A stretch of 64,000 nt of DNA, taken from positions 71,294 to 135,293 of the forward strand of contig JABJOE010000006.1 of the NCBI GenBank assembly GCA_018664485.1, read 5' to 3'. Source of the DNA: Candidatus Uhrbacteria bacterium. GTDB taxonomy: Bacteria > Patescibacteriota > Patescibacteriia > UBA9934. Shown piece after piece: positions 1-64,000 of the stretch (positions are counted from its first letter, which is position 1; each line of letters opens with the position of its first letter). The notes below the pieces were generated by a model. That model did not search any database, was not told the origin of the DNA, and saw only the letters and a list, made by a program, of their open reading frames with translations. A program made the translations under genes and the position numbers.

Positions 1-19
1 TTTTCTTAGGCAACAACAT
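1..19 (-). CDS. rplP: 50S ribosomal protein L16 (N-terminal codons only, gene runs off the window start)
   Basis: Reverse complement of 1-19 reads ATG TTG TTG CCT AAG AAA (MLLPKK), matching the L16 N-terminus; position immediately downstream of rpsC as in S10 operons. Confidence 0.5.
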
Positions 20-25
20 ACAGTA

Positions 26-727
26 CTAGTTACGCTTTCGTGGTTTTGGTTTCTCAATTGAGCTACCTTTTTTATCAGAAGCACTCTCTTCGAACACTTC
101 ACCTCTGTAGATCCAGACTTTAATTCCAATTGCTCCGTAGATAGTTCTTGCAGGAACACGAGCATAACTCACGTCTGCACGAAGGTTATGCAATGGGATT
201 GATCCATCGTGAACAATTTCCTTACGAGCAATATCTGCACCGTTAAGACGTCCAGAAACCTGAATCTTTACACCTTTCGCACCAGATTTCATAACGCGTT
301 CACGCGCCATCTTCATTGAGCGACGGAATGGCAAACGACGTTCGATCTCTTGAGCTACCCCTTGAGCTACAACACGTGCAGATAGTGAAGGGTTCTTGAT
401 TTCCTGAACATTGATGATGATATTCGTTCGTGTACCACGATAGAAGCGCTTTTTAAGCTCCTTCTTCAGGTCATTGATTCCAGCACCAGAACGTCCAATC
501 ACAACTCCAGGCTTAGCCGTGAAAATAGCGATCGTGATCTTCTCAGCGTTACGATCAATTTCGATATGATCAACACTTGCCTCTTTCAAACGAGTCATCA
601 AATACTCACGAATTCCAACATCGGCTCGCAAATTACTAATGTAATTATTGCGGTTACCAAACCATTTGGAATCCCACGAGTAAATCGTAGCCAAACGGAA
701 CACTTTTGGATGTATCTTTCGTCCCAT
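26..727 (-). CDS. rpsC: 30S ribosomal protein S3 with lysine-rich C-terminal tail
   Basis: 233-aa ORF; KH/S3 signature segments (GHKVHPKVFRL-like N-term, GVKIQVSGRL); conserved order rplV-rpsC. Confidence 0.93.
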   Translation of the reverse strand: MGRKIHPKVFRLATIYSWDSKWFGNRNNYISNLRADVGIREYLMTRLKEASVDHIEIDRNAEKITIAIFTAKPGVVIGRSGAGINDLKKELKKRFYRGTRTNIIINVQEIKNPSLSARVVAQGVAQEIERRLPFRRSMKMARERVMKSGAKGVKIQVSGRLNGADIARKEIVHDGSIPLHNLRADVSYARVPARTIYGAIGIKVWIYRGEVFEESASDKKGSSIEKPKPRKRN

Positions 728-730
728 AGG

Positions 731-1171
731 TTATTTCTTCGTTGTTTTCTGTACTGGAGCCTTTTTGGCAACAGACTTCTTAGCTGCTTTTTTCTCTGCT
801 GGCTTTTCAGCCTTTTCTACCTCTTTTACACCCTCTCCTTCCGGAGCTCCAACCTCAATCATAATGTGAGACATTCGCTTTCGGATCGGAGCTGAACGAC
901 CATGCGCACGTGGGCGGTGACGATAGAATGTTGGTCCATCATCAACGGTCGCTGCAGTAATAACAAATCCAGTAGTATCAAGCTTGTTGTTATTTTTTGC
1001 GTTTGCCATTGCTGAGTTCAATGCTTTCAAAACCGGTTCAGCGGCGTTCTTCTTTGAAAACAACAGTTGGTGACGAGCCATCTCGACCTCCATACCGCGC
1101 ACCAAATCAACCACAAGACGCGCCTTGCGTGGAGATACTCGAATATATTTTGCTGTTGCTTTAACGTTCAT
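731..1171 (-). CDS. rplV: 50S ribosomal protein L22 with basic C-terminal extension
   Basis: 146-aa ORF, L22-like core (ARYIRVSPRKARLV..), gene order rpsS-rplV-rpsC. Confidence 0.88.
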   Translation of the reverse strand: MNVKATAKYIRVSPRKARLVVDLVRGMEVEMARHQLLFSKKNAAEPVLKALNSAMANAKNNNKLDTTGFVITAATVDDGPTFYRHRPRAHGRSAPIRKRMSHIMIEVGAPEGEGVKEVEKAEKPAEKKAAKKSVAKKAPVQKTTKK

Positions 1172-1176
1172 ACTTT

Positions 1177-1437
1177 TTATTTACCTCCTTTTCCACCGTG
1201 ACGAACAAATTTTCGTGTTAGTGCGAACTCACCAAGTTTATGTCCAACCATGTTCTCAACGATTTTAACATCGATGAATTTCAATCCGTTATGCACAGAT
1301 ATGATCAATCCAACCATCTTTGGAGAGATTGTTGATGAACGTGACCAGGTCTTAATCTTTGTACCTGGAGTCGCTGCAGCAACCTTCTTTTCCAATGAAG
1401 GGTAAATGTATGGTCCTTTTTTTAGGCTTCTAGACAT
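1177..1437 (-). CDS. rpsS: 30S ribosomal protein S19
   Basis: 86-aa [23 protein letters not shown], classic S19. Confidence 0.93.
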
Positions 1438-1440
1438 AGG

Positions 1441-2277
1441 CTACTTTCGCTTTTTACGGCGGCTGATAATCATCTTGTCTGACTTACGCTTTCGGCGGGT
1501 CTTAACACCACGAGCCAGTTTTCCGACATAAGTCTTAGGACCACGTCGTAGACCAATTGAGTTGCGACCTTCTCCACCACCATGAGGGTGGTCTACAGGG
1601 TTCATCGCCTTTCCTCGAACTGTTGGTCTCTTTCCACGATGTCGTGAGCGACCAGCCTTTCCCCAGCGAATCAATCGCCAGTCAGGATTTGATGTTGAAC
1701 CGATTGAGGCCATACAAGTTGCAAGCACACGTCGCATCTCACCAGAAGGTAGGCGTAATGTTGCCCACTTCCCTTCAACCGCCAAAAGTGATGCGCTTGT
1801 TCCAGCTCCTCGCACAATCTGACCACCTCGGCCAGGCTGTAACTCAATGTTGTAAATGTTCATTCCAAGAGGGATCTTATCAAGTGGGAATCTACATCCT
1901 ACTTGAGGATCTCCTTTTTCCTTTGAAGTAACGATCTTCATTCCGACTTCCAATCCCTGCGGTGACAAGATATATCGTTTCTCACCATCAGCGTATGAGA
2001 TTAGTGCAACACGTGCACCACGGTTCGGATCATATTCGATCGTCTTTACTGTTGCTGGTACGTCGATTTTATCGAATTTCCAGTCAATCTGACGAACATG
2101 TCGCTTTGCTCCACCTCCACGGTGACGAACAGCGATTTTTCCGTGACTTCGTCCAGCCATCTGCTTCTTATGCTTAAGAAGCTTCTTGTGAGGCTTTGAC
2201 GTAGTAACATCATCAAACGTTTGGACACTCGACTTACGTCGTCCAGGTGTTGTTGGTTTGTGTACTCGGATACCCAT
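1441..2277 (-). CDS. rplB: 50S ribosomal protein L2
   Basis: ORF track extends to 2394, but the L2 N-terminus MGIRVHKPTTPGRR begins at the ATG at 2277..2275, preceded by GAAGGAG RBS; this placement removes the overlap with rplW. Confidence 0.92.
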   Translation of the reverse strand: MGIRVHKPTTPGRRKSSVQTFDDVTTSKPHKKLLKHKKQMAGRSHGKIAVRHRGGGAKRHVRQIDWKFDKIDVPATVKTIEYDPNRGARVALISYADGEKRYILSPQGLEVGMKIVTSKEKGDPQVGCRFPLDKIPLGMNIYNIELQPGRGGQIVRGAGTSASLLAVEGKWATLRLPSGEMRRVLATCMASIGSTSNPDWRLIRWGKAGRSRHRGKRPTVRGKAMNPVDHPHGGGEGRNSIGLRRGPKTYVGKLARGVKTRRKRKSDKMIISRRKKRK

Positions 2278-2278
2278 A

Positions 2279-2719
2279 TTATACTCCTTCAAAGATATCA
2301 ATGTGTGATCCTTCAGGTAGTGTGATGATCGCTTTCTTCCAGTCGCTACGTTTTCCCATAGTTTTTCCAAAACGCTTGCGCTTTCCACGAACATTCATCA
2401 CATTCACTTTTGTTGGGACAACATTGTAAAGTGCGTTAATCGCGTTACGGATAGCGACACGATTTGCGCCCGTTGCAACACGCAACACTAGAATGTTCTT
2501 GTCAGACAACATTGCAGTCTTTTCCGTAACAAGAGGTCCAAGCAAAACTTCATGAGCTTTTGCAAGCGCCTCAAGTGAAGAGTCGTTCTTCTTTTTTGCT
2601 GTCTTTTTTGTAACCGAAGCCTTCTTCGCAACCTTTTTGGCTGCTGGCTTTTTAGCTACCTGCTCTACCTTAGGAGGTCGAGCTTCGTTTTTTTCAGTTT
2701 TCTTATTGAAAATTCCCAT
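2279..2719 (-). CDS. rplW: 50S ribosomal protein L23 with ~45-aa lysine-rich N-terminal extension
   Basis: C-terminal 95 aa match L23 (KNILVLRVATGANRV..); position between rplD and rplB. Confidence 0.85.
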   Translation of the reverse strand: MGIFNKKTEKNEARPPKVEQVAKKPAAKKVAKKASVTKKTAKKKNDSSLEALAKAHEVLLGPLVTEKTAMLSDKNILVLRVATGANRVAIRNAINALYNVVPTKVNVMNVRGKRKRFGKTMGKRSDWKKAIITLPEGSHIDIFEGV

Positions 2720-2721
2720 AT

Positions 2722-3351
2722 CTATGCGAAGTGTGAAACCATTTTTTCAATCGCTGCCTTTGAAGCAATGATGTACTGGTAACGAGCAAGATCACGAACA
2801 TTCAAGCTTTCTGCACCGATCGTTTCGGTTCGCTGAAGATTCTGTGCTCCACGAATCATAGATTCGTCACCCTTTACAGTAACAATAAGAGCCGTATTCT
2901 TTGCTCCTGGCAACTTCTGTCGCATCTCTGCAACAACCTTTGTCTTTGCCTCAGCCATGTCAAACGTATCAAGTGCAATGAACCTATCGTCTGCAACCTT
3001 ATCAGTTAGCATCATTGCCAACGCCTTTCGCTTAGCTTTCTTGTTGATCTTCTTTGAAAAGTTACGCAAAAGGTTAGGACCAAAAGTCACACCACCACCA
3101 ATCCAAATCGGTGATCGTCGAGAACCGTGTCGCGCACGACCTGTTCCCTTCTGCTTCCAAGGCTTACGTCCACCACCACGCACAGCAGATCGATCTTTCG
3201 TATTCGCACGAATGATTCGGGCGTTTGCACGCTGCGCAATAATAGCCTGGTGAACTAGCTCAGGAGATACCTCTACACCAAACAATGTATCAGGCAGTTC
3301 CTGTACTCCAGCTTTGGTTCCGTCCATTTTGTATAGATCTACGCTCGCCAT
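2722..3351 (-). CDS. rplD: 50S ribosomal protein L4
   Basis: 209-aa ORF, L4 family (GGGRKPWKQKGTGRAR). Confidence 0.92.
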   Translation of the reverse strand: MASVDLYKMDGTKAGVQELPDTLFGVEVSPELVHQAIIAQRANARIIRANTKDRSAVRGGGRKPWKQKGTGRARHGSRRSPIWIGGGVTFGPNLLRNFSKKINKKAKRKALAMMLTDKVADDRFIALDTFDMAEAKTKVVAEMRQKLPGAKNTALIVTVKGDESMIRGAQNLQRTETIGAESLNVRDLARYQYIIASKAAIEKMVSHFA

Positions 3352-3959
3352 ACGTCTCCGTTAGATGCTGCAATAATTACGTAACCTCCGCGTGCACCTG
3401 GAATTGCTCCTTTTACAGCAATAATGTTTTCTTTTTCGTTTACTTGAACTACTTCAAGGTTTTGAACCGTTACCTGTTGTCCACCCATGCGACCTCCCAT
3501 GCGAGTCCCTTTAAAGACACGCTGAGCACCGGTAGCACCAATAGAACCAGGCATACGTAGCTGATCTTTGTGACCATGAGACGCAGGTCCACCTTTGAAC
3601 CCATGACGTTTCACAACACCTTGGAATCCTTTTCCTTTAGCTGTTCCAATAACATTGACCGTTTCCCCTACCTCAAAGGCAGAAGCGACAACCTTGTCTC
3701 CTCTTGCTGGAGCTTCTCCGTCAATCGGAAACTCTTTTACAAAGGCAAATGCTCCAAGCTCCTTCCAATCCTCAAGCTGAGGTTTTGAAACGCTCTTCTT
3801 TGAACCAAATCCCAATGTAGCTGTTTGGACACCAGCTTGGTTTGTACGTACTTGCGTAATCGTACATGGCCCAGCCTGAATCAACGTGACCGGTACAACC
3901 GTTCCGTCTTCTCCAAAGACCTGAGTCATTTCAATTTTTCGTCCTAAAATTGCTTTCAT
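3339..3959 (-). CDS. rplC: 50S ribosomal protein L3
   Basis: 206-aa ORF, L3 family (GKGFQGVVKRHGF). Confidence 0.92.
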   Translation of the reverse strand: MKAILGRKIEMTQVFGEDGTVVPVTLIQAGPCTITQVRTNQAGVQTATLGFGSKKSVSKPQLEDWKELGAFAFVKEFPIDGEAPARGDKVVASAFEVGETVNVIGTAKGKGFQGVVKRHGFKGGPASHGHKDQLRMPGSIGATGAQRVFKGTRMGGRMGGQQVTVQNLEVVQVNEKENIIAVKGAIPGARGGYVIIAASNGDVWRA

Positions 3960-4277
3960 ATTCTCATGCTGACAGTGGAATCGCGGTTACTCCCCAATTC
4001 TTGATCAGTAATATTTGTTCGAACTTTTTACACGATCACAACTGATAATGCAAATGATGCGAACAAAAAACGAGAAGGCGTTCAATGAACGACACTCCCG
4101 CCTTACACAAATATAGTGTTAGGCATGTTTTAATTTCTCAAATGGCGGGTCCCTTTCTAGTGCACCTTACGGCGCCCCTCCGTACGAAGCGGCGAGAAGG
4201 TTTTCCTCGGCAATGCCTTGGATCTTTCTTCTCGGTCCGAGTTGGGAGAGTGTGTAGTGAGTATAAATCTCTTTGTA

Positions 4278-4397
4278 GGACTCACAGATTTGAGTTCAAT
4301 TTCGGTGCACAGGATGTCAGCGCCGGAGCCGTACTCAAGGTACGGTGACTAAATGAAAGGCTCCTGTAAGCCGGAAGTGGACCAAAGCTGTGAGTCC
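4278..4397 (+). ncRNA. Structured RNA element (copy D of a multi-copy family) in the 440-nt rplC-rpsJ spacer, oriented antisense to the ribosomal operon
   Basis: 10-bp closing helix ggactcacag/ctgtgagtcc; inner helix GGAGCC/GGCTCC; apical hairpin CCGTAC-TCAAG-GTACGG; 3' tail GAAGTGGACCAAAG homologous to copies at 22389, 29861, 45462; promoter-like TTGGGA..TATAAA at ~4239-4268 on the + strand. Confidence 0.45.
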
Positions 4398-4402
4398 TAA
4401 CT

Positions 4403-4732
4403 TTACATTTTGATTTCAATGTCTACTCCTGCTGGTAGATTGAGTGACATCAATGAACTGATTGTGCTTTCACTAGGACTGAGAATATCAATCAATCGCT
4501 TGTGAATACGCATCTCATACTGATCACGAGACTTTTTGTGCACAAAGGTCGAACGGTTAACCGTGAAACGACGCTTTTCAGTTGGCAATGGAACAGGCCC
4601 TAGGGTCTGCGCTCCAGTGCGCTGTGCAGTCTTCATGATCGTCTCACAAGCCGTGTCGATCAACTTGTGATCATACGCACGGATCTTGATACGAATGCGC
4701 TGTTTTGTTTCTTTGTCTGTTTTTGCGGTCAT
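4403..4732 (-). CDS. rpsJ: 30S ribosomal protein S10
   Basis: ORF to 4771, but the S10-like N-terminus (MTAKTDKETKQRIRIKIRAYDHKLID) begins at the internal ATG; this leaves a ~60-nt gap to tuf. Confidence 0.88.
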   Translation of the reverse strand: MTAKTDKETKQRIRIKIRAYDHKLIDTACETIMKTAQRTGAQTLGPVPLPTEKRRFTVNRSTFVHKKSRDQYEMRIHKRLIDILSPSESTISSLMSLNLPAGVDIEIKM

Positions 4733-4793
4733 AGAAGGTACGATTTCAACGATAAGTGGGGAAGGCCGCAAGCGGACTTCCCCAAAATATCTC

Positions 4794-5972
4794 TTATTCT
4801 ATAATCTTTGTTACAACTCCAGCTCCAACTGTTCGTCCACCCTCTCGGATAGCGAAACGCATCTCGTCTTCCATAGCAACAGTCTTACCAAGTTCAACAG
4901 TAACGTTAACTGTATCTCCAGGCATAACCATCTCAGAACCTTCCGGTAGAGCTACGATATCTCCAGTAACATCCGTTGTTCGAATGTAGAACTGTGGCTT
5001 GTAACCTTTGAAAAATGGCTTGTGTCGTCCACCCTCTTCCTTTGTCAAAGCGTAAATCTTTGCTTCGAACTTTGTGTGTGGCTTAACAGTACCAGGAGCA
5101 GAAAGCACCATTCCGCGCTCAATGTCATCCTTCTTAACACCACGCAATAGGATTCCAGCGTTGTCTCCAGCCATACCTTGGTCGAGGTTCTTGTTGAACA
5201 TCTCAACTCCAGTAACAACTGTCTTTGAAGTTTCTCGCAAACCAACGATTTCTACTTCTTCGTTTACGTTTACGATTCCACGTTCAATTCGACCAGTAAC
5301 AACCGTTCCACGACCTTCAATAGAGAAAACGTCCTCAATTGGCATCATGAATGGCTTTTCAGTCTCACGCTTTGGCTCAGGGATGTACTCATCCAAAGAC
5401 TTTACAAGCTCTTTGATTGGTCCCTCAGCGTCTCCACCGTCCTCGATAGCCTTTAGAGCAGATCCACGGATGATTGGTGTCTCATCTCCAGGGTATTCGT
5501 ACTGCTTAAGAAGATCGCGAACCTCCTCTTCAACTAGGTCGATCAACTCAGGATCGTCAACCATGTCAACTTTATTCAAGAAAACTACGATTGCCGGCAC
5601 TCCAACCTGACGAGCAAGAAGGATGTGCTCACGCGTCTGAGGCATAGGACCGTCAGCAGCTGATACAACCAAAATTGCACCATCCATCTGAGCAGCACCT
5701 GTAATCATGTTCTTCACGTAGTCCGCGTGACCTGGACAGTCAACGTGAGCATAGTGACGAGCCTCTGACTCATACTCCACGTGTGAAGTAGAAATAGTAA
5801 TACCACGCTCCTTCTCTTCTGGAGCATTGTCGATTTGGTCAAAAGCCTTCGTCTGAGAATCAGGTGAGAAGATCTTTGACAAAGCAGCCGTCAACGTAGT
5901 CTTACCGTGGTCAACGTGACCAATAGTACCAACGTTTACGTTTGGCTTACTGCGAACAAACTGTTCTGCCAT
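4794..5972 (-). CDS. tuf: Elongation factor Tu
   Basis: 392 aa; [22 protein letters not shown] GTPase motifs. Confidence 0.97.
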
Positions 5973-6198
5973 ATAAAATAGTTATTACCCTAGGGGGTGG
6001 GTTTTTAATGGTATCAGCGCCTAAATCAGCCCTGATACAAGCGCGGAGACTATAACAAAATCTAGCTTTTCTTGCAAGTCCCTGGCGTACATATCCTGTG
6101 GAAGAACCCTGCGTTTGGAAAAATGGCCAATATAAGCAGAATACACAACCTGTAATGTAGCCATTTTCAAATTGCCTAAAAACCGGCTTTTTAAGTCT

Positions 6199-6621
6199 TT
6201 ACTCAATCGGTTCAAGATAGAACTGCTCTTCACCTAGATCATCCGCTTTTGCAGACCCTTGATCTGGTGCCTCGGGTATTGGAGGGTCAAATGGAACGTC
6301 CTCAACAGTCACTTCAGGGGCTTCAGATACAGCCTCTTCTCCAGGGAATGGAAGGTCTTGGTCCATTTCTTGCAAAGGGACCTCGTCAGGCACGCTGTAC
6401 TCAGTGTTTTTCATCGTTTCTTCCGAAGAATATGGCCAATCTTCGTCAATAAATTCACCATCAACCTCTTCTTCACCCATAATGAGGCCGTCAACCATGG
6501 CTTCATAGGTCTCCAAAGGAAGCAAAACAGCCGGTTCATCACCATCTTGATCGGTAACAATTACTGGTGAGCCGGTTTTCTTTGCTAGGCGAAGTAGTCG
6601 TTGCATTGTTTGTTTATCCAT
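6199..6621 (-). CDS. Hypothetical highly acidic protein; N-terminal ~50 aa resemble a Phd/YefM-type antitoxin fold (weak)
   Basis: ORF 6199..6657; probable start at MDKQ; segment SPVIVTDQDGDEPAVLLPLETYEAMVDGL followed by a long D/E/P-rich tail. Confidence 0.4.
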   Translation of the reverse strand: MDKQTMQRLLRLAKKTGSPVIVTDQDGDEPAVLLPLETYEAMVDGLIMGEEEVDGEFIDEDWPYSSEETMKNTEYSVPDEVPLQEMDQDLPFPGEEAVSEAPEVTVEDVPFDPPIPEAPDQGSAKADDLGEEQFYLEPIE

Positions 6622-6756
6622 ATAGCCGCATCTTAATCGAAGGAGAGATAACGTCAAGACGTAAAGTTACTTATATGCACAAATCCCCCAGCGCAAGCGC
6701 CGAGGGAAGAACGTGCCATTTAATGGCAAAGTTGTGACTCAGATACTAGGTCGATC

Positions 6757-6793
6757 GTTTTCGCATATGCAGTTACGCTGCGTATGCGAAAAT
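6757..6793. terminator. Hairpin gTTTTCGCATATGCAG-ttacg-CTGCGTATGCGAAAAt downstream of the response-regulator gene
   Basis: ~15-bp stem with one mismatch, flanked by T/A runs. Confidence 0.4.
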
Positions 6794-6822
6794 TACCGTT
6801 CTATTCCGATTTGGGCCTGGAC

Positions 6823-7299
6823 TCAGCTCTTTGGAGCCTGAATTGACGGCTGTTTCGGGAGCCACTCAGCAAGAGTGAGAAGAACGAACGGGGGAAGCTT
6901 CCCTCTCGTGACGAGCATGGTGACGATCATCGCCACCAAGACAGCCCGGGCGATCGGCTTACTTCCGAACAGCACACCAGCAGGAACCAGCGTACTGTGA
7001 AGCCCTGTCTGCATGAGAAATGGAATCCCGTGACGTCCGATCACGCCAGACGATTCCCTGAGAAACTCAGGCCCGCCCATGCGGTTCATACTGACGTCAC
7101 ACAGGATGAAATCGATCTCCGATCCTCGATCGGCCACGACCGCCATAGCATCCGTTCCGTCTTCCACCAGAATGACCTCGCCAATGGCGATGTCCAAAGC
7201 CTCGAATGTACGACGCAGCATGCGTTCCATGCCGCGCAGAATCGCCCCCTCATCGTCAACGACGAGAAAACAGATAGGTCTGGGTTCACCAGTATTCAT
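6823..7299 (-). CDS. Single-domain CheY-like response regulator (REC) with hydrophobic C-terminal tail
   Basis: VVDDE, phospho-acceptor-like FILCDVSM, KP motif (GSKPI); C-terminal ~40 aa hydrophobic; locally GC-rich; start chosen at MNTGEPRP. Confidence 0.6.
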   Translation of the reverse strand: MNTGEPRPICFLVVDDEGAILRGMERMLRRTFEALDIAIGEVILVEDGTDAMAVVADRGSEIDFILCDVSMNRMGGPEFLRESSGVIGRHGIPFLMQTGLHSTLVPAGVLFGSKPIARAVLVAMIVTMLVTRGKLPPFVLLTLAEWLPKQPSIQAPKS

Positions 7300-7395
7300 T
7301 TCTCTACCTCCAGATTCGCATACACCAACACGGCGCATGACTGAGCATAATGCCATATTATATGGCTTTTGTCAATCCCCACCCTACAAACAAAA

Positions 7396-7426
7396 AACAG
7401 GCCCGCTTTCGCGAGGCCTGTTTTTA
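7396..7426. terminator. Bidirectional intrinsic terminator after fusA
   Basis: AACAGGCCCGC-tttc-GCGAGGCCTGTT hairpin flanked by A-run and T-run. Confidence 0.55.
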
Positions 7427-7441
7427 ATTTCTACTTTGTAA

Positions 7442-9547
7442 CTATGACTTCTGACCAGTTCGTTTTTCCTTAATTTCTTTTGCAACGTTTCCTGGCACCT
7501 CTTTATACTCATGGAATTCCATTGAGTAACTTGCACGACCCTGTGTGATGGATCGAAGGTTTGTTGCATATCCGAACATCTCAGCAAGTGGAACGATAGC
7601 TGCGACCGTCTTTACATCTCCACGATCACCCATCTCCTGAACCTGGGCACGCTTTGAGTTTAGGTCACCAACAACAGTTCCCATGTAATCTTCTGGAGTT
7701 ACAACTTCGACTTTCATAGTTGGCTCAAGAAGTACTGGTTTTGCCTTGAGTGCAGCCGCTTTAAACGCCATCACACCTGCCATTTTAAAGGCTGATTCGT
7801 TTGAGTCAACATCATGGTATGAACCATCGTAAACAGTGGCCTGAATGTTGATAAGTGGGTAGTTAGCGATAACACCACGCTCGAGAGCCTCTCTACAACC
7901 CTTTTGCACAGCTGGAACATACTCACGTGGAATAGCTCCACCCTTCAACTCATCAACGAATCGGAAGTTATCCAACTCACCATCTTCATTTGCTTCTGTA
8001 ATAGGTTTGATACGAAGCCGACAATGTCCGTACTGACCACGTCCACCTGACTGCTTAACGTACTTTCCTTCACCCTCAGCTTCCTCACGAATCGTTTCAC
8101 GGTAACTCACCTGCGGTCGTCCAACGTTTACTCCAACGTCGAACTCACGCTTCATTCGATCAACAATAATTTCCAAGTGAAGCTCACCCATTCCTGACAC
8201 AATAGTCTGCATTGTCTCCTCGTCCGATCGAACACGGAATGTAGGATCCTCTTCAGACAACTTCTGCAAAGCAAGTGACATCTTCTCCTGGTCCTGCTTT
8301 GTGATCGGCTCAAGTGCCAAAGAAATAACAGGCTCAGGGAATGTGATTGACTCAAGTGAAATCGGGTGTTCCGGATCACACAATGTGTTACCAGTTGTAG
8401 TTTCTTTCAATCCAACAACAGCAGCAATTTCACCAGCGTATACCTCGCTCACTTCCTCTCGGTTGTTTGCGTGCATTCGCACAATACGAGAAATTCGTTC
8501 TTTCTTTCCGGTAGATGCATTCAATACGTAAGATCCAGATTTCAATGTTCCAGAATAGATTCTAACAAATGCCAACTTTCCAATGAACGGATCAGTTGCG
8601 ATCTTAAAGGCAAGTGCAGCCATCGGTACATCGTCCTTAGCCTCACGCGAAAGTACTTTTTCTTCGTCCTCAATATCAGTTCCTTCAACAGCCGGAATAT
8701 CCAACGGAGACGGAAGATAATCAATAACAGCGTTCAACATTAGCTTCACACCCTTGTTCTTCAAGGCTGTTCCACACATAACTGGGAAAATATCCAAACC
8801 GATAACGGCCTTACGCAAAATTCGTTTCAAATCCTCGTATGAAGGCTCTTCTCCAGCAAGGTACTGCTCCATTGCAGCTTCGTCATTTTCAACGATTGCT
8901 TCGATAAGCTTTCCGCGCCATTCCTTTGCTGCGTCCATGTATTCAGCTGGAACATCAACCTCATCGATATCCTTTCCAAGCTCGTCGCGATACATGAATG
9001 CCTTCATCTTTAGAAGGTCGATAATACCGTCGAAACCAGCCTCTTCTCCGATTGGAAGCTGAATTGGGTAAGCCTTCTTTGTAAGACGATCAGTAATTGA
9101 CTGAAGGTCTTTGAAAAAGTCTGCTCCAGTTCTATCAAGCTTATTGATAAAACAAATACGTGGCACGCTGTACTTATCAGCCTGGCGCCAAACCGTTTCT
9201 GACTGAGGCTCAACTCCTGCAACACCATCAAACACAGTCACACCTCCATCAAGCACACGCAATGATCGCTCAACTTCTACTGTGAAGTCAACGTGTCCAG
9301 GTGTATCGATGATGTTAATACGGTGGTCCTTCCAGAAACATGTAGTCGCTGCAGACGTGATAGTAATTCCACGTTCCTGCTCCTGCTCCATCCAGTCCAT
9401 CTCAGCCTCACCTTCATGCACCTCACCAATCTTGTGCTTTTTTCCAGTATAAAAGAGAACTCTTTCTGTAGTAGTAGTCTTTCCTGCGTCAATGTGGGAA
9501 ATGATTCCGATGTTTCGAACATTGTCTAGAGAATATTCACGAGCCAT
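7442..9547 (-). CDS. fusA: Elongation factor G
   Basis: 701 aa; [20 protein letters not shown] domains IV/V. Confidence 0.97.
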
Positions 9548-9627
9548 ATAATATTTGATTTGATTGTTTGTAGAAAGATCACAGCGGAGCTCAATTTCTG
9601 CGCGCCGTGATAAGCGGAGTCAGTAGC

Positions 9628-10095
9628 TTAACGAGCGAAGTGAGCGAAAGCGCGGTTGGCATCTGCCATACGCTGAACATCCTGTCGTTTCTTCACTGAA
9701 TCTCCCTCTCCCTCAGCACCTGCGATAAATTCTGCTGCAAGACGTTCCGCCATTGGGCGCCCCTTCTTTCCACGAGCTGCTAACAAAATCCATCGGTATG
9801 CCAATGCATAGCGACGATCTCCACGAACAGGTGTTGGGATCTGGTAGTTTGCACCACCAACACGTCGTGATCGAACTTCAACAGCTGGAATAATATTTTT
9901 CATTGCAAGATCAAAAACATCCATCGCTGGTTTTCCGGCCTTCTTCTCCATTATTTCGAAGGCATCATAGACAACACGCTGAGCGGTGGACTTCTTTCCA
10001 TCAAGCATAACGTAGTTAATGAGCTTGCTCACTAATACGCTTTTATACTTTGTATCTGGTTGTAGAACTCGTTTTACGGCTTGCTTACCTCGCAT
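9628..10095 (-). CDS. rpsG: 30S ribosomal protein S7
   Basis: 155 aa S7 family; between rpsL and fusA. Confidence 0.93.
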   Translation of the reverse strand: MRGKQAVKRVLQPDTKYKSVLVSKLINYVMLDGKKSTAQRVVYDAFEIMEKKAGKPAMDVFDLAMKNIIPAVEVRSRRVGGANYQIPTPVRGDRRYALAYRWILLAARGKKGRPMAERLAAEFIAGAEGEGDSVKKRQDVQRMADANRAFAHFAR

Positions 10096-10257
10096 ATTTA
10101 TATGGTTTAAGTGTGACTTCCCGCCGCGTTCTGGCGGTACTCACTATTTATAATTTACTCAGTTGGCACATTTGGACCAATTTCAGAGTATGGAAGCGTC
10201 CGCAGAGTGCAGGGCAATCCATTTGCTGAAAATGATCCAAATGTATTGATCTTAAAT

Positions 10258-10677
10258 TTACTTCTTTGGCTTCTTTACTCCGTACTTTGAACGACCACGA
10301 TTTCGTCCTTCAACTCCAGCCGTGTCATATCGTCCACGTACAACAGTGTAACGAACACCAGCTAGGTCCTTAACTCCACCTCCACGTACCAATACGATAG
10401 AGTGCTCCTGAAGGTTATGACCCTCACCTGGAATGTAAGCGATCACTTCCTGACCGTTTGAGAGACGAACACGCGCCACCTTTCGTAGAGCCGAGTTCGG
10501 CTTCTTTGGTGTAGTTGTATACACACGAACGCATACTCCACGCTTTGCCGGAGCTCCACGACGCAACTCAGTGCGCTTTCGGTGAAGACTGTCCGTTGTA
10601 AACTGCAAAGCAGGCGCATCAGACTTTTTAGTCTTTCGCTTGCGTCCCTTTCGAATAAGTTGGTTGATTGTAGGCAT
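10258..10677 (-). CDS. rpsL: 30S ribosomal protein S12
   Basis: 139 aa; [12 protein letters not shown].. and [10 protein letters not shown] motifs. Confidence 0.95.
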
Positions 10678-11017
10678 GTTTTACACGTAAATTACGAAAT
10701 TGGACGCTAAAGGCCCTTTGAAAATAACGCGCGAAGAGTAACATGTGGGCCAAAATACGTCAAGAATGCTCAGGGTTATGAATATGGAGCTGAGTCTGCG
10801 CTGTCAAAGGATAGATCCATCAAAGTAGCTATCAGGATTGGGCGTCCGTTATTATATTTTCTCATTAGAATATAGGGAAAGGTTATAACGGAGACAATCC
10901 TGCATTCTAGCTACTCTTGCCGGGCCATAACCTATAACGTGCTCGGAAGACCTTATTTGAGCAGAATCCTTCGTTAGAGGTGAAGGGTGAAAGTTTTATA
11001 TTTTCGGTCCCGATGGA

Positions 11018-11434
11018 TTGACGTGGCGTATAAAATACGATAATAAAGGTAGTAGTTACATATTTCACACTCCGGGAGCAGATATATTCATTCCAGGTTC
11101 TAAATACCCGCTCACAATCTCTCTACCGCCAGCCCAGCAAGGCAAACCAGCCCGCACTGAGCTAATTGTGCTCACCTTCATTGCCCACAAGATCTACTGG
11201 GACGTCGTCATCCAAAACGGCAAAACCGAACACCACCTCAAAGTGCAAGTGATCGGCGTCAGGTTAGTTCCTGATGTTGAAAAAACGATCCACCCGGATC
11301 TCACCCATGGCATTAAGATCAAGATGAGGCTCAAGGACGATCGTCCAAAGATGCTGCCAGCCACCATAGAAGTCTCATGCATACTGAAAAAGGACGGGAA
11401 ATTCCACGGGTCTCTTCTCGTTAACGGTAATTAG
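11018..11434 (+). CDS. Hypothetical protein (138 aa)
   Basis: ORF only; its start coincides with a promoter-like TTGACG-17-TAATAA sequence, so the ORF may be spurious. Confidence 0.3.
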   Translation: MTWRIKYDNKGSSYIFHTPGADIFIPGSKYPLTISLPPAQQGKPARTELIVLTFIAHKIYWDVVIQNGKTEHHLKVQVIGVRLVPDVEKTIHPDLTHGIKIKMRLKDDRPKMLPATIEVSCILKKDGKFHGSLLVNGN

Positions 11435-11557
11435 CCATGAGCACAAACAACTTGCCTCGCTCCGACCCTCGTGTTGGAAAGCGGGGCTTTGTTTTAAACC
11501 AAAAAGAACCCGGCTAGGCCGAATTCTTTTGTATTTGTATGTTGCTTTTTGTGGCCT

Positions 11558-14500
11558 CTACTTCGACTTGAGTGACAGATCGACTCTCTTTATCAGCTTG
11601 GACAAGTCAACGTCCATTAGTGTTGCGTCGTCTACCGCATCACCTACATCAAAGTGTGAGAAGAATGCCGGGTTCATGTCTACAACATAGTCAGCCCAGT
11701 CTGCACCGAAGAGATCAATTGCTACCTCTTCATCTGTAATCCAACGCAGCTGTGGTCGTAGTACTTCCCCTTCCTGCTCTGTGAGCATATATACATATGG
11801 AATGGACTGGATCTTTACCAATACAGAACCAGGCTTTGGAAGCATTAGTCCGTCTACTGACATTGAAACCATTTCCTCATATTCTATCTCTTCAATCTCG
11901 TCGAATGAATCTGCCCATGTGAAGTATGCAAGTGAGTTTACAAACGGTCGACGTGTTCCAATGTTTGTTACACAATATACAGTTGAGAACTCGTGGTACT
12001 TCACAAATCTATCTGTACAGTACACTCCGCTCTTTGCATTTTCCGCCTCCTCCTCTTCCACAACCTCTTCTTCCTCACCAAATAGATACTCGGCAGATGA
12101 CGCAGTACTTAATATATTGGCGATATCGTTGAGCTCTACTTTGAAAATAATTTCATCTCCTTCCTCTACTCCTTCTGGAGTCCAGTTGTAAGTACTGTTG
12201 TTAAACATGTACTGCTCAATGACTGTGTAGGTAGAGCCACTATTTAATGAGTAGGAAAGATCGACCAAATTCTCAGGACCAAGAGTAGTCCATGTGAGTT
12301 TAATCTTCTCATCAATACTAAGTGACGTTACTGTCTTTGAGGAGTCCACTGGCTGGTACACACGCAAGCTTCCAACTGACGGATCTACACTGTCATATAC
12401 AGTGGAAGATGAAGAAGCGCTTGCAGTTGTAAACGTTGCAGGGTGTGTAACTCCAGCTGCCGGACCAATGAGTGCATTTCCAGTGGTGTCGTTTGCAGTT
12501 GTTGTTGTAAACGTTATGTCAGAAGATCCGGAGAACTGACCTGAGTGTGAAATTGTAAGAGTTGTGTCTGACACACTCCAAGCGTTTGAGAGTCCTGACG
12601 GTGAGTCATCGAAGGAATATGCAGTGGAGCCAGTGTTAATTGCCTCGGAGAAAACAACGACTACGTCAGCCGAACGGCTAACATCTGTAGCCCCATCTGC
12701 CGGGGTAATGCTGACAATGACAGCACCAGCGGCGTCTGCAATTGCAACGGCGCTAATGTCGACGACAGCGTTAGCGTCTGTGTCATCCAATGAGTCGGCA
12801 GTTCCGTTTGCAGCAGTATATGCAAATGTAAGTGTTGGACCAGTTGTGTTTGCAACTGTGTTTGTAAGTGTTAATCGGAGATCTGTTGTAGACGCCACAC
12901 ATGCAGACACGGCAATAGATCCGGCGTCAGCACCACCAATGGTGTAGTCCCCGGCTTCGCATTCTCCAACCTCGATCGTTTCTGAGAAAACAATATCAAG
13001 GCGGTCAATATCACCGTCTGTATCTAAATCTTTGTATGACTGAGAAACATTCACTGGACTTGCCTCGTCAGACAGTGACGTTGCACCAATGGATGATATA
13101 GCGTTTGAAGTACCATCTAGAATAGATCCGGTAGACGCGGTAAAAGCGAGCGTCGGCTCCGTTCCACCTGACACACCCGTGAGGTTCGCGGCTGCAGACC
13201 CCGTAAGGACAATGGCAGTTGACCCGTTTCCAGATGAGTATCCACTCACGTCGAAGCTTGTAAGTGTGTTTGCAACTGCAGTCCAATCTCCATCGCTGTA
13301 TGTAACGGTGACAGGCTCTGTGAAGGTAAGTGTTACCTGGTCGATGGTTCCGTCAGCGTTTGCGTCACCGTACGCAGGAGCGTTTGCACCATCTGTTCGC
13401 ATGACTGCGGCGGCACCGTCGGTCAGTGACGCCGCTGACAAACTAGCAAGTACATTGGAGTTTGCATCCACGAGTGAGTTTGCGGTGTCATTTGATGCGT
13501 CGTAAGCAAAGGTTAGTGTGAGAAGTGTGTCCAAACTTGGAGCGGTGGTAAGCGTATATCGAACATCCGTTCCACTCACAACACAAGCGCTCACAGCCAT
13601 AGATCCAGCATCTGCGCCGGCAATTGCATAGTCCCCAACCTCACAGGTAGCAACTGTAATTACCTCGGTGAATGTGAGGTCAGCGCGGTCTACAGTTCCG
13701 TCACCGTTTGCGTCAACATATGTTTGAGATACAAGTTGTGGTAATGCTAAGTCAGTCAAAGTAACAGCTGGCACGGACGTCACAGCAGAGCTCGCAGCGT
13801 CCAAAAGTGACCCGGCAGTTTCATTGTTTGCATAGCTCCATGTAAAGGAAAGGCTCGTGTCGTTGGAAGGAGCATTGGCAACAGTAAAGGTAATTGTTGA
13901 TCCACCAACAGAGCACCCTGAGCTGTCTACAACGGCGATCGTACCTGCGTCAGTACCAGCAAACACAAAGTCTTCCGTTTCACACTCATCAAGCGTAATG
14001 CTCTCCGAGAATGAAACAGTAACTCGGTCTACTTTTCCATCGGTATCATTATCTAAGTAAGTTTGACCTGTTGAAACTGGAGCAGCCAGGTCTGTCAAAG
14101 CCGCAGCTGTAAGGTCAGCGACTGCGTTTCCGGCAGTGTCATCTAGCGAATTGGATGTTCCGTTTGCAGCAGTGTATGCCAAGGTCAATGTGAGGGCCGT
14201 ATCATTTGAGGGCGCTGAAGATACCGTAAGTTGCAGACTCGTAGTTGATGTTGCACAAGATGCAATTGAGATTGAACCCGCATCTGCCCCACCGACTGTA
14301 TAGTCACCAGCCTCACATTCGTCGTATGCGATATTTTCTGTAAATACGATGTCAAAACGATCTACCTGCCCGTCAGCATTCACATCTTTATATGCTTGCG
14401 ATACTTTGATCGGAGCAGCCTGATCAGTGACCGCCTTATCACTAAAGGAAGCCGCATCTTCGCTTCCACCATCTTGAAGTGAACCACTGGTACCCGATGA

Positions 14501-17500
14501 CGCCGTATAATTCCACTCAATATCAATATTAGTATCGCTCGACGGAGTATTTGAAAGTGTTAGTCGAAGATCTGACCCTGATGTTGCACAAGCGCTCACA
14601 GCGATAGTACCTGAATCATCTCCACCGAAAGTGTAGTCTCCGAATTCGCACTCATCGAGCGTTGGCATCTCAGAGAAAGTTACATCTAACCGATCAATGG
14701 TTCCATCTGAATTTATATCTTTGTAGCCAATAGCCAAGATCGCCATCGCAGCACCATCTGCAACACCTGATTCCGGTAGCGAAGGTACGGTTGTGGTTCC
14801 GTCAGAAATCGATCCTGTAGTTGCGGTAAATTCTATAGTTGGCTCTGTTCCGCCAGCAACTCCAGTTACACCAACATCTGCTGTGGCTGTAAGGATAATT
14901 GAAGCCGATCCGTTTCCAGAGTCATATGCAGACACATCAAAGCCTGATAGATCGTTAGCAGTTACAGCCCAGTCTCCATCGGCATATACAATCGTGACAT
15001 CTTCCGTAAACACAGCGGTCACCTGGTCAATAGTTCCGTCTCCATCATCATCTTGATATGTAAATGACATGAGTACTGGAATAGCCCCGTCAGTAAGTGC
15101 CACCGTCGTGATATCTGTAGCATCGTTTCCTGCAGCGTCATCCAGCGAGTTTGCGGTTCCGTTTGATGCGTCGTATGCAAAAGTTAATGCCAGATTTGTG
15201 TCGTTTGAAGGCGCTCCGGTAAGCGTTAGTCGCAGATCAGTTCCAGACACTGCACAAGCTGAGATTGCAACAGATCCGATGTCAGCGCCAGCTAGCGTGA
15301 AGTCAGCAGTCTCACATTCGTTTACCGTAATCGTTTCAGAGAAAACAACATCAAGTCTATCTATCGTTCCATTTGCACTCGCATCCTTATATGAGCGAGT
15401 CATATCGACAGGAATGGCTTCGTCAACCAATGTAGTTGCAGATATTCCACTCAGTGAAGCACCTCCCCCATCAACAATAGAACCACTTGAAGGTGTGAAT
15501 GCTAAAGTTGGCTCCGTTCCACCCGAGACACCGGTCAAACTAGCGTTTGCAGATGCTGTGAGTAGAATCTGTGTTGTACCGTTTCCAGAAAGATACGCTC
15601 CAGTATCAAAACCTGTGAGGTCATTTGCTGTAGCAGACCAATCTCCATCGCTGTACGTTAGAGTTGCAGCTTCAGTAAAGGTAAGTCGAACTCGATCAAT
15701 CGTACCGTCTTCATTATCGTCTAGATACGCCATCTTATTTGAACCGTCTGTTCGAAGTGCAGGGGCTGCAGCGTCATCAACAGTCTCGGCGCTAAATGCA
15801 GCGTCGGTATTGGAATTCGCGTCAGTAATAGATCCACCAGATGCCGTGAAGGCTAGAGTAGGTTCCGTTCCACCTGCTACACCGGTAGTATTCGATTGAG
15901 CTGTTGCCGTTAAGTAGATTGTTGCAGTACCATTTCCAGATGAGATAGCTGACACATCGAAACTTGTGAGGTCGTTTGCCGTTGCAGTCCAATCCCCATC
16001 TGTATATGCAATAGTTACAGCCTCTGAGAACTTCAACCGAACCCTGTCAACCGTTCCGTCTGTATTATTATCCTCGTATTGAATGTCATTTGAACCATCA
16101 GTTCTAAGGAATGGGTTTGCATTGTCAACTATCGACACGCTGCCATCCGGGTTTGACGTTGCATTAGTACCATCGGTCCACTCACTTGTAATTCCAGAAA
16201 CAGCAGCAGATCCAGCCCCCGTATTGATAGCCACCTGACCAACGACGCTGGACAAAGTCACCACAGCCGACGACCCCGCTGGGTCAGAAATTGTTGCGGA
16301 ACTCACAGTCTGCCCATCAGGTAAAAGAATAGTTCCAAAGTCAGCCAGAACAGGTGCAGCAGAATCGTTAGTATCCACATCCTCAGACCAGGTCATTACA
16401 ATTTGATCGATCAATCCGTTTCCTCCAGTATCATCTATCGCCAGGCTCGCAAGTACGGGTGCCGCAGCGTCAGCTAAAGTCAAAGCACTAATATCAGCCA
16501 CAGCATTTGCGGCAGAGTCATCAAGTGAGCCTGCTGTACCATTCGCTTCTGTATACGCAACTGTAAACGTCAGAAGAGTATCATTAGCCGGAGCGCTTGA
16601 AAGTGTAAGTTGAAGATCAGCTGAAGACGTCGCGCAAGATGCGACAGATATTGATCCAGCATCCGCTCCACCTATCGTAAAGTCCCCTCCCTCACATTCA
16701 TCAACTGCGATATTCTCAGAAAACGTAATATCAACACGATCTACCTGTCCGTCCAAATCTGTATCAAGATAGCTCTGCGTTCCGATTGAAACTGGAGCCG
16801 CCCCGTCAGCAAGGGCAGTTGCGGAAATATCTGCAACAGCATTTCCGGCGCTATCGTCAAGTGAACTCGCTGTACCGTTTGCCGCAGTGTAAGCAACCGT
16901 AAGCGTAAGATTTGTGTCATTGCTTGGCGCGTTTGAAATGGTGAGACGTAAGTCATCTCCACTTGCCACACATGAAGCAACCGCGATGCTACCCGCATCT
17001 GCACCACCTGCCGTGTAGTCACCTGCTTCACATTCATCAAGTCCAATGTTTTCACTGAAAGTAATATCAATCCGGTCGATGGTTCCATCTGAATTTGTGT
17101 CTTTATAGGCTCCAAATGTTGCTGCAGGAGCAGCTTCATCTGTCGCTGTCACGGAGTCAGACGTGAGCTCACCTCCTAGAGTTGTTTCAACTGACCCAAC
17201 AACCGAGACTAGTGGTAATGCGTCAGTATCTCCTGATCCCGACTCCGTTAGAATAATAGTCACTATACCCGCCGACGTCTCAGATGCAGAGGACACAGTA
17301 AACCCAGCGACTGTAAAATCAGAACCTGCTACGGTTGAAGCATTTAAATCTAAATCGAATGTAGCAATAATCTGATCAATTTGACCATTGCCATCATCAT
17401 CCTTTGTTACCGATGAAGTTAAATCCGGAGGAGTGGCCGAAGCACTGGTATACAGTGTACCTGCAGTACCATTCTGACCTGTTCCTGAACCAGAACCGGC

Positions 17501-19504
17501 TGCAGCAAGAACGGTATTTCCGTCTGAAATGAAAGTAGTAAGCGTGTCTCCAGATGTTGAAGAGTACGTAATTGAAACACGCCCACCTCCTCCACCACCA
17601 GAATCTTGTGTATCTCCACCGTTAGCGTCTCCACCGGTTGTAGTCAAGGTTCCACTAGAGCCCGCATACGGACCAGATGTAATATAAATTGAACCACCAG
17701 AACCTCCACCAGGAGATCTATTGGTGAGGGCATTGGTCGGGTCTCCACCGTTAGCACTAATCGTACCAGCGTGCGTCAATGTACCGGACACATCCAAACG
17801 AATAATTCCTCCACCAGGTCCTGCAACTGAATTTGATTCATTTGTATGTCCTCCAGTAGAACCATACAAAACCGGCGCAGTATTAGAACCATAGGTTCCA
17901 CCACCAGCACCACCAGAACCTCCATTACCGGTACCACCAGCACCACCATGTCCTCCTCCACCAGCATTTGAGTTACCCCCACCAGCACCCGTTTCGCTCC
18001 TTGTACACGCGTTTGAACCATCAGGCCCCTTACCGTCTACTGCTGATCCAGGAAAGTTTTCCGTACAGCCATATTCATCTGCATTTATAGAAGTACTTGA
18101 ACCAACCGAAAGAGCTACCAGATTAGTCCAGCTAACATTAGACCTAATACTAGTTGTTCCGGTTAGATCAATTGTTGCGGCATCATCTATAACAAACGTT
18201 CCACGAACACCTCCAGTAATTGTAACGTCATCCCATGTAGTGGTAACGCCTGCTGGAACAGTAAAATCAATATCGACACCTGTATTATTAACATTGATAG
18301 TTGATCCGCTGGCAATATCAAAATCATTTCCACCAGTAAATACAACGTCAGTTAAAGAAGCGTCAGTACACGTAAGTGTTCCTCCAAAATAAAACTCATC
18401 GGTAGCCGTTAGAGTTACATCTGCAGTTCCAGACTCACATGCAATAACAGATGTATCAAATCTCAATCCACCTGAGCTGGTTACGTTCGTAGCGTCGACA
18501 TAAAGTTGATAATAGTAAACAACGTCACTAGTTGCGGAGCCTAAAGTGTAAGCTGAACCATCAGTTCCATCAGCTGCGGACCCCGGCCCAGAACCACCCG
18601 AAACAAGAAAATCATTGGCAGCCATACCTCCCCCTCCGTTGAAAGAGTCTGTCGTGTATAACAATGAAATAATCCCTCCACCTCCACCTCCACCGTCAGC
18701 GGAGCTGTTATCACCTCCAGCACCACCGATCGCGGAGAACGTACCGGTAGAACCAGCGAGAGTACCCGTCGAGATAAATATAGACCCACCCGATCCACCA
18801 CCTCCAGCACGGTTCGTACTATTTGTACCACCAACAGCACCGTCTGATTCGATAATTCCATTATTAGTAAGCGTGGTCGTTACATCGATTCGAACAACAC
18901 CTCCTCCAGCACCACCTACTCCAGCGTTTCCAGACCCACCAGACGTACCGAATAGTAGCGGACCAGTCACTGTATCGTAATGAGATCCTGCAGCCTTAGT
19001 CGTTCCCGCACCACCGTTCCCACCATGACCTGACCCACCCGCACCCGTCGTACTAGTTGAGGCACCGATTCCAGCACCTGCAGTTGCAAGCGTACAGACA
19101 TTAGAACCGCTAGGCCCATAACCTGTATTGTTATTTGTAGATGTACAACCCTGACCATCTCCAGAAATAGAAGAACCGCTATCAATTTGAAGGTTGTCAG
19201 TTTTGAGGTATGGGTACCATCCATTAACTTGGTCTCCATCAAATGTAAGAGTAGAGGTTGAAGTTACAAGAATATCTACACCAGTACAGTCCCAATAATC
19301 CCCGAGTGCAGCATATCCAGTTGTATTCCAACTAGTGCTAGAGCTAATCGTAATAGTACCATCAGCGGTTGCGTCATCGTCACCGGCCCCACCGTCTGTT
19401 GCGGGACATGAAACTGCCGCAGCAGACACACTTTGAAAACCAAAAAAGATTCCCAACAAAGAGAAAATGACGATAAACAAACTCAGTCGTAAATAACGCG
19501 TCAT
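11558..19504 (-). CDS. Giant secreted cell-surface protein (2648 aa): signal peptide, Gly-rich beta-helix-like N-terminal third, then >=15 tandem ~95-100-aa Ig-like repeats, Big-like domain and acidic C-terminal domain
   Basis: N-terminus MTRYLRLSLFIVIFSLLGIFFGFQSVSAAA; GGxGGxG-rich tracts; recurring DGTIDR(V/L)D(I/V)TFSE..ECE(A/G)GDYT.GGADAGSIAV.SC..DLRLTLS.APSNDT.LTLT.AY.A.NGTA.SLDD unit, alternating with a Cys-free variant; ITPADGATDV Big-type segment near the C-terminus. Confidence 0.85.
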   Translation of the reverse strand: MTRYLRLSLFIVIFSLLGIFFGFQSVSAAAVSCPATDGGAGDDDATADGTITISSSTSWNTTGYAALGDYWDCTGVDILVTSTSTLTFDGDQVNGWYPYLKTDNLQIDSGSSISGDGQGCTSTNNNTGYGPSGSNVCTLATAGAGIGASTSTTGAGGSGHGGNGGAGTTKAAGSHYDTVTGPLLFGTSGGSGNAGVGGAGGGVVRIDVTTTLTNNGIIESDGAVGGTNSTNRAGGGGSGGSIFISTGTLAGSTGTFSAIGGAGGDNSSADGGGGGGGIISLLYTTDSFNGGGGMAANDFLVSGGSGPGSAADGTDGSAYTLGSATSDVVYYYQLYVDATNVTSSGGLRFDTSVIACESGTADVTLTATDEFYFGGTLTCTDASLTDVVFTGGNDFDIASGSTINVNNTGVDIDFTVPAGVTTTWDDVTITGGVRGTFVIDDAATIDLTGTTSIRSNVSWTNLVALSVGSSTSINADEYGCTENFPGSAVDGKGPDGSNACTRSETGAGGGNSNAGGGGHGGAGGTGNGGSGGAGGGTYGSNTAPVLYGSTGGHTNESNSVAGPGGGIIRLDVSGTLTHAGTISANGGDPTNALTNRSPGGGSGGSIYITSGPYAGSSGTLTTTGGDANGGDTQDSGGGGGGRVSITYSSTSGDTLTTFISDGNTVLAAAGSGSGTGQNGTAGTLYTSASATPPDLTSSVTKDDDGNGQIDQIIATFDLDLNASTVAGSDFTVAGFTVSSASETSAGIVTIILTESGSGDTDALPLVSVVGSVETTLGGELTSDSVTATDEAAPAATFGAYKDTNSDGTIDRIDITFSENIGLDECEAGDYTAGGADAGSIAVASCVASGDDLRLTISNAPSNDTNLTLTVAYTAANGTASSLDDSAGNAVADISATALADGAAPVSIGTQSYLDTDLDGQVDRVDITFSENIAVDECEGGDFTIGGADAGSISVASCATSSADLQLTLSSAPANDTLLTFTVAYTEANGTAGSLDDSAANAVADISALTLADAAAPVLASLAIDDTGGNGLIDQIVMTWSEDVDTNDSAAPVLADFGTILLPDGQTVSSATISDPAGSSAVVTLSSVVGQVAINTGAGSAAVSGITSEWTDGTNATSNPDGSVSIVDNANPFLRTDGSNDIQYEDNNTDGTVDRVRLKFSEAVTIAYTDGDWTATANDLTSFDVSAISSGNGTATIYLTATAQSNTTGVAGGTEPTLAFTASGGSITDANSNTDAAFSAETVDDAAAPALRTDGSNKMAYLDDNEDGTIDRVRLTFTEAATLTYSDGDWSATANDLTGFDTGAYLSGNGTTQILLTASANASLTGVSGGTEPTLAFTPSSGSIVDGGGASLSGISATTLVDEAIPVDMTRSYKDASANGTIDRLDVVFSETITVNECETADFTLAGADIGSVAISACAVSGTDLRLTLTGAPSNDTNLALTFAYDASNGTANSLDDAAGNDATDITTVALTDGAIPVLMSFTYQDDDGDGTIDQVTAVFTEDVTIVYADGDWAVTANDLSGFDVSAYDSGNGSASIILTATADVGVTGVAGGTEPTIEFTATTGSISDGTTTVPSLPESGVADGAAMAILAIGYKDINSDGTIDRLDVTFSEMPTLDECEFGDYTFGGDDSGTIAVSACATSGSDLRLTLSNTPSSDTNIDIEWNYTASSGTSGSLQDGGSEDAASFSDKAVTDQAAPIKVSQAYKDVNADGQVDRFDIVFTENIAYDECEAGDYTVGGADAGSISIASCATSTTSLQLTVSSAPSNDTALTLTLAYTAANGTSNSLDDTAGNAVADLTAAALTDLAAPVSTGQTYLDNDTDGKVDRVTVSFSESITLDECETEDFVFAGTDAGTIAVVDSSGCSVGGSTITFTVANAPSNDTSLSFTWSYANNETAGSLLDAASSAVTSVPAVTLTDLALPQLVSQTYVDANGDGTVDRADLTFTEVITVATCEVGDYAIAGADAGSMAVSACVVSGTDVRYTLTTAPSLDTLLTLTFAYDASNDTANSLVDANSNVLASLSAASLTDGAAAVMRTDGANAPAYGDANADGTIDQVTLTFTEPVTVTYSDGDWTAVANTLTSFDVSGYSSGNGSTAIVLTGSAAANLTGVSGGTEPTLAFTASTGSILDGTSNAISSIGATSLSDEASPVNVSQSYKDLDTDGDIDRLDIVFSETIEVGECEAGDYTIGGADAGSIAVSACVASTTDLRLTLTNTVANTTGPTLTFAYTAANGTADSLDDTDANAVVDISAVAIADAAGAVIVSITPADGATDVSRSADVVVVFSEAINTGSTAYSFDDSPSGLSNAWSVSDTTLTISHSGQFSGSSDITFTTTTANDTTGNALIGPAAGVTHPATFTTASASSSSTVYDSVDPSVGSLRVYQPVDSSKTVTSLSIDEKIKLTWTTLGPENLVDLSYSLNSGSTYTVIEQYMFNNSTYNWTPEGVEEGDEIIFKVELNDIANILSTASSAEYLFGEEEEVVEEEEAENAKSGVYCTDRFVKYHEFSTVYCVTNIGTRRPFVNSLAYFTWADSFDEIEEIEYEEMVSMSVDGLMLPKPGSVLVKIQSIPYVYMLTEQEGEVLRPQLRWITDEEVAIDLFGADWADYVVDMNPAFFSHFDVGDAVDDATLMDVDLSKLIKRVDLSLKSK

Positions 19505-19556
19505 GTAGCCGCATTATACACCCATTTACTTAGAAAAAAAGCTTACCTATGGACAA

Positions 19557-20210
19557 TTAGAAACATCGACCACCGATCAATAGATCACAGAGCGCCTCAG
19601 ACGGTACGCTGATGAAGAAAAATACGTTAAAGCTAGTCATGAAAGACAGGAATACTAATATAAGTAGCACTCGAGGCCCGTGCTGAGCGATAGCACGCCG
19701 AATTTTCTGATGCTCCGGCTTTGTAAGCAGTGCATCGAGCAATTTTGACCCGTCTAGCGGGTGAATTGGAATAATATTAAAGAAAAGAAGGTATAGATTG
19801 ATGATTATCAAAAGTATAAGAAAGAATCCCAGAGCGTTTCCGGCAACGATCATTCCGCCGGCATCCAAACCGCGAAATGCTATAGCTGAAAGAGTAGCTA
19901 CGATCAAATTTGACGCAGGGCCGGCAAGTGCAATCTTCACAGAATCCCATTTCGGGTCTTCTAAGTTGTATGGGTTAAACGGTACTGGTTTTGCCCAACC
20001 AAATCCCAGAAGAAGCAACGGAATAAACCCAACCGGGTCGATATGTGCTACCGGATTGAGTGTGAGTCGCCCCATAGCCTCGGCAGTCCGGTCGCCAAGA
20101 CGTTCGGCTGCGAGAGCGTGTGCGAACTCGTGCACAGTAAGCGACATTAAAATTACAGCTAACCAAACAAGGGCGAGAAACGGCTGTTGTGTAAGAAGAG
20201 AGATGAACAT
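19557..20210 (-). CDS. Peptidase M50 (site-2 protease-like) family membrane metalloprotease
   Basis: HEFAHA (HExxH) in the first TM region, multiple TM helices, NPxxxID-like segment. Confidence 0.75.
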   Translation of the reverse strand: MFISLLTQQPFLALVWLAVILMSLTVHEFAHALAAERLGDRTAEAMGRLTLNPVAHIDPVGFIPLLLLGFGWAKPVPFNPYNLEDPKWDSVKIALAGPASNLIVATLSAIAFRGLDAGGMIVAGNALGFFLILLIIINLYLLFFNIIPIHPLDGSKLLDALLTKPEHQKIRRAIAQHGPRVLLILVFLSFMTSFNVFFFISVPSEALCDLLIGGRCF

Positions 20211-20212
20211 AA

Positions 20213-21520
20213 TTATTCTACTCTGATATCAGCACCGATCGATGCAAGTTTTCCATAAAGATCCTCATATCCGCGATCCAAATGATGTACGCCATCAATC
20301 ATCGACTCCCCTTCCGCTACGAGTGCAGCAACTACGTACGCTAACCCGGCGCGAATGTCAGGCACTGTCATGTTTGCAGCCTTTAATTTGCTTGCCCCCT
20401 TGATCACTGCTGAATGCTGATAGTTCTGATCCTTGAATCGGCAAGGCAGCTCACCCAAACAACTACTGAACAACGTAATATCTGCGCCCATTCTCTTTAG
20501 AGCTTCCGTATAGCCAAATCGTTCTTGGTAAACAGTCTCGTGAACAACGGAAGTTCCGTCAGCTTGTGTTAACACAACTACGAATGGTTGCTGCCAGTCA
20601 GTTGAAAAACCTGGATGCGTATCTGTCTCAAGCTGTATACCTTTATAATTTCCGTTACCTCGGAATAGAATTCCATCAGGTTCAACGATGTATTCCCCAC
20701 CGATCATCCGTACGGCGTTTAAAAATGTAATCATCGAGCTGTGGCCAGCTCCTTCACAAAAAATCTCACCTTTCGTCGCAAGTGCTAACGCCGCAAAAGA
20801 CGCAGCCTCCAAACGATCCGCTAAAACACGATGCGTACAACCGTTCATCTTTTCCACTCCTACAATTTCGATGTGACGACCGGCTCCTCGCTCAACCACA
20901 GCTCCCATTTTCTGTAGCATCATTATCAGTGAAATGATTTCCGGTTCAATCGCGGCATTCTTAATAACAGTACGCCCCTTCGCCATCACCGCTGCAAACA
21001 AAATAGTTTCTGTTGCTCCAACTGATGGATACGCAAGCTCGATTCGAGCGCCCTTAAGTCCATCCGGTGCCGTTACGCGAATTGAATCTTCCCCCTCTTC
21101 AACTATCGCACCCATCTGCTTAAGCGCCTCAACATGAAAGTTTACAGGGCGTGGTCCAATATTGTCTCCATGTGCTCCACGGCCTGGCATTGGTACGTGA
21201 GCTTCTCCTACACGATGCAAAAGTGGTGCCACAGTTAGAATCGACAATCGATTTTTTCGTGTTAGCTCCATCGCACTTGTATTTTCGATCGTTGGAGTAC
21301 GTAGCTCGACCGTATGATCATGCACAGTAGTTGTAGCCCCGAACATTTCAACTAGCTCCCGCGCAATGTCGGTCTCCAGCTGAAGCGGCATGTTGGTTAA
21401 AATCACTGGCTCGTCAGTCAGAAGTGAAGCAATCATCATTTTAGATGCTGCATTCTTCGCTCCTGCGATTTTTACCTTTCCCTTGAGGGGTTTTCCACCC
21501 GTAATAAATAGTTTTTCCAT
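20213..21520 (-). CDS. murA: UDP-N-acetylglucosamine 1-carboxyvinyltransferase (MurA), Asp in place of the fosfomycin-target Cys
   Basis: 435 aa; GAKNAASKMMIASLL N-terminal motif; active-site loop PGRGAHGDNIGPRPV aligns to E. coli PGGCAIGARPV with Cys115 replaced by Asp. Confidence 0.88.
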   Translation of the reverse strand: MEKLFITGGKPLKGKVKIAGAKNAASKMMIASLLTDEPVILTNMPLQLETDIARELVEMFGATTTVHDHTVELRTPTIENTSAMELTRKNRLSILTVAPLLHRVGEAHVPMPGRGAHGDNIGPRPVNFHVEALKQMGAIVEEGEDSIRVTAPDGLKGARIELAYPSVGATETILFAAVMAKGRTVIKNAAIEPEIISLIMMLQKMGAVVERGAGRHIEIVGVEKMNGCTHRVLADRLEAASFAALALATKGEIFCEGAGHSSMITFLNAVRMIGGEYIVEPDGILFRGNGNYKGIQLETDTHPGFSTDWQQPFVVVLTQADGTSVVHETVYQERFGYTEALKRMGADITLFSSCLGELPCRFKDQNYQHSAVIKGASKLKAANMTVPDIRAGLAYVVAALVAEGESMIDGVHHLDRGYEDLYGKLASIGADIRVE

Positions 21521-21750
21521 ATCAGTACATACGTATTTGGACTATTTTCAGCTTATGGGGCCCCGCCACTCACTCAATGACCGAGTGGGGTTGTTTCGAG
21601 AGATGGCTCCCTGTGCACGCGACACAAGCCTCAAATACCTAAGTCCTTTACTAAGTCATGACAAGGATACCGCGAGGTGGCGGTAGTGGCAACCAATTGA
21701 CAACCCTTATATAAAGAGACATTGTATATAAACACTACAACTCGAGGCTG

Positions 21751-22146
21751 TTGATGAAGGATCCTCTCGACGAGATATTCAGTACTGGTGAAAAATGGGG
21801 CGTAACACCCTTTTCAATAATCGGCACGGTCTTGGCAGGCGTGGCATTCGGAGTCGCGGGCGAGATGGTTGGACTTATCAACGACCCCTTGGCAATATAC
21901 GTAGCTGAGCTTTGGGTCGCCGGAGCCGGCATCGCAGCTGGCGTCCATGGTGCAAAATTCGCTTCCGTCAATCCCTGGCAAAAAAATGTAGCTCACGCAC
22001 TACTCCTTACGTCATTCATCCTTGGCGTATTACCATTCGAGCCGGGAGCAACTATTTTGGCGTATGGAGGACTGGCCTTCGGCGCATCGTGGTTCGTAGC
22101 AACCATGCTATCTCCCCGTAAAGTGACCCCGCCGCACCCCCAGTGA
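21751..22146 (+). CDS. Hypothetical small membrane protein with GxxxG-rich helices
   Basis: 131-aa ORF with GAGG upstream; 3 predicted TM helices. Confidence 0.45.
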   Translation: MMKDPLDEIFSTGEKWGVTPFSIIGTVLAGVAFGVAGEMVGLINDPLAIYVAELWVAGAGIAAGVHGAKFASVNPWQKNVAHALLLTSFILGVLPFEPGATILAYGGLAFGASWFVATMLSPRKVTPPHPQ

Positions 22147-22388
22147 TCCCCAGCGATCACTCGTCGCCGCCCACGAGCCGCTCGCTTGTAGGGCGGTTCA
22201 TTGCATCCAAATTACTAAATATCAAGAACCAATTAACAAGTATCCAAACAAATCAATATAAAAAACTCTGAGGTGTATGAGATGTCGTTGAGACAAGAAT
22301 AAAGAAGATAAATAAAATTCACACAGGTGGATGAGATATCGATGAAGCAAAAAAGCGCAGCAAAAAAACATTCATATTTGTGGTCAAT

Positions 22389-22477
22389 TCTAGGCGCGGG
22401 GAAAGTGATGAGGAGACGTACTCATAGTACGTTGACGAATCACTGTGGCCCCGCAACAACGAAGTGGCCCAAATAGG
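22389..22477 (+). ncRNA. Structured RNA element (copy B of the multi-copy family) within an 800-bp ORF-poor intergenic region
   Basis: TAGGCGCGGGGAAAGTGATGAGGAGACGTACTCATAGTACGTTGACGAATCACTGTGGCCCCGCAACAACGAAGTGGCCCAAATAGG; nested helices GCGGGG/CCCCGC, AGTGAT/ATCACT, ACGTAC/GTACGT. Confidence 0.45.
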
Positions 22478-22962
22478 AATGTTTTTTCGACTCTTTGGTG
22501 CTTCAAGTAAACCGCTCGTAATATAGGTCTCCCTCTATATATGGGCAATACGTCCGAAATCGACGACCGATTGAGCAAGGGAACCTCTGCAAGCTGACAT
22601 GCAGTTTGCAAAAGGCCCTGGCCCAAGGCGACGTCACCCGACCGCGTGATAACCGCCGGATCCCCGCTGATCCCGCCCCCCTTACAACAATCGACTTCAT
22701 TCATCTTCTATAGGTAGACGAATTTAGTTTCGTACTACGTTTAGAATAAAAGGTAATTATTGGAAAAGGGGCGGGACAGCAAGACTACGTATTCTCGCAG
22801 ATAATTCAGTGTTAGCTGAACTCACGGATCCTTTCAATGTAAATTAGTCCAATTACGACACCATTTACCTGAAGCACTTATAGTATCCCACCCAAACTAA
22901 ACCTATGCAAGAAAAAACGGCAGATCTTATCCACCGTTTTTCCACTAACCGCACACAAGTTC

Positions 22963-23424
22963 TTACTCTCCGAAGTGGTACTGGTCAGTCAATTTCTTGT
23001 AGTCAAACAGCTCGTCAGCTTTGAAGAATCGATCAATCTCGATCTGAGCGTTCTCAGCTGTATCAGACGCGTGTGCAATGTTACCTGCAAGATCCATAGA
23101 GAAATCCGCTCGTACAGTTCCTGCATCAGCCTCACGTGGATTTGTAGATCCAAGGATCTTTCGCATCTCAGCGACAACATCGATCCCTTCAAAAACGATT
23201 GCAACCACTGGTGTCTGCATCATGAATTCTACAAGCCCCTTGTAAAAAGGCTTTTCTGTGTGGTGGCTGTAGTGCTCTGCCAAAGTCGTCTCATCAAGAT
23301 GAATCAACTTCATGGCAATAAACTTGAGACCTTTGCGCTCAAAACGGTGCAGTACGTCTCCAACTAGCTCACGCTGAACTGCGTCAGGCTTAAGTAGGAC
23401 TAGCGTTCGTTGAATATCAGGCAT
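22963..23424 (-). CDS. ndk: Nucleoside diphosphate kinase
   Basis: 153 aa; LVLLKPDAV, NIAHASD (NxxHGSD-like) motifs. Confidence 0.92.
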   Translation of the reverse strand: MPDIQRTLVLLKPDAVQRELVGDVLHRFERKGLKFIAMKLIHLDETTLAEHYSHHTEKPFYKGLVEFMMQTPVVAIVFEGIDVVAEMRKILGSTNPREADAGTVRADFSMDLAGNIAHASDTAENAQIEIDRFFKADELFDYKKLTDQYHFGE

Positions 23425-23502
23425 AAATAGTGCTTACAGACTTATGACCGTCCTTTTGGAAGGTCGAACTGATTAATCTTTGCGCGAATACTAGCAATGT
23501 AT

Positions 23503-24348
23503 TCAAAACAAGTCAATACGAATAGATCCGTCTAAATCTGTGCGCATAACCGGTATACCCAACCTCTCAAACCTATCTAAAATCACAGGATGAGGGTGGC
23601 CGTAACCATTTTCTCCCAGAGAGATGATCGCTAACTCTGGATTGATCGATTCGAGAAATGATAATCCAGAAGATGTCAGACTACCATGATGACCAACCTT
23701 TAAAATATCGACCTCCTGTAGTAGATTTTGAAAAATCGCCTCCTGCTCAACTCCAGCATCTCCTGTAAATAACATTGTACGATCACTAACCGTAAGAAGA
23801 GTTACAACAGAGCCATCATTTGGATCCTCGAGCCGTTCCCCGTCGTAAGCTTCTTCGGGGAAAACAACGCTCAATTCAATTTCCTCCCCCAACACAATTG
23901 AGTCACCAATTTCTACCGCGCGCATAGCCTCGAAAGACCACTCATCAAACAAAGAAGACGCCTGCGACGAATAAGTTTGCCCGGGAGTCCACACCTCACC
24001 GACATCATAACGCTCAAGTACCGGTAACAAACCATTCAGATGGTCAGCGTGTGGGTGTGTATTGACAACTAGATCAATTGAACGATCCCAAAAAGGCATA
24101 ACGCGAGTCAAATCTTCCACAATACTCCCAGATGGACCACCGTCTATTAAAACCTGACCATAGGGACAGTCCATAAAAATTCCGTCACCCTGCCCAACAT
24201 CAAAAACCCAAACGACACATCCGTCGACCCAAGGCATTCGCCCACCATCAAGCCACGGCGCAAGTGCCACAACACCAACGACAACTATACCGAGAAAGAC
24301 TTTAACAATACGCTTCGTGTCCATATACGTTTCATTAAAATTAGCCAA
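23503..24348 (-). CDS. ComEC C-terminal metallo-beta-lactamase domain protein (separate ORF)
   Basis: HPHADHLNGL and VGHHGS MBL motifs; N-terminal TM helix; overlaps the upstream ComEC membrane ORF by 64 nt in another frame. Confidence 0.7.
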   Translation of the reverse strand: MANFNETYMDTKRIVKVFLGIVVVGVVALAPWLDGGRMPWVDGCVVWVFDVGQGDGIFMDCPYGQVLIDGGPSGSIVEDLTRVMPFWDRSIDLVVNTHPHADHLNGLLPVLERYDVGEVWTPGQTYSSQASSLFDEWSFEAMRAVEIGDSIVLGEEIELSVVFPEEAYDGERLEDPNDGSVVTLLTVSDRTMLFTGDAGVEQEAIFQNLLQEVDILKVGHHGSLTSSGLSFLESINPELAIISLGENGYGHPHPVILDRFERLGIPVMRTDLDGSIRIDLF

Positions 24349-25574
24349 AGAATAAACAGAATTACTGAGAGCATCGCCGGCACATCAAAATATAGAGGCA
24401 GATCAGCGCCCTTTTCAACTATCCATAGCATCCAGTTCAAACCAGCCACTGTGGGGAGCGACGCAAGCCTTGCGATATCTACAGACAAGGGCGACACAAA
24501 AATAGATAGAGCGCCGCTTGCCATAACAAACGGCACAGCCGGAAGAATGAGTACATTTGTAAAAACGCTCACGAGTGAAATCTTCCCGAACTGAAATATT
24601 AAAATCGGAAAGCTCATTAACGTCGCCGCCAACGTTGAAGTTAAAGACTCCCGAATTAGAAATCTCTCTGGAATCCAGGTCCAACTAATTTTCCACTTTG
24701 GTGTTAGGCAAATAAGTCCGATCGTAGACAGAAAAGAAAGTCCGAATGCTGCGTCGTCTAAAAGAAGTCTTGGATTTATTGTGAGCATGATCGCTGCTGT
24801 AAGCAAAAGTACATTTGTCATCGTTGTCTTTCTTCCAACTTGATATGAAGTCATAACGAGCGCCCCCATCACTCCGGCGCGTATAACAGCCGTCTCAAAT
24901 CCTGCAAACAAAACGTAGCCCACGGTAGCCGCTATCAAAAATCCAAATGCCTTTCGACGCCGCATACCAAGTGTAGCTAGCACAAACGACGATATGATCA
25001 TCACCATTGATACATTGTAACCAGACGCTGCGACGATATGTGATGTGCCAGTGCGAATAAATAACTGCTCCCACCGATCTGAAAATCGTTTTTCGCCAAA
25101 CAGTAGCCCTGCAAGTAGCGATGCATGAGGCTCACCATAAGCTAGATCGATTGTCGCCATTACACCCGCCCTCCAATCCTGCAAAGTCCCCATCATAACG
25201 CCACCACGATCCTCTCCGATAACAATGGGCGTCTTGCGAGTAAAGCAAAGTCTATCGATACCTTTAGCTGCAAGATATCTGTCATATGCGAACCCTTCGA
25301 ATGGCTCGGGGGACGACATGTCACACATGAGTCGAACTCGATCACCGTAATGAACTAATGGGTAGCGAGGTATGAATGCCAAAAGACCATCTTCAAGCGT
25401 TATCTTCTGACGATCAACACCAACTTCCACCCGTAAAACTGTGCTCTCAACAAGGACTCCGTCTTCTTGCGGCACGCTCGATGCAACCGGAGAGAAAAAT
25501 ATCCCACGGACAGTCGCCACAACCAAAAACACCGCGCACAATGTACGCAGTGTCTGAGATGGTGTTAGGTTCAT
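24285..25574 (-). CDS. comEC: ComEC/Rec2 competence membrane channel domain (N-terminal OB + multi-TM competence region)
   Basis: 429 aa polytopic membrane protein with ComEC-like organisation; followed by the MBL-domain ORF. Confidence 0.65.
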   Translation of the reverse strand: MNLTPSQTLRTLCAVFLVVATVRGIFFSPVASSVPQEDGVLVESTVLRVEVGVDRQKITLEDGLLAFIPRYPLVHYGDRVRLMCDMSSPEPFEGFAYDRYLAAKGIDRLCFTRKTPIVIGEDRGGVMMGTLQDWRAGVMATIDLAYGEPHASLLAGLLFGEKRFSDRWEQLFIRTGTSHIVAASGYNVSMVMIISSFVLATLGMRRRKAFGFLIAATVGYVLFAGFETAVIRAGVMGALVMTSYQVGRKTTMTNVLLLTAAIMLTINPRLLLDDAAFGLSFLSTIGLICLTPKWKISWTWIPERFLIRESLTSTLAATLMSFPILIFQFGKISLVSVFTNVLILPAVPFVMASGALSIFVSPLSVDIARLASLPTVAGLNWMLWIVEKGADLPLYFDVPAMLSVILFILWLILMKRIWTRSVLLKSFSV

Positions 25575-26884
25575 AGCTTCGCGAAGTCCTCACCAACTTT
25601 AACGCGCGCAAAAACCGTAATTACTAAACTAGACAGACCTGCGATTATAAAGGCAACTGAAAGTGAAAAGTGTTGTGACAAAAAGAACATAGCAACCAGT
25701 AACGCTACGCGCCCGAAAGTTAACGAGACCTCACGGATAGTCGTGAATTCATCTATGTAATGTCCGCTATCAGCTGCCTTTTCATACATCATAGTATCAA
25801 GCGGTGTACGCATCATGATTGATCCGAACATGTGGAACGTTGACGCTGCGAACACACCACCTACCGACTGAACAAACGCCTTTACTATCCACCCCATCGA
25901 ATACAGATCAACACCGAATGCCAATAACTTCTTAGGGCGCTTTTTGTCTGTAAGATTTCCCATGAAAACCTGCAGCAACATTCCAACCAAAACAATTACA
26001 GATGAGAATATTCCTACATCCAAATAATCTCCATTGAAAATCATGAACAGAAATATTGGCCAAATAGCATACCCGACGATCGTCTCGATTCCAACGGCAA
26101 ACATCGACAAAGAGAGATATCTATACTTCTTAGCAAACACTTTTTGAAAAGTCTCTACAAAGCCAAACTCATACTGTACGTTCGTACGTGGAAAATATAG
26201 AAACGGGATCATGGACAAAAGAACAATCGCAATTCCAACGATAAATGCTGCCGAATAAGAATACTTTGCAATAATCAAACCTCCCGCTATCGGTCCAATA
26301 ACACTTATAAAACGTTGTGTTGCGTACAGTAGACCCAGCTGGTGCCCTCGTTTACCTTTTTTGGAAAACTTCGCGAAATCAATATGGTACGGAGACCAGT
26401 AAAATGCGTGACAGATAGCAAGCGCAAGGAATGACGCGAATAGAACAAGTGATGGATAGAATCCGGGCGCTACCTCGAGCACATACGCAGCACCATAGTA
26501 CATGGCCCACATCAATGTACCGACAACGAGAGAAATATTGAGACCCGTTTTTGAAAAGATTTTTGCTCCGATCGGAAAAAGTGGAATACGCATCCCTACC
26601 CCGATCGCGAACCATAAAAAATACATCTGCAGGTTCATCCCGACAAACTCATATAGAAAGATTGGGAAGAACATTCCAATGATCGCCGTTGCAGCATGAC
26701 CAATCACGCGATGTGATGCCAATGCAGAGAATGCACCAAGGTGACGTATATCGAAACGGTGACTCGACAGTGGAAATGATTGTTTATGATGTGAACGCAT
26801 AGAATGACCAAAGTATACCAGATACAAAACTCCCTTTGCAGGGAGGTCTGTATCTATTTTCTCAGTTGTAAACGAGTCGGTCAA
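25571..26884 (-). CDS. MFS-type transporter
   Basis: 437 aa, ~12 TM helices. Confidence 0.65.
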   Translation of the reverse strand: MTDSFTTEKIDTDLPAKGVLYLVYFGHSMRSHHKQSFPLSSHRFDIRHLGAFSALASHRVIGHAATAIIGMFFPIFLYEFVGMNLQMYFLWFAIGVGMRIPLFPIGAKIFSKTGLNISLVVGTLMWAMYYGAAYVLEVAPGFYPSLVLFASFLALAICHAFYWSPYHIDFAKFSKKGKRGHQLGLLYATQRFISVIGPIAGGLIIAKYSYSAAFIVGIAIVLLSMIPFLYFPRTNVQYEFGFVETFQKVFAKKYRYLSLSMFAVGIETIVGYAIWPIFLFMIFNGDYLDVGIFSSVIVLVGMLLQVFMGNLTDKKRPKKLLAFGVDLYSMGWIVKAFVQSVGGVFAASTFHMFGSIMMRTPLDTMMYEKAADSGHYIDEFTTIREVSLTFGRVALLVAMFFLSQHFSLSVAFIIAGLSSLVITVFARVKVGEDFAKL

Positions 26885-26906
26885 TACATTGTGTGGAGGG
26901 CTTAAG

Positions 26907-29843
26907 CTAAACTACGAAGTTCATCATCCTCCCCTTCACGTAGATAACCTTCTTTACCTCCCCCTCAACGAACTTTGCAACATTTTCGTTTGCTCTTGCA
27001 GCAGCCTCAACCTCTTGCTGCGGAGCGTCGGGTGCAACCTCGAGCGTTGCTCTTAATTTTCCATTTACCTGGACCGCGAGCGTAATAACATCATCAACCA
27101 CTTGTGACTCGTCATACGCAGGCCACTTTTGTTGCTCAACAAACCCTGTAGCTCCAAGGTTCTCCGCAACTTCGTTTGCGATATGAGGGGCGAATGGGCA
27201 CAGAGTATACATGAACATCAGCAAAGACTCTTTTGTAAGTGCCTTGTGTTTGTTTACGACATTAATGAACGTCATCATCTGGGCGACAGCTGTATTGAAT
27301 CGTAAATTCTCAATATCTTCTCCCACTTTCTTTACAGTTTTATGTAACGCCTTGGTCACTTCTTTATCTTCCGAGATTGATACCATGTCTGGAAGCCTTG
27401 CGACCTTATCCAAGAAACGTCGAGTACCGATCATACCCTTAGTATTCCATGGAGCCGGCTCTTCAAAAGGTCCAACGAACATTTCGTACATGCGCAGAGT
27501 GTCCGCACCGTACTTGTCGACTACCTCATCTGGATCAATTCCGTTACCCTTAGACTTGGACATCTTCGTACCATCTTCAGCAAGGATCAAGCCATGGCTA
27601 TGTCTACGAGCATAAGGTTCGCTCACCGGGACATGACCTCGGTCGAACATCACCTTGTTCCAAAAACGAGAATATAGAAGATGCAGAACCGTGTGCTCCA
27701 TTCCACCATTATATAAATCAATTGGCATCCAGTACTCAAGCTTCTTCATGTCTGCAAAAGCTTCGTCGTTATGTGGATCAATATATCGGAGGAAGTACCA
27801 AGATGACCCTGCCCAGTTTGGCATAGTATCAGTCTCACGTTTTGCAGGACCATTACATGTCGGACACTCCGTATTCACCCAGTCGGTAATCGCAGAGAGT
27901 GGAGACTCACCGTCGTCTGTTGGCTGGTACTGATCTACCTCTGGAAGCTCAACCGGGAGCTGATCCTCGGGAACCGGAATCCATCCACCAGTTTCGGGAG
28001 AACAAGAATCACAATGGATCAAAGGAATCGGTTCACCCCAATAACGTTGGCGGGAGAACACCCAATCTCGAAGTTTATAGTTTACTGTCTTTTTTCCATG
28101 ACCGTTCTTTTCAAGCCAGGCGATCATCTCTTCTTTTGCTTCGTCTACTTTTTTCCCATCCAAGAAGTCGGAGTTGACTGACAACCCTTCTCCAGCATAC
28201 GCCTCCGCGTCAACGGATCCGCCGGACACAACCTCAACGATCGGTAAATCAAACGCCTTTGCAAACGCCCAATCTCGCTCGTCATGCGCCGGCACTGCCA
28301 TAATTGCTCCCGTTCCATATCCCATCATCACATAGTCTGCTACCCAAACAGGAATCTGTGCACCATTAGCTGGATTTACAGCGTAAGCACCAGTAAATGC
28401 ACCTGTCTTTTCTTTTGTGCCATCTCCTCGATCAATGTCTGACTTTTTTGAAGCGGCCTTCACGTAGGCCTCAACTTCAGCGCGTTTGTCATCCGTAACA
28501 ATCGTACTTACTAACGGATGTTCAGGCGCCAACACCATGTACGTCGCACCAAACAATGTATCCGGCCGCGTTGTGAAGACTTCAATTGATGGAATCAGTT
28601 GCGACAAGATAACTGGCTCTTCCTTACCGTTAAAATGACCTACCTCAGCCTCTGCTACTACCAACTCTCCTCGAAGATTGTTTGCAATCTGTACCGGATG
28701 ATCTTGAGGAACTGCCGGATCATTTTTATCTGCCAAGACAGTAAACCGTTTTGCCATTTTACTTATCGCACCAAAATCAAACTTCCAGTCACAGCAATCT
28801 CGAAGTGCTGGGCGTTCTTTTCCGTCCAATAGCTCCACATTCACAGGAGGTGCCACCATAATCACATGGCTAACCGGCGTATCCAAAGTTGGAAGTAGCT
28901 TCATAGCTGCGACACCGCCGAGCGAATGCGTGATAACAATAGTCTTCTCATTAAACGTATAGCTTTCTTTGATAAACTTGATTTGTTCTTCAATGTTTGG
29001 CTCCGATGGATTTGGCAAGTCTAAAACAGTAACACTCGCTCCGCGCCCTTCAAGCTCAGCTGACAACCATGGCCAAAACGCTTCCTTAGAATCATCCCGA
29101 AAGGCATGCAATCCAAGGATATTGTAACCACTTAAATCTGTATCAACCGTAAAATCAACTTCAGCTCCTTCGCTCCGTCCAATCCAATCCTGCTGCTGCT
29201 TTTTAATCTTTGGAAGATAGTCCACTGTGTCTAAATCATCGAGTAACCGTTGAGCGTACTTTGTAATCGCAATCATCCATTGCTCTTTGTCGCGCTTTTC
29301 AACCTCTCCTCCGCAGCGCTCACAAGCACCACCTACAACCTCTTCATTTGAAAGACCGATCTTGCATGACACACACCAGTTGATAGCCATCTTATCTTTG
29401 TACGCAAGTCCTTCTTTGAAGAACTCCAAAAACTGCCACTGAGTCCACTTGTAATAAGACGGGTCGGTTGTGTTTACCTCTCGTGACCAATCAAAACTAA
29501 TTCCAAGCGACTGAAGCTGCCGGCGGAAGGTGTCGATATTTTCCTTTGTCACCTCCTGAGGCTTTCGACCAGTCTTAATTGCATAGTTCTCCGTTGGAAG
29601 CCCAAAAGCATCCCAGCCAATCGGGTACAGAACATTAAATCCCTCCATTCGTTTTTTGCGAGCAAGAATATCGAGCGCCGTGTAGCTTCGGGGGTGACCC
29701 ATGTGCAGGCCTGACCCTGACGGATACGGAAACTCAATCAAACAATAAAATTTCTCTTTGTCAGAAAAATCTTCGGCATGAAAAACGCCCTCATCCTCCC
29801 AGCGTTTTTGCCACTTCTTATCAATCGATGAATGGTTATACAT
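26907..29843 (-). CDS. leuS: Leucyl-tRNA synthetase with an inserted RBBP9/YdeN-like alpha/beta serine-hydrolase domain before the CP1 editing domain
   Basis: 978 aa; HMGH and KMSKS class I motifs, TTRPDT and AVPAHD editing-domain motifs, C-terminus ..KKVIYVKGRMMNFVV; ~180 extra aa (aa ~236-418) containing FWPWL, LPNP, ITHSLGG, KNDPAVP, VGHF. Confidence 0.93.
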   Translation of the reverse strand: MYNHSSIDKKWQKRWEDEGVFHAEDFSDKEKFYCLIEFPYPSGSGLHMGHPRSYTALDILARKKRMEGFNVLYPIGWDAFGLPTENYAIKTGRKPQEVTKENIDTFRRQLQSLGISFDWSREVNTTDPSYYKWTQWQFLEFFKEGLAYKDKMAINWCVSCKIGLSNEEVVGGACERCGGEVEKRDKEQWMIAITKYAQRLLDDLDTVDYLPKIKKQQQDWIGRSEGAEVDFTVDTDLSGYNILGLHAFRDDSKEAFWPWLSAELEGRGASVTVLDLPNPSEPNIEEQIKFIKESYTFNEKTIVITHSLGGVAAMKLLPTLDTPVSHVIMVAPPVNVELLDGKERPALRDCCDWKFDFGAISKMAKRFTVLADKNDPAVPQDHPVQIANNLRGELVVAEAEVGHFNGKEEPVILSQLIPSIEVFTTRPDTLFGATYMVLAPEHPLVSTIVTDDKRAEVEAYVKAASKKSDIDRGDGTKEKTGAFTGAYAVNPANGAQIPVWVADYVMMGYGTGAIMAVPAHDERDWAFAKAFDLPIVEVVSGGSVDAEAYAGEGLSVNSDFLDGKKVDEAKEEMIAWLEKNGHGKKTVNYKLRDWVFSRQRYWGEPIPLIHCDSCSPETGGWIPVPEDQLPVELPEVDQYQPTDDGESPLSAITDWVNTECPTCNGPAKRETDTMPNWAGSSWYFLRYIDPHNDEAFADMKKLEYWMPIDLYNGGMEHTVLHLLYSRFWNKVMFDRGHVPVSEPYARRHSHGLILAEDGTKMSKSKGNGIDPDEVVDKYGADTLRMYEMFVGPFEEPAPWNTKGMIGTRRFLDKVARLPDMVSISEDKEVTKALHKTVKKVGEDIENLRFNTAVAQMMTFINVVNKHKALTKESLLMFMYTLCPFAPHIANEVAENLGATGFVEQQKWPAYDESQVVDDVITLAVQVNGKLRATLEVAPDAPQQEVEAAARANENVAKFVEGEVKKVIYVKGRMMNFVV

Positions 29844-29860
29844 AGTCGTATTTTATATTT

Positions 29861-29950
29861 GGTCCATTTCGTTGTTGCGTGGGCCCTGTGTCTCGTCATC
29901 GTACGGAAAAGTACGATTTCTCGTCACTTTCCCCGCGCCTATAACTGAAC
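29861..29950 (-). ncRNA. Structured 5'-leader RNA element (copy A of the multi-copy family) immediately upstream of leuS
   Basis: In gene orientation: TATAGGCGCGGGGAAAGTGACGAGAAATCGTACTTTTCCGTACGATGACGAGACACAGGGCCCACGCAACAACGAAATGGACCAAATA, then ~18 nt to the leuS ATG; homologous to copies B, C, D. Confidence 0.5.
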
Positions 29951-30044
29951 TCAAATACCAAAACACGATACAAGTTCGCAGTCAGAGTACGGCGAAATAG
30001 CAAAAAGGGCAAGATTATTGGTATAAATCCGACCCTTCTTATCT

Positions 30045-30596
30045 TTAAGCAAAATCTCTCATTCGTTTGAGCTCCACAATCGCGTCCTTTGGTGATTCAA
30101 CGAACAGTAGGCTTGCATCCAAATCCATCCAGGCAAACCCTTCGTGATCAATGTGGCGAATGAGCTCCTTAAACTTCTTAAAGTACCCACCAACACATAT
30201 CACCGGGAACTTGCAATCGATTTCTCGAAGCCCTACTCGCGACACAATCTCTAAAATTTCATAGAAGGTTCCAATCCCTCCAGGTAGTGCCAAGTAAACG
30301 TCTCCCAGTTCTATCAGCCTTTGCTGGCGTGGCACCAATTCTTCAAACAATTCCTGCTCTGTGAAGTACTTATTGGCAATTGGAAAATCTTTGTTATGCA
30401 AAGCGATAGAAATCACTTCACCGTCTGCCTCAATCGTTCCTCGCGAAACGTCCTCCATCAAGCCAGTCGTTCCACCGTTAACACATGTGAAATCATTCTC
30501 TGCGAAAAGCTTTCCCATTTCTACAGCTAGCTTCCGGTACACCTCTCCATTCTCACCCCTTGGATGCGAGCCACAGAACACGGTTACATTTTTCAT
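30045..30596 (-). CDS. LOG-family protein (cytokinin riboside 5'-monophosphate phosphoribohydrolase-like / Rossmann-fold lysine-decarboxylase-like)
   Basis: 183 aa; GGTTGLM and PGGIGTFYE motifs typical of TIGR00730/LOG. Confidence 0.8.
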   Translation of the reverse strand: MKNVTVFCGSHPRGENGEVYRKLAVEMGKLFAENDFTCVNGGTTGLMEDVSRGTIEADGEVISIALHNKDFPIANKYFTEQELFEELVPRQQRLIELGDVYLALPGGIGTFYEILEIVSRVGLREIDCKFPVICVGGYFKKFKELIRHIDHEGFAWMDLDASLLFVESPKDAIVELKRMRDFA

Positions 30597-30597
30597 A

Positions 30598-31809
30598 CTA
30601 CAACTCTGGCTGTGCTTCGCTCAATCGCTCAAGTGCGAGGGCAAATGCTCCGCGTCGTAGATCCGTTTTATACTCACGTGCACGGTCCCAAGTCTGACGA
30701 GCGGCATCAGCCATAGCGGTCTTCAATTTCGCATCAACGTCAGGTGCCGTCCACTTCTCATCTTTCATGTTCTGCTCCCACTCAAAATAGCTAACCGTCA
30801 CACCACCTGCATTTGCCAATACATCTGGCACAACATGAATACCTTTTTCAAATAAAATGTCGTCTGCCTCCGGAGTAGTCGGGCCATTTGCAAGCTCCAA
30901 CACAACCTTTGCCTGGATACGAGGTGCATTCTCTTGCGTAATCACGTTCTCAAGGGCAGCTGGCGCAAGCAGTCCGCACTCAAGCTCCAAGATTGCCTCG
31001 TTAGTCATCTCTTGCGCCCCCTCAAATCCAACAACCGATCGAGTCTCATCCTTATGACGCTCTAAAGCCTCAACATCTAGACCCTCTGGATTGTAGACTG
31101 CACCTCGAGAGTCTGACACAGCTATAACCTTCCACTCATGACGAGTAGCGATCCGTGCGAATGTTCGACCAGCGTTTCCGAACCCTTGAATTGCAACCGT
31201 CTTCATCTCGGGTTCGAGTGAAAGATCCTCAAACAACTCATCTAAAACATAATAACCTCCTTGCGCTGTCGCCTCACCTCGACCTTCCGACCCGCCAGCC
31301 TCAATTGGCTTTCCAGTTGTCACAGCCGGGTTACCAAACTCGTCTGCAATCCACACCATCTCCTGTGGTCGTGTATTCACGTCTGGTGCCGGAACATCAA
31401 CTGTTGGCCCGATCACTCCGTCCATTGCCCGAACCCACGCTCGGGTAACGCGCTCGATCTCCGCTTGCGAATATTCTTTCGGATTAAACGTTACTCCGCC
31501 CTTTCCACCACCCATTGGAATGCCCGCGATAGCAGTTTTAAACGTCATCCATGTAGCAAGCGCCTTCACTTCATGAATATCAACGTCCTGATGATACCGA
31601 ATACCTCCCTTAAACGGACCACGCCAATTATTGTGCTGAACGCGGAAACCTTCGATCATCTCGAGCGATCCATCGTCACGCTTAAGCGGGATAGACACAC
31701 GAACTTCACGCATAGGATGCGAAAGGATAGAAATCACATCAGCCTTCACATCAGTGACATCGGCTGCACGACGGATTTGGTTTAGTGCATTTTCAAATGG
31801 ATTTTTCAT
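30598..31809 (-). CDS. gdhA: Glu/Leu/Phe/Val-family amino-acid dehydrogenase (glutamate dehydrogenase-like)
   Basis: 403 aa; IPMGGGKGG catalytic motif, Rossmann GFGNAG. Confidence 0.88.
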   Translation of the reverse strand: MKNPFENALNQIRRAADVTDVKADVISILSHPMREVRVSIPLKRDDGSLEMIEGFRVQHNNWRGPFKGGIRYHQDVDIHEVKALATWMTFKTAIAGIPMGGGKGGVTFNPKEYSQAEIERVTRAWVRAMDGVIGPTVDVPAPDVNTRPQEMVWIADEFGNPAVTTGKPIEAGGSEGRGEATAQGGYYVLDELFEDLSLEPEMKTVAIQGFGNAGRTFARIATRHEWKVIAVSDSRGAVYNPEGLDVEALERHKDETRSVVGFEGAQEMTNEAILELECGLLAPAALENVITQENAPRIQAKVVLELANGPTTPEADDILFEKGIHVVPDVLANAGGVTVSYFEWEQNMKDEKWTAPDVDAKLKTAMADAARQTWDRAREYKTDLRRGAFALALERLSEAQPEL

Positions 31810-31923
31810 ATGAATTCATATTACCACGCAGTATATTTGGTTGACCAATAACTACAGAATCACCGGTAAGAATCAAAAAGAACCGCGATTTACGCGGCTC
31901 TCTTTTTCTATTTCATGTTATTT

Positions 31924-32847
31924 CTATTCTTTTGCAGCCAAGTAACGTTCAGCCTCAAGCGCTGCCATACATCCGAGTCCCGCAGCCGTAATCGCTTGGC
32001 GATACCATGGATCAACTACATCACCTGCAGCGAACACCCCTTCGATGTTTGTCTTTGTAGAATCAGGCGCGTGCTTAATGTAACCCTTCGGATCAAGTTC
32101 CAAAATATCTTTAAACAATTCCGTTGTCGGTTTATGTCCGATCGCCGCGAAATATCCTTCGACGTCGAGTGTAGACTCATCTCCGGTTTCGTTATTTTTG
32201 ATCTTCACTCCTTGCACTCTTTCCTCTCCCAAAAGCTCAACGGCTTCAGTATTAAAGAGTACTTCAATCTTCTCGTTATCCATCACGCGTTTCTGCATGA
32301 TCTTGGAAGCTCGCATTTCGCCACGCCTTACGAGCAGCGTAACCTTTGACGCGAACTTCGTAAGGAACGTAGCTTCCTCAGCAGCCGAGTCACCTCCACC
32401 GATCACAACTACATGCTTATCGCGGAAGAAAAATCCGTCACAAGTAGCACACGCAGATACTCCCTTACCCTGTAATCGATCCTCTCCCGGAATATTCAAC
32501 CACATAGCACTCGCTCCTGTAGCGATAATCACAGCTTTTGCAGAAAACTCTTTATCTGCGGTCTTAACTATAAACGGTGATGACGAAAAATCAACTTCCG
32601 TTACCAAGTCATCGACCATTTCTGTGTCGAATTTCAAAGCCTGCTTCTTCAAGCGCTCCATAAGATCCGGTCCGAGCACTCCGTCAGGCTCGCCGGGCCA
32701 ATTCTCGACGTCGCTCGTCAACATAAGCTGACCACCAGGCTGTTGCCCTGCGATCATCAAAGGCTTCATGTCAGCACGACCACAATAAATCGCCGCTGTG
32801 TACCCAGCAGGACCAGACCCAATAATTATGACGTTGCGTTCTTCCAT
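31924..32847 (-). CDS. trxB: Thioredoxin reductase
   Basis: 307 aa; GSGPAGYTAAIY FAD motif, CATCDG redox-active disulfide. Confidence 0.93.
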   Translation of the reverse strand: MEERNVIIIGSGPAGYTAAIYCGRADMKPLMIAGQQPGGQLMLTSDVENWPGEPDGVLGPDLMERLKKQALKFDTEMVDDLVTEVDFSSSPFIVKTADKEFSAKAVIIATGASAMWLNIPGEDRLQGKGVSACATCDGFFFRDKHVVVIGGGDSAAEEATFLTKFASKVTLLVRRGEMRASKIMQKRVMDNEKIEVLFNTEAVELLGEERVQGVKIKNNETGDESTLDVEGYFAAIGHKPTTELFKDILELDPKGYIKHAPDSTKTNIEGVFAAGDVVDPWYRQAITAAGLGCMAALEAERYLAAKE

Positions 32848-32853
32848 ATAAAT

Positions 32854-33165
32854 TTACGCTGCGTGCTTTTCAAGCTTTTCTTTTAGCGCGTCTTTACTCA
32901 TCGATCCTGAAAACTGCTCAACAACCTGTCCTGATTTGAAAACAATAAAAGTTGGGATAGATAGAACGTTAAACTGTCGCGCCAATTCAGCGTTGTCGTC
33001 AACGTTTACCTTTCCGATCGTAACTCCATCCATTTCACTCGCAAGCTCATCCACGACAGGACTCATAACCTTACAAGGACCACACCATGGAGCCCAGAAG
33101 TCTACCAGAACAACATTCTGTGCTTGCAAAACAGTTGCGTCAAAAGAGTCAGCTGTAAGATCCAT
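32854..33165 (-). CDS. trxA: Thioredoxin
   Basis: 103 aa; WCGPCK active site. Confidence 0.93.
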   Translation of the reverse strand: MDLTADSFDATVLQAQNVVLVDFWAPWCGPCKVMSPVVDELASEMDGVTIGKVNVDDNAELARQFNVLSIPTFIVFKSGQVVEQFSGSMSKDALKEKLEKHAA

Positions 33166-33338
33166 ATAAAGTTATTAAGTCATTAAGTGGCTAAGTCGTT
33201 GAGTCGATGAGGACCCTATAGCTGTGGCATTGTAACAAGCGGATGATGGATTGACAAAGTTGCCGAATATTGGTAGAAAAAGGCGGTCTAAAAAGACAGG
33301 TCCCATACGTTCCTCCACAAATTTCAAAGAGTATTGTC

Positions 33339-33915
33339 ATGACCACTTCCGGTCTGAAACCTTGTTGGCACGATCCGCGTTACGACCTCTTGAAGCTCGC
33401 TACCATGACGGCAGCATGGGGACCGAGACTGCCCGGTATCGCCCTGTACGCACTTCCAAAAACCATCAACGGACTGGATCCGGAAGATGTGCTTGCTGTA
33501 GAGAAGGCGTGCTTCAAAGACGGTCTATCGGGAATGAGCGGAATTGAATCGTGCTGGTCAAACAAACCAGGACTCGAGACAATCGTCCCAATCCACGAAC
33601 TTCAAGGCAGTAGGCGAATCACCATCTTGCGCATTCAAGGAAGGCTCATCCGCATTCCTACATTTTTCAAAATGGGGGGGGCGACGCTGTCCGCTGATCC
33701 AATTTGGACGCAATCGTGACCTCATCGATATGGGTATTGATATGAAAACTCCCGAATGTGTGAATTTCATTCACCAGTGGGGCTGGGGATGGCGCAATAA
33801 GGCAAACGACGAAATCGCATACCGAGACACAGTACATCCGCTCATTCTTCCCAACTCTTTCACTGTCGACGACGAAGAGCCCACCCGAGAGACAACAATT
33901 CCCAGACCTGCGTAA
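33339..33915 (+). CDS. Hypothetical protein interrupted by a +1/-1 frameshift at a G8 homopolymer (two overlapping reading frames 33339..33719 and 33544..33915)
   Basis: GC-rich; frame A ends shortly after the GGGGGGGG run at ~33676-33683, frame B continues to 33915; start chosen at MTTSGLK. Confidence 0.4.
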
Positions 33916-33926
33916 TTCACGCTCGT

Positions 33927-34000
33927 GCCCCGCTCCTCACTCGAGGTGCGGGGCTGCTGCTTATAAGAAAAAAGAGCCCACGCAGGCTCTCTTTCTTTTA
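33927..34000. terminator. Bidirectional terminator region (two hairpins) between the frameshifted ORF and infB
   Basis: GCCCCGC..GCGGGGC hairpin, then AAAAAAGAGCC-CACGCA-GGCTCT-CTTTCTTTT. Confidence 0.55.
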
Positions 34001-34016
34001 TACTTTTGCTATAACT

Positions 34017-36047
34017 CTACGCTCCTGGGACTTCCAGTGTACGAGCGTGTTCTTCCTCAGTATAGATTTCAAGTACATCTCCCTCTTCGATCTTTGCCTT
34101 TCCGGTAAACCCGATTCCACATTGCTGACCTTCCAGCACATCCTTCACGTCTACCTTTCCGGCTTGAAGAGAGTTGATCCGTCCTTCGGCAATAACTACA
34201 TCGTCTCGCACGACACGAGCAGTAGCACCGACGGCAACAGACCCTTTACTTACAGCACCACCCACAACCATTCCCTTAACGAGCTTTTGGAAGATAGCGA
34301 GCACCTTTACTGATCCGAGCTCTGTGTAAACCTTCTCAGCAGGAATCAAAATCTTCAACTTTTCTACAACTTCTTCGAATAGCTTGTAGATCACCTTGTA
34401 CTCATGAATATCAACGTTTTTATCACGTGCTAACCGAGACGCAGCAGACGAGGGCTTAACACCAAAGGCAATAAGCATTGCATCTGTCGCCTCAGCGGAC
34501 AACACATCTGATTCGTTGATCGTTCCAAGACCCTTAGACACAACCTTCACACCGACGTGAGGGTTATCGATCTTTTCGATCATTCCAAGCAATGCCTCAA
34601 GCGAACCTAAAACGTCTGATCGGATAATAAGGTTTAAAATAACTTTCTGTTCGTCACCGCTATCTTCTTCACCATCCTGAACAGCCTTAGTTTTACGAAC
34701 AGTCATCTCCTGCACACCAACCTTGCGTGATGGCTGAGCCTTCAATTTTTGTAAATCTTTTGCCTTCACTGGAACTTCCAGAATATCCCCGATGGAAGGT
34801 GCTGATTTGAATCCTAAAATTCGAACCGGAGTCGACGGGGCAGCCTTTTTTGTATCCTGCCCATCCCAAGTCTTCATGGCACGCACTCGACCGTAGTTCA
34901 CTCCACGGACACCAAGCACGTCTCCGGTTGAAAGAGATCCGGTCTGCACCAATACGGTAGCTACAGGACCCTGCCCTTTATCAACGTGGGACTCAATAAT
35001 CGTTCCAATAGCACGACGCTTTGGATTTGCTACGATCTTCGCTTTTTCAATGTCAGCAACGAGTAGAAGCATGTCCAAAAGCTGGTCAATGTTCTCGCCA
35101 GTCTTTGCAGACACTCCAACCATCACAGTATCTCCTCCCCATTCCTCTGAAATCAAACCGAGTTCAGAAAGCTGGTTTCGAATCTTATCTAAATTCGCTT
35201 CAGGTTTATCAATCTTGTTAATCGCTACAACGAAAGGAAGTTTCGCCGCTTTAACGATGTCGATTGCCTCGCGAGTCTGAGGTTGTACTCCGTCGTCAGC
35301 AGCAACTACCAAAATAGCCATGTCAGCAACCTTCGCACCACGCGATCGCATCACTGTGAAGGCTTCATGTCCAGGCGTATCGATAAATGTCATGTCTCGG
35401 CCCTTTCGCAAAACCTGATAGGCACCGATATGCTGTGTAATTCCACCAGACTCAGTATCAACGATATTTGTAGATCGAATGGAGTCTAGCAAAAGTGTTT
35501 TTCCGTGATCAACGTGTCCCATCACAACGATAACCGGTGGACGGTCCAACAGATCCTTCTTGTCTTCAGCTGCTAACACCTCCGCGAGTCTATCAACCCC
35601 CTCGTCAGCTACATCCTCTTCTGTTCCCTCTTTTCGCTCAGCGATGAATCCGAGGTCTTCAGCAATAATTGCCGCTGTGTCAAAATCAATTTGCTCGTTT
35701 AGTGACGCTAGGATACCCGCACGCATGAGCTCCTGCATTACCTTGGCGATCGGAAGACTCAATGCCTCTGAAAATTCTCGCACTGAAACTGCTGACGGAA
35801 TATAGACCTTCTCAGCTGTTCCATCCTGCACCTTAGCTTTACGCTCGGCACGCGCTCGCTGGTCGGCACGCTTCTTATCCAAGTACTGACGCTTCTGGTG
35901 CTGGCGCCATGCATACATGATCCGTCCTGCATCACGATCTGGAATCTTGATTGCCTTTTCTCCAATATCAAAACCGAGCTCTGGCAACTTTGCTCGGAGC
36001 TCATCTGTGGAAATTCGCAGTTTGCGAGCCAGGTGGGAAATATTCAT
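34017..36047 (-). CDS. infB: Translation initiation factor IF-2
   Basis: 676 aa; [20 protein letters not shown] GTPase motifs, IF2 domain order. Confidence 0.96.
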
Positions 36048-36144
36048 GGCCGAAGGATAGCCAAAATTGGGCTAATCGTCAAGGAATGGTGGCATGACCT
36101 GTAAAATGGCTTATCAAAGAGAATCGTCTGCTATATTGGCAAAA

Positions 36145-36630
36145 TTACTCTATATACGACATTAAATTAATGCTCGACTGCCACTGGGGTGAACAGGCAC
36201 CAATCTCAAAAACACTTTCGCTGTACATCATGTAATAGCCGCTTGATGATTCTGAGTACCCAGCCACATTCGAATCACTCGGTAAAATATCTAAATAAGG
36301 TGCAAATAGCTCGCTCACATCCATACATGGCATCACGCTTGAACACTCACCCGCCACAACAGGCCCGCCACAACTCTCACCCGTACCAATCATCATAGTC
36401 CTCTCTCCCAAATCATCCATTAACGCCCAGAACTTCTCCGGAGACTCTTCACGCAACTCAAGCGCCGCTACCATCAAGCTCCGTACATCATCTTGTCTAA
36501 CCTCATCGTGCTGACGCTCAAGTTCTGTAAACGGATTTGAAAATAATAGACCCGACACAATAACGAGCACAAATACAAACAGACATGCTGCGATGACGTC
36601 GATCAATGTGTACCCCTGTGGTCTATGCAT
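36145..36630 (-). CDS. Type IV pilin / pseudopilin-like protein (class III signal peptide)
   Basis: N-terminus MHRPQGYTLIDVIAACLFVFVLVIV matches the prepilin G-(F/Y)-TLI-(E/D) cleavage/methylation motif followed by a hydrophobic helix; ORF track start at 36651. Confidence 0.6.
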   Translation of the reverse strand: MHRPQGYTLIDVIAACLFVFVLVIVSGLLFSNPFTELERQHDEVRQDDVRSLMVAALELREESPEKFWALMDDLGERTMMIGTGESCGGPVVAGECSSVMPCMDVSELFAPYLDILPSDSNVAGYSESSSGYYMMYSESVFEIGACSPQWQSSINLMSYIE

Positions 36631-36669
36631 ACAAAATAAGTATACTCTCATGTTGAAATAAATAAAAAG

Positions 36670-37407
36670 ATGGTAGGATCAAAATGTATGGATTCAAACA
36701 CAGGCTTTCTACTTATAAACAAACCGCCAGGCATGACGAGCCACGACGTTGTCGATGTTTTGCGCCGAGTAACTGGTATTAGGAAAATCGGACATGCCGG
36801 TACGCTTGACCCCTTTGCAACCGGACTTCTTCTGGTCGCCGTCGGCCGTGGTGCTACAAAACGGATATCTCAGTTCGTCGGACTTGATAAAACATACGAG
36901 GCAGAATTTGTTATTGGAGCTACAACAGAAACGCTAGACCCAGAATCTGAAGTACAAATCGATGAAAGGTTAAAAGATGATCACTCTTTGGTCATCAATC
37001 CTACCTGTGTCGTAAACGAATTTCATGGACCGATGAAGCAGGTGCCTCCAATGTACTCAGCTATAAAAATCAAAGGGAAGAAACTATATAATCTTGCTCG
37101 TGAAGGAAAGACTGTAGAACGTGAACCTCGAGACATCACCGTTCACTCATTTAAAATGCTCAAAGAGCCGTGGACGGAAGATGGACTTATGATTTTGTCC
37201 GTTCAAACCGAAGTATCAAGTGGCACCTATATTCGAGTTATGGCACAGGATCTGGCAGCACAGCTCAAAACGCTCGGATACGTCCGCACACTCAACCGAA
37301 GCACAATTGGGCCTTTTCTCCTTAAAGATGCTACTGATCTGAAAGACGTGACGCCTGAAAATTGGCCAAGTCTCCTCAAAAATCTAGAGGTTGAGGCGAT
37401 TGACTAG
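36670..37407 (+). CDS. truB: tRNA pseudouridine(55) synthase
   Basis: LLINKPPGMTSHDVV, GHAGTLDP catalytic-Asp motif; the likely true start is the internal ATG at 36688 (MDSN..), which has an AGGA RBS. Confidence 0.9.
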   Translation: MVGSKCMDSNTGFLLINKPPGMTSHDVVDVLRRVTGIRKIGHAGTLDPFATGLLLVAVGRGATKRISQFVGLDKTYEAEFVIGATTETLDPESEVQIDERLKDDHSLVINPTCVVNEFHGPMKQVPPMYSAIKIKGKKLYNLAREGKTVEREPRDITVHSFKMLKEPWTEDGLMILSVQTEVSSGTYIRVMAQDLAAQLKTLGYVRTLNRSTIGPFLLKDATDLKDVTPENWPSLLKNLEVEAID

Positions 37408-37544
37408 CAGCCGTTAGAGTGATAACCTGCGGTTGTGAATATTAACTATCGTTAGCTTCGAAATTGATTTCAAAGCGAGCGTAATAAGGATCCGGACGGA
37501 AAATAGTCGCCACCTGAGGTATAAAATCGAATTATCTTCGAATA

Positions 37545-37561
37545 TGCGTTTACTAAACGCA
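37545..37561. promoter_or_regulatory. Palindrome TGCGTTTA-c-TAAACGCA upstream of rny
   Basis: Perfect 8-c-8 inverted repeat; same half-site as the znuA operator at 42586-42612. Confidence 0.35.
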
Positions 37562-37590
37562 CTACTACCAAGCAATCAAGTTCAAGCGTA

Positions 37591-37620
37591 ACGAGACCTA
37601 GTCTCGTAAATTTTCTTTCT
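37591..37620 (+). terminator. Hairpin ACGAGAC-ctag-GTCTCGT plus T-rich tract ~20 nt upstream of the rny start (terminator/attenuator-like)
   Basis: Perfect 7-bp stem, followed by AAATTTTCTTTCT. Confidence 0.4.
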
Positions 37621-37636
37621 CCGGTCCAATAAGAAT

Positions 37637-39166
37637 ATGAATACTATTGGTTTATTTTTGGGTCTCATCGGTCTTGCCCTTGGAGGCGCTATCGGATACG
37701 TCGTACGACAGGCACTAGTTAAAGGAAAGGTAAAGTCAGCTGAATCAAAAGCTGAGTCCATCCTTAAAAACGCAAAAAGTGAGGAACAGGCAATCCTTCT
37801 AAAAGCAAAGGAGCAGGCCCTTGCATCTCTTGATGAAGGCCGGCAAGAGGCGAATGAGCAGAAGCAAGAAATCAAACAAGCTCAGAAGCGTCTTGAGGAA
37901 CGTGAAAATCGTTTCGACAAAAACCTCCTAGAGCTTGAGAACACTAAAACTCGTCTACAAGAAAAAGAACTCTCCTATCACGCAAAGGAAGAAGAAATTG
38001 AGGAGTTGCGAAAGCAGGAAATGGTTAAGCTTCAAGAGGTTGCGAGCCTTACAAAGGAACAAGCACAGCAAAATCTATTCGACATGGTTGAAGAAGATTC
38101 AAAGGAAGCTATCCTTGGCCGTATCAAAAAGCTAGATGAACAGGGTGAGGAAGAAATGGATATCCGTGCACAGAAAATCCTGTCACTTGTAATCCAACGT
38201 TTCGCTTCATCCCACGTGGTTGACGCAACAACAACACTTGTAAGTCTCCCCTCAGACGATATGAAGGGACGAATCATCGGAAAGGAAGGACGTAACATCA
38301 AAGCGCTTGAACGCCTTACTGGTTGCGAACTTATTATCGACGACACTCCTGAGATGATTACAATCTCTGGGTTCTCCCCCGTTCGCCGACAGGTTGCAAA
38401 GAAAGCGCTTGAGATGTTGATCAAGGATGGTCGCATCCAGCCGGCTCGCATTGAAACTGCAGTGAACGATTCAAAGAAGGGTCTTGCAAAAGAAATGAAG
38501 AAGGCTGGTGAAGACGCTTTGTACGAACTTGGAATTCCAGTTTCATCTATTGATCCAAAACTAACATCTATCTTGGGACGTTTGAAGTTCCGTACTAGCT
38601 ACGGACAGAATGTACTGCAGCACTCAGTAGAGGTTGCACGAATTTCGGGAATGATCGCCGAGGAGTTAGGGGCCGATGCTTTCGCATGTAAAAAAGGTGG
38701 ACTCTTCCACGACATTGGAAAAGCTGTTGACCACGACATGCAAGGAGCTCATCCAGAAATCGGTTACAACATTATGAAAAAGTTTGGTTGGCCAGAAGAT
38801 CTCTGTTACCAATCAATCGCCCACCACGAAGACAAGCCACGTACGCTTGAAGGTGTCATCGTGAAGGCAGCTGATGCAATTTCCGGAGCGCGGCCTGGAG
38901 CACGTCGAAATACCGTTGAGGATTACATTCAGCGATTGCAGAACCTGGAAGATACGGCTGCAAGTTTTGAGGGAGTTGATAAAGCGTATGCAATTCAAGC
39001 AGGACGTGAGGTGCGAGTATTCGTTTCACCTGGAAAAGTTGATGATTACACTGCCCATAACCTAGCTCGTGACATCGCAAAACGCATTGAAAACGAGTTA
39101 ACATATCCTGGAGAGGTCCGAGTTACAGTGATCCGAGAAACTCGAGTTACTGAGTACGCAAGGTAA
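37637..39166 (+). CDS. rny: Ribonuclease Y
   Basis: 509 aa; N-terminal TM helix, coiled-coil, KH domain (GRIIGKEGRNIK), HD domain (HSVEVA..FHDIGKA..DH). Confidence 0.95.
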   Translation: MNTIGLFLGLIGLALGGAIGYVVRQALVKGKVKSAESKAESILKNAKSEEQAILLKAKEQALASLDEGRQEANEQKQEIKQAQKRLEERENRFDKNLLELENTKTRLQEKELSYHAKEEEIEELRKQEMVKLQEVASLTKEQAQQNLFDMVEEDSKEAILGRIKKLDEQGEEEMDIRAQKILSLVIQRFASSHVVDATTTLVSLPSDDMKGRIIGKEGRNIKALERLTGCELIIDDTPEMITISGFSPVRRQVAKKALEMLIKDGRIQPARIETAVNDSKKGLAKEMKKAGEDALYELGIPVSSIDPKLTSILGRLKFRTSYGQNVLQHSVEVARISGMIAEELGADAFACKKGGLFHDIGKAVDHDMQGAHPEIGYNIMKKFGWPEDLCYQSIAHHEDKPRTLEGVIVKAADAISGARPGARRNTVEDYIQRLQNLEDTAASFEGVDKAYAIQAGREVRVFVSPGKVDDYTAHNLARDIAKRIENELTYPGEVRVTVIRETRVTEYAR

Positions 39167-39219
39167 CTATTGAGGCCAACACTAGACAAGAAACTCGATT
39201 AGATCTATACTTTCGCCGT

Positions 39220-39513
39220 ATGAATAAAGCTACACTTGCTCTGAAGATCGCTGAGAAGCTCGACATTCCTAAAAAGAATGCCGAAGACATGATCGCTGCC
39301 TTCCAAGAAATCGTCATCAATACGTTGAAAAACGATCAAGATGTAACGATTGCCGGATTTGGAACTTTCTCATCACGTGTACGTGCAGCACGTAAGGGTG
39401 TGAATCCACGAAAGCCAACTGAAATTATAAATGTACCCGCAGTAAAGGTACCAAAGTTCAAAGCTGGAAAGAGACTAAAGGACGAATTGAAAGCAAGTAC
39501 ACCAGCACAGTAG
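39220..39513 (+). CDS. hup: HU-family DNA-binding protein
   Basis: 97 aa; MNKA.L..IAEK.., GFGTFS.R.RAAR.GRNP.T, arm motif. Confidence 0.92.
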   Translation: MNKATLALKIAEKLDIPKKNAEDMIAAFQEIVINTLKNDQDVTIAGFGTFSSRVRAARKGVNPRKPTEIINVPAVKVPKFKAGKRLKDELKASTPAQ

Positions 39514-39527
39514 AATAAATAAAAATA

Positions 39528-39557
39528 CTCGCGAGAAATCGCGGGTGTTTTTTTTTG
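39528..39557 (+). terminator. Intrinsic terminator after hup
   Basis: CTCGCGA-gaaa-TCGCGGG hairpin followed by T9. Confidence 0.7.
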
Positions 39558-39579
39558 TTTTAACGCTACTCCGGCGATT

Positions 39580-39614
39580 GACAAAACCTTAATATAAGGC
39601 TATAGTCCTCGACC
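39580..39614 (+). promoter_or_regulatory. Sigma70-type promoter TTGACA-17-TATAGT for the 198-aa orphan gene
   Basis: ttgacaaaaccttaatataaggctatagt, with AGGAGA RBS before the ATG at 39646. Confidence 0.55.
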
Positions 39615-39645
39615 ATACTCAACCCGAGATGGACAGGAGACTAAC

Positions 39646-40242
39646 ATGACCACACCTTCCGACTCGGATAGAGTAAACAACGTATTCCCGCTCTTGATGT
39701 CGAGGACCCCAAGCGACGACACGAAGGAAGTTGAACAACCCGACGCAGCACCTCAATCCGTAGTGCCGCATCCCAACACAACACCGCTAAACGCCAACCT
39801 CAGTGGCGATGACGTCGTTGCACTTGTGAAGGTCCAAGCTGAAGCCCGAGGAGCCAACGGACAGAATTCTAAGTTCATCGACTATGATGGGTGGGAATGT
39901 TCAATCGGAGACATCACCCTTTCCGTCTTCACGCTGAAACGCGGGGAGCCTAGGGTTATTGACACCTTCGTCAATGTAACGAAAGGGACCGGCAAAAGCG
40001 CACGCAAGGTCTGTGGCGTAGCACGCTCAAAGCAAGGCGATGGCAGTCTTCTGTGGGAACTCACGATCTTCCCCCACACTCCCGAAAAGCTCAAGGCACT
40101 GAAAGACAAGTGGCCAGTAATACGAGGTGATGGAGGTATCATTTACGGTACCCATGACATCAACCCACGTGATGTCATCAGAGCACTCAAAGAACTTGTC
40201 ACCGCCTTCCTGTCCATCGGGCGAGGTAGTGACGAGGACTAG
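39646..40242 (+). CDS. Hypothetical protein (198 aa), GC-rich orphan
   Basis: Strong promoter and RBS; no recognisable motif. Confidence 0.55.
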   Translation: MTTPSDSDRVNNVFPLLMSRTPSDDTKEVEQPDAAPQSVVPHPNTTPLNANLSGDDVVALVKVQAEARGANGQNSKFIDYDGWECSIGDITLSVFTLKRGEPRVIDTFVNVTKGTGKSARKVCGVARSKQGDGSLLWELTIFPHTPEKLKALKDKWPVIRGDGGIIYGTHDINPRDVIRALKELVTAFLSIGRGSDED

Positions 40243-40523
40243 AAAACGCCACAACGCGACACGCGCTCCCCCTGACCTGCCGACTTTGGTCAGGGGCTCG
40301 ACTAAGATCTTCATTGAGATTTTTGAGAGCCTAAAGGCCGATGTGGACTCCCACCTTGTCATATCTTCAAATCGAGCTATACTACCTGCGTGATTGTGAC
40401 TGATCGCCAATAGCTTCGTTCCTTATAGGACGAGGTTATTGTTTTTCTGCAGTTAAATACAGCCCGATCGATACAAAAAACCCCACCAAAAGGTGAGGTT
40501 TTTATTTTGCTATATGTCTTCGT

Positions 40524-41783
40524 CTATTCTTCCATCCAAGCATCTACGCTTGCGACAATGTCGCTCAGCTTCACTAAATTCATATCCGTACTCGTTCTCT
40601 CTTTCCACTCAACCGAATCGTCAACAAGAGTCTTTTGTGAAATTACGAGACGCAGTGGTAACCCAATCAAATCCGCATCTCCAAACTTCGCTCCAGGAGA
40701 AACGCCAGGCCGATCATCCCACAGAACTTCTACTCCAACATCTTTCAAACCTTGGTATAGATCTTCAGATGCGTTATCAATTCTATTCTGAACTTCTTCA
40801 TCCTTAGATGATAGAGAAAGCAGATGAACTGCGAACGGAGCCACAGACTTTGGCCAAATCATTCCGCGTTCGTCGTTGTGAACTTCTACAATAGACCCCA
40901 TCACGCGCGACGGACCAATTCCATAACAACCCATGATAATATCTACCATCTTTCCATCAGCTCCTGGAACCTTCATTTTGAAAGCCTCCGAGAAACGACA
41001 TTCAAGCGGGAAAATATTTCCAACCTCGATGGATTTTTTAATCTCGTACTTCTCTTCGTTCTTCCAATCTTCCTCTGGAATAATTTCGCGGTTCATCACC
41101 TCACCAGATGCGCGATCAATATAAATATGATCTTCACCTGCATCCGTTGCAACCTGGAATTCATGCGAATGCTTTTCTGTAAACACACCACCTGATGCTG
41201 CAGTAACTACGGCGTCTAATCCACAACGCGTATACACGTTAAGATAAGCAACCTTTGCCTTCTCATAAAAATCTAGAAAGTCTGCTTCGTCAGCATGGAA
41301 GCTGTAAAGATCTTTCATTGAGAACTCTCGTCCACGCAGCAGTCCAGATTTTGCACGAGGTTCATTACGGAACTTATCTTGAATCTGATACACGGCAACT
41401 GGCAAATCTTTATAAGAATTTACGAACTCCTTCACAAGAGGCGTTACAACCTCTTCAGCTGTAGAGCTCAAACTATATTTTTTTCCACCGGCTCCATCTA
41501 ACTTAAACATGACATCGATCTTATCCCAGCGATCTGTTGAGTCATAAAGATGCTTTGGGTGAAGTGCCGGCATCAAAACCTCCTGAGCACCAAGAGCGTC
41601 CATCTCTTCTCTAACGATATTCTTAATCTTATCAAGTACCCGAAGACCAAGTGGGAGATATGTGTAGATCCCCGCAGCTAGCTGACTTATAAAACCAGCC
41701 TGTGTTAGCAAACGCGCGTTTGGCGAGTCTGCGTCGGCAGGTGCGTCCTTACGTGTTTTTGTAAATAGATGTGATTGCTTCAT
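40524..41783 (-). CDS. proS: Prolyl-tRNA synthetase, short bacterial-type lacking the editing insertion
   Basis: 419 aa; N-terminus aligns to bacterial ProRS (LRAG.I...A.G.YT.LP.G.RVL.K.ENIVREEM), class II motifs (REF.MKD.YSFH). Confidence 0.9.
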   Translation of the reverse strand: MKQSHLFTKTRKDAPADADSPNARLLTQAGFISQLAAGIYTYLPLGLRVLDKIKNIVREEMDALGAQEVLMPALHPKHLYDSTDRWDKIDVMFKLDGAGGKKYSLSSTAEEVVTPLVKEFVNSYKDLPVAVYQIQDKFRNEPRAKSGLLRGREFSMKDLYSFHADEADFLDFYEKAKVAYLNVYTRCGLDAVVTAASGGVFTEKHSHEFQVATDAGEDHIYIDRASGEVMNREIIPEEDWKNEEKYEIKKSIEVGNIFPLECRFSEAFKMKVPGADGKMVDIIMGCYGIGPSRVMGSIVEVHNDERGMIWPKSVAPFAVHLLSLSSKDEEVQNRIDNASEDLYQGLKDVGVEVLWDDRPGVSPGAKFGDADLIGLPLRLVISQKTLVDDSVEWKERTSTDMNLVKLSDIVASVDAWMEE

Positions 41784-41942
41784 ATGAAGAACTTACGTAT
41801 TTGGACCATTTTAGACTTATGGAGCCTCTATTGAAGCTCATCGTACAATATTAGTACGCCTGGTACAAACGCCTCCATGTATTGAAACCGATCTCAAATA
41901 TGAAAGTTCTTTCGAGCGAATGCTCGCTTTTTGACATTTGCT

Positions 41943-41981
41943 GCAAATGAAAGACCGCCCCTGAGACCGCGAGGCGGTCTC
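41943..41981. terminator. 17-bp perfect hairpin GACCGCCCCTGAGACCGC-gag-GCGGTCTCAGGGGCGGT downstream of the secreted-protein gene
   Basis: Perfect inverted repeat seen in the sequence. Confidence 0.55.
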
Positions 41982-42002
41982 AGGGGCGGTACGCGGTTGC
42001 GC

Positions 42003-42467
42003 TTACTGGACAGTGACTGCCGCACCTACGTTTCCGCAGGCATCCCTTGCGATCCTGGACGCCAGCATCTGTCGACGATATTCATCATGCCCTGTGTCGA
42101 ACGCCCAATCGACATAGTAGCCACCCAGACAGCGAGTGAGCACCCCAGGAGACCACGCGTCCGCAGGGTCTCCAGTGAAGCTGCCGATAGTGGGGACCAC
42201 GAAGGTTGGAGTGATCGAACCGTAGTCGACCATTGCCTGAGCGGGCGGGCTCGTAGGCAGAATTGGCTCAGCTACCCCGTACGGGAGCATGTAGGTAGTG
42301 GCCGTAGTGTCATTCGTGACCATGTCCAGGCTATCCAAGCCCTCAGGCCAGAAGTCTGGCAACACCACATAGACGTGATCAGGTGATTCAGCCGAGGCCT
42401 CATCGGGAGCGTCGCTAGGCCCACCACAACGGGGAACGAACATGAAAGCGAGAAATACAGTACGCAT
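42003..42467 (-). CDS. Hypothetical secreted protein (GC-rich orphan)
   Basis: ORF to 42527; start chosen at MRTVFLAFMFVP.. (AAGGA RBS); N-terminal signal-peptide-like segment. Confidence 0.5.
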   Translation of the reverse strand: MRTVFLAFMFVPRCGGPSDAPDEASAESPDHVYVVLPDFWPEGLDSLDMVTNDTTATTYMLPYGVAEPILPTSPPAQAMVDYGSITPTFVVPTIGSFTGDPADAWSPGVLTRCLGGYYVDWAFDTGHDEYRRQMLASRIARDACGNVGAAVTVQ

Positions 42468-42585
42468 GACTGTCCTTTTGAATTGGTGCGACAAGCCCTG
42501 CCGCAGGGGAAAATGATCTCCTATCAAGGTTCACAAAGACGCTTCAAAGTAGCACTAAATAGGCCCCATGTCAATCCATCGCTGC

Positions 42586-42612
42586 ACTAAACGCAAATGA
42601 GTTGCGTTTAGT
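42586..42612. promoter_or_regulatory. Operator-like palindrome ACTAAACGCAA-atgag-TTGCGTTTAGT upstream of the zinc-type ABC transporter operon (candidate Zur/Fur-family box)
   Basis: Perfect 11-5-11 inverted repeat, 28 nt upstream of the znuA-like start. Confidence 0.5.
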
Positions 42613-42639
42613 ACCCACATTCTGCTACGCTATAGAGGT

Positions 42640-43509
42640 ATGAAAAAGCTTCTAATGGTTCTACTTATATTCGGCGCAGTAATAGCTGCTCTAATATTAA
42701 ATTTGGACTCAGAGGAAATCGTCTCCGATGATCGCCCAGTTACCGCTACAACGATCTTCCCTCTTTACGACATAGTTCAAAATATAGCTGGAGACTCCAT
42801 ACGCGTTGAGCTCATCATGCCCGTCGGAGCAAGCCCACACACATTTGAACCGAGCGCTTCCCTACTGCGTGATCTTAAAGGTGTGTCGGTAATCTATGCG
42901 ATCGGTTATGGAAGTGATGACTGGGCATCGGTAATAGGTGAGAACCTAGGTGCCGAGATTGTGACTGTCGACTCAGACATTGACCTGCATCAAACAAACG
43001 ACGGTATTGACCCTCACTACTGGCTATCATTTACAAACGCCAACATCATCGCAAAGACCGTGCGTGACGACTTGAACGCACGTTTCCCAGAATACACCTA
43101 CGACTTCGATCATAACGCTTCGCTCTACACACTTTCCCTGCAAGAAGTGAACCAAGAGGCGTTACGGCTAATAACAGAGGAAGTAGATAGCAACAACATA
43201 ATCACACTACATGATGCATGGTATTATTTTGCAAACGACCTAGGACTAAATGTGGTTGGTACATTTGAACCAAGTGGTGGTCGTGAGCCAACTCCTCAAT
43301 ATCTTATCGACCTTATAGAGACGATCGATGAGTCTGACATCATTACCCTCTACACAGAACCTCAGCTATCAGAAGAAGCCTTCGATACTTTCGTACACGA
43401 CAACAATCTCTCCGTCGGATATCTCGACCCAATAGGAGGTACCGCCGACAAAATGAGTTTTATTGATCTGATGCTTTCAAATGTCCAATCAATTGCCAAC
43501 AACCAATAA
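42640..43509 (+). CDS. znuA: ABC transporter metal (Zn/Mn)-binding periplasmic protein, ZnuA/TroA family
   Basis: 289 aa with signal peptide, cluster-9 solute-binding fold features (HxxxDP, HDAWYYF-like). Confidence 0.8.
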   Translation: MKKLLMVLLIFGAVIAALILNLDSEEIVSDDRPVTATTIFPLYDIVQNIAGDSIRVELIMPVGASPHTFEPSASLLRDLKGVSVIYAIGYGSDDWASVIGENLGAEIVTVDSDIDLHQTNDGIDPHYWLSFTNANIIAKTVRDDLNARFPEYTYDFDHNASLYTLSLQEVNQEALRLITEEVDSNNIITLHDAWYYFANDLGLNVVGTFEPSGGREPTPQYLIDLIETIDESDIITLYTEPQLSEEAFDTFVHDNNLSVGYLDPIGGTADKMSFIDLMLSNVQSIANNQ

Positions 43510-44236
43510 CGTGAGTGAACGCGGCACTGCAGTGTCTGTAAAAGATCTACGCGTCAGCTATGACGATCATGTTATTTTAGAAAATATTTCTTTTGAAATT
43601 CCTGAGAATTCAATAACGGCAATCATCGGACCAAACGGTTCTGGGAAGTCAACACTCATCAAGGCGGTACTTGGACTAACTCGCACTGAGAAAGGTGATG
43701 TAAAACTTTTCGGACAACCGCTCAGTCACGTACGACGTACGATTGGATATGTCCCCCAACGATTCGAATTTGATCGGCAATTTCCAATGACTGTCCTGGA
43801 ATTCATGGAGCTCGCTCGCCACGAGCATACAGACAAAAAAGGCATCTCTCGTGCAATTAAGAATGTTGGTATTAAATCCGGAGTACTTCGCGAACAGCTT
43901 GGAAGCCTATCTGGCGGACAACTTCAACGTGTTCTGATCGCACAAGCTATTTTAAATCAACCAAAACTCCTTGTTCTAGATGAGCCTGCTGCCGGGATCG
44001 ACGTAGTTGGAGAGGCTGCATTTTTCCAGATGATCGATCAACTTCGAAAAGTTCATGGAACTACGATCGTTATTGTGTCGCATGATATAAGCTTCGTTGC
44101 CAACGCTGTTGACCACGTTGTCTGTGTGAACAAAAACCTAATGTGCTCAGGACCTCCTAAACTTGCTCTTACGGAAAAGAACTTGGAACGACTGTTCGGA
44201 GCATCGAACATATATCATCATCACAGCCACGATTAG
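43481..44236 (+). CDS. znuC: ABC transporter ATP-binding protein (ZnuC-like)
   Basis: GPNGSGKST Walker A, LSGGQLQRV signature, LDEP Walker B; C-terminal His-rich tail. Confidence 0.85.
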   Translation: MSNQLPTTNNVSERGTAVSVKDLRVSYDDHVILENISFEIPENSITAIIGPNGSGKSTLIKAVLGLTRTEKGDVKLFGQPLSHVRRTIGYVPQRFEFDRQFPMTVLEFMELARHEHTDKKGISRAIKNVGIKSGVLREQLGSLSGGQLQRVLIAQAILNQPKLLVLDEPAAGIDVVGEAAFFQMIDQLRKVHGTTIVIVSHDISFVANAVDHVVCVNKNLMCSGPPKLALTEKNLERLFGASNIYHHHSHD

Positions 44237-44286
44237 GGTGCATGTATTTTGGCCGCCACCCAACTACTTAACGACCTAGCGATTCT

Positions 44287-45102
44287 ATGGATGCGATTCT
44301 AACAATGCTCTCCTACCCGTTCATGCAGCGAGCTTTTTTAGCTGGTATATTACTTGGCTTACTTCTAGCAAGTCTCGGTGTACTTGCAACGCTCCGCAAG
44401 ATGGCATTCTTTGGTGAAGGAGTAGCTCATGCATCTCTTGCTGGAATCTCACTTGCCATTTTAGCTGGAGTCGCACCAATCCCGGTCGCTATCGCCTGGG
44501 CAGTACTTATCGCAATCGCAATTTTCTGGCTTGAACGGTCTACAAAACTTTCATCAGATACCTTAATTGGAATACTGTTCACCGCAAGCATGGCCTTAGG
44601 TGTAGTCATCATGAGTCAGACTGCCGGATTCCAACCTGAGCTAATTTCTTTCCTGTTTGGAAGTATATTGTCGATCAATCCGGGAGACCTCGTTATCATC
44701 GCAGCATTTACAGCAATAATCTTGGCCTGGTTTGGGACATCACTCAAGCAGCTTACCTACATAGCTTTCAATGAAGACGCTGCATCGATCGCGGGTATGA
44801 AAACAAAAACACAAACGCTGGTTTTATACATTGCGCTTGCGATTGCTACTGTCCTTGGTGTCAAAATATTAGGGATCATCCTAGTCTCCGCACTTCTTGT
44901 ACTGCCACCGGCTACCGGACGACTTCTTGCCAAGTCATTTAAGAGCTATCTTTGGATGTCGCTGCTGGTCTCTGAGATCGTGATTATATGCGGGCTCACT
45001 CTTTCATATTTTTATGACCTCCCTTCCGGTGCTACTATCGTACTCACTGGAACGGGTCTATTTTTCCTCACGACTCTCAGTCGACAGGTTATGAAGCGTT
45101 AG
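44287..45102 (+). CDS. znuB: ABC transporter permease (ZnuB-like)
   Basis: 271 aa, ~8 TM helices, ABC-3 family features. Confidence 0.8.
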   Translation: MDAILTMLSYPFMQRAFLAGILLGLLLASLGVLATLRKMAFFGEGVAHASLAGISLAILAGVAPIPVAIAWAVLIAIAIFWLERSTKLSSDTLIGILFTASMALGVVIMSQTAGFQPELISFLFGSILSINPGDLVIIAAFTAIILAWFGTSLKQLTYIAFNEDAASIAGMKTKTQTLVLYIALAIATVLGVKILGIILVSALLVLPPATGRLLAKSFKSYLWMSLLVSEIVIICGLTLSYFYDLPSGATIVLTGTGLFFLTTLSRQVMKR

Positions 45103-45293
45103 TAGCTGACTCCAAAGAAGTAGGCTACCAAACAAGCAATTCCGATCGCTAAAACTACCAAAGTTACGTTCACAACGTTCTTCGCGTCATCATCGTCACG
45201 TGTAAAGGCGAAAAAAGTGAATAGTGCGAACCCTAGGATTAGGGCCGCTGGTACAACGGTAAGTACGATTCCTGTAAGTAATACGATGGACAT
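45099..45293 (-). CDS. Hypothetical small membrane protein (64 aa)
   Basis: ORF with two hydrophobic helices; weak support. Confidence 0.3.
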   Translation of the reverse strand: MSIVLLTGIVLTVVPAALILGFALFTFFAFTRDDDDAKNVVNVTLVVLAIGIACLVAYFFGVSY

Positions 45294-45386
45294 ATAAATT
45301 GATCTCTGCGTAAAAACCTTAGAATTATTATAATATCGCTAGTGCCAGTCGAGCATCATGCCTTAATAATACGTTATTGTCAATAA

Positions 45387-45430
45387 TTGACCTAAACGTG
45401 CATATAATCTATACTCTTCTCGCAAAGTGA
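45387..45430 (+). promoter_or_regulatory. Promoter TTGACC-17-TATACT with overlapping palindrome TTGTCAATAATTGAC, upstream of the tRNA-Arg leader
   Basis: ttgtcaataattgacctaaacgtgcatataatctatact. Confidence 0.45.
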
Positions 45431-45461
45431 AATCAGGATATTTCTAGGTTTGATGTATACA

Positions 45462-45550
45462 AGGCGTGGGTGGCTGACAAGGAGTCGTACTAGAAGTACG
45501 GTGACGAAGTCCGACGGGCCCCACAACACAGTAGACGGCAAACCTAGGAG
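45462..45550 (+). ncRNA. Structured leader RNA element (copy C of the multi-copy family) upstream of tRNA-Arg
   Basis: AGGCGTGGGTGGCTGACAAGGAGTCGTACTAGAAGTACGGTGACGAAGTCCGACGGGCCCCACAACACAGTAGACGG; helix GTGGG/CCCAC shows compensatory change relative to copy B (GCGGGG/CCCCGC). Confidence 0.45.
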
Positions 45551-45638
45551 TGTCCTGCGGCGTTAGCTTCCACCTTCGCTGAAGCTACGGTCGACAAGCA
45601 GCTGGTAATACACCCAGCTTCGCAAACCACAAAATTAT

Positions 45639-45715
45639 GCGGCGTTAGCTCAGCTGGATAGAGCGTCTGGCTTCGGACCAGAAGGTCGGGGGTTCGAACC
45701 CCTCACGCCGCACCA
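45639..45715 (+). tRNA. tRNA-Arg (anticodon TCG), CCA encoded
   Basis: Cloverleaf: acceptor GCGGCGT/ACGCCGC, D-stem GCTC/GAGC, anticodon stem TCTGG/CCAGA with loop CTTCGGA, T-arm GGGGG-TTCGAAC-CCCTC, discriminator A, CCA. Confidence 0.9.
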
Positions 45716-45725
45716 TGAAACAAAT

Positions 45726-45750
45726 CACCGAAAGGTGGTTTTTTTCTTTG
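45726..45750 (+). terminator. Weak hairpin plus T7 run after tRNA-Arg
   Basis: TCACC-gaaa-GGTGG TTTTTTT. Confidence 0.4.
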
Positions 45751-45800
45751 GTGCAAATTTACCGCAGGTTAATTCTGGACGTAGTCCAGGTGTGAGGGGC

Positions 45801-46025
45801 TTACCGAGTGGCCAAACTGAAAGTTTGTTGGAACGAGGCTATACCCATAAGTGTGTAGACCGGGGGAGATTGCCGAGATATCGAACCGAAGGTTCATAGA
45901 TATCGAGGCTATACCCCTAAGCACGATAACGAGTTACTCGCATTTAAATACATTAAGTACTCATGTCGAAAGGGCTTGCCGAGTGGTCAAACCATAGGTT
46001 TGTTGGAGCAAGGCTATACCCCTTT
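45801..46025 (+). repeat. Three imperfect ~50-nt direct repeats, each ending AGGCTATACCC, with tRNA-Ser/Leu-like D-arm fragments (GCCGAGTGG)
   Basis: 45807-45856, 45876-45926, 45973-46022; units 1 and 3 are ~80 percent identical. Confidence 0.6.
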
Positions 46026-46042
46026 AGGTATCTTCAAAAACA

Positions 46043-46075
46043 AAACCGCCAATTGTTGGCGGTTTTATTGTTTTA
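46043..46075. terminator. Bidirectional terminator after rnc
   Basis: AAAACCGCC-aattgtt-GGCGGTTTT flanked by A- and T-runs. Confidence 0.65.
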
Positions 46076-46086
46076 CTTGTGTACTA

Positions 46087-46800
46087 CTACTTTGTCTTTT
46101 TTACCCAGCCCTTTGCAGTAAGAGCGTTTCGCGCTGCATCAATCTGTGCCTCCTGTTTTGATGTCCCCTTACCTTCTGCTGCCAACTCCTTTCCAAGATA
46201 CGCACCGATGCGGAATATCTTATCGTGATCTGGCCCAGACTCTTCAAGGACTTTATAGTTTGGTGTTGTAGATAAACGTGCCTGAGCCTCTTCTTGAAAC
46301 TGACTCTTGGGATCAATGTACAATTCTTTCTCCATTATCTCATCAAGCGTTGCGATAATAAACTTATGTACAAAGTCACGAGATTCATCCCATCCAAAGT
46401 CCAAATACAAGGCACCGATAATAGCCTCCATAGTATTTGCCAAGATGTAGTTGCGGGCCTTCTCATTACTGTCCTGAGACTCTCCACGAGAAAGGAAAAG
46501 GTACTGCTCAATATTCATGCTATGACCAACCTTCGCTAGGTTCTGTCCGTTTACAAGTGCTGCTCGGAAGTTAGTGAGCTCCCCTTCTGGTTTATCGAAC
46601 TTTTCAAATAAAAATTCGGTCACCACCAACTCCAAAACTGCATCTCCCAAGAACTCCAACCGCTCATTATGATGCAGCGGGAAGTCATGATGTTCATTGA
46701 GATAGGAGCGATGGACAACCGCTTGTTTCAGGTGCCCATCCTCTTTGTACTCTATCCCAATTATCTTTGCCAACTCCTCAACAGGTTTTCGTTCTGCCAT
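46087..46800 (-). CDS. rnc: Ribonuclease III
   Basis: 237 aa; ERLEFLGDAVLELVV RNase III signature plus C-terminal dsRBD. Confidence 0.93.
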   Translation of the reverse strand: MAERKPVEELAKIIGIEYKEDGHLKQAVVHRSYLNEHHDFPLHHNERLEFLGDAVLELVVTEFLFEKFDKPEGELTNFRAALVNGQNLAKVGHSMNIEQYLFLSRGESQDSNEKARNYILANTMEAIIGALYLDFGWDESRDFVHKFIIATLDEIMEKELYIDPKSQFQEEAQARLSTTPNYKVLEESGPDHDKIFRIGAYLGKELAAEGKGTSKQEAQIDAARNALTAKGWVKKTK

Positions 46801-46818
46801 ATACTATTGTTATGAATC

Positions 46819-47229
46819 TTACTCCTCTCCTGCCTCTTCACTTGCAACTTCCTCCACCTCTTCTTCACCACCTTTCTCTTCTTCCACATTCTTGTCAACT
46901 TCCTTTATTTCACCTCGAGCGAGCATGTCTCGGTAGACAGCACCCATAACTCCGTTGATAAATTTACCGGCAGGCTTCCCAGAAAATGTCTTACCAAGTT
47001 CGATCGCTTCGTTGATTGCAACCTTTGCCGGAATCGCTTCATCGTACTTAAGTTCAAAGACAGCAAGACGCAAAATATTACGATCTGCATTAGTCATCTC
47101 TGCGATCGGCCACTCTGGAGCAAAATGTGCGAGCGACTCATCGATATCTGCAAGATGTTCGATCACTCCTCCAACCTGTTTTTTCAAATAACCGGCATCA
47201 TCAAAATCAGGCGCGAATTCTTGCTTCAC
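46819..47229 (-). CDS. nusB: Transcription antitermination factor NusB-like protein with acidic C-terminal tail
   Basis: 136 aa; NusB-like helices (RLAVFEL.., KVAINEAIELGK.F). Confidence 0.65.
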   Translation of the reverse strand: MKQEFAPDFDDAGYLKKQVGGVIEHLADIDESLAHFAPEWPIAEMTNADRNILRLAVFELKYDEAIPAKVAINEAIELGKTFSGKPAGKFINGVMGAVYRDMLARGEIKEVDKNVEEEKGGEEEVEEVASEEAGEE

Positions 47230-47435
47230 GTGCTCGATGATTTAATCGATCTTAGAATTATCCTGACCATTAAAGTCCCACTCGAAGAGACATTGCATGG
47301 CCATGGTTCGGGCTAGGTGACGATTCGACATAACGTTAGGTAAAGGGAAAACAGATGAGTGTGAGGGGCTTAGCTTAAGCAATCTTCTTGCCCTAGTATA
47401 GCAAAAAGAAAAGCGAGTCCATAGGACCCACTTTC

Positions 47436-47732
47436 TTATTTTGTTTCTTTCTTTGTTTTCTTTGCAGCGACCTTCTTTTTTGGAGCTGCTTTCTTTTTTG
47501 GAGTTTCAGCCTTTTCTTCTTCCTTCTCCTTTTTCTTCATTTCTTTTACAACCTCTTTTGCAAGCTTTCCATCAGCCTTTTTCACTTTCGCCATTTTTGA
47601 CGGAGCGATGTGGTGCGGGAGACGTGGCTCACCAGTTTCTTTGTCGATCACAATATGCATCGGCTTGAGCGCGTGATGCGATCGTCGACGACGTACTTTT
47701 GATTTGGAATTTCGAAATTTTGGTACAGACAT
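47436..47732 (-). CDS. rpmF: 50S ribosomal protein L32 with lysine-rich C-terminal extension
   Basis: N-terminus MSVPKFRNSKSKVRRRRSHHALKP..DKETGEPRLPHH matches L32. Confidence 0.8.
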   Translation of the reverse strand: MSVPKFRNSKSKVRRRRSHHALKPMHIVIDKETGEPRLPHHIAPSKMAKVKKADGKLAKEVVKEMKKKEKEEEKAETPKKKAAPKKKVAAKKTKKETK

Positions 47733-47957
47733 AGAGTTTTAGAGGTAAAACAGACTGGATTGGAGATTACTAGAGGTAAAGACCCTACCCCAAATTACTG
47801 GGAGAGTGTACTTAAATAGCCATTTTCTGTCAATAGATAGAGTAAACTGCTGGATTCCAGCGTTTTGAAGTATATATAACAAATATCCATTAAACAAAGA
47901 GCCCCCTGAGCCAGATACAGCTCGAGGGGGACTTGAAGGACGCTTGAACGGCTGCTG

Positions 47958-48440
47958 TCAGCTCGCTTTTCTGTGGCTTCCACGCTTGTTTCCGCGGTCG
48001 ACGCGGGCAGGTGCCGACCGAGCTGTTCTTCGGCCAGGGAATCCACAGGAGTACGTGTAGAGCCTGGCGCCCAGTCGGGAAGACATGGAGTCGCCAACTG
48101 CATTCTGAAGAACACGCTGCATAGACACTCCATGATCACCTGCAAACAAGTAGGCACCACCGATCCGCTTGTTCTGCGTGACCCTGATACCGTTCTTCCT
48201 GCCAGTTGAGCAATTGATCAGAAGTACGCCATCAGCAAGATCGCGCTCAGCGAGCTCGGCGTCAGAAACTCCCTCCAAAAGGTCTTCATCGCCACCAGTA
48301 AGCTCGAGCCACGCGGCACGCGACAACTTCCTGGCCAAAAAGGCACCGCTCAAATGGCCCCTCGCACTGATCCAGAACCTGTTGAGATTTGGCGTGTTTT
48401 GTCCTTTGCGGACTTGAGCCGTAATCGAAATGAGAGCCAT
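47958..48440 (-). CDS. Hypothetical protein (160 aa) in a GC-rich islet; possible Rossmann-like core
   Basis: ORF with imperfect hairpin terminator downstream (47893-47925); central strand-like GVLLINCSTGRKNG; no secure family assignment. Confidence 0.5.
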   Translation of the reverse strand: MALISITAQVRKGQNTPNLNRFWISARGHLSGAFLARKLSRAAWLELTGGDEDLLEGVSDAELAERDLADGVLLINCSTGRKNGIRVTQNKRIGGAYLFAGDHGVSMQRVLQNAVGDSMSSRLGARLYTYSCGFPGRRTARSAPARVDRGNKRGSHRKAS

Positions 48441-48589
48441 GTATGACTTCCCCGGTGAATCGCGCCGGAAGTAGCGCGTCTGGAGGCTACCAAAAATCGA
48501 TCAAAATATCAAGGAATACCCTATGGATCTTGACAAAAAGCCAAAAATCTGGGATGCTCGAATTGGTCTGATCAACACAGGAGCACAGA

Positions 48590-48733
48590 CATGATCACCA
48601 ATAGCAACCTTTTGGCTGGCGGAAATCCGCAAGTCGCAAAACTACTACGCGACCTCGCACAAGATGCGGGCAACGTTTCACAACTCACGAAGGCCACCCC
48701 GCCAAGCAAACAGGAGCGGTCGACGGGCTGAGT
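48590..48733 (+). CDS. Small ORF (48 aa) with good RBS, immediately upstream of the GGDEF-like gene
   Basis: ACAGGAGCACAGAC-ATG; MITNSNLLAGGNPQVAKLLRDLAQDAGNVSQLTKATPPSKQERSTG; TTGACA-like -35 at 48529. Confidence 0.35.
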
Positions 48734-48794
48734 AAACACCTCTTCGTGATCGAGCCATGAGCCGATTCGAAGATACAAAACCATAGGGGGTCCT

Positions 48795-49784
48795 TTGAAC
48801 CCTGACGACAATGACGCGTTACTACAAAGCGCGCTTCGAGAAATCACCCGTCTGAAAAAACGGATTGAGAAACTGGAAACCGATGGAGTGACTGGCCTGT
48901 ACGTTGGAACCCTCCTTCGTGAAGACCTATTCCACGCAGTTTCCGGACCTCTCGCAAGCAGCGCTGCCGACGGCCTTCGCAGAGGTTGTCCAATCTCCAA
49001 CTACAGCAACGAGGAGTTGAAGGAACTCTGGGTATGCTTGGCAGCTATCGACGTCGACTACCTCACGCTCTGGAATCAGTTGCGTGGATCACATGCCGAC
49101 GGCAATCGAGCCTTTCGAGGAATCGGCTCAGCACTTCGCGAAGCCGGTAGCTCAGTCGAGTTGGCAAAGTTCTACCGAATCACCGGTGGGGACGAGCTCG
49201 CAGGACTCATCGTGGGAGACCAAAATGAGGCCATGGGCATCATGGACCAAGCTCAGAGGACGGCCAAGGAAACTCAGGTCTATGAAGGGCAACCACTTCC
49301 GGTGAATTTCACCTACGGTGTAGCGTCACTCATCGAGGCACTCGTGATTTACGGACGGCTGGACCCAAGTCTGATCCCTCCTGGCACGCGAGCACCCACA
49401 ACAGTGACCTTCCAGCTTCTGATGACGCTAGCCGACGCGCGGAGCTACAACTCCAAAGTCATTCGGCGAATGCTGCTGCTCACAGCCCTCTACAACCACG
49501 AGCGAGATCTTCTCGACAAGGTCTCCAAGTGGCTCACAAAAGGCATGCGCGGTAACGCCATGGCAACCGTTGCTGGGCTATGTGAACAGACCGTTGACCA
49601 ACGCGTAATCGCAATCGCCAATCTGATCGAGCGCGAAAGATCAGAAATGCTGACAAAGGAGCAGGTTGGAAGCCAATCACGGCTGATCCAAGAGGGCTCG
49701 GGACTTCCGCTCCAAGCAACTCTGGAAATCATGCGGATGGCTCGACTTCCATTCCCCGCGACACTCGTACCACATCTCTTCTAG
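48795..49784 (+). CDS. GGDEF/Cas10-palm-like nucleotidyl cyclase-fold protein with degenerate GGDEL motif and N-terminal coiled coil
   Basis: IDVDYLTLWNQLRGSHADGNRAFRGIGSALREA .. AKFYRITGGDELAGLIV .. AMGIMDQAQRTA .. FTYGVAS aligns to GGDEF-domain blocks (DxDxFK.iND.GH..GD, RyGGEEF, iR); GC-rich. Confidence 0.6.
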   Translation: MNPDDNDALLQSALREITRLKKRIEKLETDGVTGLYVGTLLREDLFHAVSGPLASSAADGLRRGCPISNYSNEELKELWVCLAAIDVDYLTLWNQLRGSHADGNRAFRGIGSALREAGSSVELAKFYRITGGDELAGLIVGDQNEAMGIMDQAQRTAKETQVYEGQPLPVNFTYGVASLIEALVIYGRLDPSLIPPGTRAPTTVTFQLLMTLADARSYNSKVIRRMLLLTALYNHERDLLDKVSKWLTKGMRGNAMATVAGLCEQTVDQRVIAIANLIERERSEMLTKEQVGSQSRLIQEGSGLPLQATLEIMRMARLPFPATLVPHLF

Positions 49785-49851
49785 TTTTTCCGATCCTCTT
49801 TCCGGACCTTCGTCAAACGAAGTTCTGAATAAGCCGATCGATAAAAACAAA

Positions 49852-49881
49852 AGCCCGCTGCCGTTTCTTCGGTAGCGGGCT
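49852..49881. terminator. Bidirectional terminator between the GGDEF-like gene and gyrA
   Basis: AGCCCGCTGCCG-tttcttc-GGTAGCGGGCT hairpin. Confidence 0.6.
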
Positions 49882-49893
49882 CTGTGCATCTAA

Positions 49894-52545
49894 CTATTTT
49901 TTCTTCTTTCCAGGCTTTGCCTTGCTGGATTTCGGAGATGCTTTCTTTTTAGCTTTTTCTGCAGGCTTTTTCGCCTTTGCAGTTTTCTTGCCGGCGCCCT
50001 TTTCAGGTGCTTGAGCGGCTTCAACGTTCTTTACCGCCTCCTCAACAGCCTCGGCAGCAGATTCGTTATCAATAAATGCAACACTTGATACCTGGTCATC
50101 ACCCTTCTTAAATCGCATGACTCGCACACCCTGTGTAGCGTGACCAAGAGATGAGATAGATTTCACAGACATTCGAATAACCTGACCTCCAGATGAGATC
50201 ACGAGAAGATCACGTGAATCCTTTTTCTTCACGATACGTCCTGTGATGATAGCTCCGGTTCGATCAGTGATCTTCGCAGTACGCACTCCAAGTCCTCCAC
50301 GGTTTTGCACGTTGTATTCTTTCAGAGCAGTTCGCTTACCGTAACCATTCTCGGTAATAACCATGAATTGGTCGCCAGCTTCACCCTCGCTCACAACTCC
50401 CATTCCAACAACGCGATCTTCACCCTTCATCTTAATTCCACGCACTCCAGATGCCACACGTCCCATTGGGCGAACATCACCCTCTGAGAACCGGATAGCC
50501 ATTCCACGAGCAGTAGCCAAGATAATCTCGTCATCACCCGTAGTTGTACGAGCCCACTCAAGTGCATCTCCGTTTTTAAGCTTGATCGCTATCAAACCGG
50601 TTGATCGTACATTTTCAAAATCAGAAATGTCGGTCTTCTTTACAGTTCCCTGCTTGGTCACCATTGTGATGTACTTCGCAGTCTCCAGATCTCCAGACTT
50701 CATCGTTGTAGTCACAGCCTCACCCGGAGCCAACTGTAAGAAGTTCACGATCGCTTGCCCCTTAGACGTTCTAGACGCCTCAGGAACCTCATACACCTTC
50801 AACTTAAACACGCGCCCACGAGATGTGAAGAACATGATATCTTGGTGCGTTGTAGTTGAGAAAATATCTTCAACTGTATCAGCTTCTTTTGTGGTGAGTC
50901 CCATCACTCCCTTTCCACCACGCGTTTGTGTCTTGAAAGTATCCGGTGCAATACGCTTGATGTACCCGTCCTTTGTCATCATCACGATAGTCTGCTCATC
51001 TGGAATAACATCCTCCATTGAGAAGTCTTTCACACCAGCTTTCACAATCTTCGTTCGACGATCTTCACCATACTTCTCGATCACCTCTTCCAACTCCTCG
51101 CGAATAACGCTCAGAATTCTCTTTGGTGACGCCAAGATAGCCTTCAGGTGCTTGATTAGTGCCATCTTATCGTTATATTCCTGCTCAATCTTCAAACGCT
51201 CGAGGTTTGCCAAACTTGAAAGGCGCATCTCCAAGATAGCAACAGCCTGCCGCTCACTCATCTTGAAAGACTTAACCAAATTCCCTCGCGCTTCTTCCTT
51301 GTCTTTTGATTTCTTGATTGTAGCGATAACTTTGTCGATCTTGAGAAGTGCGATACGTAACCCTTCCAAAATATGCGCACGCTCAAGAGCCTTATCCAAA
51401 TCATACTGAGTACGCCGCCTAACAACATTTTGACGATGTTTAATGTACTCTTCCAAAATCATCTTCAAGTTCAACGTACGTGGCTGACGTCCCTGCTCTA
51501 CCAAACAAACCATGTTGTAGTGGAATGATGTCTGCAACTGTGTAGCTTGGTACAAACGGTTAAGAACCTTCCGAGGATATGCATCGCGCTTAAGTTCGAT
51601 CACAACACGTACACCTTCCTTTGAAGACTCATCACGCAAGTCACGAATTCCTTCGATCTTCTTTGCTCGAACCAAATCTGCAATCTTCTCAAGCATCGCA
51701 GCCTTGTTCACCATGTAAGGAATTTCCGACACAATAATGCGGAAAGCACCCTTCTTGCCCTCAACGATCTCAGCTTGTGCGCGAACAACGACACCACCAC
51801 GCCCTGTCGAACATGCGGCTTTAATATCTTTCGCTCCATATGCAATTGCACCGGTTGGAAAGTCTGGACCCTTAACGTGCTGCAAGAGATCATCCATCGT
51901 TGCATCCGGATTATCCATCAATGTCAAAATAGCGGCACCGATCTCGCGCAAGTTATGCGGAGGGATATTGGTCGCCATTCCAACAGCAATTCCTAGAGTT
52001 CCGTTAACCAAAAGGTTTGGCAATCGGCCAGGAAGTACAGAAGGTTCTTTATGGGAACCGTCATAGTTCGGTCTAAAATCGACTGTATTTCGTTCAATAT
52101 CTAAAAGTAGTTCTTCGGCTACTGCCTGTAGCTTCGCCTCCGTATATCGCATGGCAGCTGCGGAGTCTCCGTCCATAGAACCGAAGTTTCCCTGACCACG
52201 AACGAGCTGGTGACGATAAGAAAACTCTTGCGCCATTCGAACCATCGCCTCGTAAATGGAAGAGTCTCCATGAGGGTGGTACTTAGCCATCACTTCTCCG
52301 ACAACGTTTGCAGACTTTCGGAATCGAGCGTTAGCACGCAGGCCAATAGACCACATCGCGTACAAAATACGACGCTGTACAGGCTTCAAGCCATCACGAA
52401 CATCCGGAAGAGCACGAGAAACAATAACACTCATTGCGTAATCCAAATACGCAGTCTTCATCTCCTCGGTAATGTCCTGCTTGATAATTCCACCAACCGC
52501 GAATTCGCTCTCTTCACCTTCTTCGGACTTTTTATTTTTTGCCAT
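49894..52545 (-). CDS. gyrA: DNA gyrase subunit A with lysine-rich C-terminal tail
   Basis: 883 aa; AAMRYTE active-site Tyr region, QRRILYAM, GyrA-box-containing C-terminal beta-pinwheel repeats. Confidence 0.96.
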
Positions 52546-52549
52546 AAAA

Positions 52550-52957
52550 TTACTCTGTTTCCCCTTCAGTATCGAGAACCTCTACTATATCGAGAGCCTC
52601 TTCAATTATCTCTACCTCTTCCGCTTTTTCTTCAAATCGCTTCATCAATTCACCCGCTAAAAGTTCCTCACTCTCTTCTTGAGCCTGAGCTTGTACGAAA
52701 GCCTCTTCCCCACCTTGGAATACAGATCCAAACTGACCTCCCAAACCAGGAATCAACTCTTCAATCTCTGTTAGATAGCCTGAAGTGTCCACGCCAGTTC
52801 CGTCATCAACCATTTGCGCTATATCTGACGCAGCTTCATTTGCGAACATCTGCTTGATTTGCATAGCCCAAACACCAAATACGATAATGATACCGACAAA
52901 AGTACCAATCATCACGATGCGATGCTTTTGAACGTGTTTTGGATCCTTGATGCGCAT
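52550..52957 (-). CDS. Hypothetical single-pass membrane protein with acidic C-terminus
   Basis: 135-aa ORF, one TM helix. Confidence 0.45.
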
Positions 52958-52967
52958 AGACTATCGA

Positions 52968-53618
52968 TTAACTTCGAGAGAGAACTACAATCTGCATATC
53001 TTCTGCTGGGAGCGCGCTCTTTTTGATCTTCAATGTACTGACATCTTCACGCGCACAAGAAAGTTCTTTACAGATACCTTCAACATCAGACGACTCTTTC
53101 TTCAATCCCTTTGTGTTTACGTATGTTGGGATAACCATCCGTGGCTCAACTTGTGAAACAACTTCTGACGCACCCTTTGCATCCAATACGTCACCGCCAC
53201 CTGACGGCACAGCTAGAATATCAATTGAACCTAAGCGCTCTATTTCCTGATTAGTAAGCGGACGGTCAATAGCTCCCAAAAATCCGATTGAAATTCCTTC
53301 TAAATCGAAACGATAAATTGTATGTGGTGTCTTATCCTTTAATGGAGCCGAAATTCCGGTCACAAAAATACCGCGAACTTCAAACTCACCTGCGTAGCGA
53401 ACGGCAAAAGGTTTTGTATTATGCAGCTCACCTTCTATAACTTCAAAATTGTCCGACTCTATCGAATCGTGAGACGAAACAACGATGCTCGCCTTGAGTG
53501 TGCGCGGAAAGCGCAATCCGGTCTCATTTTGATATGGGTTCGTGACCAATGTCACCTCGCCTTCAACTGGCTTTCCAGTGATTACTAGGCTCCCAAGTCC
53601 ATTCCAAGAAATTTTCAT
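52968..53618 (-). CDS. MBL-fold metal-dependent hydrolase (Lactamase_B_3-like small form)
   Basis: 216 aa; SHDSIESDNF His/Asp cluster and beta-lactamase-fold pattern. Confidence 0.55.
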   Translation of the reverse strand: MKISWNGLGSLVITGKPVEGEVTLVTNPYQNETGLRFPRTLKASIVVSSHDSIESDNFEVIEGELHNTKPFAVRYAGEFEVRGIFVTGISAPLKDKTPHTIYRFDLEGISIGFLGAIDRPLTNQEIERLGSIDILAVPSGGGDVLDAKGASEVVSQVEPRMVIPTYVNTKGLKKESSDVEGICKELSCAREDVSTLKIKKSALPAEDMQIVVLSRS

Positions 53619-53716
53619 AGCGGCTGTAGTTTAGCACGAGGGCCACTTTGGCTCAAGCCTATCTCAAAGCAAATTCAACCCAGATTAAAGTACTTTCTGT
53701 ATTCGTAAAAACAAGA

Positions 53717-54418
53717 CTAACCTTCGTCTACTTCGTTAAGTACTGTATTCCAATACTCCATTTCTTTCACAATCTCTTCTTCTGACGGATCACGCTCCAC
53801 GACAGACCACCCTTCCTCTAAACGATCTGCAACACTATCAATCTCCCCCTTCCACTGCTTGTCATCCTGCCCCATAGCGCGCAAGCGATCGATCAATGCC
53901 TGGAGACGAGCAGCTTCACTTGTCCAATGCTCAACAAGATCTTCGTATTTCTTTTCACGCGAATGCGCACGCTCATCACATTGATTGTCCAATATATCAT
54001 CACATAACAATATCGCTTGAGTAACCTGATAACGCTCGTCAGCGGTAAGCTGATCCTCGAACAAAGGACTCTTTATATAATCCTCTAAAATAACTCCATG
54101 CTTCGTCATCTCTTGCACTTTGCGCTTAACGCTATCTTCCAACCGATCAAAAACCGCAGTTTGCAATCGCTGTTCCTCATCTCCAGCACATAATTCTTCA
54201 TATGCTTTTCTATATGGAAGCTCCTTGCGTCCAATCAACGTCAAAGCCTGATGGATTTGTTTACTCGTAGTGTCTACGCTGTCGGAAAGCTCCTGATGCA
54301 ACTTTTTTGCCTCCTCAATAATCTCAGGCGGCGTGAGCGGCACGAGCTTATCGACGGCAAATTTGAACTGATCTAAGTACGATTGATGTGGATGATTCAT
54401 ATAGGACAATGATAACAC
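53717..54418 (-). CDS. Hypothetical all-alpha acidic protein
   Basis: 233-aa ORF, no motif recognised. Confidence 0.45.
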   Translation of the reverse strand: MLSLSYMNHPHQSYLDQFKFAVDKLVPLTPPEIIEEAKKLHQELSDSVDTTSKQIHQALTLIGRKELPYRKAYEELCAGDEEQRLQTAVFDRLEDSVKRKVQEMTKHGVILEDYIKSPLFEDQLTADERYQVTQAILLCDDILDNQCDERAHSREKKYEDLVEHWTSEAARLQALIDRLRAMGQDDKQWKGEIDSVADRLEEGWSVVERDPSEEEIVKEMEYWNTVLNEVDEG

Positions 54419-54607
54419 AGAAGAATTTAATATTTCGTTCTATATATGGATATAAATGCTCACTTTGGCCAACTGTCTAAAAACCTTACGGATATGGCCT
54501 ATTCTTGACAAATAGGGTCCAATTTACTATAGTTCTCGCGCTTACTAATTCTTAGCACCTGAAGGCCGTACCCGAGATTTCGGAGCCGCCGTCAGGAATA
54601 TATAGAT

Positions 54608-55870
54608 ATGTCTGATACATCAGAACTACATAAGCTGCTCGAAGAGCAGGACCAGTACCTAGCCGTTCCCGGACTAGGTGATTTAATTTCTGCGACAGTT
54701 TTGTCTACAAAAGGTCGAGAAATTCGATTGGACGTTAACGGTCTGATGACCGGAACAGTTCGAGGAAAAGAACTTTTTACAGAGAGCGGTGACTACTCTA
54801 ACCTTCAGCCTGGAGATAAGGTTGAAGCTACAGTCATCGATCTTGAAAACGAAAATGGAGAAGTTGAGCTTTCATTCCGCTACGCTGGAAACAAGAAAGC
54901 TTGGGAGGAGATGCGCTCACAGCTAAGCGACGGTGAAGTTATCGACGCCAAGGTGTTAGACGCAAACAAGGGTGGACTTATTATGAAGGTTCGACACTTG
55001 CAAGGTTTCCTTCCTGTGTCACAGCTTGCTCCTGAGCACTATCCACGAGTTAGTGGTGGTGACAAGCAGAAGATTCTAGATAAGCTTCGTGAGTTTGTTG
55101 GTCAGAAGCTTCGTGTGAAGATCCTTGACCTACACGAGTCAGACGAAAAGCTAATCGTTTCAGAAAAAGCTGTTTGGGAGTCTGAACAAAAGAATATTAT
55201 CGACCAGATTTCAGTTGGACAGGACATTGAAGGTGAAATCACAGCACTTGCTGATTTCGGAGCCTTCGTAAAGTTCTATCCAAAAGGAGATGGTGCTACA
55301 GCACTTGAAGGTCTCGTACATATTTCCGAGATTGCATGGCAGCGAATTGATCATCCGAAAGATCTTCTCAAGGTACACCAGAGTGCAAAGGCGCAGATCA
55401 TCGGAATTGAAGGTTCTAAGATCTTCCTCTCTATGAAGAAGTTGATCGCTGACCCTTGGCAGAACGTTGAATCAAAGTACCAGGTTGGAGATGTCGTTGA
55501 AGGAACGATCCTCAAGGTAAACCCATTTGGATTCTTCGTTGAGTTGGACGCTGACATTCATGGACTAGCTCACGTAAGTGAACTTTCAAGTAAGCCAGTA
55601 ACTGACCCTAAGACTCTCGGAAAGGCCGGAGAGAAGAAGGAATTCAAGATTGTATCAATCGAACCTGCTGAGCACAGACTTGGTCTATCTCTAAAAGCTA
55701 TGGAAGCTGGAGGTGAGACAACTGAGAAAGCTCCAAAAGCTAAAAAGAAGAAGGAAGCTGAAGTTAAGGAGGAGGCAGTGGAAGAGGTAAAAGCTGAGGA
55801 AGTAGTGTCTGAGGACGCTGCGACCGAGGAAGTGAAGACTGAGAAGAAGGAAGAGGAAACAAAAGAATAA
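54608..55870 (+). CDS. rpsA: S1 RNA-binding domain protein (ribosomal protein S1-like, 4 S1 repeats) with KE-rich C-terminal tail
   Basis: 420 aa; repeated S1 OB-fold units (G..V.G.V..I..FGAFV). Confidence 0.8.
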   Translation: MSDTSELHKLLEEQDQYLAVPGLGDLISATVLSTKGREIRLDVNGLMTGTVRGKELFTESGDYSNLQPGDKVEATVIDLENENGEVELSFRYAGNKKAWEEMRSQLSDGEVIDAKVLDANKGGLIMKVRHLQGFLPVSQLAPEHYPRVSGGDKQKILDKLREFVGQKLRVKILDLHESDEKLIVSEKAVWESEQKNIIDQISVGQDIEGEITALADFGAFVKFYPKGDGATALEGLVHISEIAWQRIDHPKDLLKVHQSAKAQIIGIEGSKIFLSMKKLIADPWQNVESKYQVGDVVEGTILKVNPFGFFVELDADIHGLAHVSELSSKPVTDPKTLGKAGEKKEFKIVSIEPAEHRLGLSLKAMEAGGETTEKAPKAKKKKEAEVKEEAVEEVKAEEVVSEDAATEEVKTEKKEEETKE

Positions 55871-56037
55871 GAAGAACAATAATAACCCACTTAGGGACGA
55901 CGGCTTGCTCCAGCGGCAATCCATCTAGCACGCAGAACGATTTCCCCGGAGGAACCGGGGACCAAGCAAATAGTTCTGCGAGCTCCCCAAGGTGGGTTTT
56001 TATTATTCTTTAAAGTAGGGAAAGAGGGAGTGAAAAC

Positions 56038-57639
56038 ATGGGTCTAGCGCTCTTGCTTTTTTTATTGACAGATACCTGTTTTTCAAGCAACCTACTTCGG
56101 TCGGGCTCGATAGGACGAAAGTCATCGAGTTTTGACATGGACGTTACGTATAAAAAGACGTTTCAGGATTTACCTGGGCGTTTGCGATCATCGCGCGTAT
56201 GTAACACATTGAAAGGCAAAGTCATGTCACAGAAGTCAGTAACAGTCGATTTCCTCCTCGCCCTTGGTAATGCGGGAGCGGACAGAGAGCTCCTGCAAAA
56301 GCTCACCGAGATCATCAGACGCGGACGCGTCGAACCCCTTGAAGATGGTGAAGTGAGCCGATTCAAGTGGCCGATCAAACTCCATGGAGAGTATCGCATC
56401 CGCGACATCAGGCTTTGCATCAATGGAAGTATGCAGGTGCTTGTGACAAACAAGGCCCGTAGGGTGCCTGAGCTATGGGTTGGACAGATCAACGACTCAA
56501 ATCCAGACAACTGGGAAAATCTACTGGACGGGAATGCCTCTTACGTGATCCTGCTCGGCTTCGGTGTCGACGGGACACACATGTACCTATGGCTGGACCA
56601 ACAAGATGAGGATGGTCAACGTCTATACCTGAGGTTCTATGATCGGGACCACGAGATCGACCATAAAATTGGAGGCCGTTTTGATGTAGATGCCCTGACA
56701 CGCAAGTACACCGCAAACCCGCCACTTACCTGGGTAGACGCAAACGGCGTGCAGTGCTCGTTACATCATCCGACACACAACCTGAGAGGCAATCTGTGCG
56801 TCAAAGTGAACGATCACTCAATTAAACCGGACCAGGCCGGACACATATACACCCCTCCGCGTGGGAGTGCGTGGATCGAATATTCCACACGATCCCATCA
56901 TGAGACGGTAGTAATACCCTCCCTTTCTTTCCGATCCAACGAACTTCGCGGATGCGTAGTTCCTGAGTCGGTAACGGACATCGATGATAAAGCATGTTTC
57001 CTGCAAGTCTCAGATCGTGGTGTCTTTCTCCACTATGGACAAACGAATCGCCAGCTACACGTAAACCTACGGCGCCACTCAGAAAAGATGTGGGTACGAG
57101 TCGTGGGCGACACTATGTTCATCAAGCACTGGGAACAGGACGACAGCACCGGCAACTGGAGCTGGGCACTGCAACTGATACGTGGTGGTGAACACCATGA
57201 GTGCATTGCGCTCGAGGCGATGTCGTTTGGACCAAGAAATCCAGACCCCATCATCCTTGGTGACATGGGATTTGCAATCATTTTGCATGACGGTCATAAC
57301 GATCCTCACAAGATCATGATCTTCGACAAAATGGGAGAACGTGTCCGCTACGAAACGAACGCTGTTACCAACCTACTAGAATATCGGCAAGAACGAGCAG
57401 AACTGAGCACCGCCGAGTGCAACGGCTGCCTGGTGATACGTAATCGAGATGAGGGCGGTAAAGCAAAGATCTCTGTCTTTGATCCGTTTGCGGACGAACA
57501 GACAATTCTCAACCAGATCGCATGCAGCGCGCCATGCCGCAACACCAAGGTCACAGACGTTGTATATGTTGAAGGCCAAGGATACCTGACGGTTCGTCAC
57601 ATCGGTGACGGAATCCTCTCGGTCATGCGCTTCGGATAG
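56038..57639 (+). CDS. Hypothetical protein (533 aa), His/Cys/Trp-rich, GC-richer than neighbours
   Basis: AGGGAG RBS 8 nt upstream of the ATG; hydrophobic N-terminus; hairpin CGCCCGCCCCGG..TGGGGCGGGC after the stop. Confidence 0.55.
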   Translation: MGLALLLFLLTDTCFSSNLLRSGSIGRKSSSFDMDVTYKKTFQDLPGRLRSSRVCNTLKGKVMSQKSVTVDFLLALGNAGADRELLQKLTEIIRRGRVEPLEDGEVSRFKWPIKLHGEYRIRDIRLCINGSMQVLVTNKARRVPELWVGQINDSNPDNWENLLDGNASYVILLGFGVDGTHMYLWLDQQDEDGQRLYLRFYDRDHEIDHKIGGRFDVDALTRKYTANPPLTWVDANGVQCSLHHPTHNLRGNLCVKVNDHSIKPDQAGHIYTPPRGSAWIEYSTRSHHETVVIPSLSFRSNELRGCVVPESVTDIDDKACFLQVSDRGVFLHYGQTNRQLHVNLRRHSEKMWVRVVGDTMFIKHWEQDDSTGNWSWALQLIRGGEHHECIALEAMSFGPRNPDPIILGDMGFAIILHDGHNDPHKIMIFDKMGERVRYETNAVTNLLEYRQERAELSTAECNGCLVIRNRDEGGKAKISVFDPFADEQTILNQIACSAPCRNTKVTDVVYVEGQGYLTVRHIGDGILSVMRFG

Positions 57640-58041
57640 ACCATGCGTCAATCGCCCGCCCCGGGTTCTCCTGGGGCGGGCAACTTGCATCCATATATTA
57701 AATTACTTCCTCCAGAACCCTTCGCGGAGGGTTTATAGAGCGTGGATGATAATGAGCACGTTCAAGGTCATGATCCGGCAAGAATAACCGAGTAGCAGAA
57801 TCGTCTCCATTATCACTACAAAATATACAACGGATGCCCGATTTTGCCAGTTATGATGACGGCTCTACCCTTGTACAGCGCAAGAATATCTAGATTTCTT
57901 AAACCCGCAGTATTATTGACATTACGAGCCCACCATGCAACAATCACGCGTGTAATAAAAGTGACCAGGTAATCAAGTGTTCAGGTATTAAAGCCTAACG
58001 CATCTCGCATACCCGATTACCCGCACCCCTGACCACTTACT

Positions 58042-59889
58042 ATGAAGCCATTATCAAAAAATATAATCATCGGTCTCCTAGTCGTAATCGCGCTAGGACT
58101 GATTTTCTCACAATACAATCTCTCAAATGAAGACCCTGAGGTTATCGGAACATCTTCACTCGTTGAGAAGATTGTTGCCAACGACGTAAGTCGTATTGAG
58201 ATCTTGCAAAACACTCTTGCGGTTTTCTCTGCCGACGAAACAGAATTCACAGTGAAGAAAGAATCTGGAGAATCACTTTCAGAACTTCTTACAAACTACG
58301 GTGTTACAAGCGAGCAACTTGCAGCCATCAATGTAGAGGTTGTTGAACCGAGTGCGTTAATGTCACTCCTTCGAAGTATTCTCCCAACATTAATCTTCTT
58401 GGTAGGTTTCGTAATCGTGTTCTGGTTCCTAATGAACCAGATGCAAGGCGCAAACAACAAGGCAATGTCTTTTGGACAGTCAAAAGCTCGTCAATTTATA
58501 AACAAGAAAAACAAAGTTACATTTAAAGACGTTGCGGGAGCCAAGGAAGTAAAAGAAGAGGTTGCAGAAATTGTAGACTTCCTCAAACATCCAAAAAAAT
58601 TCACAGACGTCGGAGCAAAGATCCCAACAGGTGTTCTACTTATGGGTCCTCCGGGAACTGGTAAGACCCTATTAGCACGTGCAATCGCTGGGGAAGCAAA
58701 CGCTCCGTTCTTTCACATCTCTGGTTCAGAGTTCGTTGAAATGTTCGTAGGTGTTGGTGCTAGTCGTGTACGAGACCTATTTGCAAAGGCAAAGAAAGCA
58801 GCGCCATCCATCATCTTCATTGATGAGATCGATGCTGTTGGACGTCAACGTGGAACTGGAATGGGTGGAGGGCATGACGAGCGAGAGCAGACACTAAACC
58901 AGATCCTAGTTGAGATGGATGGTTTTGAAACAAACGCTGGAGTAATCGTAGTTGCCGCAACTAACCGTCCGGATGTTCTTGATCCAGCTCTACTTCGACC
59001 AGGACGTTTCGACCGTCGCGTTACACTTGATCTTCCGTCACGTAAGGATCGCCTACAGATCCTCGAGATCCACGCAAAGAACAAGCCGCTTGAAGGCGAC
59101 GTAAACTTGGAACGTATTGCTGAGCGAACTATCGGATTCTCTGGAGCTGACCTCATGAACATCATGAACGAAGGCGCAATCTTAGCTGCACGACAAGACA
59201 AAAAGAAAACTTCACAGACTCACCTCTTAGACGCAATTGAAAAGGTTATTCTCGGACCTGAACGGAAAGAACGAGTAACTACAGAAGATGAACGAAAGCT
59301 CACAGCCTATCACGAAGCAGGGCACGCAATTGTAGGACATGTCCTCCCTCACTGTGATGAAGTACACAAAGTATCAATCATCGCCCGAGGGCGCGCAGCC
59401 GGTTACACCATGAGCCTCCCTTCAAAGGAAAAGAAGATGCACTTCCGTCAGGAATTCATCGACGATATGGCTATGATGCTCGGAGGGTATGCAGCTGAGA
59501 AGGAAATCTTCGGAGACATCACAACAGGTGCTTCAAGCGACCTTGAACGAGCTACAAAGACAGCACGTAACCTAATCACACGCTACGGAATGAGTTCAAA
59601 GATGGGACCACGAACATTTGGTCAGACAAATGATCTAGTGTTCATCGGAAAAGACATGAACACACAGCGCGACTATTCAGAAAAGGCAGCGCAAGAAATC
59701 GATAGCGAGATCCTTGAACTCGTGAATGCAGCTCTTGCAACAGCAAAAGAAATTATCCACTCACATCGAGCTAAAATCGATAAGGTGGTAAAAGAATTGC
59801 TAGAGAAAGAGACTATCGAGAAAGAAGAATTTGAAAAACTTCTTGGGCCGTCGAACAAAGCTCCAAAAATCCAAATCGCTGGAGCGTAA
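58042..59889 (+). CDS. ftsH: ATP-dependent zinc metalloprotease FtsH
   Basis: 615 aa; N-terminal [10 protein letters not shown] Walker A, DEID Walker B, SRH region, HEAGHA zinc site. Confidence 0.96.
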
Positions 59890-59961
59890 AAACTTAGAAG
59901 CAAAGAGAACGTTAACGCGTTCTTTTTGTTTTAGAAAAGATGAGTGCATGTGTTAGAATAA

Positions 59962-60984
59962 GTGCGTTATCATAAGGAGGATATGAAAGTTGGGAAAAGT
60001 ATAGACGCCTACGCAACACTCGTTGAGCGCGCGTGGACCACAACTTGGAACCATAAAGAATGGTGGATCGTAGCAGCCGTTGCAGGACTTGCAAATACGG
60101 GTGGTGTTTTTTCGAGTGTCTTCAATACTTTCTGGCATCTCCGACCTGCCGACACAATCTCTGCTGACACAATCGTTGACGTGTTCCCTATCGTTGGATG
60201 GTTCCTCGCGTACGTTCGAAACATGATCGCGCTTGATACCGGCGACCGGTTAATATCCGTTGGAATCCTTATAGTTGTACTACTCGCGATCCTAATCGCT
60301 ATCGTTACCTGCCAGCATCTTCTACTTCGCGCTATCAAAAAGGGACACAAGAAGACACAGGAATTCACAAGAAAGAACATCAAGAAGGACTTGAGTCACA
60401 TCCACATTGCACGGCTATTTTCCGTTGATGCATTTTTCAGCCTTTCACTTACACTTCTTGTAACAGGGTCTGCAATCCCACTATCACTTTTGCTTACTGA
60501 CTACGTCGGAGTAAACCTATTCTTGTACGCCGGCATCTACTCGATCATTCTACCTATCGCATTCCTTGTGAATATAGTAGGTATGATGGCGCTTATATTT
60601 ATCAGTCAAAAAGACCTCTCACTTTTCAGTGCACTACGAGAAGGCCTATACATAACACAAAAGCACTGGCTCTCAGCGCTTGAACTTTCCCTTGTACTAT
60701 TTTTTATCAACATGGTCGCAAGTATTATATTTTTCTTCTTCCTATTTATCGTAGCGATCGGAGCGGGCCTACTATTTGAACTCGCTTTTGCAGCAAACGC
60801 CTACCTCCTGATGTCTATCATCACTTTTGTCGGAATCCTTCTTGCAGGGGCTGTCGTCGTGATCTACGCCGGAGCAATCACAATGTTTAACTACAGCGTC
60901 TGGAGTGGCTACGCAAAGCTCGTACGTCGTGCTAAGCACTCACCTATCATGGAATACACGTTTAGACTGTTTTCCCGTTCATAG
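59962..60984 (+). CDS. Hypothetical polytopic membrane protein
   Basis: 340 aa, ~7 TM helices. Confidence 0.5.
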   Translation: MRYHKEDMKVGKSIDAYATLVERAWTTTWNHKEWWIVAAVAGLANTGGVFSSVFNTFWHLRPADTISADTIVDVFPIVGWFLAYVRNMIALDTGDRLISVGILIVVLLAILIAIVTCQHLLLRAIKKGHKKTQEFTRKNIKKDLSHIHIARLFSVDAFFSLSLTLLVTGSAIPLSLLLTDYVGVNLFLYAGIYSIILPIAFLVNIVGMMALIFISQKDLSLFSALREGLYITQKHWLSALELSLVLFFINMVASIIFFFFLFIVAIGAGLLFELAFAANAYLLMSIITFVGILLAGAVVVIYAGAITMFNYSVWSGYAKLVRRAKHSPIMEYTFRLFSRS

Positions 60985-61100
60985 CGACCATTGGTCGATT
61001 AAGGAACACCCTACACTGGTCGAAAAAACGTTTGCGCGTTAAACTAGGAGCATCAAGCCTCACTTTGCGGTGGCTATAGTAATGATTTTTAGTCTACCCT

Positions 61101-62879
61101 ATGTCTGGTGATCTACCGTCAATTGAAGATTTATTGAAAAAGTCTGCATCGCAAGGTGGAGACGGCGACGCTGTTGCGGCACCTGATGAGGACATAGTGG
61201 TTCCCGTTAAAAAGTCTCACGAGGACATGACTACCGAGGAGCTTCTCGACGAGAAGATGGGAAAGATGGACCTCAAGTCAAAAGAGCAAGAGGCATTAGC
61301 TATGTCTGCCACAGCTGGTGTTCCCTACGTCGACTTAAAAGGGTTCGCGATTAGTGCAGACGCCATTTCTCTTATCCCTCAGAAACGTGCAGAAGAGCTC
61401 AAGGCTGTTGTTTTTCTACATACCGGTCCTGAGTTACGTCTTGGTGCAGTTGATCCGGCTAATGAGGAGGTAAAGCAAGTACTTCACGAGCTTACTGAAC
61501 GCTACAAGACAAACGGTGAGTTGTACCAGATCTCACAAGAATCTTTGGACAAGGCGATAAAGCTATACGCTGCCCTTCCGCAGATTCGCGTCATCGTTAA
61601 AGGTGTCCAGATCAAAAAAGAGGAACTCGAGGCATATCAAGAAAAGATGAATAGCTTTGCCGATATACAAGCGATCTTGGACGGTGCGAGTATTACAGAT
61701 ATTCTTTCAATCGTTACAGCGGCATCCCTTAAACTTGGTTCGTCAGACATCCACATTGAAGCTGAAGAGAAAGAAATCGCAGTACGCTTGCGAGTGGACG
61801 GAATTCTACAAGACGTTGCAAGTATCGATAAAGCTCAGTGGAAGAAAATCATCAACCGAATCAAGCTCATCGCAGGGCTTAAAATGAATATCAACGATCG
61901 TCCTCAAGATGGTCGCTTCACAATTTTTCAAAAAGGTAAAAAGATCGACGTTCGTACATCTACCCTTCCAACTGCATGGGGAGAATCGGTAGTTATGCGT
62001 ATTTTGAATCCCGATTCTATCAAGCTTAAGTTTGAAGACCTCGGTTTCCGGCCAGCTTCACTCAAACGCTTACTGTCAGAGATTAGTAAGCCCCATGGAA
62101 TGATCGTTACAACCGGTCCAACTGGATCTGGTAAAACGACAACGCTGTATGCGATCCTTACAAAGCTCAACGAGCCTGACGTAAAAATCATCACGCTCGA
62201 GGATCCGATTGAGTACAAACTCGCAGGTGTAAACCAGAGTCAGATCAACCACTCAAACGACTACACGTTCGCAAAAGGACTACGATCTATCTTGCGTCAG
62301 GACCCGGACATCGTTCTAGTGGGTGAGATCCGTGACCTTGAAACAGCAGAGACCGCAATTCAGGCAGCGCTTACCGGTCACCTTCTACTCTCCACAATCC
62401 ATACCAACGATGCGGCCGGAGCAATCCCTCGATTTACTTCAATGGGTGTGAAACCGTTTTTACTAGCGCCTGCAATTAACGCGATCATGGGTCAGCGTCT
62501 TGCGCGTCGACTATGTCAGGAATGCAAAAAGCCGACAGAGATCGAAGCGGAACTTCTCGTGAAGGTTAAAGAACTACTCGACACAATCCCTGAAAGTTCC
62601 GGGGAGCAAAAAGTAGATACAACCAAGCTTCAGTTCTTCGGCCCTGGAGGGTGTGATAAATGTAATGATACTGGCTATAAAGGTCGAGTCGGGCTCTATG
62701 AGATCCTCACAAAAGACGCAGAGATTGAGAAGTTTATCCTAAGTGGTGAGATTTCAGAGTACAAAGTTCGAGAAGTGGCGGCAGCGCAGGGTATGGTCTT
62801 CATGGCTCAAGACGGCCTATTGAAGGCACTGGAAGGTCAAACATCTGTGGCGGAAATAAAACGAGTAACTGGGATGTAA
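61101..62879 (+). CDS. pilB: Type IV pilus assembly / type II secretion ATPase (PilB/GspE family)
   Basis: 592 aa; N-terminal T2SSE_N domain, GPTGSGKTTTL Walker A, Asp box, His box, CxxC..CxxC zinc tetracysteine. Confidence 0.92.
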   Translation: MSGDLPSIEDLLKKSASQGGDGDAVAAPDEDIVVPVKKSHEDMTTEELLDEKMGKMDLKSKEQEALAMSATAGVPYVDLKGFAISADAISLIPQKRAEELKAVVFLHTGPELRLGAVDPANEEVKQVLHELTERYKTNGELYQISQESLDKAIKLYAALPQIRVIVKGVQIKKEELEAYQEKMNSFADIQAILDGASITDILSIVTAASLKLGSSDIHIEAEEKEIAVRLRVDGILQDVASIDKAQWKKIINRIKLIAGLKMNINDRPQDGRFTIFQKGKKIDVRTSTLPTAWGESVVMRILNPDSIKLKFEDLGFRPASLKRLLSEISKPHGMIVTTGPTGSGKTTTLYAILTKLNEPDVKIITLEDPIEYKLAGVNQSQINHSNDYTFAKGLRSILRQDPDIVLVGEIRDLETAETAIQAALTGHLLLSTIHTNDAAGAIPRFTSMGVKPFLLAPAINAIMGQRLARRLCQECKKPTEIEAELLVKVKELLDTIPESSGEQKVDTTKLQFFGPGGCDKCNDTGYKGRVGLYEILTKDAEIEKFILSGEISEYKVREVAAAQGMVFMAQDGLLKALEGQTSVAEIKRVTGM

Positions 62880-62926
62880 TTGGCTAAAATAAGCGAAATT
62901 ACCGAATAAATTATGTAAATCGATAC

Positions 62927-62955
62927 TTGACAAAAGTGTCGATTTATGTTATTCT
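62927..62955 (+). promoter_or_regulatory. Strong sigma70-type promoter TTGACA-17-TGtTATTCT, flanked by inverted repeat AAATCGATA..GTCGATTT
   Basis: cttgacaaaagtgtcgatttatgttattct; extended -10 TG. Confidence 0.6.
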
Positions 62956-62961
62956 TTAAGG

Positions 62962-63113
62962 GTCAAAAGTTCACAACTTAATCTGGAGAGAGCCTGAGAT
63001 GCGCAGGTAAAAACGCATCAAAGCCCATGTAGGAGTAATTCCCTACATAGGTATTGAATACGGATGATTCTTCGTCTCTCGCTTTGAGATTAAGATTCAT
63101 CCGTATTTTTTGT
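62962..63113 (+). ncRNA. Candidate ~150-nt structured RNA (sRNA or attenuating leader) ending in an intrinsic terminator
   Basis: Hairpins GATGCG..CGCATC (62998-63019), ATGTAGG..CCTACAT (63027-63048), and terminator ACGGATGATTC..GATTCATCCGT plus ATTTTTTGT (63060-63113). Confidence 0.45.
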
Positions 63114-63215
63114 AAGGATATGGGACCCGCCATGCAATGCGTTACACAACGTATGCAGCGCGGGCTTCAAATCAAAGACAAGAATCAAAACCTCACCCAA
63201 AGCCCTGGAGACAAT

Positions 63216-63527
63216 ATGGGACTCGAAAACCTTCTCGCCTTCGTCGTACTCCTTACTGGAGGACTGTTCCTCCTGGTGCTGATCGCGTTTGCGATGCTGA
63301 CCATTCTCGGACTTGGCCTCCTTTGCCTGGTAGTGCTCATGGCCGGTGTGATCTTCTCAATCGCAATGCCTTTGGCAGCCTTCATTGCTACCGTATGCAC
63401 CATCGTGATGGGATTCTATTTCCTCCGGTACATCTGGTCTAGCAGTGAGATCAAGGTAGCGAATGCGCGAGCTAATGTGCCAGTCGCAGCGACGCCCGCT
63501 ACCCCAGCGGTTGCCGCGGCCGCCTAG
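63216..63527 (+). CDS. Small hydrophobic membrane protein (104 aa, 3 TM) with Ala/Pro-rich tail
   Basis: GGAGA RBS before MGLENLLAF..; GC-rich. Confidence 0.5.
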   Translation: MGLENLLAFVVLLTGGLFLLVLIAFAMLTILGLGLLCLVVLMAGVIFSIAMPLAAFIATVCTIVMGFYFLRYIWSSSEIKVANARANVPVAATPATPAVAAAA

Positions 63528-63579
63528 CTTCTACACAACTTCTTACTCCCCGTGATTGAAAATCACTGGGGACCCACCA

Positions 63580-63924
63580 ATGAACATGACTCGATCGTGT
63601 CCATCGGCGGGATTAACAACCTCCCGAACGGCAGTAATGCCAAGGACACCCATGCCCATGCTCCTCGCCGCCCTCGCCATCATTGCTGGCGTCGCCGCTT
63701 TCCGAACCTGGAGTGAGTTCCTCACTCGCAACTACGTGTGGAGGAATTTTACCTCCGTCACGATCTGCATCGCCGCGTTTGCGGCATTCCTCTCCCTCAT
63801 CCATTTCGATGGAAAGGCAGCGATCCACATGCTCACCGCCGTCCCGGGAACCGTCCTGCTCGGTGTCTGCATGGCCGAGATCTCGTCTAAGTGGTTGACC
63901 CCGAGCAACCCTGCGACAACCTGA
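63580..63924 (+). CDS. Small membrane protein, first of two tandem paralogs (MNMTRSCPSAG..)
   Basis: Start context GGACCCACCAATGAACATG repeats at 63951-63993 before a third truncated copy (MNMIRSCASVG..) running off the window. Confidence 0.5.
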   Translation: MNMTRSCPSAGLTTSRTAVMPRTPMPMLLAALAIIAGVAAFRTWSEFLTRNYVWRNFTSVTICIAAFAAFLSLIHFDGKAAIHMLTAVPGTVLLGVCMAEISSKWLTPSNPATT

Positions 63925-64000
63925 AACGTCGTCCCCGCGATCGAATTCGCGGGGTCCACCAATGAACATGATTAGATCGTGTGCATCGGTGGGAATCCTT

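Follow-up and report, generated by a model that had tools for sequence, protein, structure and literature searches.

A structured RNA with an intrinsic terminator, located on the operon strand at positions 4058 to 4247, is the dominant conserved feature of the spacer between rpsJ and rplC in the stretch of DNA analyzed here, 64,000 nt of a Candidatus Uhrbacteria genome (hereafter, the window). This RNA, which was missed in a preliminary description of the spacer, is conserved across many Patescibacteria and has no earlier description in Rfam 15 or in the literature searched. Judging from its position and structure, it is most likely a ribosomal-protein (r-protein) leader or attenuator. The spacer consists of three parts, namely, this leader RNA, a long hairpin (element D) adjacent to rpsJ, and a genome-specific segment (3960 to 4064) adjacent to rplC. 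Element D belongs to a family of hairpins that occurs intergenically, in both directions, in many Patescibacteria and is likewise undescribed within that scope. How genes are regulated in Patescibacteria (CPR), a group of uncultured bacteria whose genomes are tiny, is very little understood.

The rpsJ-rplC gap

The spacer lies within a long array of minus-strand genes, in the order fusA, a response-regulator gene, a PhdYeFM-like gene, tuf, rpsJ, the spacer, and rplC, followed on the same strand by rplD, rplW, rplB, rpsS, rplV, and rpsC. The features that delimit the spacer are as follows.

7442 to 9547, minus strand: fusA, first in the listed order
4794 to 5972, minus strand: tuf, which precedes rpsJ in the gene order
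4403 to 4732, minus strand: rpsJ (S10), assigned from its ORF and translation and from Pfam Ribosomal_S10, upstream of the spacer
3960 to 4402: rpsJ-rplC spacer, 443 nt, between two minus-strand genes
3339 to 3959, minus strand: rplC (L3), the gene that directly follows the leader

In GTDB, the rplC sequences closest to that of the window come from metagenome-assembled genomes (MAGs) of Uhrbacteria, Magasanikbacteria, and Parcubacteria. Both rpsJ and rplC were located in 80 related genomes, and the gap between them could be measured in 77. In all 77 of these Patescibacteria junctions, it spans 142 to 1130 nt; the median spacer length is 309 nt (n = 78, the spacer of this window included). Because the gap is long in every measured relative, the premise that a normally contiguous junction has been interrupted here is wrong for this lineage: the long rpsJ-rplC gap is a lineage-wide trait and is not peculiar to this genome.

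The description of the spacer itself as structured and devoid of a credible ORF held up. The spacer is non-coding, and it folds more stably than shuffled sequences on both strands (z = -4.66 and -4.69), with 0 of 100 shuffles as stable. A small protein gene, frameshifted or overlooked, might be sought in the 87-amino-acid ORF on the plus strand (4085 to 4348) or in the minus-strand ORFs of 42 to 45 amino acids, but the likelihood of such a gene is close to nil. Neither the 87-amino-acid ORF nor three other spacer ORFs produced a Pfam match at an E value of ≤1, and no ORF is conserved among the 78 homologous spacers, where the longest operon-strand ORF has a median length of 29 amino acids. Furthermore, the pattern of conservation is one of compensatory base-pairing plus indels of arbitrary length, and the comparison of this junction among relatives uncovered conserved structure rather than a frameshifted gene. 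With no Pfam matches and no conserved ORF, the protein-coding reading was dropped. Three other samples carry sequence identical to the window, and two of these overlap the spacer, so that informative variants are absent; since these two are identical over the portion of the spacer that they cover, an assembly error is unlikely.

When the whole window was compared with Rfam 15 at the gathering threshold, tRNA-Arg was the sole match, and the spacer searched at E ≤ 10 produced a single, chance-level match (13 bits, E = 3.1). Literature searches for an r-protein leader or RNA motif in Patescibacteria, or for the hairpin family, found nothing.

The proposed leader RNA upstream of rplC

When the operon strand of the spacer was used as an nhmmer query, relatives were matched only in its middle part (about 4059 to 4247) and not at hairpin D; iteration yielded 26 homologous spacers. 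A covariance model of the leader (R1), used with a match threshold of E < 0.01, scores the window at 101.4 bits (E = 4e-22; 4058 to 4247, minus strand) and, in 49 of the 80 related loci, places the motif immediately 5' of rplC on the operon strand; these loci include MAGs labeled Uhrbacteria, Magasanikbacteria, and Parcubacteria. Apart from the spacer match, R1 has no match at E ≤ 1 in the 64-kb window, and across 674 kb, the other matches within the threshold are reverse-strand echoes of spacer matches. Between the end of the modeled leader and the rplC ATG lie 6 to 287 nt (median, 28 nt). The parts of the leader and the segment that follows it in the window are listed below in operon order.

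4058 to 4247, minus strand: structured leader/attenuator RNA, about 190 nt, comprising P1, an A-rich internal loop, P2, a linker, P3, and the terminator
4193 to 4234, minus strand: P1, in which CGAGAAG (4228 to 4234) pairs with CTTCTCG (4193 to 4199)
4223 to 4227 and 4200 to 4203, minus strand: conserved internal loop within P1, 5' side AAAGA and 3' side AAAC, respectively
4204 to 4222, minus strand: P2, a variable hairpin enclosed by P1
4100 to 4124, minus strand: P3 hairpin, GCCTAACAC / GTGTAAGGC
4065 to 4100, minus strand: intrinsic terminator, with the stem formed by 4087 to 4100 and 4071 to 4083, the loop ATT, and TTTTTT at 4065 to 4070
3960 to 4064, minus strand: genome-specific segment from the terminator to the rplC ATG, with two hairpins (fold z = -3.13)

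The CGAGAAG/CTTCTCG stem had been recognized in the preliminary description, and it proves to be P1 of this operon-strand RNA. The polarity is that of the operon because the U-tract and many G-U pairs exist on the operon strand only. P1, P2, P3, and the terminator all appear when the window's own sequence is folded singly; P1 and the terminator are also predicted independently by RNAalifold; and a terminator scan reports the inner part of the terminator stem as terminator-like. Canonical terminators, each a hairpin followed by a U-tract, occur elsewhere in the window as well, for example, after tRNA-Arg. In the window, the terminator is located about 105 nt before the rplC start. The genome-specific segment that accounts for this distance is missing from L003, L005, L007, and L015 (related loci are cited here by such labels), where rplC starts 6 to 7 nt past the modeled leader.

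An alignment of 22 sequences (A1) shows a constant order of elements. It starts with GAACC, P1, and the near-invariant AAAGA/AAAC loop, continues with P2 (variable, closed by UC...GA), a GCUUCG box, a UAGAAAGGA box, and an A-rich linker, and ends with P3 (of the CCCUAAG/CUUAGGG type) and a long hairpin, GGCUAGAAGCC...GACUUCUGG, followed by U5-6. The linker carries the GCUUC box and a GAAAGG box.

The leader has strong covariation support and no match in Rfam. Over the four-helix structure of these 22 sequences, 90% of the cells pair and 19 of 29 pairs have changed on both sides; none of 500 shuffles matches the observed values, and slid controls pair at 38 to 55%. The terminator stem is paired in 95% of the cells, with 9 of 12 pairs changed on both sides, and six of the seven P3 pairs have changed in this manner. 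In P1, pairing stands at 92.8%, and three pairs have changed on both sides; its covarying versions include GAGAAG/CUUCUC and AAGGAG/CUCCUU and, in distant lineages, CAGAU/AUCUG. The bases of the internal loop are mostly invariant or at least 90% conserved among the 22 aligned sequences. A universal switch between the P1 and terminator strands was considered and rejected: the similarity between them is limited to an Uhrbacteria-like clade, and the P1 sequence of distant lineages differs. Comparison with E. coli 16S and 23S rRNA, used in place of Patescibacteria rRNA, for signs of rRNA mimicry recovered short common words alone (GAAAGG and AACCGAGA).

The RNA combines several features of an r-protein leader, namely, a position on the coding strand upstream of r-protein genes, a covarying structure, and a terminator as the expression platform. 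An attenuating r-protein leader is proposed because a conserved structured domain and an intrinsic terminator precede r-protein genes. The leader would be transcribed together with tuf-rpsJ and act in cis. An r-protein encoded downstream, when in excess, would bind the 5' domain (P1, the loop, and P2); the candidate ligand is most likely uL4, by analogy with the E. coli S10 leader, and uL3 is the product of the nearest gene. Binding would favor the terminator and hence lower the transcription of rplC-rplD-rplW-rplB and the genes beyond, whereas without the protein, the GCUUC box would pair with GAAGC of the terminator 5' strand to form an antiterminator. Expressed with tuf, rpsJ would lie upstream of the control point.

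The complementarity between GCUUC and GAAGC is present in 14 to 20 of the 22 sequences at each of the five positions, and in most sequences, the conserved GCUUC box after P1 is the best partner of the terminator 5' strand. The pairing lacks covariation support because the two boxes hardly vary (the observed score is equaled or exceeded in 175 of 500 shuffles), and it is weak in the window's own sequence; we infer the antiterminator from the conserved complementarity. A second complementarity may link the leader to translation. The stretch that immediately precedes the rplC ATG shows complementarity to the terminator 3' strand in 18 of 49 genomes (z < -1.5), with compensatory variants such as CUGAC/GUCAG and CUGGC/GCCAG, which suggests an additional, translational link like that in the E. 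coli S10 leader; no such link is seen in the window itself.

The terminator looks strong; therefore, efficient read-through would need an active mechanism. A strong terminator would equally suit a different arrangement, in which the conserved RNA serves as 3' UTR and terminator for a tuf-rpsJ transcription unit, perhaps giving rise to a stable 3'-UTR-derived small RNA, and rplC, together with the genes that follow it, is transcribed from a separate promoter directly past the terminator. The sequence past the U-tract is conserved (TTTTTnnGTTA), TANNNT-like boxes lie 9 to 10 nt before the rplC ATG in L003, L005, and L007, and many genes here have no Shine-Dalgarno sequence and a -10-like box 6 to 9 nt before the ATG, suggesting leaderless mRNAs. 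However, the terminator and the ATG are separated by anything from 6 to 287 nt, the scan calls no promoter in the 105-nt segment of the window, and the conserved upstream domain of 120 nt, with its invariant internal loop, would be superfluous for a plain terminator. Moreover, the motif invariably accompanies rplC; this holds also for L044, whose 700 nt of available upstream sequence were too short to check for rpsJ. We regard this arrangement as rather unlikely. With it, the element would set the ratio of EF-Tu and S10 to the other r-proteins constitutively, or act in trans, with no sensing of an r-protein. Far less probable is that the leader is a BoxA site for NusB/S10, serving antitermination or autoregulation, or a small-molecule riboswitch. 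S10 (NusE) is encoded directly upstream, a BoxA-like GCUUUAACAA occurs in a few leaders (L078 and L028), and control of rpsJ through BoxA has been suggested for other bacteria (PMC5725501). The best matches to the E. coli BoxA consensus, which may not be that of this lineage, have a mean Hamming distance of 4.33 compared with 4.40 in shuffles, and only 2 of 49 leaders come within two mismatches of a GCUCUUUAACAA-like consensus; a BoxA site in the linker was rejected because it is not enriched over shuffles. As for a riboswitch, the downstream genes encode ribosomal proteins and not metabolic functions, and no Rfam riboswitch matches.

Hairpin D and its family

Hairpin D begins 5 nt past the rpsJ stop codon and is one of six strong copies of the element family in the window. 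A model built from the six copies (A to F; R2) scores them at 73 to 124 bits on one strand and at most 27 on the other, bearing out the earlier claim of a repeated structured element; a weak seventh copy, a short relative, is found in the rpsL-rpsG spacer. The identities of genes next to the copies rest on Pfam.

4273 to 4401, plus strand (family-sense, antisense to the operon): hairpin element D, 119.4 bits with R2 on the plus strand and 19.7 on the minus strand
4278 to 4287, read on the plus strand: 5' arm of the D closing helix, GGACTCACAG
4388 to 4397, read on the plus strand: 3' arm of the D closing helix, CTGTGAGTCC
21521 to 21651, minus strand: copy A, ending at the ATG of a murA-type gene
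22361 to 22488, plus strand: copy B
29842 to 29971, minus strand: copy C, ending at the leuS ATG
41784 to 41914, minus strand: copy E, ending at the ATG of a gene for a class II tRNA synthetase, presumably proS
45434 to 45558, plus strand: copy F, with tRNA-Arg about 80 nt downstream
46087 to 46800: RNase III gene, encoded in the window

The perfect 10-bp helix that closes D and its orientation against the operon were both reported correctly. The family consists of hairpins of about 125 nt with a highly conserved core, CUA-GGCGCGGGG...AG-GAG-NCGUAC-loop-GUACG-NUGAC-GA...GGGGCCCCGCAAC-NACGNAG, and copy-specific closing helices. A pattern scan of metagenomes identified 18 loci, all of which were confirmed by R2. 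Among 24 sequences, 88.9% of the cells of the family structure pair and 29 of 32 pairs have changed on both sides, and no shuffle does as well. The core is highly conserved across elements whose GC content ranges from 32 to 64%, the closing helix is unique in every copy, and seven loci with family members showed no match in Rfam 15.

Relative to the flanking genes, 10 of 22 copies are sense, 7 are antisense, and 5 are unclear. Family-sense copies end 3 to 10 nt before a start codon, for example, that of murA, leuS, proS, trpS, or pnp, and they do so inside operons too, as in atpA-[element]-atpG-[element]-atpD and rpsQ-[element]-rplN. In antisense copies, the 3' end abuts the stop codon of a gene on the opposite strand; examples are the copies at rpsJ (in the window and in L020) and those in L084, L087, L089, L091, and L094. 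Each of the 22 copies is more stable when folded as family-sense RNA, with a mean difference of -12.9 kcal/mol, an asymmetry that is in part inherited from the conserved core; for D, the minimum free energies are -63.7 kcal/mol on the plus strand and -48.4 on the minus strand. Within the outer helices, the ratio of G-U pairs to A-C mismatches is 17 to 3 in sense contexts and 13 to 1 in antisense contexts, and the overall bias is 36 to 5. Read as sequence signatures, the wobble and folding-energy asymmetries indicate that the family-sense strand has been under selection. In D, this is the plus strand, which lends genuine, albeit indirect, support to the antisense suggestion of the preliminary description.

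Besides D, two family copies occur in the rpsJ-rplC spacer among the rplC loci, both antisense to the operon: the copy of L020 lies right after the rpsJ stop codon, and that of L006 lies past the leader terminator. D is missing from the closest relative, L003, even with filters off; there, a different strong hairpin follows the rpsJ stop. A strongly structured segment separates the rpsJ stop from the leader in 28 of 38 relatives (median z = -4.4). The D and L020 copies were rejected as orthologs: the position they share does not reflect simple orthology because their core subtypes differ, D being of the TAAG type (with A and E) and the L020 copy of the GCAAC type.

D thus sits after the rpsJ stop, where most relatives have some strong hairpin, and it is probably an insulating, 3'-end-stabilizing, or RNase III-type processing hairpin. 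In the operon mRNA, its complement still folds, at -48 kcal/mol, into a hairpin with the perfect 10-bp helix at its base, and with 44 to 47 pairs on either strand, D has the long stem of an RNase III-type hairpin between rpsJ and rplC. An insulating or processing hairpin is probably the simplest cis reading of D, even though a role in the operon mRNA fits poorly because the polarity of the family opposes the operon. The composite of such a hairpin (insulating, stabilizing, or processing) and a cis-acting r-protein attenuator before rplC is the overall interpretation that we hold, with moderate confidence. The suggestion, made at the outset, of a cis element of the polycistronic transcript fits the spacer outside D.

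The other original suggestion, an antisense regulator, has to contend with the fact that the main conserved feature of the spacer runs in the operon sense and that D is absent from this site in L003. In this scenario, D would be made as a plus-strand antisense RNA starting near 4274 from TATAAA at 4262 to 4267. Such an RNA would overlap the 3' end of rpsJ, could regulate tuf-rpsJ or the leader, and would be compatible with the attenuator. The family polarity (119 bits on the plus strand and 20 on the minus strand), the better folding of all copies as sense RNA, including those antisense to their flanking genes, and the wobble bias of the antisense-context copies all point to the plus strand, as do the likewise antisense copies of L020 and L006 in the same spacer. 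In addition, TATAAA lies 10 nt before the D helix, and a U-rich sequence follows the hairpin on the plus strand. The promoter-like pair had been correctly located (TTGGGA at 4242 to 4247), but its two boxes are 14 nt apart and the promoter scan does not call them; a consistent promoter within or upstream of the hairpin copies was rejected upon reading the sequences, in which -10-like boxes are inconsistent, and the other copies share no consistent upstream -10 box. The counterevidence extends to the difference in subtype between the D and L020 copies, to the partial origin of the energy asymmetry in the core, and to the agreement in direction of the copies in this spacer (3 of 3 antisense), which is not statistically significant. 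A plus-strand RNA from D is possible on these sequence features; that D is made in this way is a tentative proposal that we consider improbable overall. We are equally hesitant about two stacked controls in the gap, an antisense hairpin RNA, with the family as a new class of functional single-stranded RNAs of Patescibacteria, and an r-protein-sensing attenuator. If the family were such a class, sense copies would punctuate polycistronic transcripts and could yield near-leaderless mRNAs in a genome where Shine-Dalgarno sequences are largely missing, and copies like D that abut an opposite-strand stop codon would be independent antisense RNAs. Less probable again is that D is a selfish miniature mobile element (MITE-, REP-, or Correia-like) with no function in the spacer. 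Many copies per genome, intergenic and in both orientations (six or seven in 64 kb), and presence or absence at the same site among relatives would fit such an element. Conversely, the termini are not conserved and the internal core is, across element GC contents of 32 to 64%; the flanks of the copies contain no target-site duplications; copies within one genome are highly diverged and yet have kept their pairing (29 of 32 pairs changed on both sides); and the G-U over A-C bias (36 to 5) is a mark of single-strand selection. A MITE model, lacking both conserved termini and target-site duplications, was rejected.

Significance and comparison with known systems

If the interpretation as an r-protein leader is correct, this RNA would be the first r-protein leader described for Patescibacteria, within the coverage of Rfam 15 and of the literature searched. 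The S10 operon would then be split elsewhere than in model bacteria, with S10/NusE grouped with EF-Tu upstream of the control. The leader provides a defined, 190-nt RNA on which rRNA mimicry and the binding of uL4 or uL3 can be examined. The hairpin family, abundant and conserved in the lineages sampled, is located at gene boundaries in essential operons, and its role, whether in processing, stability, or antisense control, bears on the expression of polycistronic mRNAs where Shine-Dalgarno sites are few.

The hairpin family can be compared with intercistronic and intergenic hairpins of other systems. The R sites of phage T7 are intercistronic RNase III processing hairpins, and ERIC, Correia, and REP elements are intergenic palindromic repeats. 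Like these, the D family consists of long, imperfect hairpins with internal loops between cistrons, present in many copies per genome and in both orientations, and RNase III is encoded in the window. Unlike these, it is conserved in its core and not at its termini, across many Patescibacteria lineages, lacks target-site duplications, and shows a strand-specific wobble bias even in antisense copies.

For the leader, the closest functional parallel is the E. coli S10 leader, which acts through uL4-mediated, NusA-dependent attenuation plus translational control. Both are structured cis RNAs with a terminal intrinsic terminator before rplC-rplD-rplW-rplB, and in about one-third of the relatives, the terminator 3' strand is complementary to the first downstream start region, as in E. 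coli. In contrast to the E. coli leader, the Patescibacteria element is located after rpsJ, so that S10 escapes the control point; no similarity in sequence or structure between the two was detected, Rfam 15 contains no match, and the candidate ligand is assigned by analogy.

R-protein leaders that act through terminators are an established kind (overview in PMC7247131), and in the B. subtilis rplJL (L10) leader, the mechanism is transcription attenuation (PMC4538822). The element described here resembles the L10 leader and other r-leaders in its conserved structure, its terminator platform, and its position upstream of r-protein genes. It differs from the L10 leader in architecture and operon, and its putative antiterminator is a conserved 5-bp complementarity for which covariation support is lacking. 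Finally, a candidate L4 r-leader in Archaeoglobi lies upstream of rplC, rplD, rplW, and rplB (PMC7247131). The downstream genes are thus the same, and in both cases the ligand is assigned by analogy alone, whereas the Archaeoglobi candidate is archaeal and different in structure.

Hairpins and complementarity in operon spacers

The 162-nt spacer between rpsL and rpsG (10096-10257, - strand) contains, in the operon sense, a shorter element (CAUUUGGAUCAUUUUCAG...CUGAAAUUGGUCCAAAUG) related to the hairpin family, the ~125-nt intergenic hairpins of Patescibacteria, and this spacer has a fold z score of -5.35. In the atp operon of a related genome, represented by two metagenome contigs (L093 and L099), the atpA-atpG and atpG-atpD gaps are both filled by hairpin-family copies that start 10 to 11 nt past the preceding stop codon and end 3 to 5 nt ahead of the following ATG.

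In eight related loci (L003, L005, L007, L009, L036, L051, L053, and L075), the 3' strand of the intrinsic terminator that ends the conserved leader RNA has a complementary stretch immediately 5' of the rplC ATG, and this complementarity shows compensatory variants. Such pairing is a possible translational switch. The window's own sequence shows no such complementarity between the segment preceding the rplC ATG and the 3' strand of the leader terminator.

Surroundings of the window's hairpins and other repeats

Beside hairpin E, one of the window copies of the family, the + strand of 41915-41990 carries a hairpin resembling a terminator (CGAGCGAATGCTCG, then TTTTT), with no upstream + strand gene present to terminate; a perfect GC-rich palindrome occupies 41953-41990. 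Immediately 3' of another copy, hairpin F, the initial 12 nt of tRNA-Arg are repeated (GCGGCGTTAGCT, within 45559-45600, + strand) ~80 nt 5' of the true tRNA-Arg (45639-45715). This repeat may represent the remnant of a tRNA or a duplicate connected with processing. On the 3' side of tRNA-Arg and its terminator, a ~55-nt motif is present in three tandem copies (45797-46021, + strand) with the layout GGGG..UGCCGAG-[variable hairpin]-GAGGCUAUACCCC; the motif has no Rfam match, and its second copy has a fold z score of -4.3.

Hairpin B is located, together with other repeats, in 815 nt without genes (22147-22962), a region that may hold additional non-coding RNAs; an example of these repeats is 22279-22312, which is similar to 55488-55521. 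Elsewhere, a 44-nt repeat in direct orientation (63569-63612 and 63951-63994, 86% identical) flanks or overlaps a doubtful ORF (63613-63969, - strand).

Gene starts and gene arrangement

The majority of the window genes have no Shine-Dalgarno sequence and possess a TANNNT-like box 6 to 9 nt 5' of the ATG, which is often immediately preceded by (A/T)AT, a combination suggesting that leaderless mRNAs are widespread.

The leucyl-tRNA synthetase (26907-29843, - strand) contains an inserted Ser_hydrolase domain (PF06821; residues 253 to 407). Two genes lie between fusA and tuf:

6199-6621, - strand, PhdYeFM-antitoxin-like gene
6823-7356, - strand, response-regulator gene

By separating fusA from tuf, these genes (6199-7356, - strand) interrupt the str operon in an unusual way.

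Follow-up and report, generated by a model that had tools for sequence, protein, structure and literature searches.

The closest described relatives of the domain reported here are YdeN (1UXO) and RBBP9 (2QS9, 7OEX), which share with it a minimal alpha/beta-hydrolase fold of about 180–190 aa, the order of H-S-x-G elbow, Asp and His, and a match to PF06821 above the gathering threshold. To our knowledge, the substrate of YdeN is uncharacterised. BPHL is an alpha/beta serine hydrolase from a separate family that is absent from the sequence and fold matches of our domain, and serves as a functional analogy only. RBBP9, the only characterised homolog, is an aminopeptidase that takes off hydrophobic and aromatic N-terminal residues; it cleaves alpha-aminoacyl amides and requires a free alpha-amine (PMC8866121). 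The title of Shenoy 2020, in the reference list of PMC7730578, calls it a valacyclovir-activating enzyme, and valacyclovir, an amino-acid ester prodrug, is reportedly activated by it (PMC7730578). BPHL is presented in the title of PMC4198189 as a valacyclovir hydrolase and efficient homocysteine thiolactonase; going by that title, its substrates are (thio)esters of alpha-amino acids, among them a by-product of aminoacyl-tRNA synthetase (aaRS) editing.

Hydrolytic modules attached to or located beside aaRSs are familiar as editing domains (CP1 of LeuRS, IleRS and ValRS, YbaK/INS, AlaX, and DTD). We know of no aaRS editing site that uses a covalent serine nucleophile. The domain described here resembles these modules in sitting on CP1 and in belonging to a subfamily that once shares an operon with a YbaK-like gene. 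However, its fold and mechanism, those of a predicted Ser-Asp-His esterase, are unrelated to theirs. A class Ia enzyme with a small-molecule enzyme domain is also described by NF040702, an IleRS with an N-acetyltransferase (GNAT). That domain is of another family and is appended, whereas ours is truly internal to CP1, and its family occupies three sites as well as supplying an operon partner. Known YdeN/RBBP9 members, in contrast to the present domain, are free-standing; their identity to it is 20–25% (about 20% for RBBP9), and it has a signature of its own (DGKxRP, CCDWKFDF).

The leuS locus and its inserted domain

The window, by which we mean the whole 64,000-nucleotide stretch of DNA that was analysed, encodes a bacterial-type LeuRS (Table 1). 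The protein matches TIGR00396 (leuS_bact) in an NCBIfam scan well above the cutoff of 548 bits, with the match broken into two stretches flanking the insert, and carries HMGH at aa 47–50 and KMSKS at aa 760–764. A Pfam scan places the CP1 editing domain (PF13603, 204 bits) at aa 418–578, with TTRPDT at aa 424–429 and GTGAIMAVPAHD at aa 510–521. The TTRPDT and GTG...AHD motifs of CP1 are kept across the LeuRSs of relatives, with or without an insert. The canonical CP1 site is retained, so that the predicted hydrolase would add to proofreading and not replace it. The initial annotation had called leuS otherwise canonical, which is true of HMGH, KMSKS, TTRPDT and GTGAIMAVPAHD but not of the leucine-specific domain: in the alignment, T. 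thermophilus residues ~580–622 have no counterpart in the window LeuRS. The majority consensus of aligned Patescibacteria LeuRSs also lacks this domain and reads HGLILAEDGTKMSKSKGN. The leucine-specific domain precedes KMSKS in most, not all, bacterial LeuRSs and is optional for membership.

Table 1. Coordinates of leuS, its inserted hydrolase domain and their motifs, numbered from the first nucleotide of the window.
Feature	Position	Strand	Remarks
leuS, bacterial-type leucyl-tRNA synthetase with insert	26907..29843	minus	ORF, 978 aa; TIGR00396, 990 bits
LeuRS N-terminal catalytic part, aa 1–235	29139..29843	minus	aligns with T. thermophilus LeuRS residues 4–237; HMGH 29694–29705; ZN1 region; first CP1-hairpin strand GAEVDFTVD
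YdeN/RBBP9-type serine hydrolase domain (predicted), ~180 aa, aa 236–418	28590..29138	minus	PF06821, 1UXO, AF2/Foldseek
Codon of predicted nucleophile Ser307	28923..28925	minus	H-S-L-G-G elbow; Ser in 23/23 aligned domains, 15/15 embedded
Codon of predicted acid Asp375	28719..28721	minus	KNDPAVP; Asp in 22/23 aligned domains
Codon of predicted base His403	28635..28637	minus	VGHF; His in 23/23 aligned domains
Rest of CP1, aa 419–578	28110..28589	minus	PF13603; TTRPDT 28557–28574; GTGAIMAVPAHD 28281–28316
LeuRS C-terminal half	26907..28109	minus	second catalytic half; KMSKS 27552–27566; anticodon-binding and C-terminal domains

The insertion is in frame and lies in the beta-turn of the first hairpin of CP1; TTRPDT follows five residues later. 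Aligned with T. thermophilus LeuRS, aa 2–234 of the window protein correspond to residues 4–237 and aa 420–755 to residues 243–579, so that about five residues are replaced. Relative to a syntenic ortholog without the insert (P0010), the domain stands in place of the turn 'GSDDA'; its junctions read ...FTVD|TDLSG... and ...QLIPS|IEVF....

By sequence and predicted structure, the insert is a complete serine hydrolase domain of the YdeN/RBBP9 family in which triad and fold appear intact. Taken alone, it matches PF06821 (Ser_hydrolase) with 46.3 bits (gathering cutoff 22; E = 5.9e-12), and the full-length protein does so with 40.4 bits. Sequence searches match it to YdeN of B. subtilis (1UXO; E = 1.5e-12) and to RBBP9 (~7e-6). 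The AF2 model of the isolated domain has a pLDDT of 88.4, and in the full-length model the segment is mostly at pLDDT 88–97 per 10-residue block (minimum 81). Foldseek aligns the modelled domain with 1UXO at TM 0.84 (E = 1.5e-10) and with RBBP9 at TM 0.78–0.79, indicating a compact alpha/beta-hydrolase fold superposable on both. The fold search returned nothing but alpha/beta hydrolases, as did Pfam and NCBIfam, in which the insert has no match to known editing or deacylase folds (CP1, YbaK/INS PF04073, tRNA_SAD/AlaX, DTD). The subfamily signature is FWPWL ... HSLGG ... DGKxRP ... DWKFDF ... HF. In the insert, FWPWL lies at aa 256–260, LDLPNP at 274–279, HSLGG at 306–310, KNDPAVP at 373–379 and VGHF at 401–404. 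The predicted triad S307/D375/H403 is in canonical order and aligns with the HSSG elbow (which contains S75), DDP and GHF motifs of RBBP9. It is intact in all 15 embedded sequences (14 loci and the window), and the sole aligned domain without the Asp is P0101. The initial annotation had placed an embedded domain of ~180 aa at exactly the coordinates recovered here, quoted the same five motifs, proposed a complete triad, and expected a PF06821 match; each of these claims is borne out, and the triad is conserved in orthologs.

Whether the insert is an artefact or dead (a chimera of the assembly, an intein-like selfish element, or a spacer that has decayed and lost catalysis) can be judged from several lines of evidence. 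The GC content at third codon positions (GC3) of the insert, 0.388, is below that of its host (0.466), and its distribution among close relatives is patchy, both of which would fit such an origin. However, the identical protein is present in four public sources (NCBI, JGI, ENA and nr) and occurs on two contigs, the longest of 986 kb. There it is P0005, with the name 'leucine--tRNA ligase [Candidatus Uhrbacteria bacterium]'. No break interrupts the reading frame, and the LeuRS-embedded architecture recurs in 22 independently assembled species-representative genomes. A chimera, which the initial annotation had named as a way in which the claim could fail, is rejected on the two contigs, these 22 genomes and the cleanly insert-less syntenic P0010. 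An intein or selfish in-frame element is likewise rejected: the window protein has no match to Hint or homing endonuclease Pfam domains, and the splice-junction residues of inteins (Cys/Ser at the start of the insert, His-Asn plus Cys/Ser/Thr at its C-terminal junction) are absent. Sequence comparison also shows the inserted domain to be under purifying selection. Its dN, 0.13–0.33, is similar to or below that of the host; dS is saturated in every usable pair, and the comparison is therefore by dN alone and not by dN/dS. The conserved triad, the low dN under saturated dS and the confident AF2 fold argue against a dead insert, and we give an artefactual or dead insert almost no credence; it is effectively refuted. 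In a look for a recombination tract around the insert by sliding 40-residue windows, the window protein is slightly less similar to P0010 near the insert, a difference that does not stand out from the noise of windows this short.

Occurrence inside LeuRS, beside leuS and in other proteins

The subfamily was found at three sites in LeuRS: the CP1 hairpin (site A), inside CP1 (site B), and after the HCxxC knuckle (site C). Domains at site C (P0061, P0088, P0101) fall within the subfamily that also includes those at site A and the free copies. A census of GTDB species-representative genomes yielded 41 loci, of which 22 are embedded in LeuRS, site A accounting for 18 and site C for 4. All 18 loci that share at least 40% identity with the window insert are linked to LeuRS (16 inside it and two directly upstream of leuS), in a census that was built from a 7-sequence alignment and a single peptide pattern and is biased toward close relatives. 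Close subfamily members are nearly always physically tied to LeuRS. Carriers are Patescibacteria and metagenome-assembled genomes labelled as DPANN archaea. The query mattered in the word-indexed homolog search, where the insert alone retrieved four free-standing proteins and the LeuRS fusions emerged with the full-length query. Several representatives looked as if they started with the hydrolase, which would suit an N-terminal fusion or a split LeuRS; for one of them (P0134) this was rejected as a mis-called start, since the LeuRS N-terminus lies in frame directly upstream.

Free-standing copies are also found beside leuS. In five of the nine lineages inspected, a free hydrolase gene lies directly 5' of leuS with a gap of 0–82 bp. 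The copies P0001/P0002, P0133 and P0138 adjoin a bacterial-type LeuRS, and P0003 and P0130 an archaeal-type LeuRS. One tight operon has the order SH–SH–YbaK-like (PF04073)–Ham1-like–LeuRS, where SH is the serine hydrolase. Free copies that are less closely related sit in clusters with NUDIX genes, and leuS is absent from the 5 kb around them (SH–NUDIX clusters L047, L051, L046 and L061).

The initial annotation had described the fusion as highly unusual. This holds against textbook aaRSs; within these lineages, however, an extra domain is present in 44 of the 120 best LeuRS matches, and the other inserts comprise NUDIX, Ham1-like, DUF559, PDDEXK_3 and NTP_transf_5-like domains. Its suggestion of a mobile insertion tolerated in a reduced genome finds partial support in the fact that some close, syntenic relatives have the insert and others lack it. 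The domain appears to have entered permissive surface loops on more than one occasion, and its gain and loss between close relatives to have been patchy. In the publications searched, hydrolase or NUDIX insertions in LeuRS are not described, and the AARS Online paper makes no mention of such LeuRS insertions.

The same domain is inserted in eight non-LeuRS proteins of seven families: ValRS (twice), AlaRS, TsaD, SecA, EngA, UvrB and TatD. The copies in SecA, EngA, UvrB and TatD score 104–155 bits against the subfamily profile. End-to-end fusions join the domain to NUDIX, Ham1, glyoxalase, peptidase S51 (P0218) and DUF1653 domains. This breadth is what would be expected if the hydrolase were an autonomous passenger, a house-cleaning esterase or aminopeptidase with a substrate unrelated to LeuRS that rides on the expression of an essential gene. 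Like NUDIX and Ham1, such an enzyme would embed in permissive loops or operons of large essential proteins in tiny genomes. The SH–NUDIX clusters away from leuS, the status of LeuRS as a general insertion hotspot, and the nearest syntenic ortholog, which manages without the insert, are all consistent with a passenger. However, a passenger leaves unexplained why each of the 18 close relatives from species-representative genomes lies in or beside LeuRS, and why free copies lie immediately 5' of leuS for two LeuRS types and in five lineages, once with a YbaK-like gene. Four of the eight non-LeuRS hosts are, moreover, tRNA-binding enzymes. We regard an autonomous passenger as a serious possibility, if a somewhat doubtful one.

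Candidate functions of the hydrolase

The explanation that we tentatively favour is that the domain may be an active alpha-aminoacyl (thio)ester or amide hydrolase, functionally coupled to LeuRS and recruited by repeated insertion. As with RBBP9, its substrates would be those whose alpha-amine is free. Most likely it would provide a second clearance site, a serine esterase, for the aminoacyl esters that LeuRS makes. It might act on mis-acylated tRNA(Leu) 3' ends, or on non-cognate products after their release, such as aminoacyl esters or homocysteine thiolactone. The hydrolase would be kept stoichiometric with LeuRS by tethering or co-transcription. We favour a LeuRS-linked role because of the independent insertions at three LeuRS sites, because five lineages have free copies directly 5' of leuS, in one case in an operon with a YbaK-like editing-domain gene, and because the chemistry of RBBP9 concerns alpha-aminoacyl amides (PMC8866121) and, as reported, valacyclovir (PMC7730578).

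A LeuRS-specific deacylase role is plausible for the predicted hydrolase. CP1 is intact, however, and thus there is no editing deficit needing compensation, which counts against a second proofreading activity. A strict specificity for LeuRS or tRNA is disfavoured by the presence of the domain in SecA, EngA, TsaD, AlaRS, ValRS, UvrB and TatD, by its fusions to NUDIX, Ham1, glyoxalase and peptidase S51, and by the hydrolase–NUDIX clusters away from leuS. The broader joint claim is that the hydrolase represents a third kind of aminoacyl-tRNA/ester proofreading enzyme, a covalent serine esterase that forms a LeuRS module with NUDIX, Ham1-like and YbaK-like proteins and was recruited to LeuRS several times independently in Patescibacteria and DPANN archaea. 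Taken as a whole, we consider it unlikely.

Two observations on the hosts and the active site count against the explanation that we favour. The hosts SecA, EngA, UvrB and TatD never handle aminoacyl esters. In addition, Glu108 of RBBP9, which anchors the alpha-amine, aligns with a variable position in the LeuRS-linked subfamily, and identity to RBBP9 is only ~20%.

For every aaRS host of the domain, the cognate amino acid is small or hydrophobic (Leu, Val or Ala), and RBBP9 as an aminopeptidase prefers hydrophobic and aromatic N-terminal residues (PMC8866121). Together with the fusion to peptidase S51 in P0218, these features would suit an aminopeptidase that supplies LeuRS in amino-acid auxotrophs, freeing N-terminal hydrophobic residues such as Leu from imported peptides. 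The repeated company of NUDIX and Ham1-like domains and of a YbaK-like deacylase gene fits such a supply poorly, however, as do the hosts UvrB, SecA and EngA, and we consider it quite improbable.

Nucleotide hydrolase domains share the same LeuRS, which could also point, by analogy, to self-protection, in which the hydrolase and the NUDIX or Ham1-like domains would destroy aminoacyl-nucleotide inhibitors of LeuRS by cutting the aminoacyl linkage, much as MccF cleaves that of microcin C. The NCBIfam IleRS–GNAT model is a precedent for an aaRS fused to a small-molecule-modifying enzyme, and the homolog chemistry, to judge from the title in PMC7730578, involves a free-amine aminoacyl group on a nucleoside analogue. 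The hydrolase has no homology to MccF, however. Self-protection would come as a great surprise; we know of no such LeuRS inhibitor for these organisms.

Implications for LeuRS and the YdeN/RBBP9 family

The editing folds on which aaRS proofreading is thought to rely are few and well catalogued. In the present case, a conserved, predicted Ser-Asp-His esterase-type domain appears to have been recruited repeatedly to LeuRS, at three insertion sites and through operon linkage, in ultra-small symbionts of two domains of life, and it is often accompanied by hydrolases of the NUDIX and Ham1-like kinds. The pattern points to a so far undescribed layer, either of quality control or of detoxification of by-products, that would surround leucine activation where metabolism is minimal. 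The orphan YdeN/RBBP9 family would thereby gain a concrete context, that of aminoacyl esters or thioesters. The LeuRSs of these lineages are, in addition, a natural hotspot for domain insertion, of use in protein engineering and in tracing the origins of multidomain enzymes.

A serine hydrolase domain on the CP1 hairpin of LeuRS

The window leuS encodes a bacterial-type leucyl-tRNA synthetase (LeuRS; TIGR00396, 990 bits; cutoff 548), and the TIGR00396 match falls into two stretches broken at an inserted domain. The initial annotation proposed that this insert is an RBBP9/YdeN-like hydrolase with a complete Ser-Asp-His triad, and both proposals are borne out. The insert segment alone matches the Ser_hydrolase family in Pfam with 46.3 bits (gathering cutoff 22), and its sequence is also similar to that of YdeN from B. 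subtilis (1UXO; E = 1.5e-12) and that of human RBBP9 (E about 7e-6). The predicted triad consists of Ser307 (HSLGG), Asp375 (KNDPAVP) and His403 (VGHF), whose motifs align with the catalytic motifs of RBBP9. AlphaFold2 gives a confident model of the full-length protein (mean pLDDT 90.7, pTM 0.78), within which 10-residue blocks of the insert are mostly at pLDDT 88–97 (minimum 81) and its secondary structure follows a regular beta-alpha-beta pattern; modelled alone, the insert has a pLDDT of 88.4. The top PDB fold matches are YdeN (TM 0.84) and RBBP9 (TM 0.78–0.79), far above every other alpha/beta hydrolase.

Features of the window, of LeuRS proteins and of related loci
Feature	Position	Strand	Description
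leuS	26907..29843	minus	ORF, 978 aa
Insert	28590..29138 (exactly aa 236-418)	minus	PF06821 Ser_hydrolase
HMGH	aa 47-50 of window LeuRS		present
TTRPDT	aa 424-429 of window LeuRS		present
GTGAIMAVPAHD	aa 510-521 of window LeuRS		present
KMSKS	aa 760-764 of window LeuRS		present
HGLILAEDGTKMSKSKGN	27552-27600		region around KMSKS; joins catalytic core directly to KMSKS (LeuRS alignment A1)
tRNA	45639-45712	+	only Rfam match in the 64-kb window
P0039 insert	aa 271-373		in-frame nuclease, DUF559/Vsr-like
P0088 (L033) insert	aa 277-390		in-frame nuclease, PD-(D/E)XK (PDDEXK_3)
P0130 operon	L011 4001-8549		hydrolase, hydrolase, YbaK-like tRNA_edit (PF04073), Ham1-like, archaeal-type LeuRS
Ham1-like gene	L011 5612-6229		immediately upstream of archaeal-type leuS
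Free hydrolase and NUDIX genes	L047 1689-4976		no leuS nearby
Free hydrolase and NUDIX genes	L051 3562-5588		no leuS nearby
LeuRS frame difference	L040 4247-4992		
LeuRS frame difference	L022 2951-3858		

In an alignment with Thermus thermophilus LeuRS, residues 2-234 of the window protein correspond to 4-237 and residues 420-755 to 243-579. Because the T. thermophilus alignment resumes at 243 after 237, the insert replaces the turn of about five residues in the first CP1 beta-hairpin; it lies five residues ahead of the threonine-rich motif. The closest database LeuRS, P0010, is 767 aa long, shares 80% identity over host columns and lacks the insert; it has AEIDFAIDGSDDAIKVFTTRPDT in place of AEVDFTVD-(about 180 aa)-IEVFTTRPDT in the window protein. 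P0010 lies in a syntenic locus, where thioredoxin reductase, glutamate dehydrogenase, a small ORF and leuS occur as in the window, with an MFS transporter nearby, and the two differ by a clean presence or absence at an orthologous locus. LeuRS alignments show the CP1 site unchanged whether the insert is present or absent. The enzyme was initially described as otherwise canonical, which holds for its four signature motifs but not for the leucine-specific domain; this domain is absent, as it is from the majority consensus of aligned Patescibacteria LeuRS.

The initial annotation also raised the possibility of an assembly chimera. This doubt is dispelled, and an artefact ruled out, by an identical 'Candidatus Uhrbacteria bacterium' LeuRS in NCBI, JGI, ENA and nr, present on two contigs of up to 986 kb, by a reading frame that is unbroken through the insert, and by the same architecture in many independent assemblies. 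An intein is likewise ruled out, as neither a Pfam scan of the window protein nor the insert junction sequences revealed an intein or endonuclease signature. Elsewhere in the 64-kb window, Rfam searches found no rRNA or riboswitch.

The catalytic Ser and His are conserved in all 23 aligned hydrolase domains and Asp in 22 of them, and the triad is complete in the window protein and in 14 of 14 aligned embedded genes. The insert dN (0.13–0.33) is similar to or below that of the host and synonymous sites are saturated, which indicates strong purifying selection. A YdeN/RBBP9-type serine hydrolase domain sits on the CP1 hairpin of the window LeuRS, and it is real, intact and selected. The signature DGKxRP plus DW(K/N/E)FDF is common to LeuRS-linked members and fades in the general family.

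Insertion sites and distribution in LeuRS

At least one extra segment of at least 80 aa occurs in 44 of the 120 best LeuRS matches, at four hotspots. Site A, in the CP1 hairpin, carries Ser_hydrolase (window, P0006-9, P0030, P0055, P0063, P0075, P0117), Ham1-like (P0024, P0027, P0042), DUF559 nuclease (P0039) or PDDEXK_3 nuclease (P0088) domains. Site B, inside CP1 after AHDxRD..LPI, usually carries NUDIX, and Ser_hydrolase once (P0040); the NUDIX box is kept in 19 of 28 site-B inserts. Site C, between the HCxxC knuckle and GWVPVPE, carries Ser_hydrolase (P0019, P0048, P0061, P0086, P0088, P0096, P0101, P0112), and site D, further downstream, an NTP_transf_5-like segment (P0105). Ser_hydrolase is therefore a single family that has entered these LeuRS proteins at three positions around the editing domain. 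At site C, P0061, P0088 and P0101 carry members of the subfamily that also includes the site-A domains and the free-standing P0001-3.

Several other features of these sites were observed. NUDIX at site B is frequent in Patescibacteria and DPANN-labelled LeuRS, often alongside Ser_hydrolase (P0034, P0037, P0053, P0059 and others; loci L019, L021-L024, L027, L028, L037-L041). A site-B insertion of about 40 aa that lacks a Pfam domain is common in Patescibacteria (e.g. P0008, P0009, P0022, P0028, P0029, P0044). The site-A Ham1-like domain is a divergent Ham1/ITPase-like domain of which Pfam and NCBIfam models match the N-terminal half only, and it also occurs as a separate gene. The site-A nuclease domains may be relics of selfish elements, and a link to the patchy distribution of inserts is possible.

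Searching GTDB representative genomes for a single conserved peptide pattern yielded 41 confirmed loci. The hydrolase is embedded in bacterial-type LeuRS at 22 (18 at site A, four at site C), lies directly upstream of leuS at two, and stands alone at 17, where LeuRS is absent from the surrounding 5 kb; these 17 all have at most 35% identity to the window insert. The 18 loci at or above 40% identity to that insert are without exception LeuRS-embedded or LeuRS-adjacent. A NUDIX insert is also present in 11 of the 22 embedded genes. According to record titles, carriers include Uhrbacteria, Falkowbacteria, Sungiibacteriota and others among Patescibacteria, and Woesearchaeota, Pacearchaeota, Nanoarchaeota and ainarchaeum among DPANN. 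Several loci titled 'Gammaproteobacteria' look mislabelled. DPANN-labelled MAGs (L024, L025, L028, L029, L034, L036) encode a bacterial-type LeuRS with a site-A hydrolase insert, which suggests that the fused gene moved between domains or that the MAGs are mislabelled. At L040 and L022, from two of the representative genomes, the N-terminal part of LeuRS is out of frame with the hydrolase-plus-C-terminal part; the cause may be a frameshift, an assembly error or a true split of LeuRS at the insertion site.

In a rough neighbor-joining tree of the host parts, LeuRS with inserts are dispersed, and the nearest neighbours of the window protein lack the insert. Host and insert divergence are nevertheless correlated among site-A proteins (r = 0.86), a pattern indicative of largely vertical inheritance in which the insert was repeatedly lost or gained. 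GC3 is marginally lower in the insert (0.388) than in the host (0.466).

Copies beside leuS and in other hosts

We inspected the neighbourhoods of ten free-standing relatives from nine lineages. In five lineages the hydrolase gene immediately precedes leuS and is co-directional with it: 75-82 bp ahead of an 888-aa bacterial-type LeuRS in an 'archaeon' MAG (P0001/P0002), abutting an archaeal-type LeuRS (P0003), 7 bp ahead of an 809-aa bacterial-type LeuRS (P0133), 3 bp ahead of a bacterial-type LeuRS (P0138), and in the P0130 operon, whose genes overlap or abut and which may constitute a LeuRS-associated hydrolase module. Adjacency to leuS was not found for P0004, P0128, P0132 and P0171, three of which are on contigs of at most 3.2 kb. 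The association of LeuRS and hydrolase arose several times independently, spanning both LeuRS types.

A subfamily profile searched against 1.84 billion representatives gave 3284 matches, 60 of them at E <= 1e-30. Among the 150 best, 59 exceed 230 aa, and 42 of these match bacterial-type LeuRS. The domain also occurs inside SecA (P0137), EngA/Der between its two GTPase domains (P0139), TsaD (P0175), AlaRS (P0191), ValRS (P0196, P0176), UvrB (P0260) and TatD (P0238), hosts that point to a general tendency to in-frame insertion of enzyme domains in essential proteins. End-to-end fusions join the domain to Ham1 (P0221), NUDIX (P0259), peptidase S51 (P0218), glyoxalase (P0249) and DUF1653 (P0271), and P0126 and P0150 contain it in tandem with itself. 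The non-LeuRS hosts and the NUDIX, Ham1 and glyoxalase fusions are accounted for by the main rival to a functional coupling with LeuRS, namely an autonomous house-cleaning enzyme riding in or beside an essential, insertion-tolerant gene. We consider this possible, though not probable; it leaves unexplained why the close subfamily is linked almost exclusively to LeuRS.

Distant free copies often adjoin NUDIX genes (L046, L047, L051, L061), and at L047 and L051 the hydrolase gene lies in tandem with up to three of them. The two enzymes may act as a pair that does not involve LeuRS.

Possible function of the LeuRS-linked hydrolase

In valacyclovir, the L-valyl ester of acyclovir, the ester bond is of the type found in aminoacyl-tRNA and related esters. 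RBBP9, the sole characterised family member that could be documented, cleaves off N-terminal amino acids and depends on a free alpha-amine (PMC8866121); the title of a 2020 paper names it a valacyclovir-activating enzyme (reference list of PMC7730578). BPHL, an analogous valacyclovirase, is called an efficient homocysteine thiolactonase in a paper title (PMC4198189). Homocysteine thiolactone would be a by-product of aaRS editing. We infer the chemistry of the LeuRS-linked domain from RBBP9, with BPHL as an analogue.

Because of this chemistry and the demonstrated association with LeuRS, we tentatively favour an alpha-aminoacyl (thio)ester hydrolase that would be functionally coupled to LeuRS and would supply an additional clearance or proofreading activity. 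Leucine supply from peptides and inhibitor detoxification are minor alternatives.

Both domains are already in automatic annotation, and the JGI product name of one such protein is 'leucyl-tRNA synthetase/predicted alpha/beta hydrolase family esterase'. Our literature search turned up no account of LeuRS with hydrolase, NUDIX or Ham1 domains inserted, nor of an operon of LeuRS with the YdeN family. The components, a class Ia aaRS and a PF06821 hydrolase, are known; what is new is their architecture and conserved association, which are relevant to specialists in aminoacyl-tRNA synthetases and quality control.

Follow-up and report, generated by a model that had tools for sequence, protein, structure and literature searches.

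Strand-asymmetric intergenic hairpin repeats dispersed in Patescibacteria and other bacterial phyla

Introduction

Small repeated hairpins at the margins of genes are known from several kinds of genome. REP/BIME elements and REPINs are mobilised by RAYT tyrosine transposases, and the double-hairpin elements and GC clusters of fungal mitochondria are small mobile hairpins at the gene termini of compact genomes, where they may be processing signals. Another hairpin, of 34 nt and located within the intron, is domain V of group II introns, which is marked by an AGC triad, a bulge of 2 nt and a GNRA loop. The hallmark of the 20-40 nt REP unit is a GTAG or CGTC tetranucleotide tag at its foot (PMC3733652).

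The repeated element described here was followed up from a 64-kb window, that is, the whole stretch of 64,000 nucleotides that was analysed. The initial annotation had read it as a structured RNA of ~90-110 nt and had suggested that it regulates aminoacyl-tRNA synthetase and tRNA genes in cis, as a common leader.

Results

Copies of the element in the window

The core pattern CGTAC-N4-8-GTACG-N-TGAC matched the window at exactly four places, 4330(+), 22417(+), 29895-29915(-) and 45486(+), and dinucleotide shuffles of the window gave 0.00 matches. The four copies of the initial annotation thereby lie at the coordinates given for them. A covariance model built on 107 homologues (R1) scored copy B at 22361-22490(+) as the best full element (102 bits, E=5.5e-25; core 22417-22436). 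This copy lies in an 817-nt stretch without a called gene, and its hairpin takes in the outer stem AAAAAACATTCA/GGAATGTTTTTT (MFE -43.3 kcal/mol, z=-3.4). Copy A at 29841-29971(-), in the leuS leader (74 bits; core 29895-29915), is 82-83% identical to copy B across ~100 nt. Copy C at 45431-45560(+) (68 bits; outer stem CAGGATATTTCTAGGTTTG/CAAACCTAGGAGTGTCCTG) is in the leader of tRNA-Arg (45639-45715), and its 3' base adjoins a 12-nt copy of the tRNA 5' end. Upstream of copy C, a predicted sigma-70-like promoter at 45387-45415(+) combines TTGACC (45387-45392), a 17-nt spacer and TATACT (45410-45415), and would read into copy C and tRNA-Arg. Its score was one of the two joint best among 89 upstream flanks, and copy C is therefore very likely to lie within the tRNA-Arg precursor.

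Copy D at 4273-4403(+) (61.5 bits) is antisense to the S10 operon and forms a near-perfect 124-nt hairpin at 4276-4399 (MFE -63.7 kcal/mol, z=-7.35). Its 3' base is separated by 2 nt (4400-4401) from the rpsJ stop codon, with TAA read from the sequence at 4402-4404, or by 3 nt if the stop is placed as annotated at 4403-4405; the rpsJ product was assigned to S10 by Pfam. The GGAGCC/GGCTCC helix proposed earlier for copy D can pair, but it is an alternative pairing within this diverged copy. The weaker instance noticed before proS was likewise recovered by R1 as a fifth, diverged copy at 41783-41914(-) (27.3 bits, E=4.2e-5; fold z=-3.7), with the core CGTAC-TAATATT-GTACG-ATGAGC upstream of a gene identified as proS by Pfam.

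Three further long hairpins share an ATTTG/CAAAT base and have no canonical apex, and none of them was detected by the R1 scan of the window. One, at 10167-10245(-), occupies the rpsL-rpsG spacer with a CATTTGG/CCAAATG base (MFE -36.5 kcal/mol, z=-7.1); in a relative (L119) this spacer is just 20 nt. A second, at 21533-21638(-) upstream of an EPSP-synthase-family gene, has the base TATTTGAGG/GTCCAAATA and is a weak member (z=-2.4). The third is a degenerate element-like segment in the rpsJ-rplC spacer at 4011-4114(-) (TATATTTGTGTAAGGCGGGAG...CGAACAAATA; z=-4.1), which does not fold as a single rod. As R1 does not detect this segment, it is only a putative member; it is oriented towards rplC and thus stands 5'-to-5' with copy D.

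Fold, strand asymmetry and covariation

Each window copy proved to be the top part of a long imperfect hairpin of ~130-150 nt, longer than the initial estimate. The upstream TATTTGAG pairs with the 3' tail TGGNCCAAATA, and outside both lies a copy-specific stem of 12-15 bp. With this outer stem included, the (+)3' base of copy A is 2-3 nt upstream of the leuS ATG (29843) and the GAAGAACTT/AAGTTCTTC stem of the proS copy ends 3 nt before the ATG at 41783.

We define the (+) strand as the better-folding strand, which is the orientation given in the initial annotation; it was the more stable strand in 116 of 120 elements, by a mean margin of 13 kcal/mol. In the (+) rod, the variable outer stem at the base gives way to P1, which is followed by an internal loop, (U/C)AGG(C) facing AAC(R)(M), and by P2/P3. 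Above these, a purine loop in which GAGGA faces GACGA makes tandem G.A pairs, and a G.U pair leads to an apical stem of 7 bp that ends in a free loop. The G.A pairs, the G.U pair and the 7-bp stem make up an apex common to the family, and the enclosing rod was folded in 112 of 116 genome loci. The GGA...GA(C) arrangement on both sides of the apical stem corresponds to tandem sheared G.A pairs beside a helix, where the G65-C91 pair was preset by the search pattern and unconstrained variants keep just the inner GA/GA.

Covariation in the rod was strong. Of the cells, 87.8% were paired; slid controls gave 29-46% and shuffles 66.2%, and none of 500 shuffles came up to the observed value. Double-sided changes occurred in 13 of 19 pairs, and the covariation score was 0.525, a level that 0 of 500 shuffles reached, against 0.154. 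Variant copies showed compensatory change even inside the apical stem, and the G.A pairs covary with Watson-Crick pairs while the purine loops are conserved. Among the copies of one genome, the inner 95 nt were at least 95% identical, with variation in the loops and one helix. This family-wide covariation backs the helices GCGGGG/CCCCGC, GTGGG/CCCAC and AGTGAT/ATCACT that had been noticed in the window, and bears out the earlier argument from compensatory changes to a conserved fold. It is by itself no proof of an RNA role, as DNA-level template switching can also preserve the complementarity of inverted repeats. At three asymmetric pairs, G.U outnumbered A.C by 78 to 10, whereas G.U (34) and A.C (39) were in balance at all other positions.

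Extent of the family

The same element with the same apex was found at more than 230 loci in Patescibacteria, Myxococcota, Omnitrophota, Bacillota and some Proteobacteria. A 20-base core pattern identified more than 116 loci in genomes and more than 119 in metagenomes, with ~9 genome matches estimated by chance, and at least one carrier is a cultured organism, Paraherbaspirillum soli KACC 12633 (L046). Comparison with the Rfam 15 covariance models gave no family match, only chance microRNA-precursor-like hairpins (E>=0.05, far below gathering scores). The initial view that the element is not a T-box was upheld, as the T-box model gave no gathering-threshold hit in the window, no hit at E<=10 around copy A and none at E<=1 around copy B. 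The resemblance of GAGCCGUAC...GUACGGU to group II intron domain V was rejected as superficial, the element having a 7-bp stem without the bulge and no Intron_gpII hit. Literature searches by topic and by sequence string returned nothing relevant to the element, which apparently represents a large, undescribed family of dispersed hairpin repeats. It was absent from the 2.9 million viral contigs and the plasmids searched; spread by phage or plasmid was therefore rejected, and no vehicle for its spread across phyla is visible.

Polarity and gene neighbourhood

One physical end of the element faces genes. In 71 of 108 elements of the genome set and 59 of 99 of an independent metagenome set (~63%), no more than 12 nt separated the (+)3' end from a gene boundary; for the (+)5' end the counts were 12 of 105 and 8 of 89 (~10%). 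The boundary met by the (+)3' end is usually the stop codon of an opposite-strand gene, with offsets that peak inside a 7-nt window and a fixed distance from core to gene boundary, while the (+)5' side usually has a variable spacer of at least 60 nt and the (+)3' side has none. Across ~245 elements, the commonest layout was antisense to the neighbouring gene, directly 3' of its stop codon. In tRNA clusters, elements fill the inter-tRNA spacers with gaps of 0-5 nt.

These results largely refute a riboswitch-like or stringent-type leader shared by leuS, proS and tRNA genes, which we now consider very improbable. Three of the five window copies do lie directly upstream of and in sense with leuS, proS and tRNA-Arg, and a promoter precedes copy C, but copies B and D have no sense gene downstream and only ~10-20% of elements family-wide precede a same-strand gene or tRNA. 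Elements were not found consistently in the 5' UTRs of functionally related genes; the abutting genes are spread over 88 unrelated Pfam families (SecY, S7, FtsZ, RpoC, GyrB, AlaRS, M23 peptidases and others) without functional enrichment, and no recurring protein family was present in the 8-kb flanks surveyed. Regulation of leuS in particular is not supported, since Uhrbacteria-like relatives with 64-72% LeuS identity had no copy in 45 kb around leuS (in one, L122, the upstream spacer is only 84 nt) and orthologous sites exist in filled and empty form. An element of which one end is set against gene boundaries, mostly an opposite-strand stop codon, is thus not a regulator of leuS or of the tRNA. 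The initial annotation had set its RNA against a dispersed repeat without orientation bias to genes; the family is indeed dispersed, but it does follow an orientation rule, although a different one.

Alternatively, each copy may be a small-RNA gene transcribed as its own (+) unit from a promoter in the 5' spacer, with the rod as the mature RNA and a possible role as a protein sponge or as an antisense RNA convergent with the neighbouring gene. The better folding of the (+) strand suits this proposal, as do the spacer of at least 60 nt that usually lies on the (+)5' side and not on the 3' side, which is the arrangement expected for a promoter followed by an RNA, and the good upstream promoters of copy C and a few other copies. 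Against it, sigma-70-like promoters were not enriched upstream (28% in comparison to 27% in shuffles), some copies have no space for a promoter, as in L017 where the element fills a whole operon spacer, and 5' spacers hold partial element copies or tandem repeats and not conserved motifs. We therefore regard independent small-RNA genes as unlikely. Sigma-70 promoters inside or upstream of the element were likewise rejected as an explanation, as there was no enrichment in the arms and no upstream excess over shuffles, and a Bacteroidota-type promoter (TAnnTTTG) was rejected for want of positional enrichment in the arms.

Action at the DNA level was also considered, in which a cruciform or single-stranded hairpin would be a site for binding or recombination, comparable to gyrase and IHF sites at REP/BIME, the folded strand of integron attC or HUH-enzyme substrates, and transcription into RNA would be incidental. 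A long inverted repeat, tandem G.A pairs that are stable in DNA too, the balance of G.U and A.C outside three positions and a folded strand antisense to the gene whose stop codon adjoins it, as in the attC bottom strand, are all consistent with such a site. Several observations argue against it and make it an improbable account. GC skew is uniform throughout the window yet copies lie on both strands, so that an orientation set by replication (single-stranded DNA, lagging-strand template) was rejected for the window; the flanks hold housekeeping genes and not cassettes; the conserved part is apical, without R''/R'-like boxes at the base; and no integrase or HUH gene is nearby. Moreover, the apical stem covaries and is therefore not a sequence-specific palindromic operator.

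Gain and loss at orthologous sites

Insertion polymorphism was observed at two filled and empty pairs of orthologous sites. In L048 a gene that is otherwise conserved has the element immediately behind its TAA, upstream of the conserved HU promoter, and the empty site in L115 is 20 nt without a hairpin; in L040, ~390 nt stand in place of the 13 nt of L072. The whole element is an inverted repeat and thus has terminal inverted repeats, and a target-site duplication of TTAA or TA is possible in L048, with none in L040 and inconsistent results for within-genome families. No transposase, RAYT or reverse transcriptase was found beside any copy in ~1.5 Mb of flanks, nor was a split "autonomous" version or split half-sites. 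The 5' spacers of L040 and L048 contain partial 5'-arm copies or tandem repeats and no conserved motifs, and partial 5'-arm copies as a general feature were rejected, as nhmmer found none generally beyond these two loci.

Several insertion models were rejected. The empty L115 site, which has no hairpin, and the fixed distance from core to boundary excluded an element inserted in the loop of an existing terminator hairpin. Two identical inverted copies surround a 717-aa ORF in L034, but a composite transposon was dropped because this ORF has no Pfam domain. Supply of the stop codon or C-terminus by the element was rejected for S7, which ends in its native ...AHFAW* with or without the element. 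A TA target within the stop codon, where the first purine of the element would restore the stop, suits some copies, namely the Byssovorax family and L048; it fails for L102, L084 and copy D, where the native stop is 0-3 nt before the hairpin, and leaves the polarity unexplained. No known transposition mechanism accounts for this polarity.

Other copies have been retained. Across species, L028 and L084, after rpsG, and likewise L054 and L114 have kept their copies at orthologous sites, with compensatory change. Together with the conservation of loops across phyla, this retention is explained by a host function no less well than by selfish spread. The element may accordingly be a conserved RNA-level punctuation signal of the host, at which a putative, widely conserved RNA-binding or RNA-cleaving protein would place the ends of transcripts exactly at the boundaries of genes. 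The 5' ends of tRNAs and near-leaderless mRNAs would result from the (+) form and protected 3' ends after stop codons from the reverse complement. Alternatively, the hairpin would be a one-way insulator by which antisense transcription is kept out of a gene. Junctions flush with stops, starts and tRNA 5' ends inside a 7-nt window, the same rule across at least four phyla, conserved purine loops with covarying G.A pairs and the filling of inter-tRNA spacers all favour this proposal. The host genome has no Shine-Dalgarno sequences, and leaderless or processed 5' ends are therefore plausible. Conversely, most copies are antisense to the sole gene that they touch, some take up whole operon spacers and leave no space for a (+) promoter, upstream regions show no enrichment of promoter-like sequences, close relatives manage without the element at the same sites, and no U-tract or other terminator feature is common to the subfamilies. 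On this evidence a host signal is conceivable but doubtful.

Discussion

Our preferred interpretation, in which we place no more than even confidence, is that the window copies are members of a large, dispersed family of intergenic hairpin repeats, which, given their gain and loss among related genomes, most likely represent non-autonomous mobile elements akin to REPINs, ERIC and Correia sequences. Mobility would then be the cause of gain and loss, and the structure specific to the (+) strand would be the recognition target of a putative protein, an enzyme that mobilises the element or a factor that processes RNA. As the (+)3' end directly meets the boundary of a gene and a variable spacer lies on the (+)5' side, the element would be transcribed passively with its neighbours. 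Where a same-strand gene lies downstream (leuS, proS and tRNA-Arg in the window), the (+) hairpin would be placed at the extreme 5' end of the leader. More often an opposite-strand gene (rpsJ in the window) would have the reverse-complement hairpin immediately behind its stop codon, a position in which the hairpin could have no role beyond that of a generic 3' hairpin or processing site, with possible effects on RNA stability.

A more far-reaching proposal, which we offer tentatively, is that the repeats of Patescibacteria, Myxococcota, Omnitrophota and Bacillota form an undescribed structure-defined class, in which the G.A-loop rod would be the handle for a conserved putative enzyme, either in a polar mobile element or in RNA punctuation. 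A polar mobile element might move, for example, by a target-primed or single-strand mechanism starting at the (+)3' end, which would explain the exact 3' junctions at stop codons and tRNA 5' ends as well as the untidy 5' side with its partial copies. As punctuation, the rod would be a general RNA signal by which genomes without Shine-Dalgarno sequences place the ends of transcripts at gene boundaries.

If this view of the family holds, approximately 1% of some 1-Mb Patescibacteria genomes, by extrapolation from the five copies in the 64-kb window, consists of an uncatalogued conserved structured repeat. The unexplained rule by which one end stands flush with a stop codon, start codon or tRNA end implies either a new integration mechanism that senses gene boundaries or a widespread RNA-processing or insulating signal, and both options are directly testable since at least one cultured organism carries a copy. 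In addition, R1 allows annotators to recognise these hairpins and to avoid miscalled leaders, riboswitches and spurious ORFs across them.

Among known systems, the element shares with REP sequences and REPINs a high copy number, an extragenic position mostly at gene 3' ends, the formation of long hairpins and compensating changes between the arms. Structure recognition specific to one strand, which we infer for the element, and a partner enzyme that is not encoded beside most copies are further points of likeness. It differs in that its termini and consensus have no conserved GTAG or CGTC tag, that conservation lies at the apex and internal loops and not in two terminal REPs, that no RAYT gene was near copies in the flanks surveyed, and that it spans several phyla whereas REPIN-RAYT pairs are lineage-specific. 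We know of no description of a strict one-end-to-gene polarity for REPINs. ERIC/IRU, Correia (CREE/NEMIS) and bacterial MITEs are similar as imperfect intergenic palindromes of ~100-170 bp, some inside operons, that are co-transcribed into long RNA hairpins and show insertion polymorphism between related genomes. In contrast to these, the element has no consistent TA or other target duplication, no related insertion sequence and no outward promoter signal in its arms, and is set apart by its polarity, by purine loops specific to one strand and by a core that is the same across phyla.

Integron attC sites resemble it as imperfect hairpins right after an ORF stop codon, with the folding strand antisense to the ORF and structure more important than sequence, but the attC boxes (RYYYAAC/GTTRRRY) are at the stem base, where the element is variable, its apex being the conserved part, and its neighbours are core housekeeping genes and tRNAs and not cassette arrays, without intI. 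The 3' strand UGACGA resembles box C (UGAUGA) of kink-turn and box C/D RNAs, with tandem sheared G.A pairs beside a stem, and TIGR-Tas stem-loop guide units (PMC12045711) are also rod-like RNAs with conserved internal-loop motifs and a presence in Patescibacteria. The element loop is a symmetric 5x5 (GAGGA/GACGA) or absent in variants, in place of a 3-nt asymmetric bulge, and variants have Watson-Crick helices on either side of the G.A pairs; its copies are solitary and dispersed and not in arrays beside a Tas gene, and the segments between motifs pair with each other and are therefore not free guides. A kink-turn, a box C/D-like RNA and a solitary TIGR unit were thus rejected: the tandem G.A pairs do occur, but the element lacks an asymmetric bulge, free guides and arrays. 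The fungal mitochondrial elements belong to another domain of life and differ in size and sequence, with no motif in common. In comparison to an intrinsic terminator, the element lacks the G+C-rich stem followed by a U-tract; an A-run/T-run occurs only in some subfamilies, and those of the window and of Myxococcota are without it.

Sequence and fold of the element in the window

A search of the window for the core CGTAC-N4-8-GTACG-N-TGAC returned exactly four matches, at 4330+ (copy D, antisense to rpsJ), 22417+ (copy B, in a stretch without called genes), 29895-29915 on the minus strand (copy A, in the leuS leader) and 45486+ (copy C, in the tRNA-Arg leader), against a chance expectation of 0.00 in dinucleotide-preserving shuffles of the window. 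A covariance model of the family scored these copies at 61-102 bits and also recovered a diverged copy in front of proS (27 bits, E=4e-5), confirming the four copies and weaker fifth instance of the initial annotation. Copies A and B were 82-83% identical across ~100 nt, and 36 columns were invariant in the alignment of all four. The upstream motif TTTGAGTTCA and the 3' tail TGGNCCAAATA, previously described one by one, were both present but proved on folding to be the two strands of one outer helix, so that every copy forms an extended rod. Minimum free energies were -33.5, -43.3 and -63.7 kcal/mol for A, B and D (z-scores -3.6, -3.4 and -7.4), and an extra copy-specific stem of 12-15 bp was found in all four copies including C (folded with 75-nt flanks). 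No family in Rfam 15 matched the element.

Distribution and covariation of the family

The pattern GGAGNCGTACN{4,7}GTACGNTGACKA was carried by more than 116 loci in a scan of 185,579 species genomes, where an estimated ~9 matches were expected by chance. Matches occurred in Patescibacteria (Paceibacteria/Parcubacteria, Zambryski-, Nomura-, Kaiser- and Uhrbacteria, Minisyncoccia and MAGs labelled Saccharibacteria), in Myxococcota with many copies per genome (Byssovorax, Polyangiaceae and others), in Bacillota (Massilibacillus, Syntrophomonadaceae, Peptococcaceae, Clostridia) and in a few Proteobacteria including the cultured Paraherbaspirillum soli; Omnitrophota were also among the matches listed. 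At least 18 additional base pairs enclosed the core in 112 of 116 pattern matches.

The RNAalifold consensus of a MAFFT alignment of 107 elements contained 19 pairs, 13 of which showed double-sided changes. Paired cells made up 87.8% of this alignment in comparison to 66.2% after shuffling and 29-46% with partners slid, the covariation score was 0.525 versus 0.154, and none of 500 shuffles reached the observed values, which bears out the earlier proposal that compensatory changes reflect a real fold. The apical stem also covaried in copies matched by the model and not by the pattern (CCUUAG/CUAAGG, ACGUAG/CUACGU), and in such copies the outer G.A pairs were replaceable by U-A and C-G pairs. 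The minimal conserved core consists, in order, of a Watson-Crick helix, tandem G.A pairs, a G.U (or A-U) pair and a stem. The G.A loop does not qualify as a kink-turn, being either symmetric or absent. The inner ~95 nt were nearly identical between copies of genome JBAZUI01, with differences in the apical loop and one helix, and the variable helix of the Byssovorax family is a different one.

Of 120 elements, 116 folded more stably as the (+) strand, the orientation in which the element was originally read, than as the reverse complement; the mean difference was 13 kcal/mol. This asymmetry lay in the purine loops and three adjoining pairs (G.U 78 versus A.C 10), while the rest of the stems was balanced (G.U 34, A.C 39). 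We therefore interpret the conserved motifs as belonging to the (+) strand, in RNA or single-stranded DNA form; the generic stems favour neither strand.

Position relative to gene boundaries

The decisive result of our analysis was positional. A total of 126 elements were placed in their genome loci by nhmmer, and their positions were set against those of long ORFs and of tRNAs called by ARAGORN. Among elements of low-G+C genomes with a feature on the (+)3' side, 57 of 83 had that end no more than 12 nt from a gene boundary, namely the stop codon of an opposite-strand ORF (42), the 3' end of an opposite-strand tRNA (4), the 5' end of a same-strand tRNA (6) or a same-strand start codon (5), in comparison to only 7/79 at the (+)5' end. 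High-G+C genomes gave 14/25 versus 5/26, and the stop-codon offset was restricted to a 7-nt interval. The rule was reproduced in an independent set of 119 new elements from JGI metagenome contigs (7 duplicates removed), with boundaries at 38/53 and 21/46 of (+)3' ends and at 2/45 and 6/44 of (+)5' ends. Polarity was displayed most clearly by tRNA clusters at three loci from other genomes (L043, L079, L007), where elements stand on either side of the tRNAs with their (+)3' ends turned towards them, leaving gaps of 0-5 nt. The window copies follow the same rule: D adjoins the rpsJ stop, A and the proS copy stop 2-3 nt short of their respective ATGs and C terminates where the first 12 nt of tRNA-Arg are repeated, B alone having no annotated neighbour. 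An orientation set by replication was rejected for the window, as GC skew is negative throughout it and copies occur on both strands.

Sixty scanned ORFs adjoining element (+)3' ends fell into 88 Pfam families, including SecY, S7, FtsZ, RpoC, GyrB, AlaRS, ATP synthase gamma and M23 peptidases, and neither a recurrent protein family nor a transposase was found in the 8-kb flanks. The shared regulatory leader of aminoacyl-tRNA synthetase and tRNA genes suggested by the initial annotation is largely refuted, and we now regard it as very unlikely.

Gain, loss and retention

Relatives with a LeuS identity of 64-72% are syntenic with the window (leuS-comEC-MBL-ndk...rpsL-rpsG-fusA), and the element was absent from 45 kb of their sequence; leuS is preceded by a spacer of 84 nt in one relative (L122), and the rpsL-rpsG spacer measures 20 nt in another (L119). 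Two pairs of orthologous sites were filled in one genome and empty in the other. In the first (L048/L115, 78% identity), the L048 element directly follows the TAA of a conserved gene and carries ~55 extra nt at its (+)5' side, beyond which lies a conserved HU-gene promoter (TTGCGT-17-TATACT), while the empty L115 site is 20 nt without a hairpin. In the second, ~390 nt in L040 stand in place of 13 nt in L072; this insert comprises the element and, beside its (+)5' end (2135-2385), five tandem 46-nt repeats GCTCTTTCGCTCGACCTTCGGTCTTGCGAAAATCGCCCTCCACTTG that resemble partial copies of the 5' arm and are missing from L072. The S7 C-terminus retained its native ...AHFAW* with or without an element downstream, and the element therefore begins directly after an intact gene. 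Insertion may thus be polar and copy-based, to judge from the precision of the (+)3' junction and from the irregular (+)5' side, where additional sequence and partial copies occur.

Other copies were retained: those after rpsG in L028 and L084 are orthologous, with a single compensatory change between them (C-G to U-A), and those of L054 and L114 are orthologous between species. Retention at orthologous sites, junctions flush with gene boundaries and loops conserved across phyla favour the main rival explanation, a host function in setting transcript ends or as a one-way insulator; most copies are antisense, however, and relatives lack them, and we consider this function possible but rather unlikely.

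In an Omnitrophota MAG, identical inverted copies (L034, 3960-4091 on the minus and 6465-6596 on the plus strand) flank, with 5' ends inward, a 717-aa ORF without a Pfam domain. A different contig of this MAG (L073) carries a third, nearly identical copy, and all three have the non-palindromic 5' extension ATACC.

Other features of the window

The first 12 nt of tRNA-Arg (GCGGCGTTAGCT, 45639-45650) are repeated 82 nt upstream at 45557-45568, precisely where copy C has its 3' base, as if the tRNA 5' end had been partly duplicated or had received an insertion; the intervening 70 nt hold small palindromes (AGCTTC/GAAGCT, CAGCTGG/CCAGCT). Two direct-repeat pairs with units of 44-50 nt (84-86% identity) were located at 45797-45846/45972-46021 and 63569-63612/63951-63994, 175 and 382 nt apart. 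The former, just downstream of tRNA-Arg, begins GGGCTTRCCGAGTGGYCAAAC and is tRNA D-arm-like, with no call by ARAGORN or Rfam.

Copy B lies in 817 nt without a called gene (22147-22962) in a compact ~1-Mb genome. This stretch had no Rfam match and contains a G+C-rich segment (22560-22690) and a long hairpin unrelated to B (22662-22788, minus strand; -58 kcal/mol, z=-6.5). A 58-nt near-perfect hairpin, CAATTTGAAAATGGCTA...TAGCCATTTTTCCAAAC (6114-6171), between tuf and the next ORF could represent a terminator or a further small palindromic repeat.

LeuS (26907-29843, minus strand; 978 aa) contains an inserted Ser_hydrolase (PF06821) alpha/beta-hydrolase domain common to several Patescibacteria homologues, others being fused instead to NUDIX or other domains. 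A 2648-aa ORF (11558-19504, minus strand) of many diverged internal repeats (periods ~336-690 nt), with matches to Big_5 and faintly to CopC, is probably a giant surface protein and is missing from the syntenic region of L119. Across all start codons of the window, almost no gene is preceded by a Shine-Dalgarno sequence and starts typically follow A/T-rich ...TAT or ...TTAT, a pattern suggestive of translation that begins on leaderless transcripts or does not use Shine-Dalgarno pairing.

Comparison with known systems

The element was absent from IMG/VR viral contigs and PLSDB plasmids, and searches of the literature by topic and sequence string returned no description of it. Sigma-70-like promoters were enriched neither upstream of elements (28% versus 27% in shuffles) nor at fixed positions in their arms; copy C has a good one upstream (TTGACC 45387-45392, TATACT 45410-45415). 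That the copies are independent small-RNA genes is given a low probability, and a purely DNA-level site is considered equally improbable. Integron attC sites differ from the element, whose conserved part is apical, and A-run/T-run flanks like those of intrinsic terminators occur in some subfamilies only. Hairpin guide units of TIGR-Tas systems have been described in Patescibacteria (PMC12045711) but are arrays with free spacers beside a Tas gene. The best fit, in which our confidence is about even, is a gained-and-lost dispersed repeat of the REPIN/ERIC/Correia kind that would be transcribed passively together with neighbouring genes, its strand-specific apex probably serving as the recognition site of a putative protein.

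What the first reader, a model, noticed from the sequence alone, without database searches (positions are those of the whole stretch)
47940..49890. GC-rich islet with a degenerate GGDEF/Cas10-palm-like cyclase-fold protein, a 48-aa upstream ORF and a divergent 160-aa orphan
The segment between rpmF and gyrA is clearly GC-richer than the flanking housekeeping genes and is bounded by hairpin terminators on both sides. The 329-aa protein aligns block by block to GGDEF-domain diguanylate cyclases: a metal-binding IDVDY block, RxGGDE(L) signature and downstream helix. It has GGDEL instead of GGDEF/GGEEF and an N-terminal coiled coil. This resembles the minimal standalone palm-domain polymerases (mCpol-like) that Burroughs et al. 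predicted, from comparative genomics and typically next to CARF-type sensor genes, to act in nucleotide-signal-based conflict systems, or alternatively a degenerate c-di-GMP receptor. It is preceded by a 48-aa ORF with a good RBS. It faces a divergently transcribed 160-aa protein with a Rossmann-like strand (GVLLINCSTGRKNG). That protein could be a ligand-binding effector or partner. A two- or three-gene nucleotide-second-messenger module of foreign origin in a reduced genome is a candidate for an uncharacterised signalling or defence system.
Basis: partly seen in the sequence, partly recalled or inferred. Interest (0 to 1): 0.65.

Follow-up and report, generated by a model that had tools for sequence, protein, structure and literature searches.

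The report
Fast-evolving GGDEF cyclase with micro-ORF
The GC-rich stretch between rpmF and gyrA encodes a real but very divergent GGDEF-type nucleotide cyclase preceded by a conserved micro-gene; it was inherited vertically in a small-genome bacterial lineage, so it is not a foreign defence island, and its only unusual feature is that both guanine-selecting residues have been replaced.

Summary
The observation largely holds. The islet has GC of 0.52-0.57 against about 0.44-0.47 in the flanks, with hairpins at both ends. It contains a 329-aa ORF with IDVDY and GGDEL motifs, a 46-aa (not 48-aa) upstream ORF and a divergent 160-aa ORF.

- **True GGDEF family.** The 329-aa protein belongs to a rare family of about 27 cluster representatives, one labelled Candidatus Uhrbacteria. 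The family profile hits solved diguanylate cyclases at E=8e-23. Nothing matches mCpol or Cas10.
- **Not foreign.** Four related genomes carry the gene in the same rnc-nusB-rpmF/gyrA slot. Its divergence tracks the flanks but is much faster: 34-61% identity against 81-94% for rnc and gyrA, and dN/dS of about 0.36 against 0.03-0.07. The GC3 excess recurs in all four.
- **Conserved partner is the micro-ORF.** Its motif (L-L-A-G-G-x-x-x-V-A-x-L-L) occurs in 6 of 9 loci. The 160-aa ORF has one homologue, and the CHAT and Rossmann hints fail.
- **Catalytic residues intact, no I-site.** The window copy replaces both guanine determinants: PleD D344 becomes Asn and R300 becomes Gly. This coupled switch recurs in about four branches of a rough family tree.

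Best reading: a coiled-coil dimeric cyclic-dinucleotide synthase, possibly with altered nucleotide specificity. Interest is modest.

The parts
47902..47930 (-). Hairpin followed by a T-rich tract. It is the likely terminator of the 160-aa ORF and the left edge of the GC-high segment.
   Evidence: The fold z-score is only -1.7, so this is the weaker of the two hairpins.
47958..48440 (-). Divergently transcribed 160-aa orphan ORF. It is soluble, and it is not a conserved part of the module.
   Evidence: One homologue only: the 175-aa ORF at the same position in L005/L006 (30% identity over 133 aa, E=1e-21). L013 and L008 carry unrelated ORFs at this position, and L021 carries only a remnant. The Pfam CHAT hit scores 17 bits against a 24-bit cut-off, and the putative Cys is not conserved.
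48441..48590 (.). Divergent intergenic region, with a Shine-Dalgarno GGAG at 48580-48583 for the micro-ORF.
   Evidence: Sequence. No Rfam match at E<=1. The sigma-70 consensus scan found no promoter here.
48591..48731 (+). 46-aa micro-ORF with the conserved N-terminal motif N-L-L-A-G-G-N-P-Q-V-A-K-L-L and a polar tail.
   Evidence: The same motif lies immediately upstream of family members in L005, L021, L010, L015 and L020. The Gly-Gly codons vary at the wobble position, and most copies have a purine-rich Shine-Dalgarno-like stretch before the start codon. dN/dS is 0.35 for L005 against L021.
48795..49784 (+). 329-aa GGDEF-family cyclase gene. Coiled coil at about residues 3-29; GGDEF domain at about residues 30-228 (D86, N94, N104, GGDEL 131-135 = nt 49185-49199, K221, R224/R225); family-specific C-terminal extension at about residues 229-329.
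49852..49881 (.). 12-bp G+C-rich hairpin. It is a probable bidirectional terminator shared by the 329-aa gene and the convergent gyrA, and the right edge of the islet.
   Evidence: -43.8 kcal/mol for the 115-nt stretch, z = -6.8. On the - strand the hairpin is followed by UUUUGUUUUUAU.

Best explanation
The islet is a vertically inherited, fast-evolving two-gene unit: a 46-aa micro-protein gene followed by a gene for a soluble GGDEF-family nucleotide cyclase.

The cyclase most likely dimerises through its N-terminal coiled coil. That would bring two NTP-loaded GGDEF domains together to make a cyclic dinucleotide. D86 and D133 would hold Mg2+, E134 would act as the general base across the dimer, and K221 with R224/R225 would bind the phosphates. 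There is no RxxD product-inhibition site. The about 100-residue C-terminal extension and the co-transcribed micro-protein are the likely regulatory inputs, but their roles are unknown.

In this genome's copy both residues that make canonical enzymes guanine-specific are replaced. The Watson-Crick-face Asp is Asn (N104) and the cross-dimer Arg is Gly (G38). The product may therefore not be plain c-di-GMP.

The 160-aa divergent ORF is a lineage-restricted orphan, not a core partner.

Shown: domain identity, residue conservation, synteny, evolutionary rate, and micro-ORF conservation. Inferred: catalysis, dimerisation, product, and the role of the micro-protein.
For: **Family and domain.**
- An exhaustive phmmer search found 29 proteins at E<=1e-3, mostly of about 250-390 aa. 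Apart from the query itself and one chimeric contig, these are about 27 relatives, and several align over most of the protein's length.
- 23 of the 25 aligned members hit Pfam GGDEF, the best at 4e-21.
- The family profile hits annotated diguanylate cyclases at 1e-19 to 1e-10 in a database of 5.8 billion sequences.
- It hits solved diguanylate cyclases at 8e-23 to 5e-12. Degenerate GGDEF domains (FimX, a c-di-GMP-binding protein, DosP) reach only 5e-5 to 8e-4.
- The best PDB hit is the GCN4-zipper-WspR fusion, and the alignment covers both the zipper and the GGDEF domain.

**Residues.** D86, N94, G-D-E and K221 are invariant or nearly so. PleD numbering was verified against PDB chains. The roles of the residues are taken from PMC6456294.

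**Vertical descent.** The slot is shared by L005/L006, L013 and L021. The L005-L021 pair is the closest for the flanks (92-94% for rnc and gyrA) and also for the cyclase (61%). All other pairs give 81-86% for rnc and gyrA against 34-44% for the cyclase. dN/dS is 0.36 against 0.03-0.07 for the flanks, so the gene is constrained but much less so than its neighbours.

**Micro-ORF.**

**Specificity switch.** None of the 5 members with Asn keep the cross-dimer Arg, against 17 of the 19 with Asp (Fisher p=5e-4). A rough neighbour-joining tree places the switched members on about four branches.

**Localisation.** None of the three proteins has a transmembrane segment.
Against: - The window protein on its own falls just below Pfam's GGDEF cut-off (20.5 against 23.8 bits).
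- No activity data exist for any family member.
- The fifth motif residue is Leu, not Phe, and there is a one-residue insertion before GGDEL.
- Replacing both base-contacting residues could equally mean loss of substrate binding.
- The high dN/dS is compatible with decaying function.
- A crude motif search of the 64 kb found no receptor or phosphodiesterase for a cyclic dinucleotide (no EAL, HD-GYP or MshEN motif, and one PilZ-like pattern hit that was not followed up). The rest of the about 1-Mb genome was not available.
- Single-sequence AlphaFold models were unusable (pLDDT 44 and 37), so there is no structural confirmation.
- The persistent GC3 excess is unexplained.
Confidence: 0.6

Rival explanations
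1. Catalytically dead or decaying GGDEF protein. The gene is drifting under relaxed selection or has been re-used as a non-enzymatic scaffold or receptor, and the changes at the two base-contacting positions reflect loss of NTP binding.
For: - dN/dS is 5-13 times higher than in the flanking genes.
- The window copy scores below Pfam's threshold.
- N104 and G38 replace residues present in most active diguanylate cyclases. The cross-dimer Arg is conserved in 94% of them according to PMC6456294.
- Most D-to-S mutants of canonical enzymes are inactive.
Against: - The metal ligands, the general base and the phosphate-binding Lys are retained in all five switched members.
- The ORF is intact in every genome seen.
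- dN/dS is well below 1.
- There is no I-site for c-di-GMP binding.
- The family profile matches active cyclases far better than degenerate GGDEF domains.
- The two substitutions are coupled and recur on several branches, which looks like selection rather than decay.
Confidence: 0.2
2. One reading: a nucleotide-second-messenger conflict or defence module. An mCpol-like synthase makes a signal sensed by the 160-aa protein or by the micro-protein, which acts as an effector.
For: - Very fast evolution of the cyclase and turnover of the neighbouring small ORFs.
- A compact operon with a synthase.
- mCpol and GGDEF share the palm fold (PMC12657218).
Against: - No match to mCpol or Cas10.
- No PADLOC or PHROG hit.
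- No relatives on viral contigs or in phage genomes, apart from one ordinary GGDEF hit.
- Vertical inheritance at a housekeeping locus rather than patchy occurrence in defence islands.
- None of the nine family loci examined carries a recognisable membrane, nuclease or sensor-domain effector next to the gene. The one enzyme-like neighbour is a LigT/2H phosphoesterase at L018.
- The 160-aa ORF is absent from most of them.
Confidence: 0.07
3. Recently acquired foreign DNA, with the GC excess as a signature of horizontal transfer.
For: - GC is about 0.10 above the flanks and GC3 about 0.14-0.2 above.
- The protein has almost no close relatives in a database of 5.8 billion sequences.
Against: - The same slot, the same orientation and the same GC offset occur in four genomes whose background GC ranges from 0.45 to 0.52.
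- The divergence ranking is the same as for the flanking genes.
- There are no terminal repeats, no integrase and no adjoining tRNA.
- A second GC-high orphan at 42.0-42.5 kb shows the same syntenic, fast-evolving pattern. This points to a genome-wide property of lineage-specific genes.
Confidence: 0.03

Closest known systems
Canonical GGDEF diguanylate cyclases with an N-terminal dimerising stalk (WspR, PleD; the engineered GCN4-WspR fusion 3I5C)
   Same: - The D-x-[LV]-T-G-L start, the D-x-D-Y metal-binding strand, the sugar-face Asn, the G-G-D-E-Φ hairpin and the A-D-x-x-x-Y-x-x-K helix are all present.
- A coiled coil sits directly upstream of the domain.
- The family profile gives E=8e-23 to 3I5C.
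   Different: - There is no receiver or sensor domain and no RxxD I-site.
- There is an extra C-terminal extension of about 100 aa with no match to any family.
- There are insertions after the first helix and before the last helix.
- The Watson-Crick-face Asp and the cross-dimer Arg are replaced in the window copy.
- A conserved micro-ORF lies upstream.
Hypr GGDEF enzymes (GacA, Bd0367), which make 3',3'-cGAMP
   Same: - The same two positions depart from the canonical state: the Watson-Crick-face residue and the cross-dimer Arg (PMC6456294).
- The central motif residue is Asp (GGDEx), as the 'Goldilocks' model requires for non-Asp variants.
   Different: - The window protein has Asn, not Ser or Thr, at the Watson-Crick-face position. 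I found no study of an Asn variant in the searched literature.
- It has no Rec domain.
- It belongs to a separate, very divergent family.
- Its product is untested.
mCpol (OptS) of the Panoptes system and the Cas10 palm domain
   Same: RRM-like palm fold superfamily, with an acidic residue on a beta-hairpin, and a small operon.
   Different: - mCpol largely lacks the GGDEF sequence motif, is a minimal domain, and is linked to S-2TMβ or other effectors (PMC12657218).
- Here the motif is complete, the protein has extra domains, no effector is linked, and no sequence match to mCpol or Cas10 was obtained.

Membership tests
GGDEF domain (Pfam PF00990), diguanylate-cyclase type | Significant profile match to the GGDEF domain | tested here: met
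   The window protein alone scores 20.5 bits (E=4.4e-4), below the 23.8-bit cut-off. However, 23 of 25 family members match (best 4e-21), and the family profile hits solved diguanylate cyclases at 8e-23.
GGDEF domain (Pfam PF00990), diguanylate-cyclase type | Metal-binding Asp (PleD D327) and an acidic pair in GG[D/E]EF (PleD E370/E371) | tested here: met
   D86, D133 and E134 are present and nearly invariant in the family. PleD numbering was checked. The fifth residue is Leu rather than Phe; relatives have F, I, V, L or Y.
GGDEF domain (Pfam PF00990), diguanylate-cyclase type | Guanine recognition: sugar-face Asn (PleD N335) and Watson-Crick-face Asp (PleD D344) | tested here: not met
   N94 is present, but position 104 is Asn rather than Asp. 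Five of 24 members have Asn.
GGDEF domain (Pfam PF00990), diguanylate-cyclase type | Cross-dimer Arg stacking on guanine (PleD R300; R537 of 5LLX; 94% of diguanylate cyclases according to PMC6456294) | tested here: not met
   G38 sits in the family column that is Arg in 17 of the 19 members with the canonical Asp.
GGDEF domain (Pfam PF00990), diguanylate-cyclase type | Phosphate-binding Lys/Arg in the last helix (PleD K442/R446; numbering recalled from memory) | tested here: inconclusive
   The motif L-A-D-A-R-S-Y-N-S-K-V-I-R-R matches A-D-x-A-L-Y-x-A-K-x-x-G-R, and K221 is invariant. The HMM alignments to PDB chains stop before this helix, so the equivalence rests on motif matching only.
GGDEF domain (Pfam PF00990), diguanylate-cyclase type | Synthesis of c-di-GMP from GTP | not testable with these tools
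   This needs an enzyme assay.
mCpol / Cas10 palm polymerases | Sequence or profile similarity to mCpol or Cas10 palm models or structures | tested here: not met
   Pfam at E<=10 returns only GGDEF. The PDB profile search at E<=1e-3 returns 54 chains, all of them GGDEF domains.
mCpol / Cas10 palm polymerases | Operon link to an S-2TMβ, CARF, SAVED or HEPN effector | tested here: not met
   No such gene lies next to the window gene or in the nine family loci inspected. The 160-aa ORF has no such domain.
CHAT/caspase-like protease (for the 160-aa ORF) | Profile match above threshold and a conserved His/Cys dyad | tested here: not met
   The hit scores 17 bits against a 24-bit cut-off. The candidate Cys in LLINCSTG aligns to Leu in the only homologue (LELVLKAG).
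Degenerate GGDEF c-di-GMP receptors (I-site binders) | An RxxD I-site five residues before the motif, with degraded catalytic residues | tested here: not met
   The corresponding segment reads S-V-E-L-A-K-F-Y-R-I-T-GGDEL, with no RxxD, and the catalytic residues are retained.
Known anti-phage defence systems (PADLOC-DB) | Match to a defence-protein model, and a patchy or island-like distribution | tested here: not met
   None of the three proteins has a PADLOC hit. The gene is inherited with its housekeeping neighbours.

The most novel reading that the evidence does not exclude
The window enzyme, and at least three other branches of this family, is a naturally specificity-switched GGDEF cyclase. 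The guanine-selecting Asp and the cross-dimer Arg have been replaced together (Asp to Asn; Arg to Gly, Asn, Ala or Asp). It would therefore make a cyclic dinucleotide other than c-di-GMP, for example an adenine-containing one, and would be controlled by a dedicated 40-60-aa micro-protein. That would be a second, independent 'Hypr-like' invention on the GGDEF scaffold, in ultra-small-genome bacteria.
Probability: 0.25. Interest if true: 0.55.

Novelty: new variant of a known kind. Interest (0 to 1): 0.33.

Why it matters
If active, this may be one of very few second-messenger synthases in a genome of about 1 Mb, so it would be a handle on how ultra-small bacteria regulate behaviour such as attachment or pili.

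The recurrent coupled Asp-to-Asn and loss-of-Arg switch gives a clean, testable prediction about how GGDEF enzymes change nucleotide specificity.

The conserved micro-ORF is a candidate new regulator of a cyclase.

The case is also a caution. A GC-high, orphan-looking islet was not horizontally acquired. It is a vertically inherited, fast-evolving gene whose GC3 excess persists across genomes, and that excess remains unexplained.

Tried and rejected
- **Structured RNA.** I asked whether the GC-high islet was a structured RNA. Rfam gave nothing at gathering score for the window and nothing at E<=1 for the islet.
- **Structure prediction.** Single-sequence AlphaFold2 models of the 329-aa and 160-aa proteins were unusable (pLDDT 44 and 37).
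- **P0002 as an alternative context.** P0002 looked like an ETF-domain protein sharing the C-terminus. It is a chimeric metagenome contig: an etfA fragment joined to the gene at a shared GNAMATV/ggtaacgccatggcaaccgtt word.
- **CHAT protease reading of the 160-aa ORF.** Rejected, because the Cys is not conserved.
- **Family-wide locus searches.** The genome-collection search with the 25-sequence alignment failed for lack of a conserved stretch. A 5-sequence alignment found only one species genome and one extra metagenome locus.
- **Mobile-element hallmarks.** There are no flanking direct or inverted repeats.
- **PilB as receptor.** The PilB at 61101-62879 has a Pfam MshEN match, but it lacks the RLGxxLLxxGLI c-di-GMP-binding motif.
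- **Taxonomy.** The relative L006 is labelled 'uncultured Gammaproteobacteria' in its record. One family member is labelled Candidatus Uhrbacteria, and the gene content looks like that of Candidate Phyla Radiation bacteria (RNase Y, a contig of about 1 Mb). The phylum is therefore unresolved.
Full report
**What is in the sequence.**
The segment 47.8-49.8 kb has GC of 0.52-0.57, while the flanking rnc, nusB, rpmF and gyrA genes have 0.41-0.47. At 1-kb resolution only the bin at 63-64 kb is slightly higher.

The segment holds three ORFs:
- a 160-aa ORF at 47958-48440 on the - strand;
- a 329-aa ORF at 48795-49784 on the + strand, with a TTG start.

A hairpin with a T-tract at 47902-47930 (- strand) follows the 160-aa ORF. 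A strong 12-bp G+C hairpin at 49852-49881 lies between the 329-aa gene and the convergent gyrA. Rfam finds only a tRNA-Arg at 45639 in the whole window and nothing in the islet at E<=1. No repeats bracket the islet.

**The 329-aa protein is a genuine GGDEF-family protein.**
On its own it scores just under Pfam's GGDEF threshold (20.5 against 23.8 bits, E=4.4e-4, residues 80-179). It matches WspR chains in the PDB at about 5e-6.

A word-indexed search of 5.8 billion proteins found only the protein itself. An exhaustive phmmer search of 1.84 billion representatives found 29 proteins at E<=1e-3, mostly of about 250-390 aa. Apart from the query itself and one chimeric contig, these are about 27 relatives, and several align over most of the protein's length.
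- Of 25 aligned members, 23 hit Pfam GGDEF, the best at 4e-21.
- The family profile hits annotated diguanylate cyclases at 1e-19 to 1e-10.
- It hits solved cyclases at 8e-23 to 5e-12. Degenerate GGDEF domains (FimX, a c-di-GMP-binding protein, DosP) reach only 5e-5 to 8e-4.
- No mCpol/OptS or Cas10 chain and no such Pfam family appears.
- The best PDB match is the GCN4-zipper-WspR fusion, aligned through both the zipper and the domain. This fits the predicted N-terminal helix at residues 3-29.
- PADLOC and PHROGs give nothing.
- One member is named 'diguanylate cyclase [Candidatus Uhrbacteria bacterium]' by NCBI.

**Active-site anatomy.**
I checked PleD numbering against PDB chains and took residue roles from the Hypr-GGDEF structure paper PMC6456294. 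The equivalences are:

| Window residue | PleD equivalent | Role |
|---|---|---|
| D86 | D327 | metal binding |
| N94 | N335 | sugar-face base contact |
| N104 | D344 | Watson-Crick-face base contact |
| G131-G132-D133-E134-L135 | GGEEF 368-372 | motif hairpin; Mg ligand and general base |
| G38 | R300 | cross-dimer Arg (94% of cyclases) |

K221 and R224/R225 match the A-D-x-x-x-Y-x-x-K-x-x-x-R helix by motif only. D86, N94, G-D-E and K221 are invariant or nearly so in the family. There is no RxxD I-site.

The protein is therefore divergent but not degenerate. The exception is that both guanine-selective positions are changed.

Across the family, the five members with Asn at the D344 position (the window protein, P0008, P0011, P0012 and P0019) all lack the Arg. 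Seventeen of the nineteen members with Asp keep it (Fisher p=5e-4). A rough neighbour-joining tree places the switched members on about four separate branches. The window's own syntenic orthologues are in the canonical Asp+Arg state. These are the two positions that distinguish Hypr (cGAMP-forming) GGDEFs from canonical ones, although Hypr enzymes use Ser there. I found no report of an Asn variant.

**Not foreign: syntenic, vertical, fast.**
Family members sit in the same rnc-nusB-rpmF / gyrA slot in L005/L006 (P0031), L013 (P0005) and L021 (P0007). P0024 sits next to gyrA in a version of the slot expanded by extra genes.

| Comparison | Flanking genes | GGDEF-like gene |
|---|---|---|
| Amino-acid identity, most pairs | 81-86% (rnc, gyrA) | 34-44% |
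| Amino-acid identity, closest pair (L005-L021) | 92-94% (rnc, gyrA) | 61% |
| dN/dS (L005-L021) | 0.03-0.07 | about 0.36 |

The ranking of pairs is the same for the cyclase and the flanks. dS is near saturation, so the dN/dS values are approximate.

The GC excess (about +0.10-0.14 overall, GC3 about +0.14-0.2) recurs in all four genomes even though background GC differs (0.45-0.52). This argues against recent transfer. It leaves the compositional offset unexplained.

Another GC-high orphan at 42003-42527 shows the same syntenic, fast-evolving pattern (35% identity to its L005 counterpart). The offset may therefore be a general property of lineage-specific genes in these genomes. No relatives were found on viral contigs, and only one ordinary GGDEF hit was found in phage genomes.

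**The conserved partner is the micro-ORF, not the 160-aa ORF.**
A 38-89-aa ORF lies directly upstream, on the same strand, of the family gene in nine loci. Six of them share an N-terminal motif:
- window: NLLAGGNPQVAKLL
- L005: PFIRSGGVEELETFL
- L021: PFIRSGGVKELENYL
- L010: PYLLAGGSERVAALI
- L015: AFLRSGGSDRVAALL
- L020: SFLMSGGSSRVARIL

At the DNA level the Gly-Gly codons are conserved with wobble variation, and most copies have a purine-rich Shine-Dalgarno-like stretch before the start codon. This favours a translated peptide over an RNA element. In L005 and L021 the peptide's stop codon abuts the cyclase start.

The 160-aa ORF has one homologue, the 175-aa ORF in L005/L006 (30% identity, E=1e-21). 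L013 and L008 carry unrelated small ORFs at that position. L021 has only a 43-aa remnant resembling the L013 type. The weak Pfam CHAT hit (17 against 24 bits) fails because the candidate Cys is not conserved, and the 'Rossmann-like strand' is not conserved either. A two-sequence profile finds nothing in the PDB. None of the three proteins has a transmembrane segment.

**Mechanism.**
The best-supported reading is a coiled-coil-dimerised GGDEF cyclase that makes a cyclic dinucleotide. It lacks product inhibition. A family-specific C-terminal extension and a co-expressed micro-protein are the likely regulatory elements. The replaced base-recognition residues make the product uncertain.

Domain identity, residue conservation, synteny, evolutionary rate and micro-ORF conservation are shown. 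Catalysis, dimerisation, product and the peptide's role are inferred.

The rivals are:
- a decaying or non-catalytic protein, supported by the high rate and the lost guanine contacts, and opposed by the retained metal and base residues and by the recurrent coupled switch;
- recent horizontal transfer, which is contradicted by synteny.

**Limits.**
- Only 64 kb of the about 986-kb contig was available. A crude motif search of it found no EAL, HD-GYP, MshEN or second GGDEF motif, and one PilZ-like pattern hit that was not followed up. The presence of receptors or phosphodiesterases elsewhere is unknown.
- The PilB at 61101-62879 has a Pfam MshEN match but lacks the c-di-GMP-binding motif.
- The literature searches found only a general statement that ultra-small bacteria encode diguanylate cyclases (PMC9938205). 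They found nothing on this family.

**Verdict.**
The object is a divergent subfamily of a very well known enzyme kind. It has three uncharacterised features: a micro-ORF partner, a C-terminal extension, and a recurrent switch at both guanine-determinant positions. Interest is modest (0.33). The most novel reading that remains possible is a new natural specificity switch on the GGDEF scaffold (probability about 0.25).

Noticed in passing
window 26907-29843 (-): The 978-aa leucyl-tRNA synthetase carries a Pfam Ser_hydrolase match (PF06821, E=3.6e-10) at residues 253-407, inside the synthetase and just before the editing domain. An inserted hydrolase-like module in LeuRS is unusual.
   Followed up: no
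window 42003-42527 (-): This is a second GC-high region (0.59) with an orphan ORF and no Pfam hit. It has a 35%-identical counterpart at the same position, next to the Fur-ZnuA genes, in L005. It therefore shows the same 'syntenic, fast-evolving, GC-high' pattern as the islet.
   Followed up: partly
window 56038-57639 (+): A 533-aa orphan ORF with raised GC (about 0.50-0.53) and no Pfam match. The gene lists of two related genomes do not show it at this position: the P0024 genome has a 155-aa gene between S1 and FtsH, and in L005 the preceding interval holds urocanase.
   Followed up: no
window 11558-19504 (-): A giant 2648-aa ORF whose only Pfam match is a single Big_5 Ig-like domain near its C-terminus. 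It is probably a surface protein.
   Followed up: no
window 61101-62879 (+): A PilB-type T2SSE ATPase with a Pfam MshEN match (E=1.6e-8). It lacks the RLGxxLLxxGLI motif that binds c-di-GMP, so it is not an obvious receptor.
   Followed up: partly
L001 1-1016: A chimeric metagenome contig. An alphaproteobacterium-like etfB/etfA fragment is fused in frame to the last 79 codons of the GGDEF-like gene at a shared GNAMATV word. This produced a spurious 'ETF-domain' homologue, P0002.
   Followed up: yes
L018 3852-5362 (and L019): In the P0010 locus the family gene overlaps by 4 nt a downstream LigT/2H-phosphoesterase gene. That gene is a candidate cognate phosphodiesterase for the cyclic nucleotide product.
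   Followed up: no
L020 3611-5690: A tandem arrangement: a canonical 194-aa coiled-coil GGDEF (GGEEI motif, Asp+Arg state), then a 59-aa micro-ORF, then the Asn-type family member P0011. This is consistent with two cyclases that have different products.
   Followed up: no
L014 7180-8325 and L020 5767-6891: In two family loci near ruvC, the GGDEF-like gene is followed by a homologous secreted protein of about 375-381 aa (shared VYAVEPGG(I/V)LRW... block).
   Followed up: no
window 47436-47732 and 49894-50000 (-): RpmF and GyrA both carry long Lys-rich C-terminal tails, and NusB carries an acidic tail. The related MAG L006 is labelled 'uncultured Gammaproteobacteria'. That label sits oddly with the presence of RNase Y and a contig of about 1 Mb, so the taxonomy is unresolved.
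   Followed up: no
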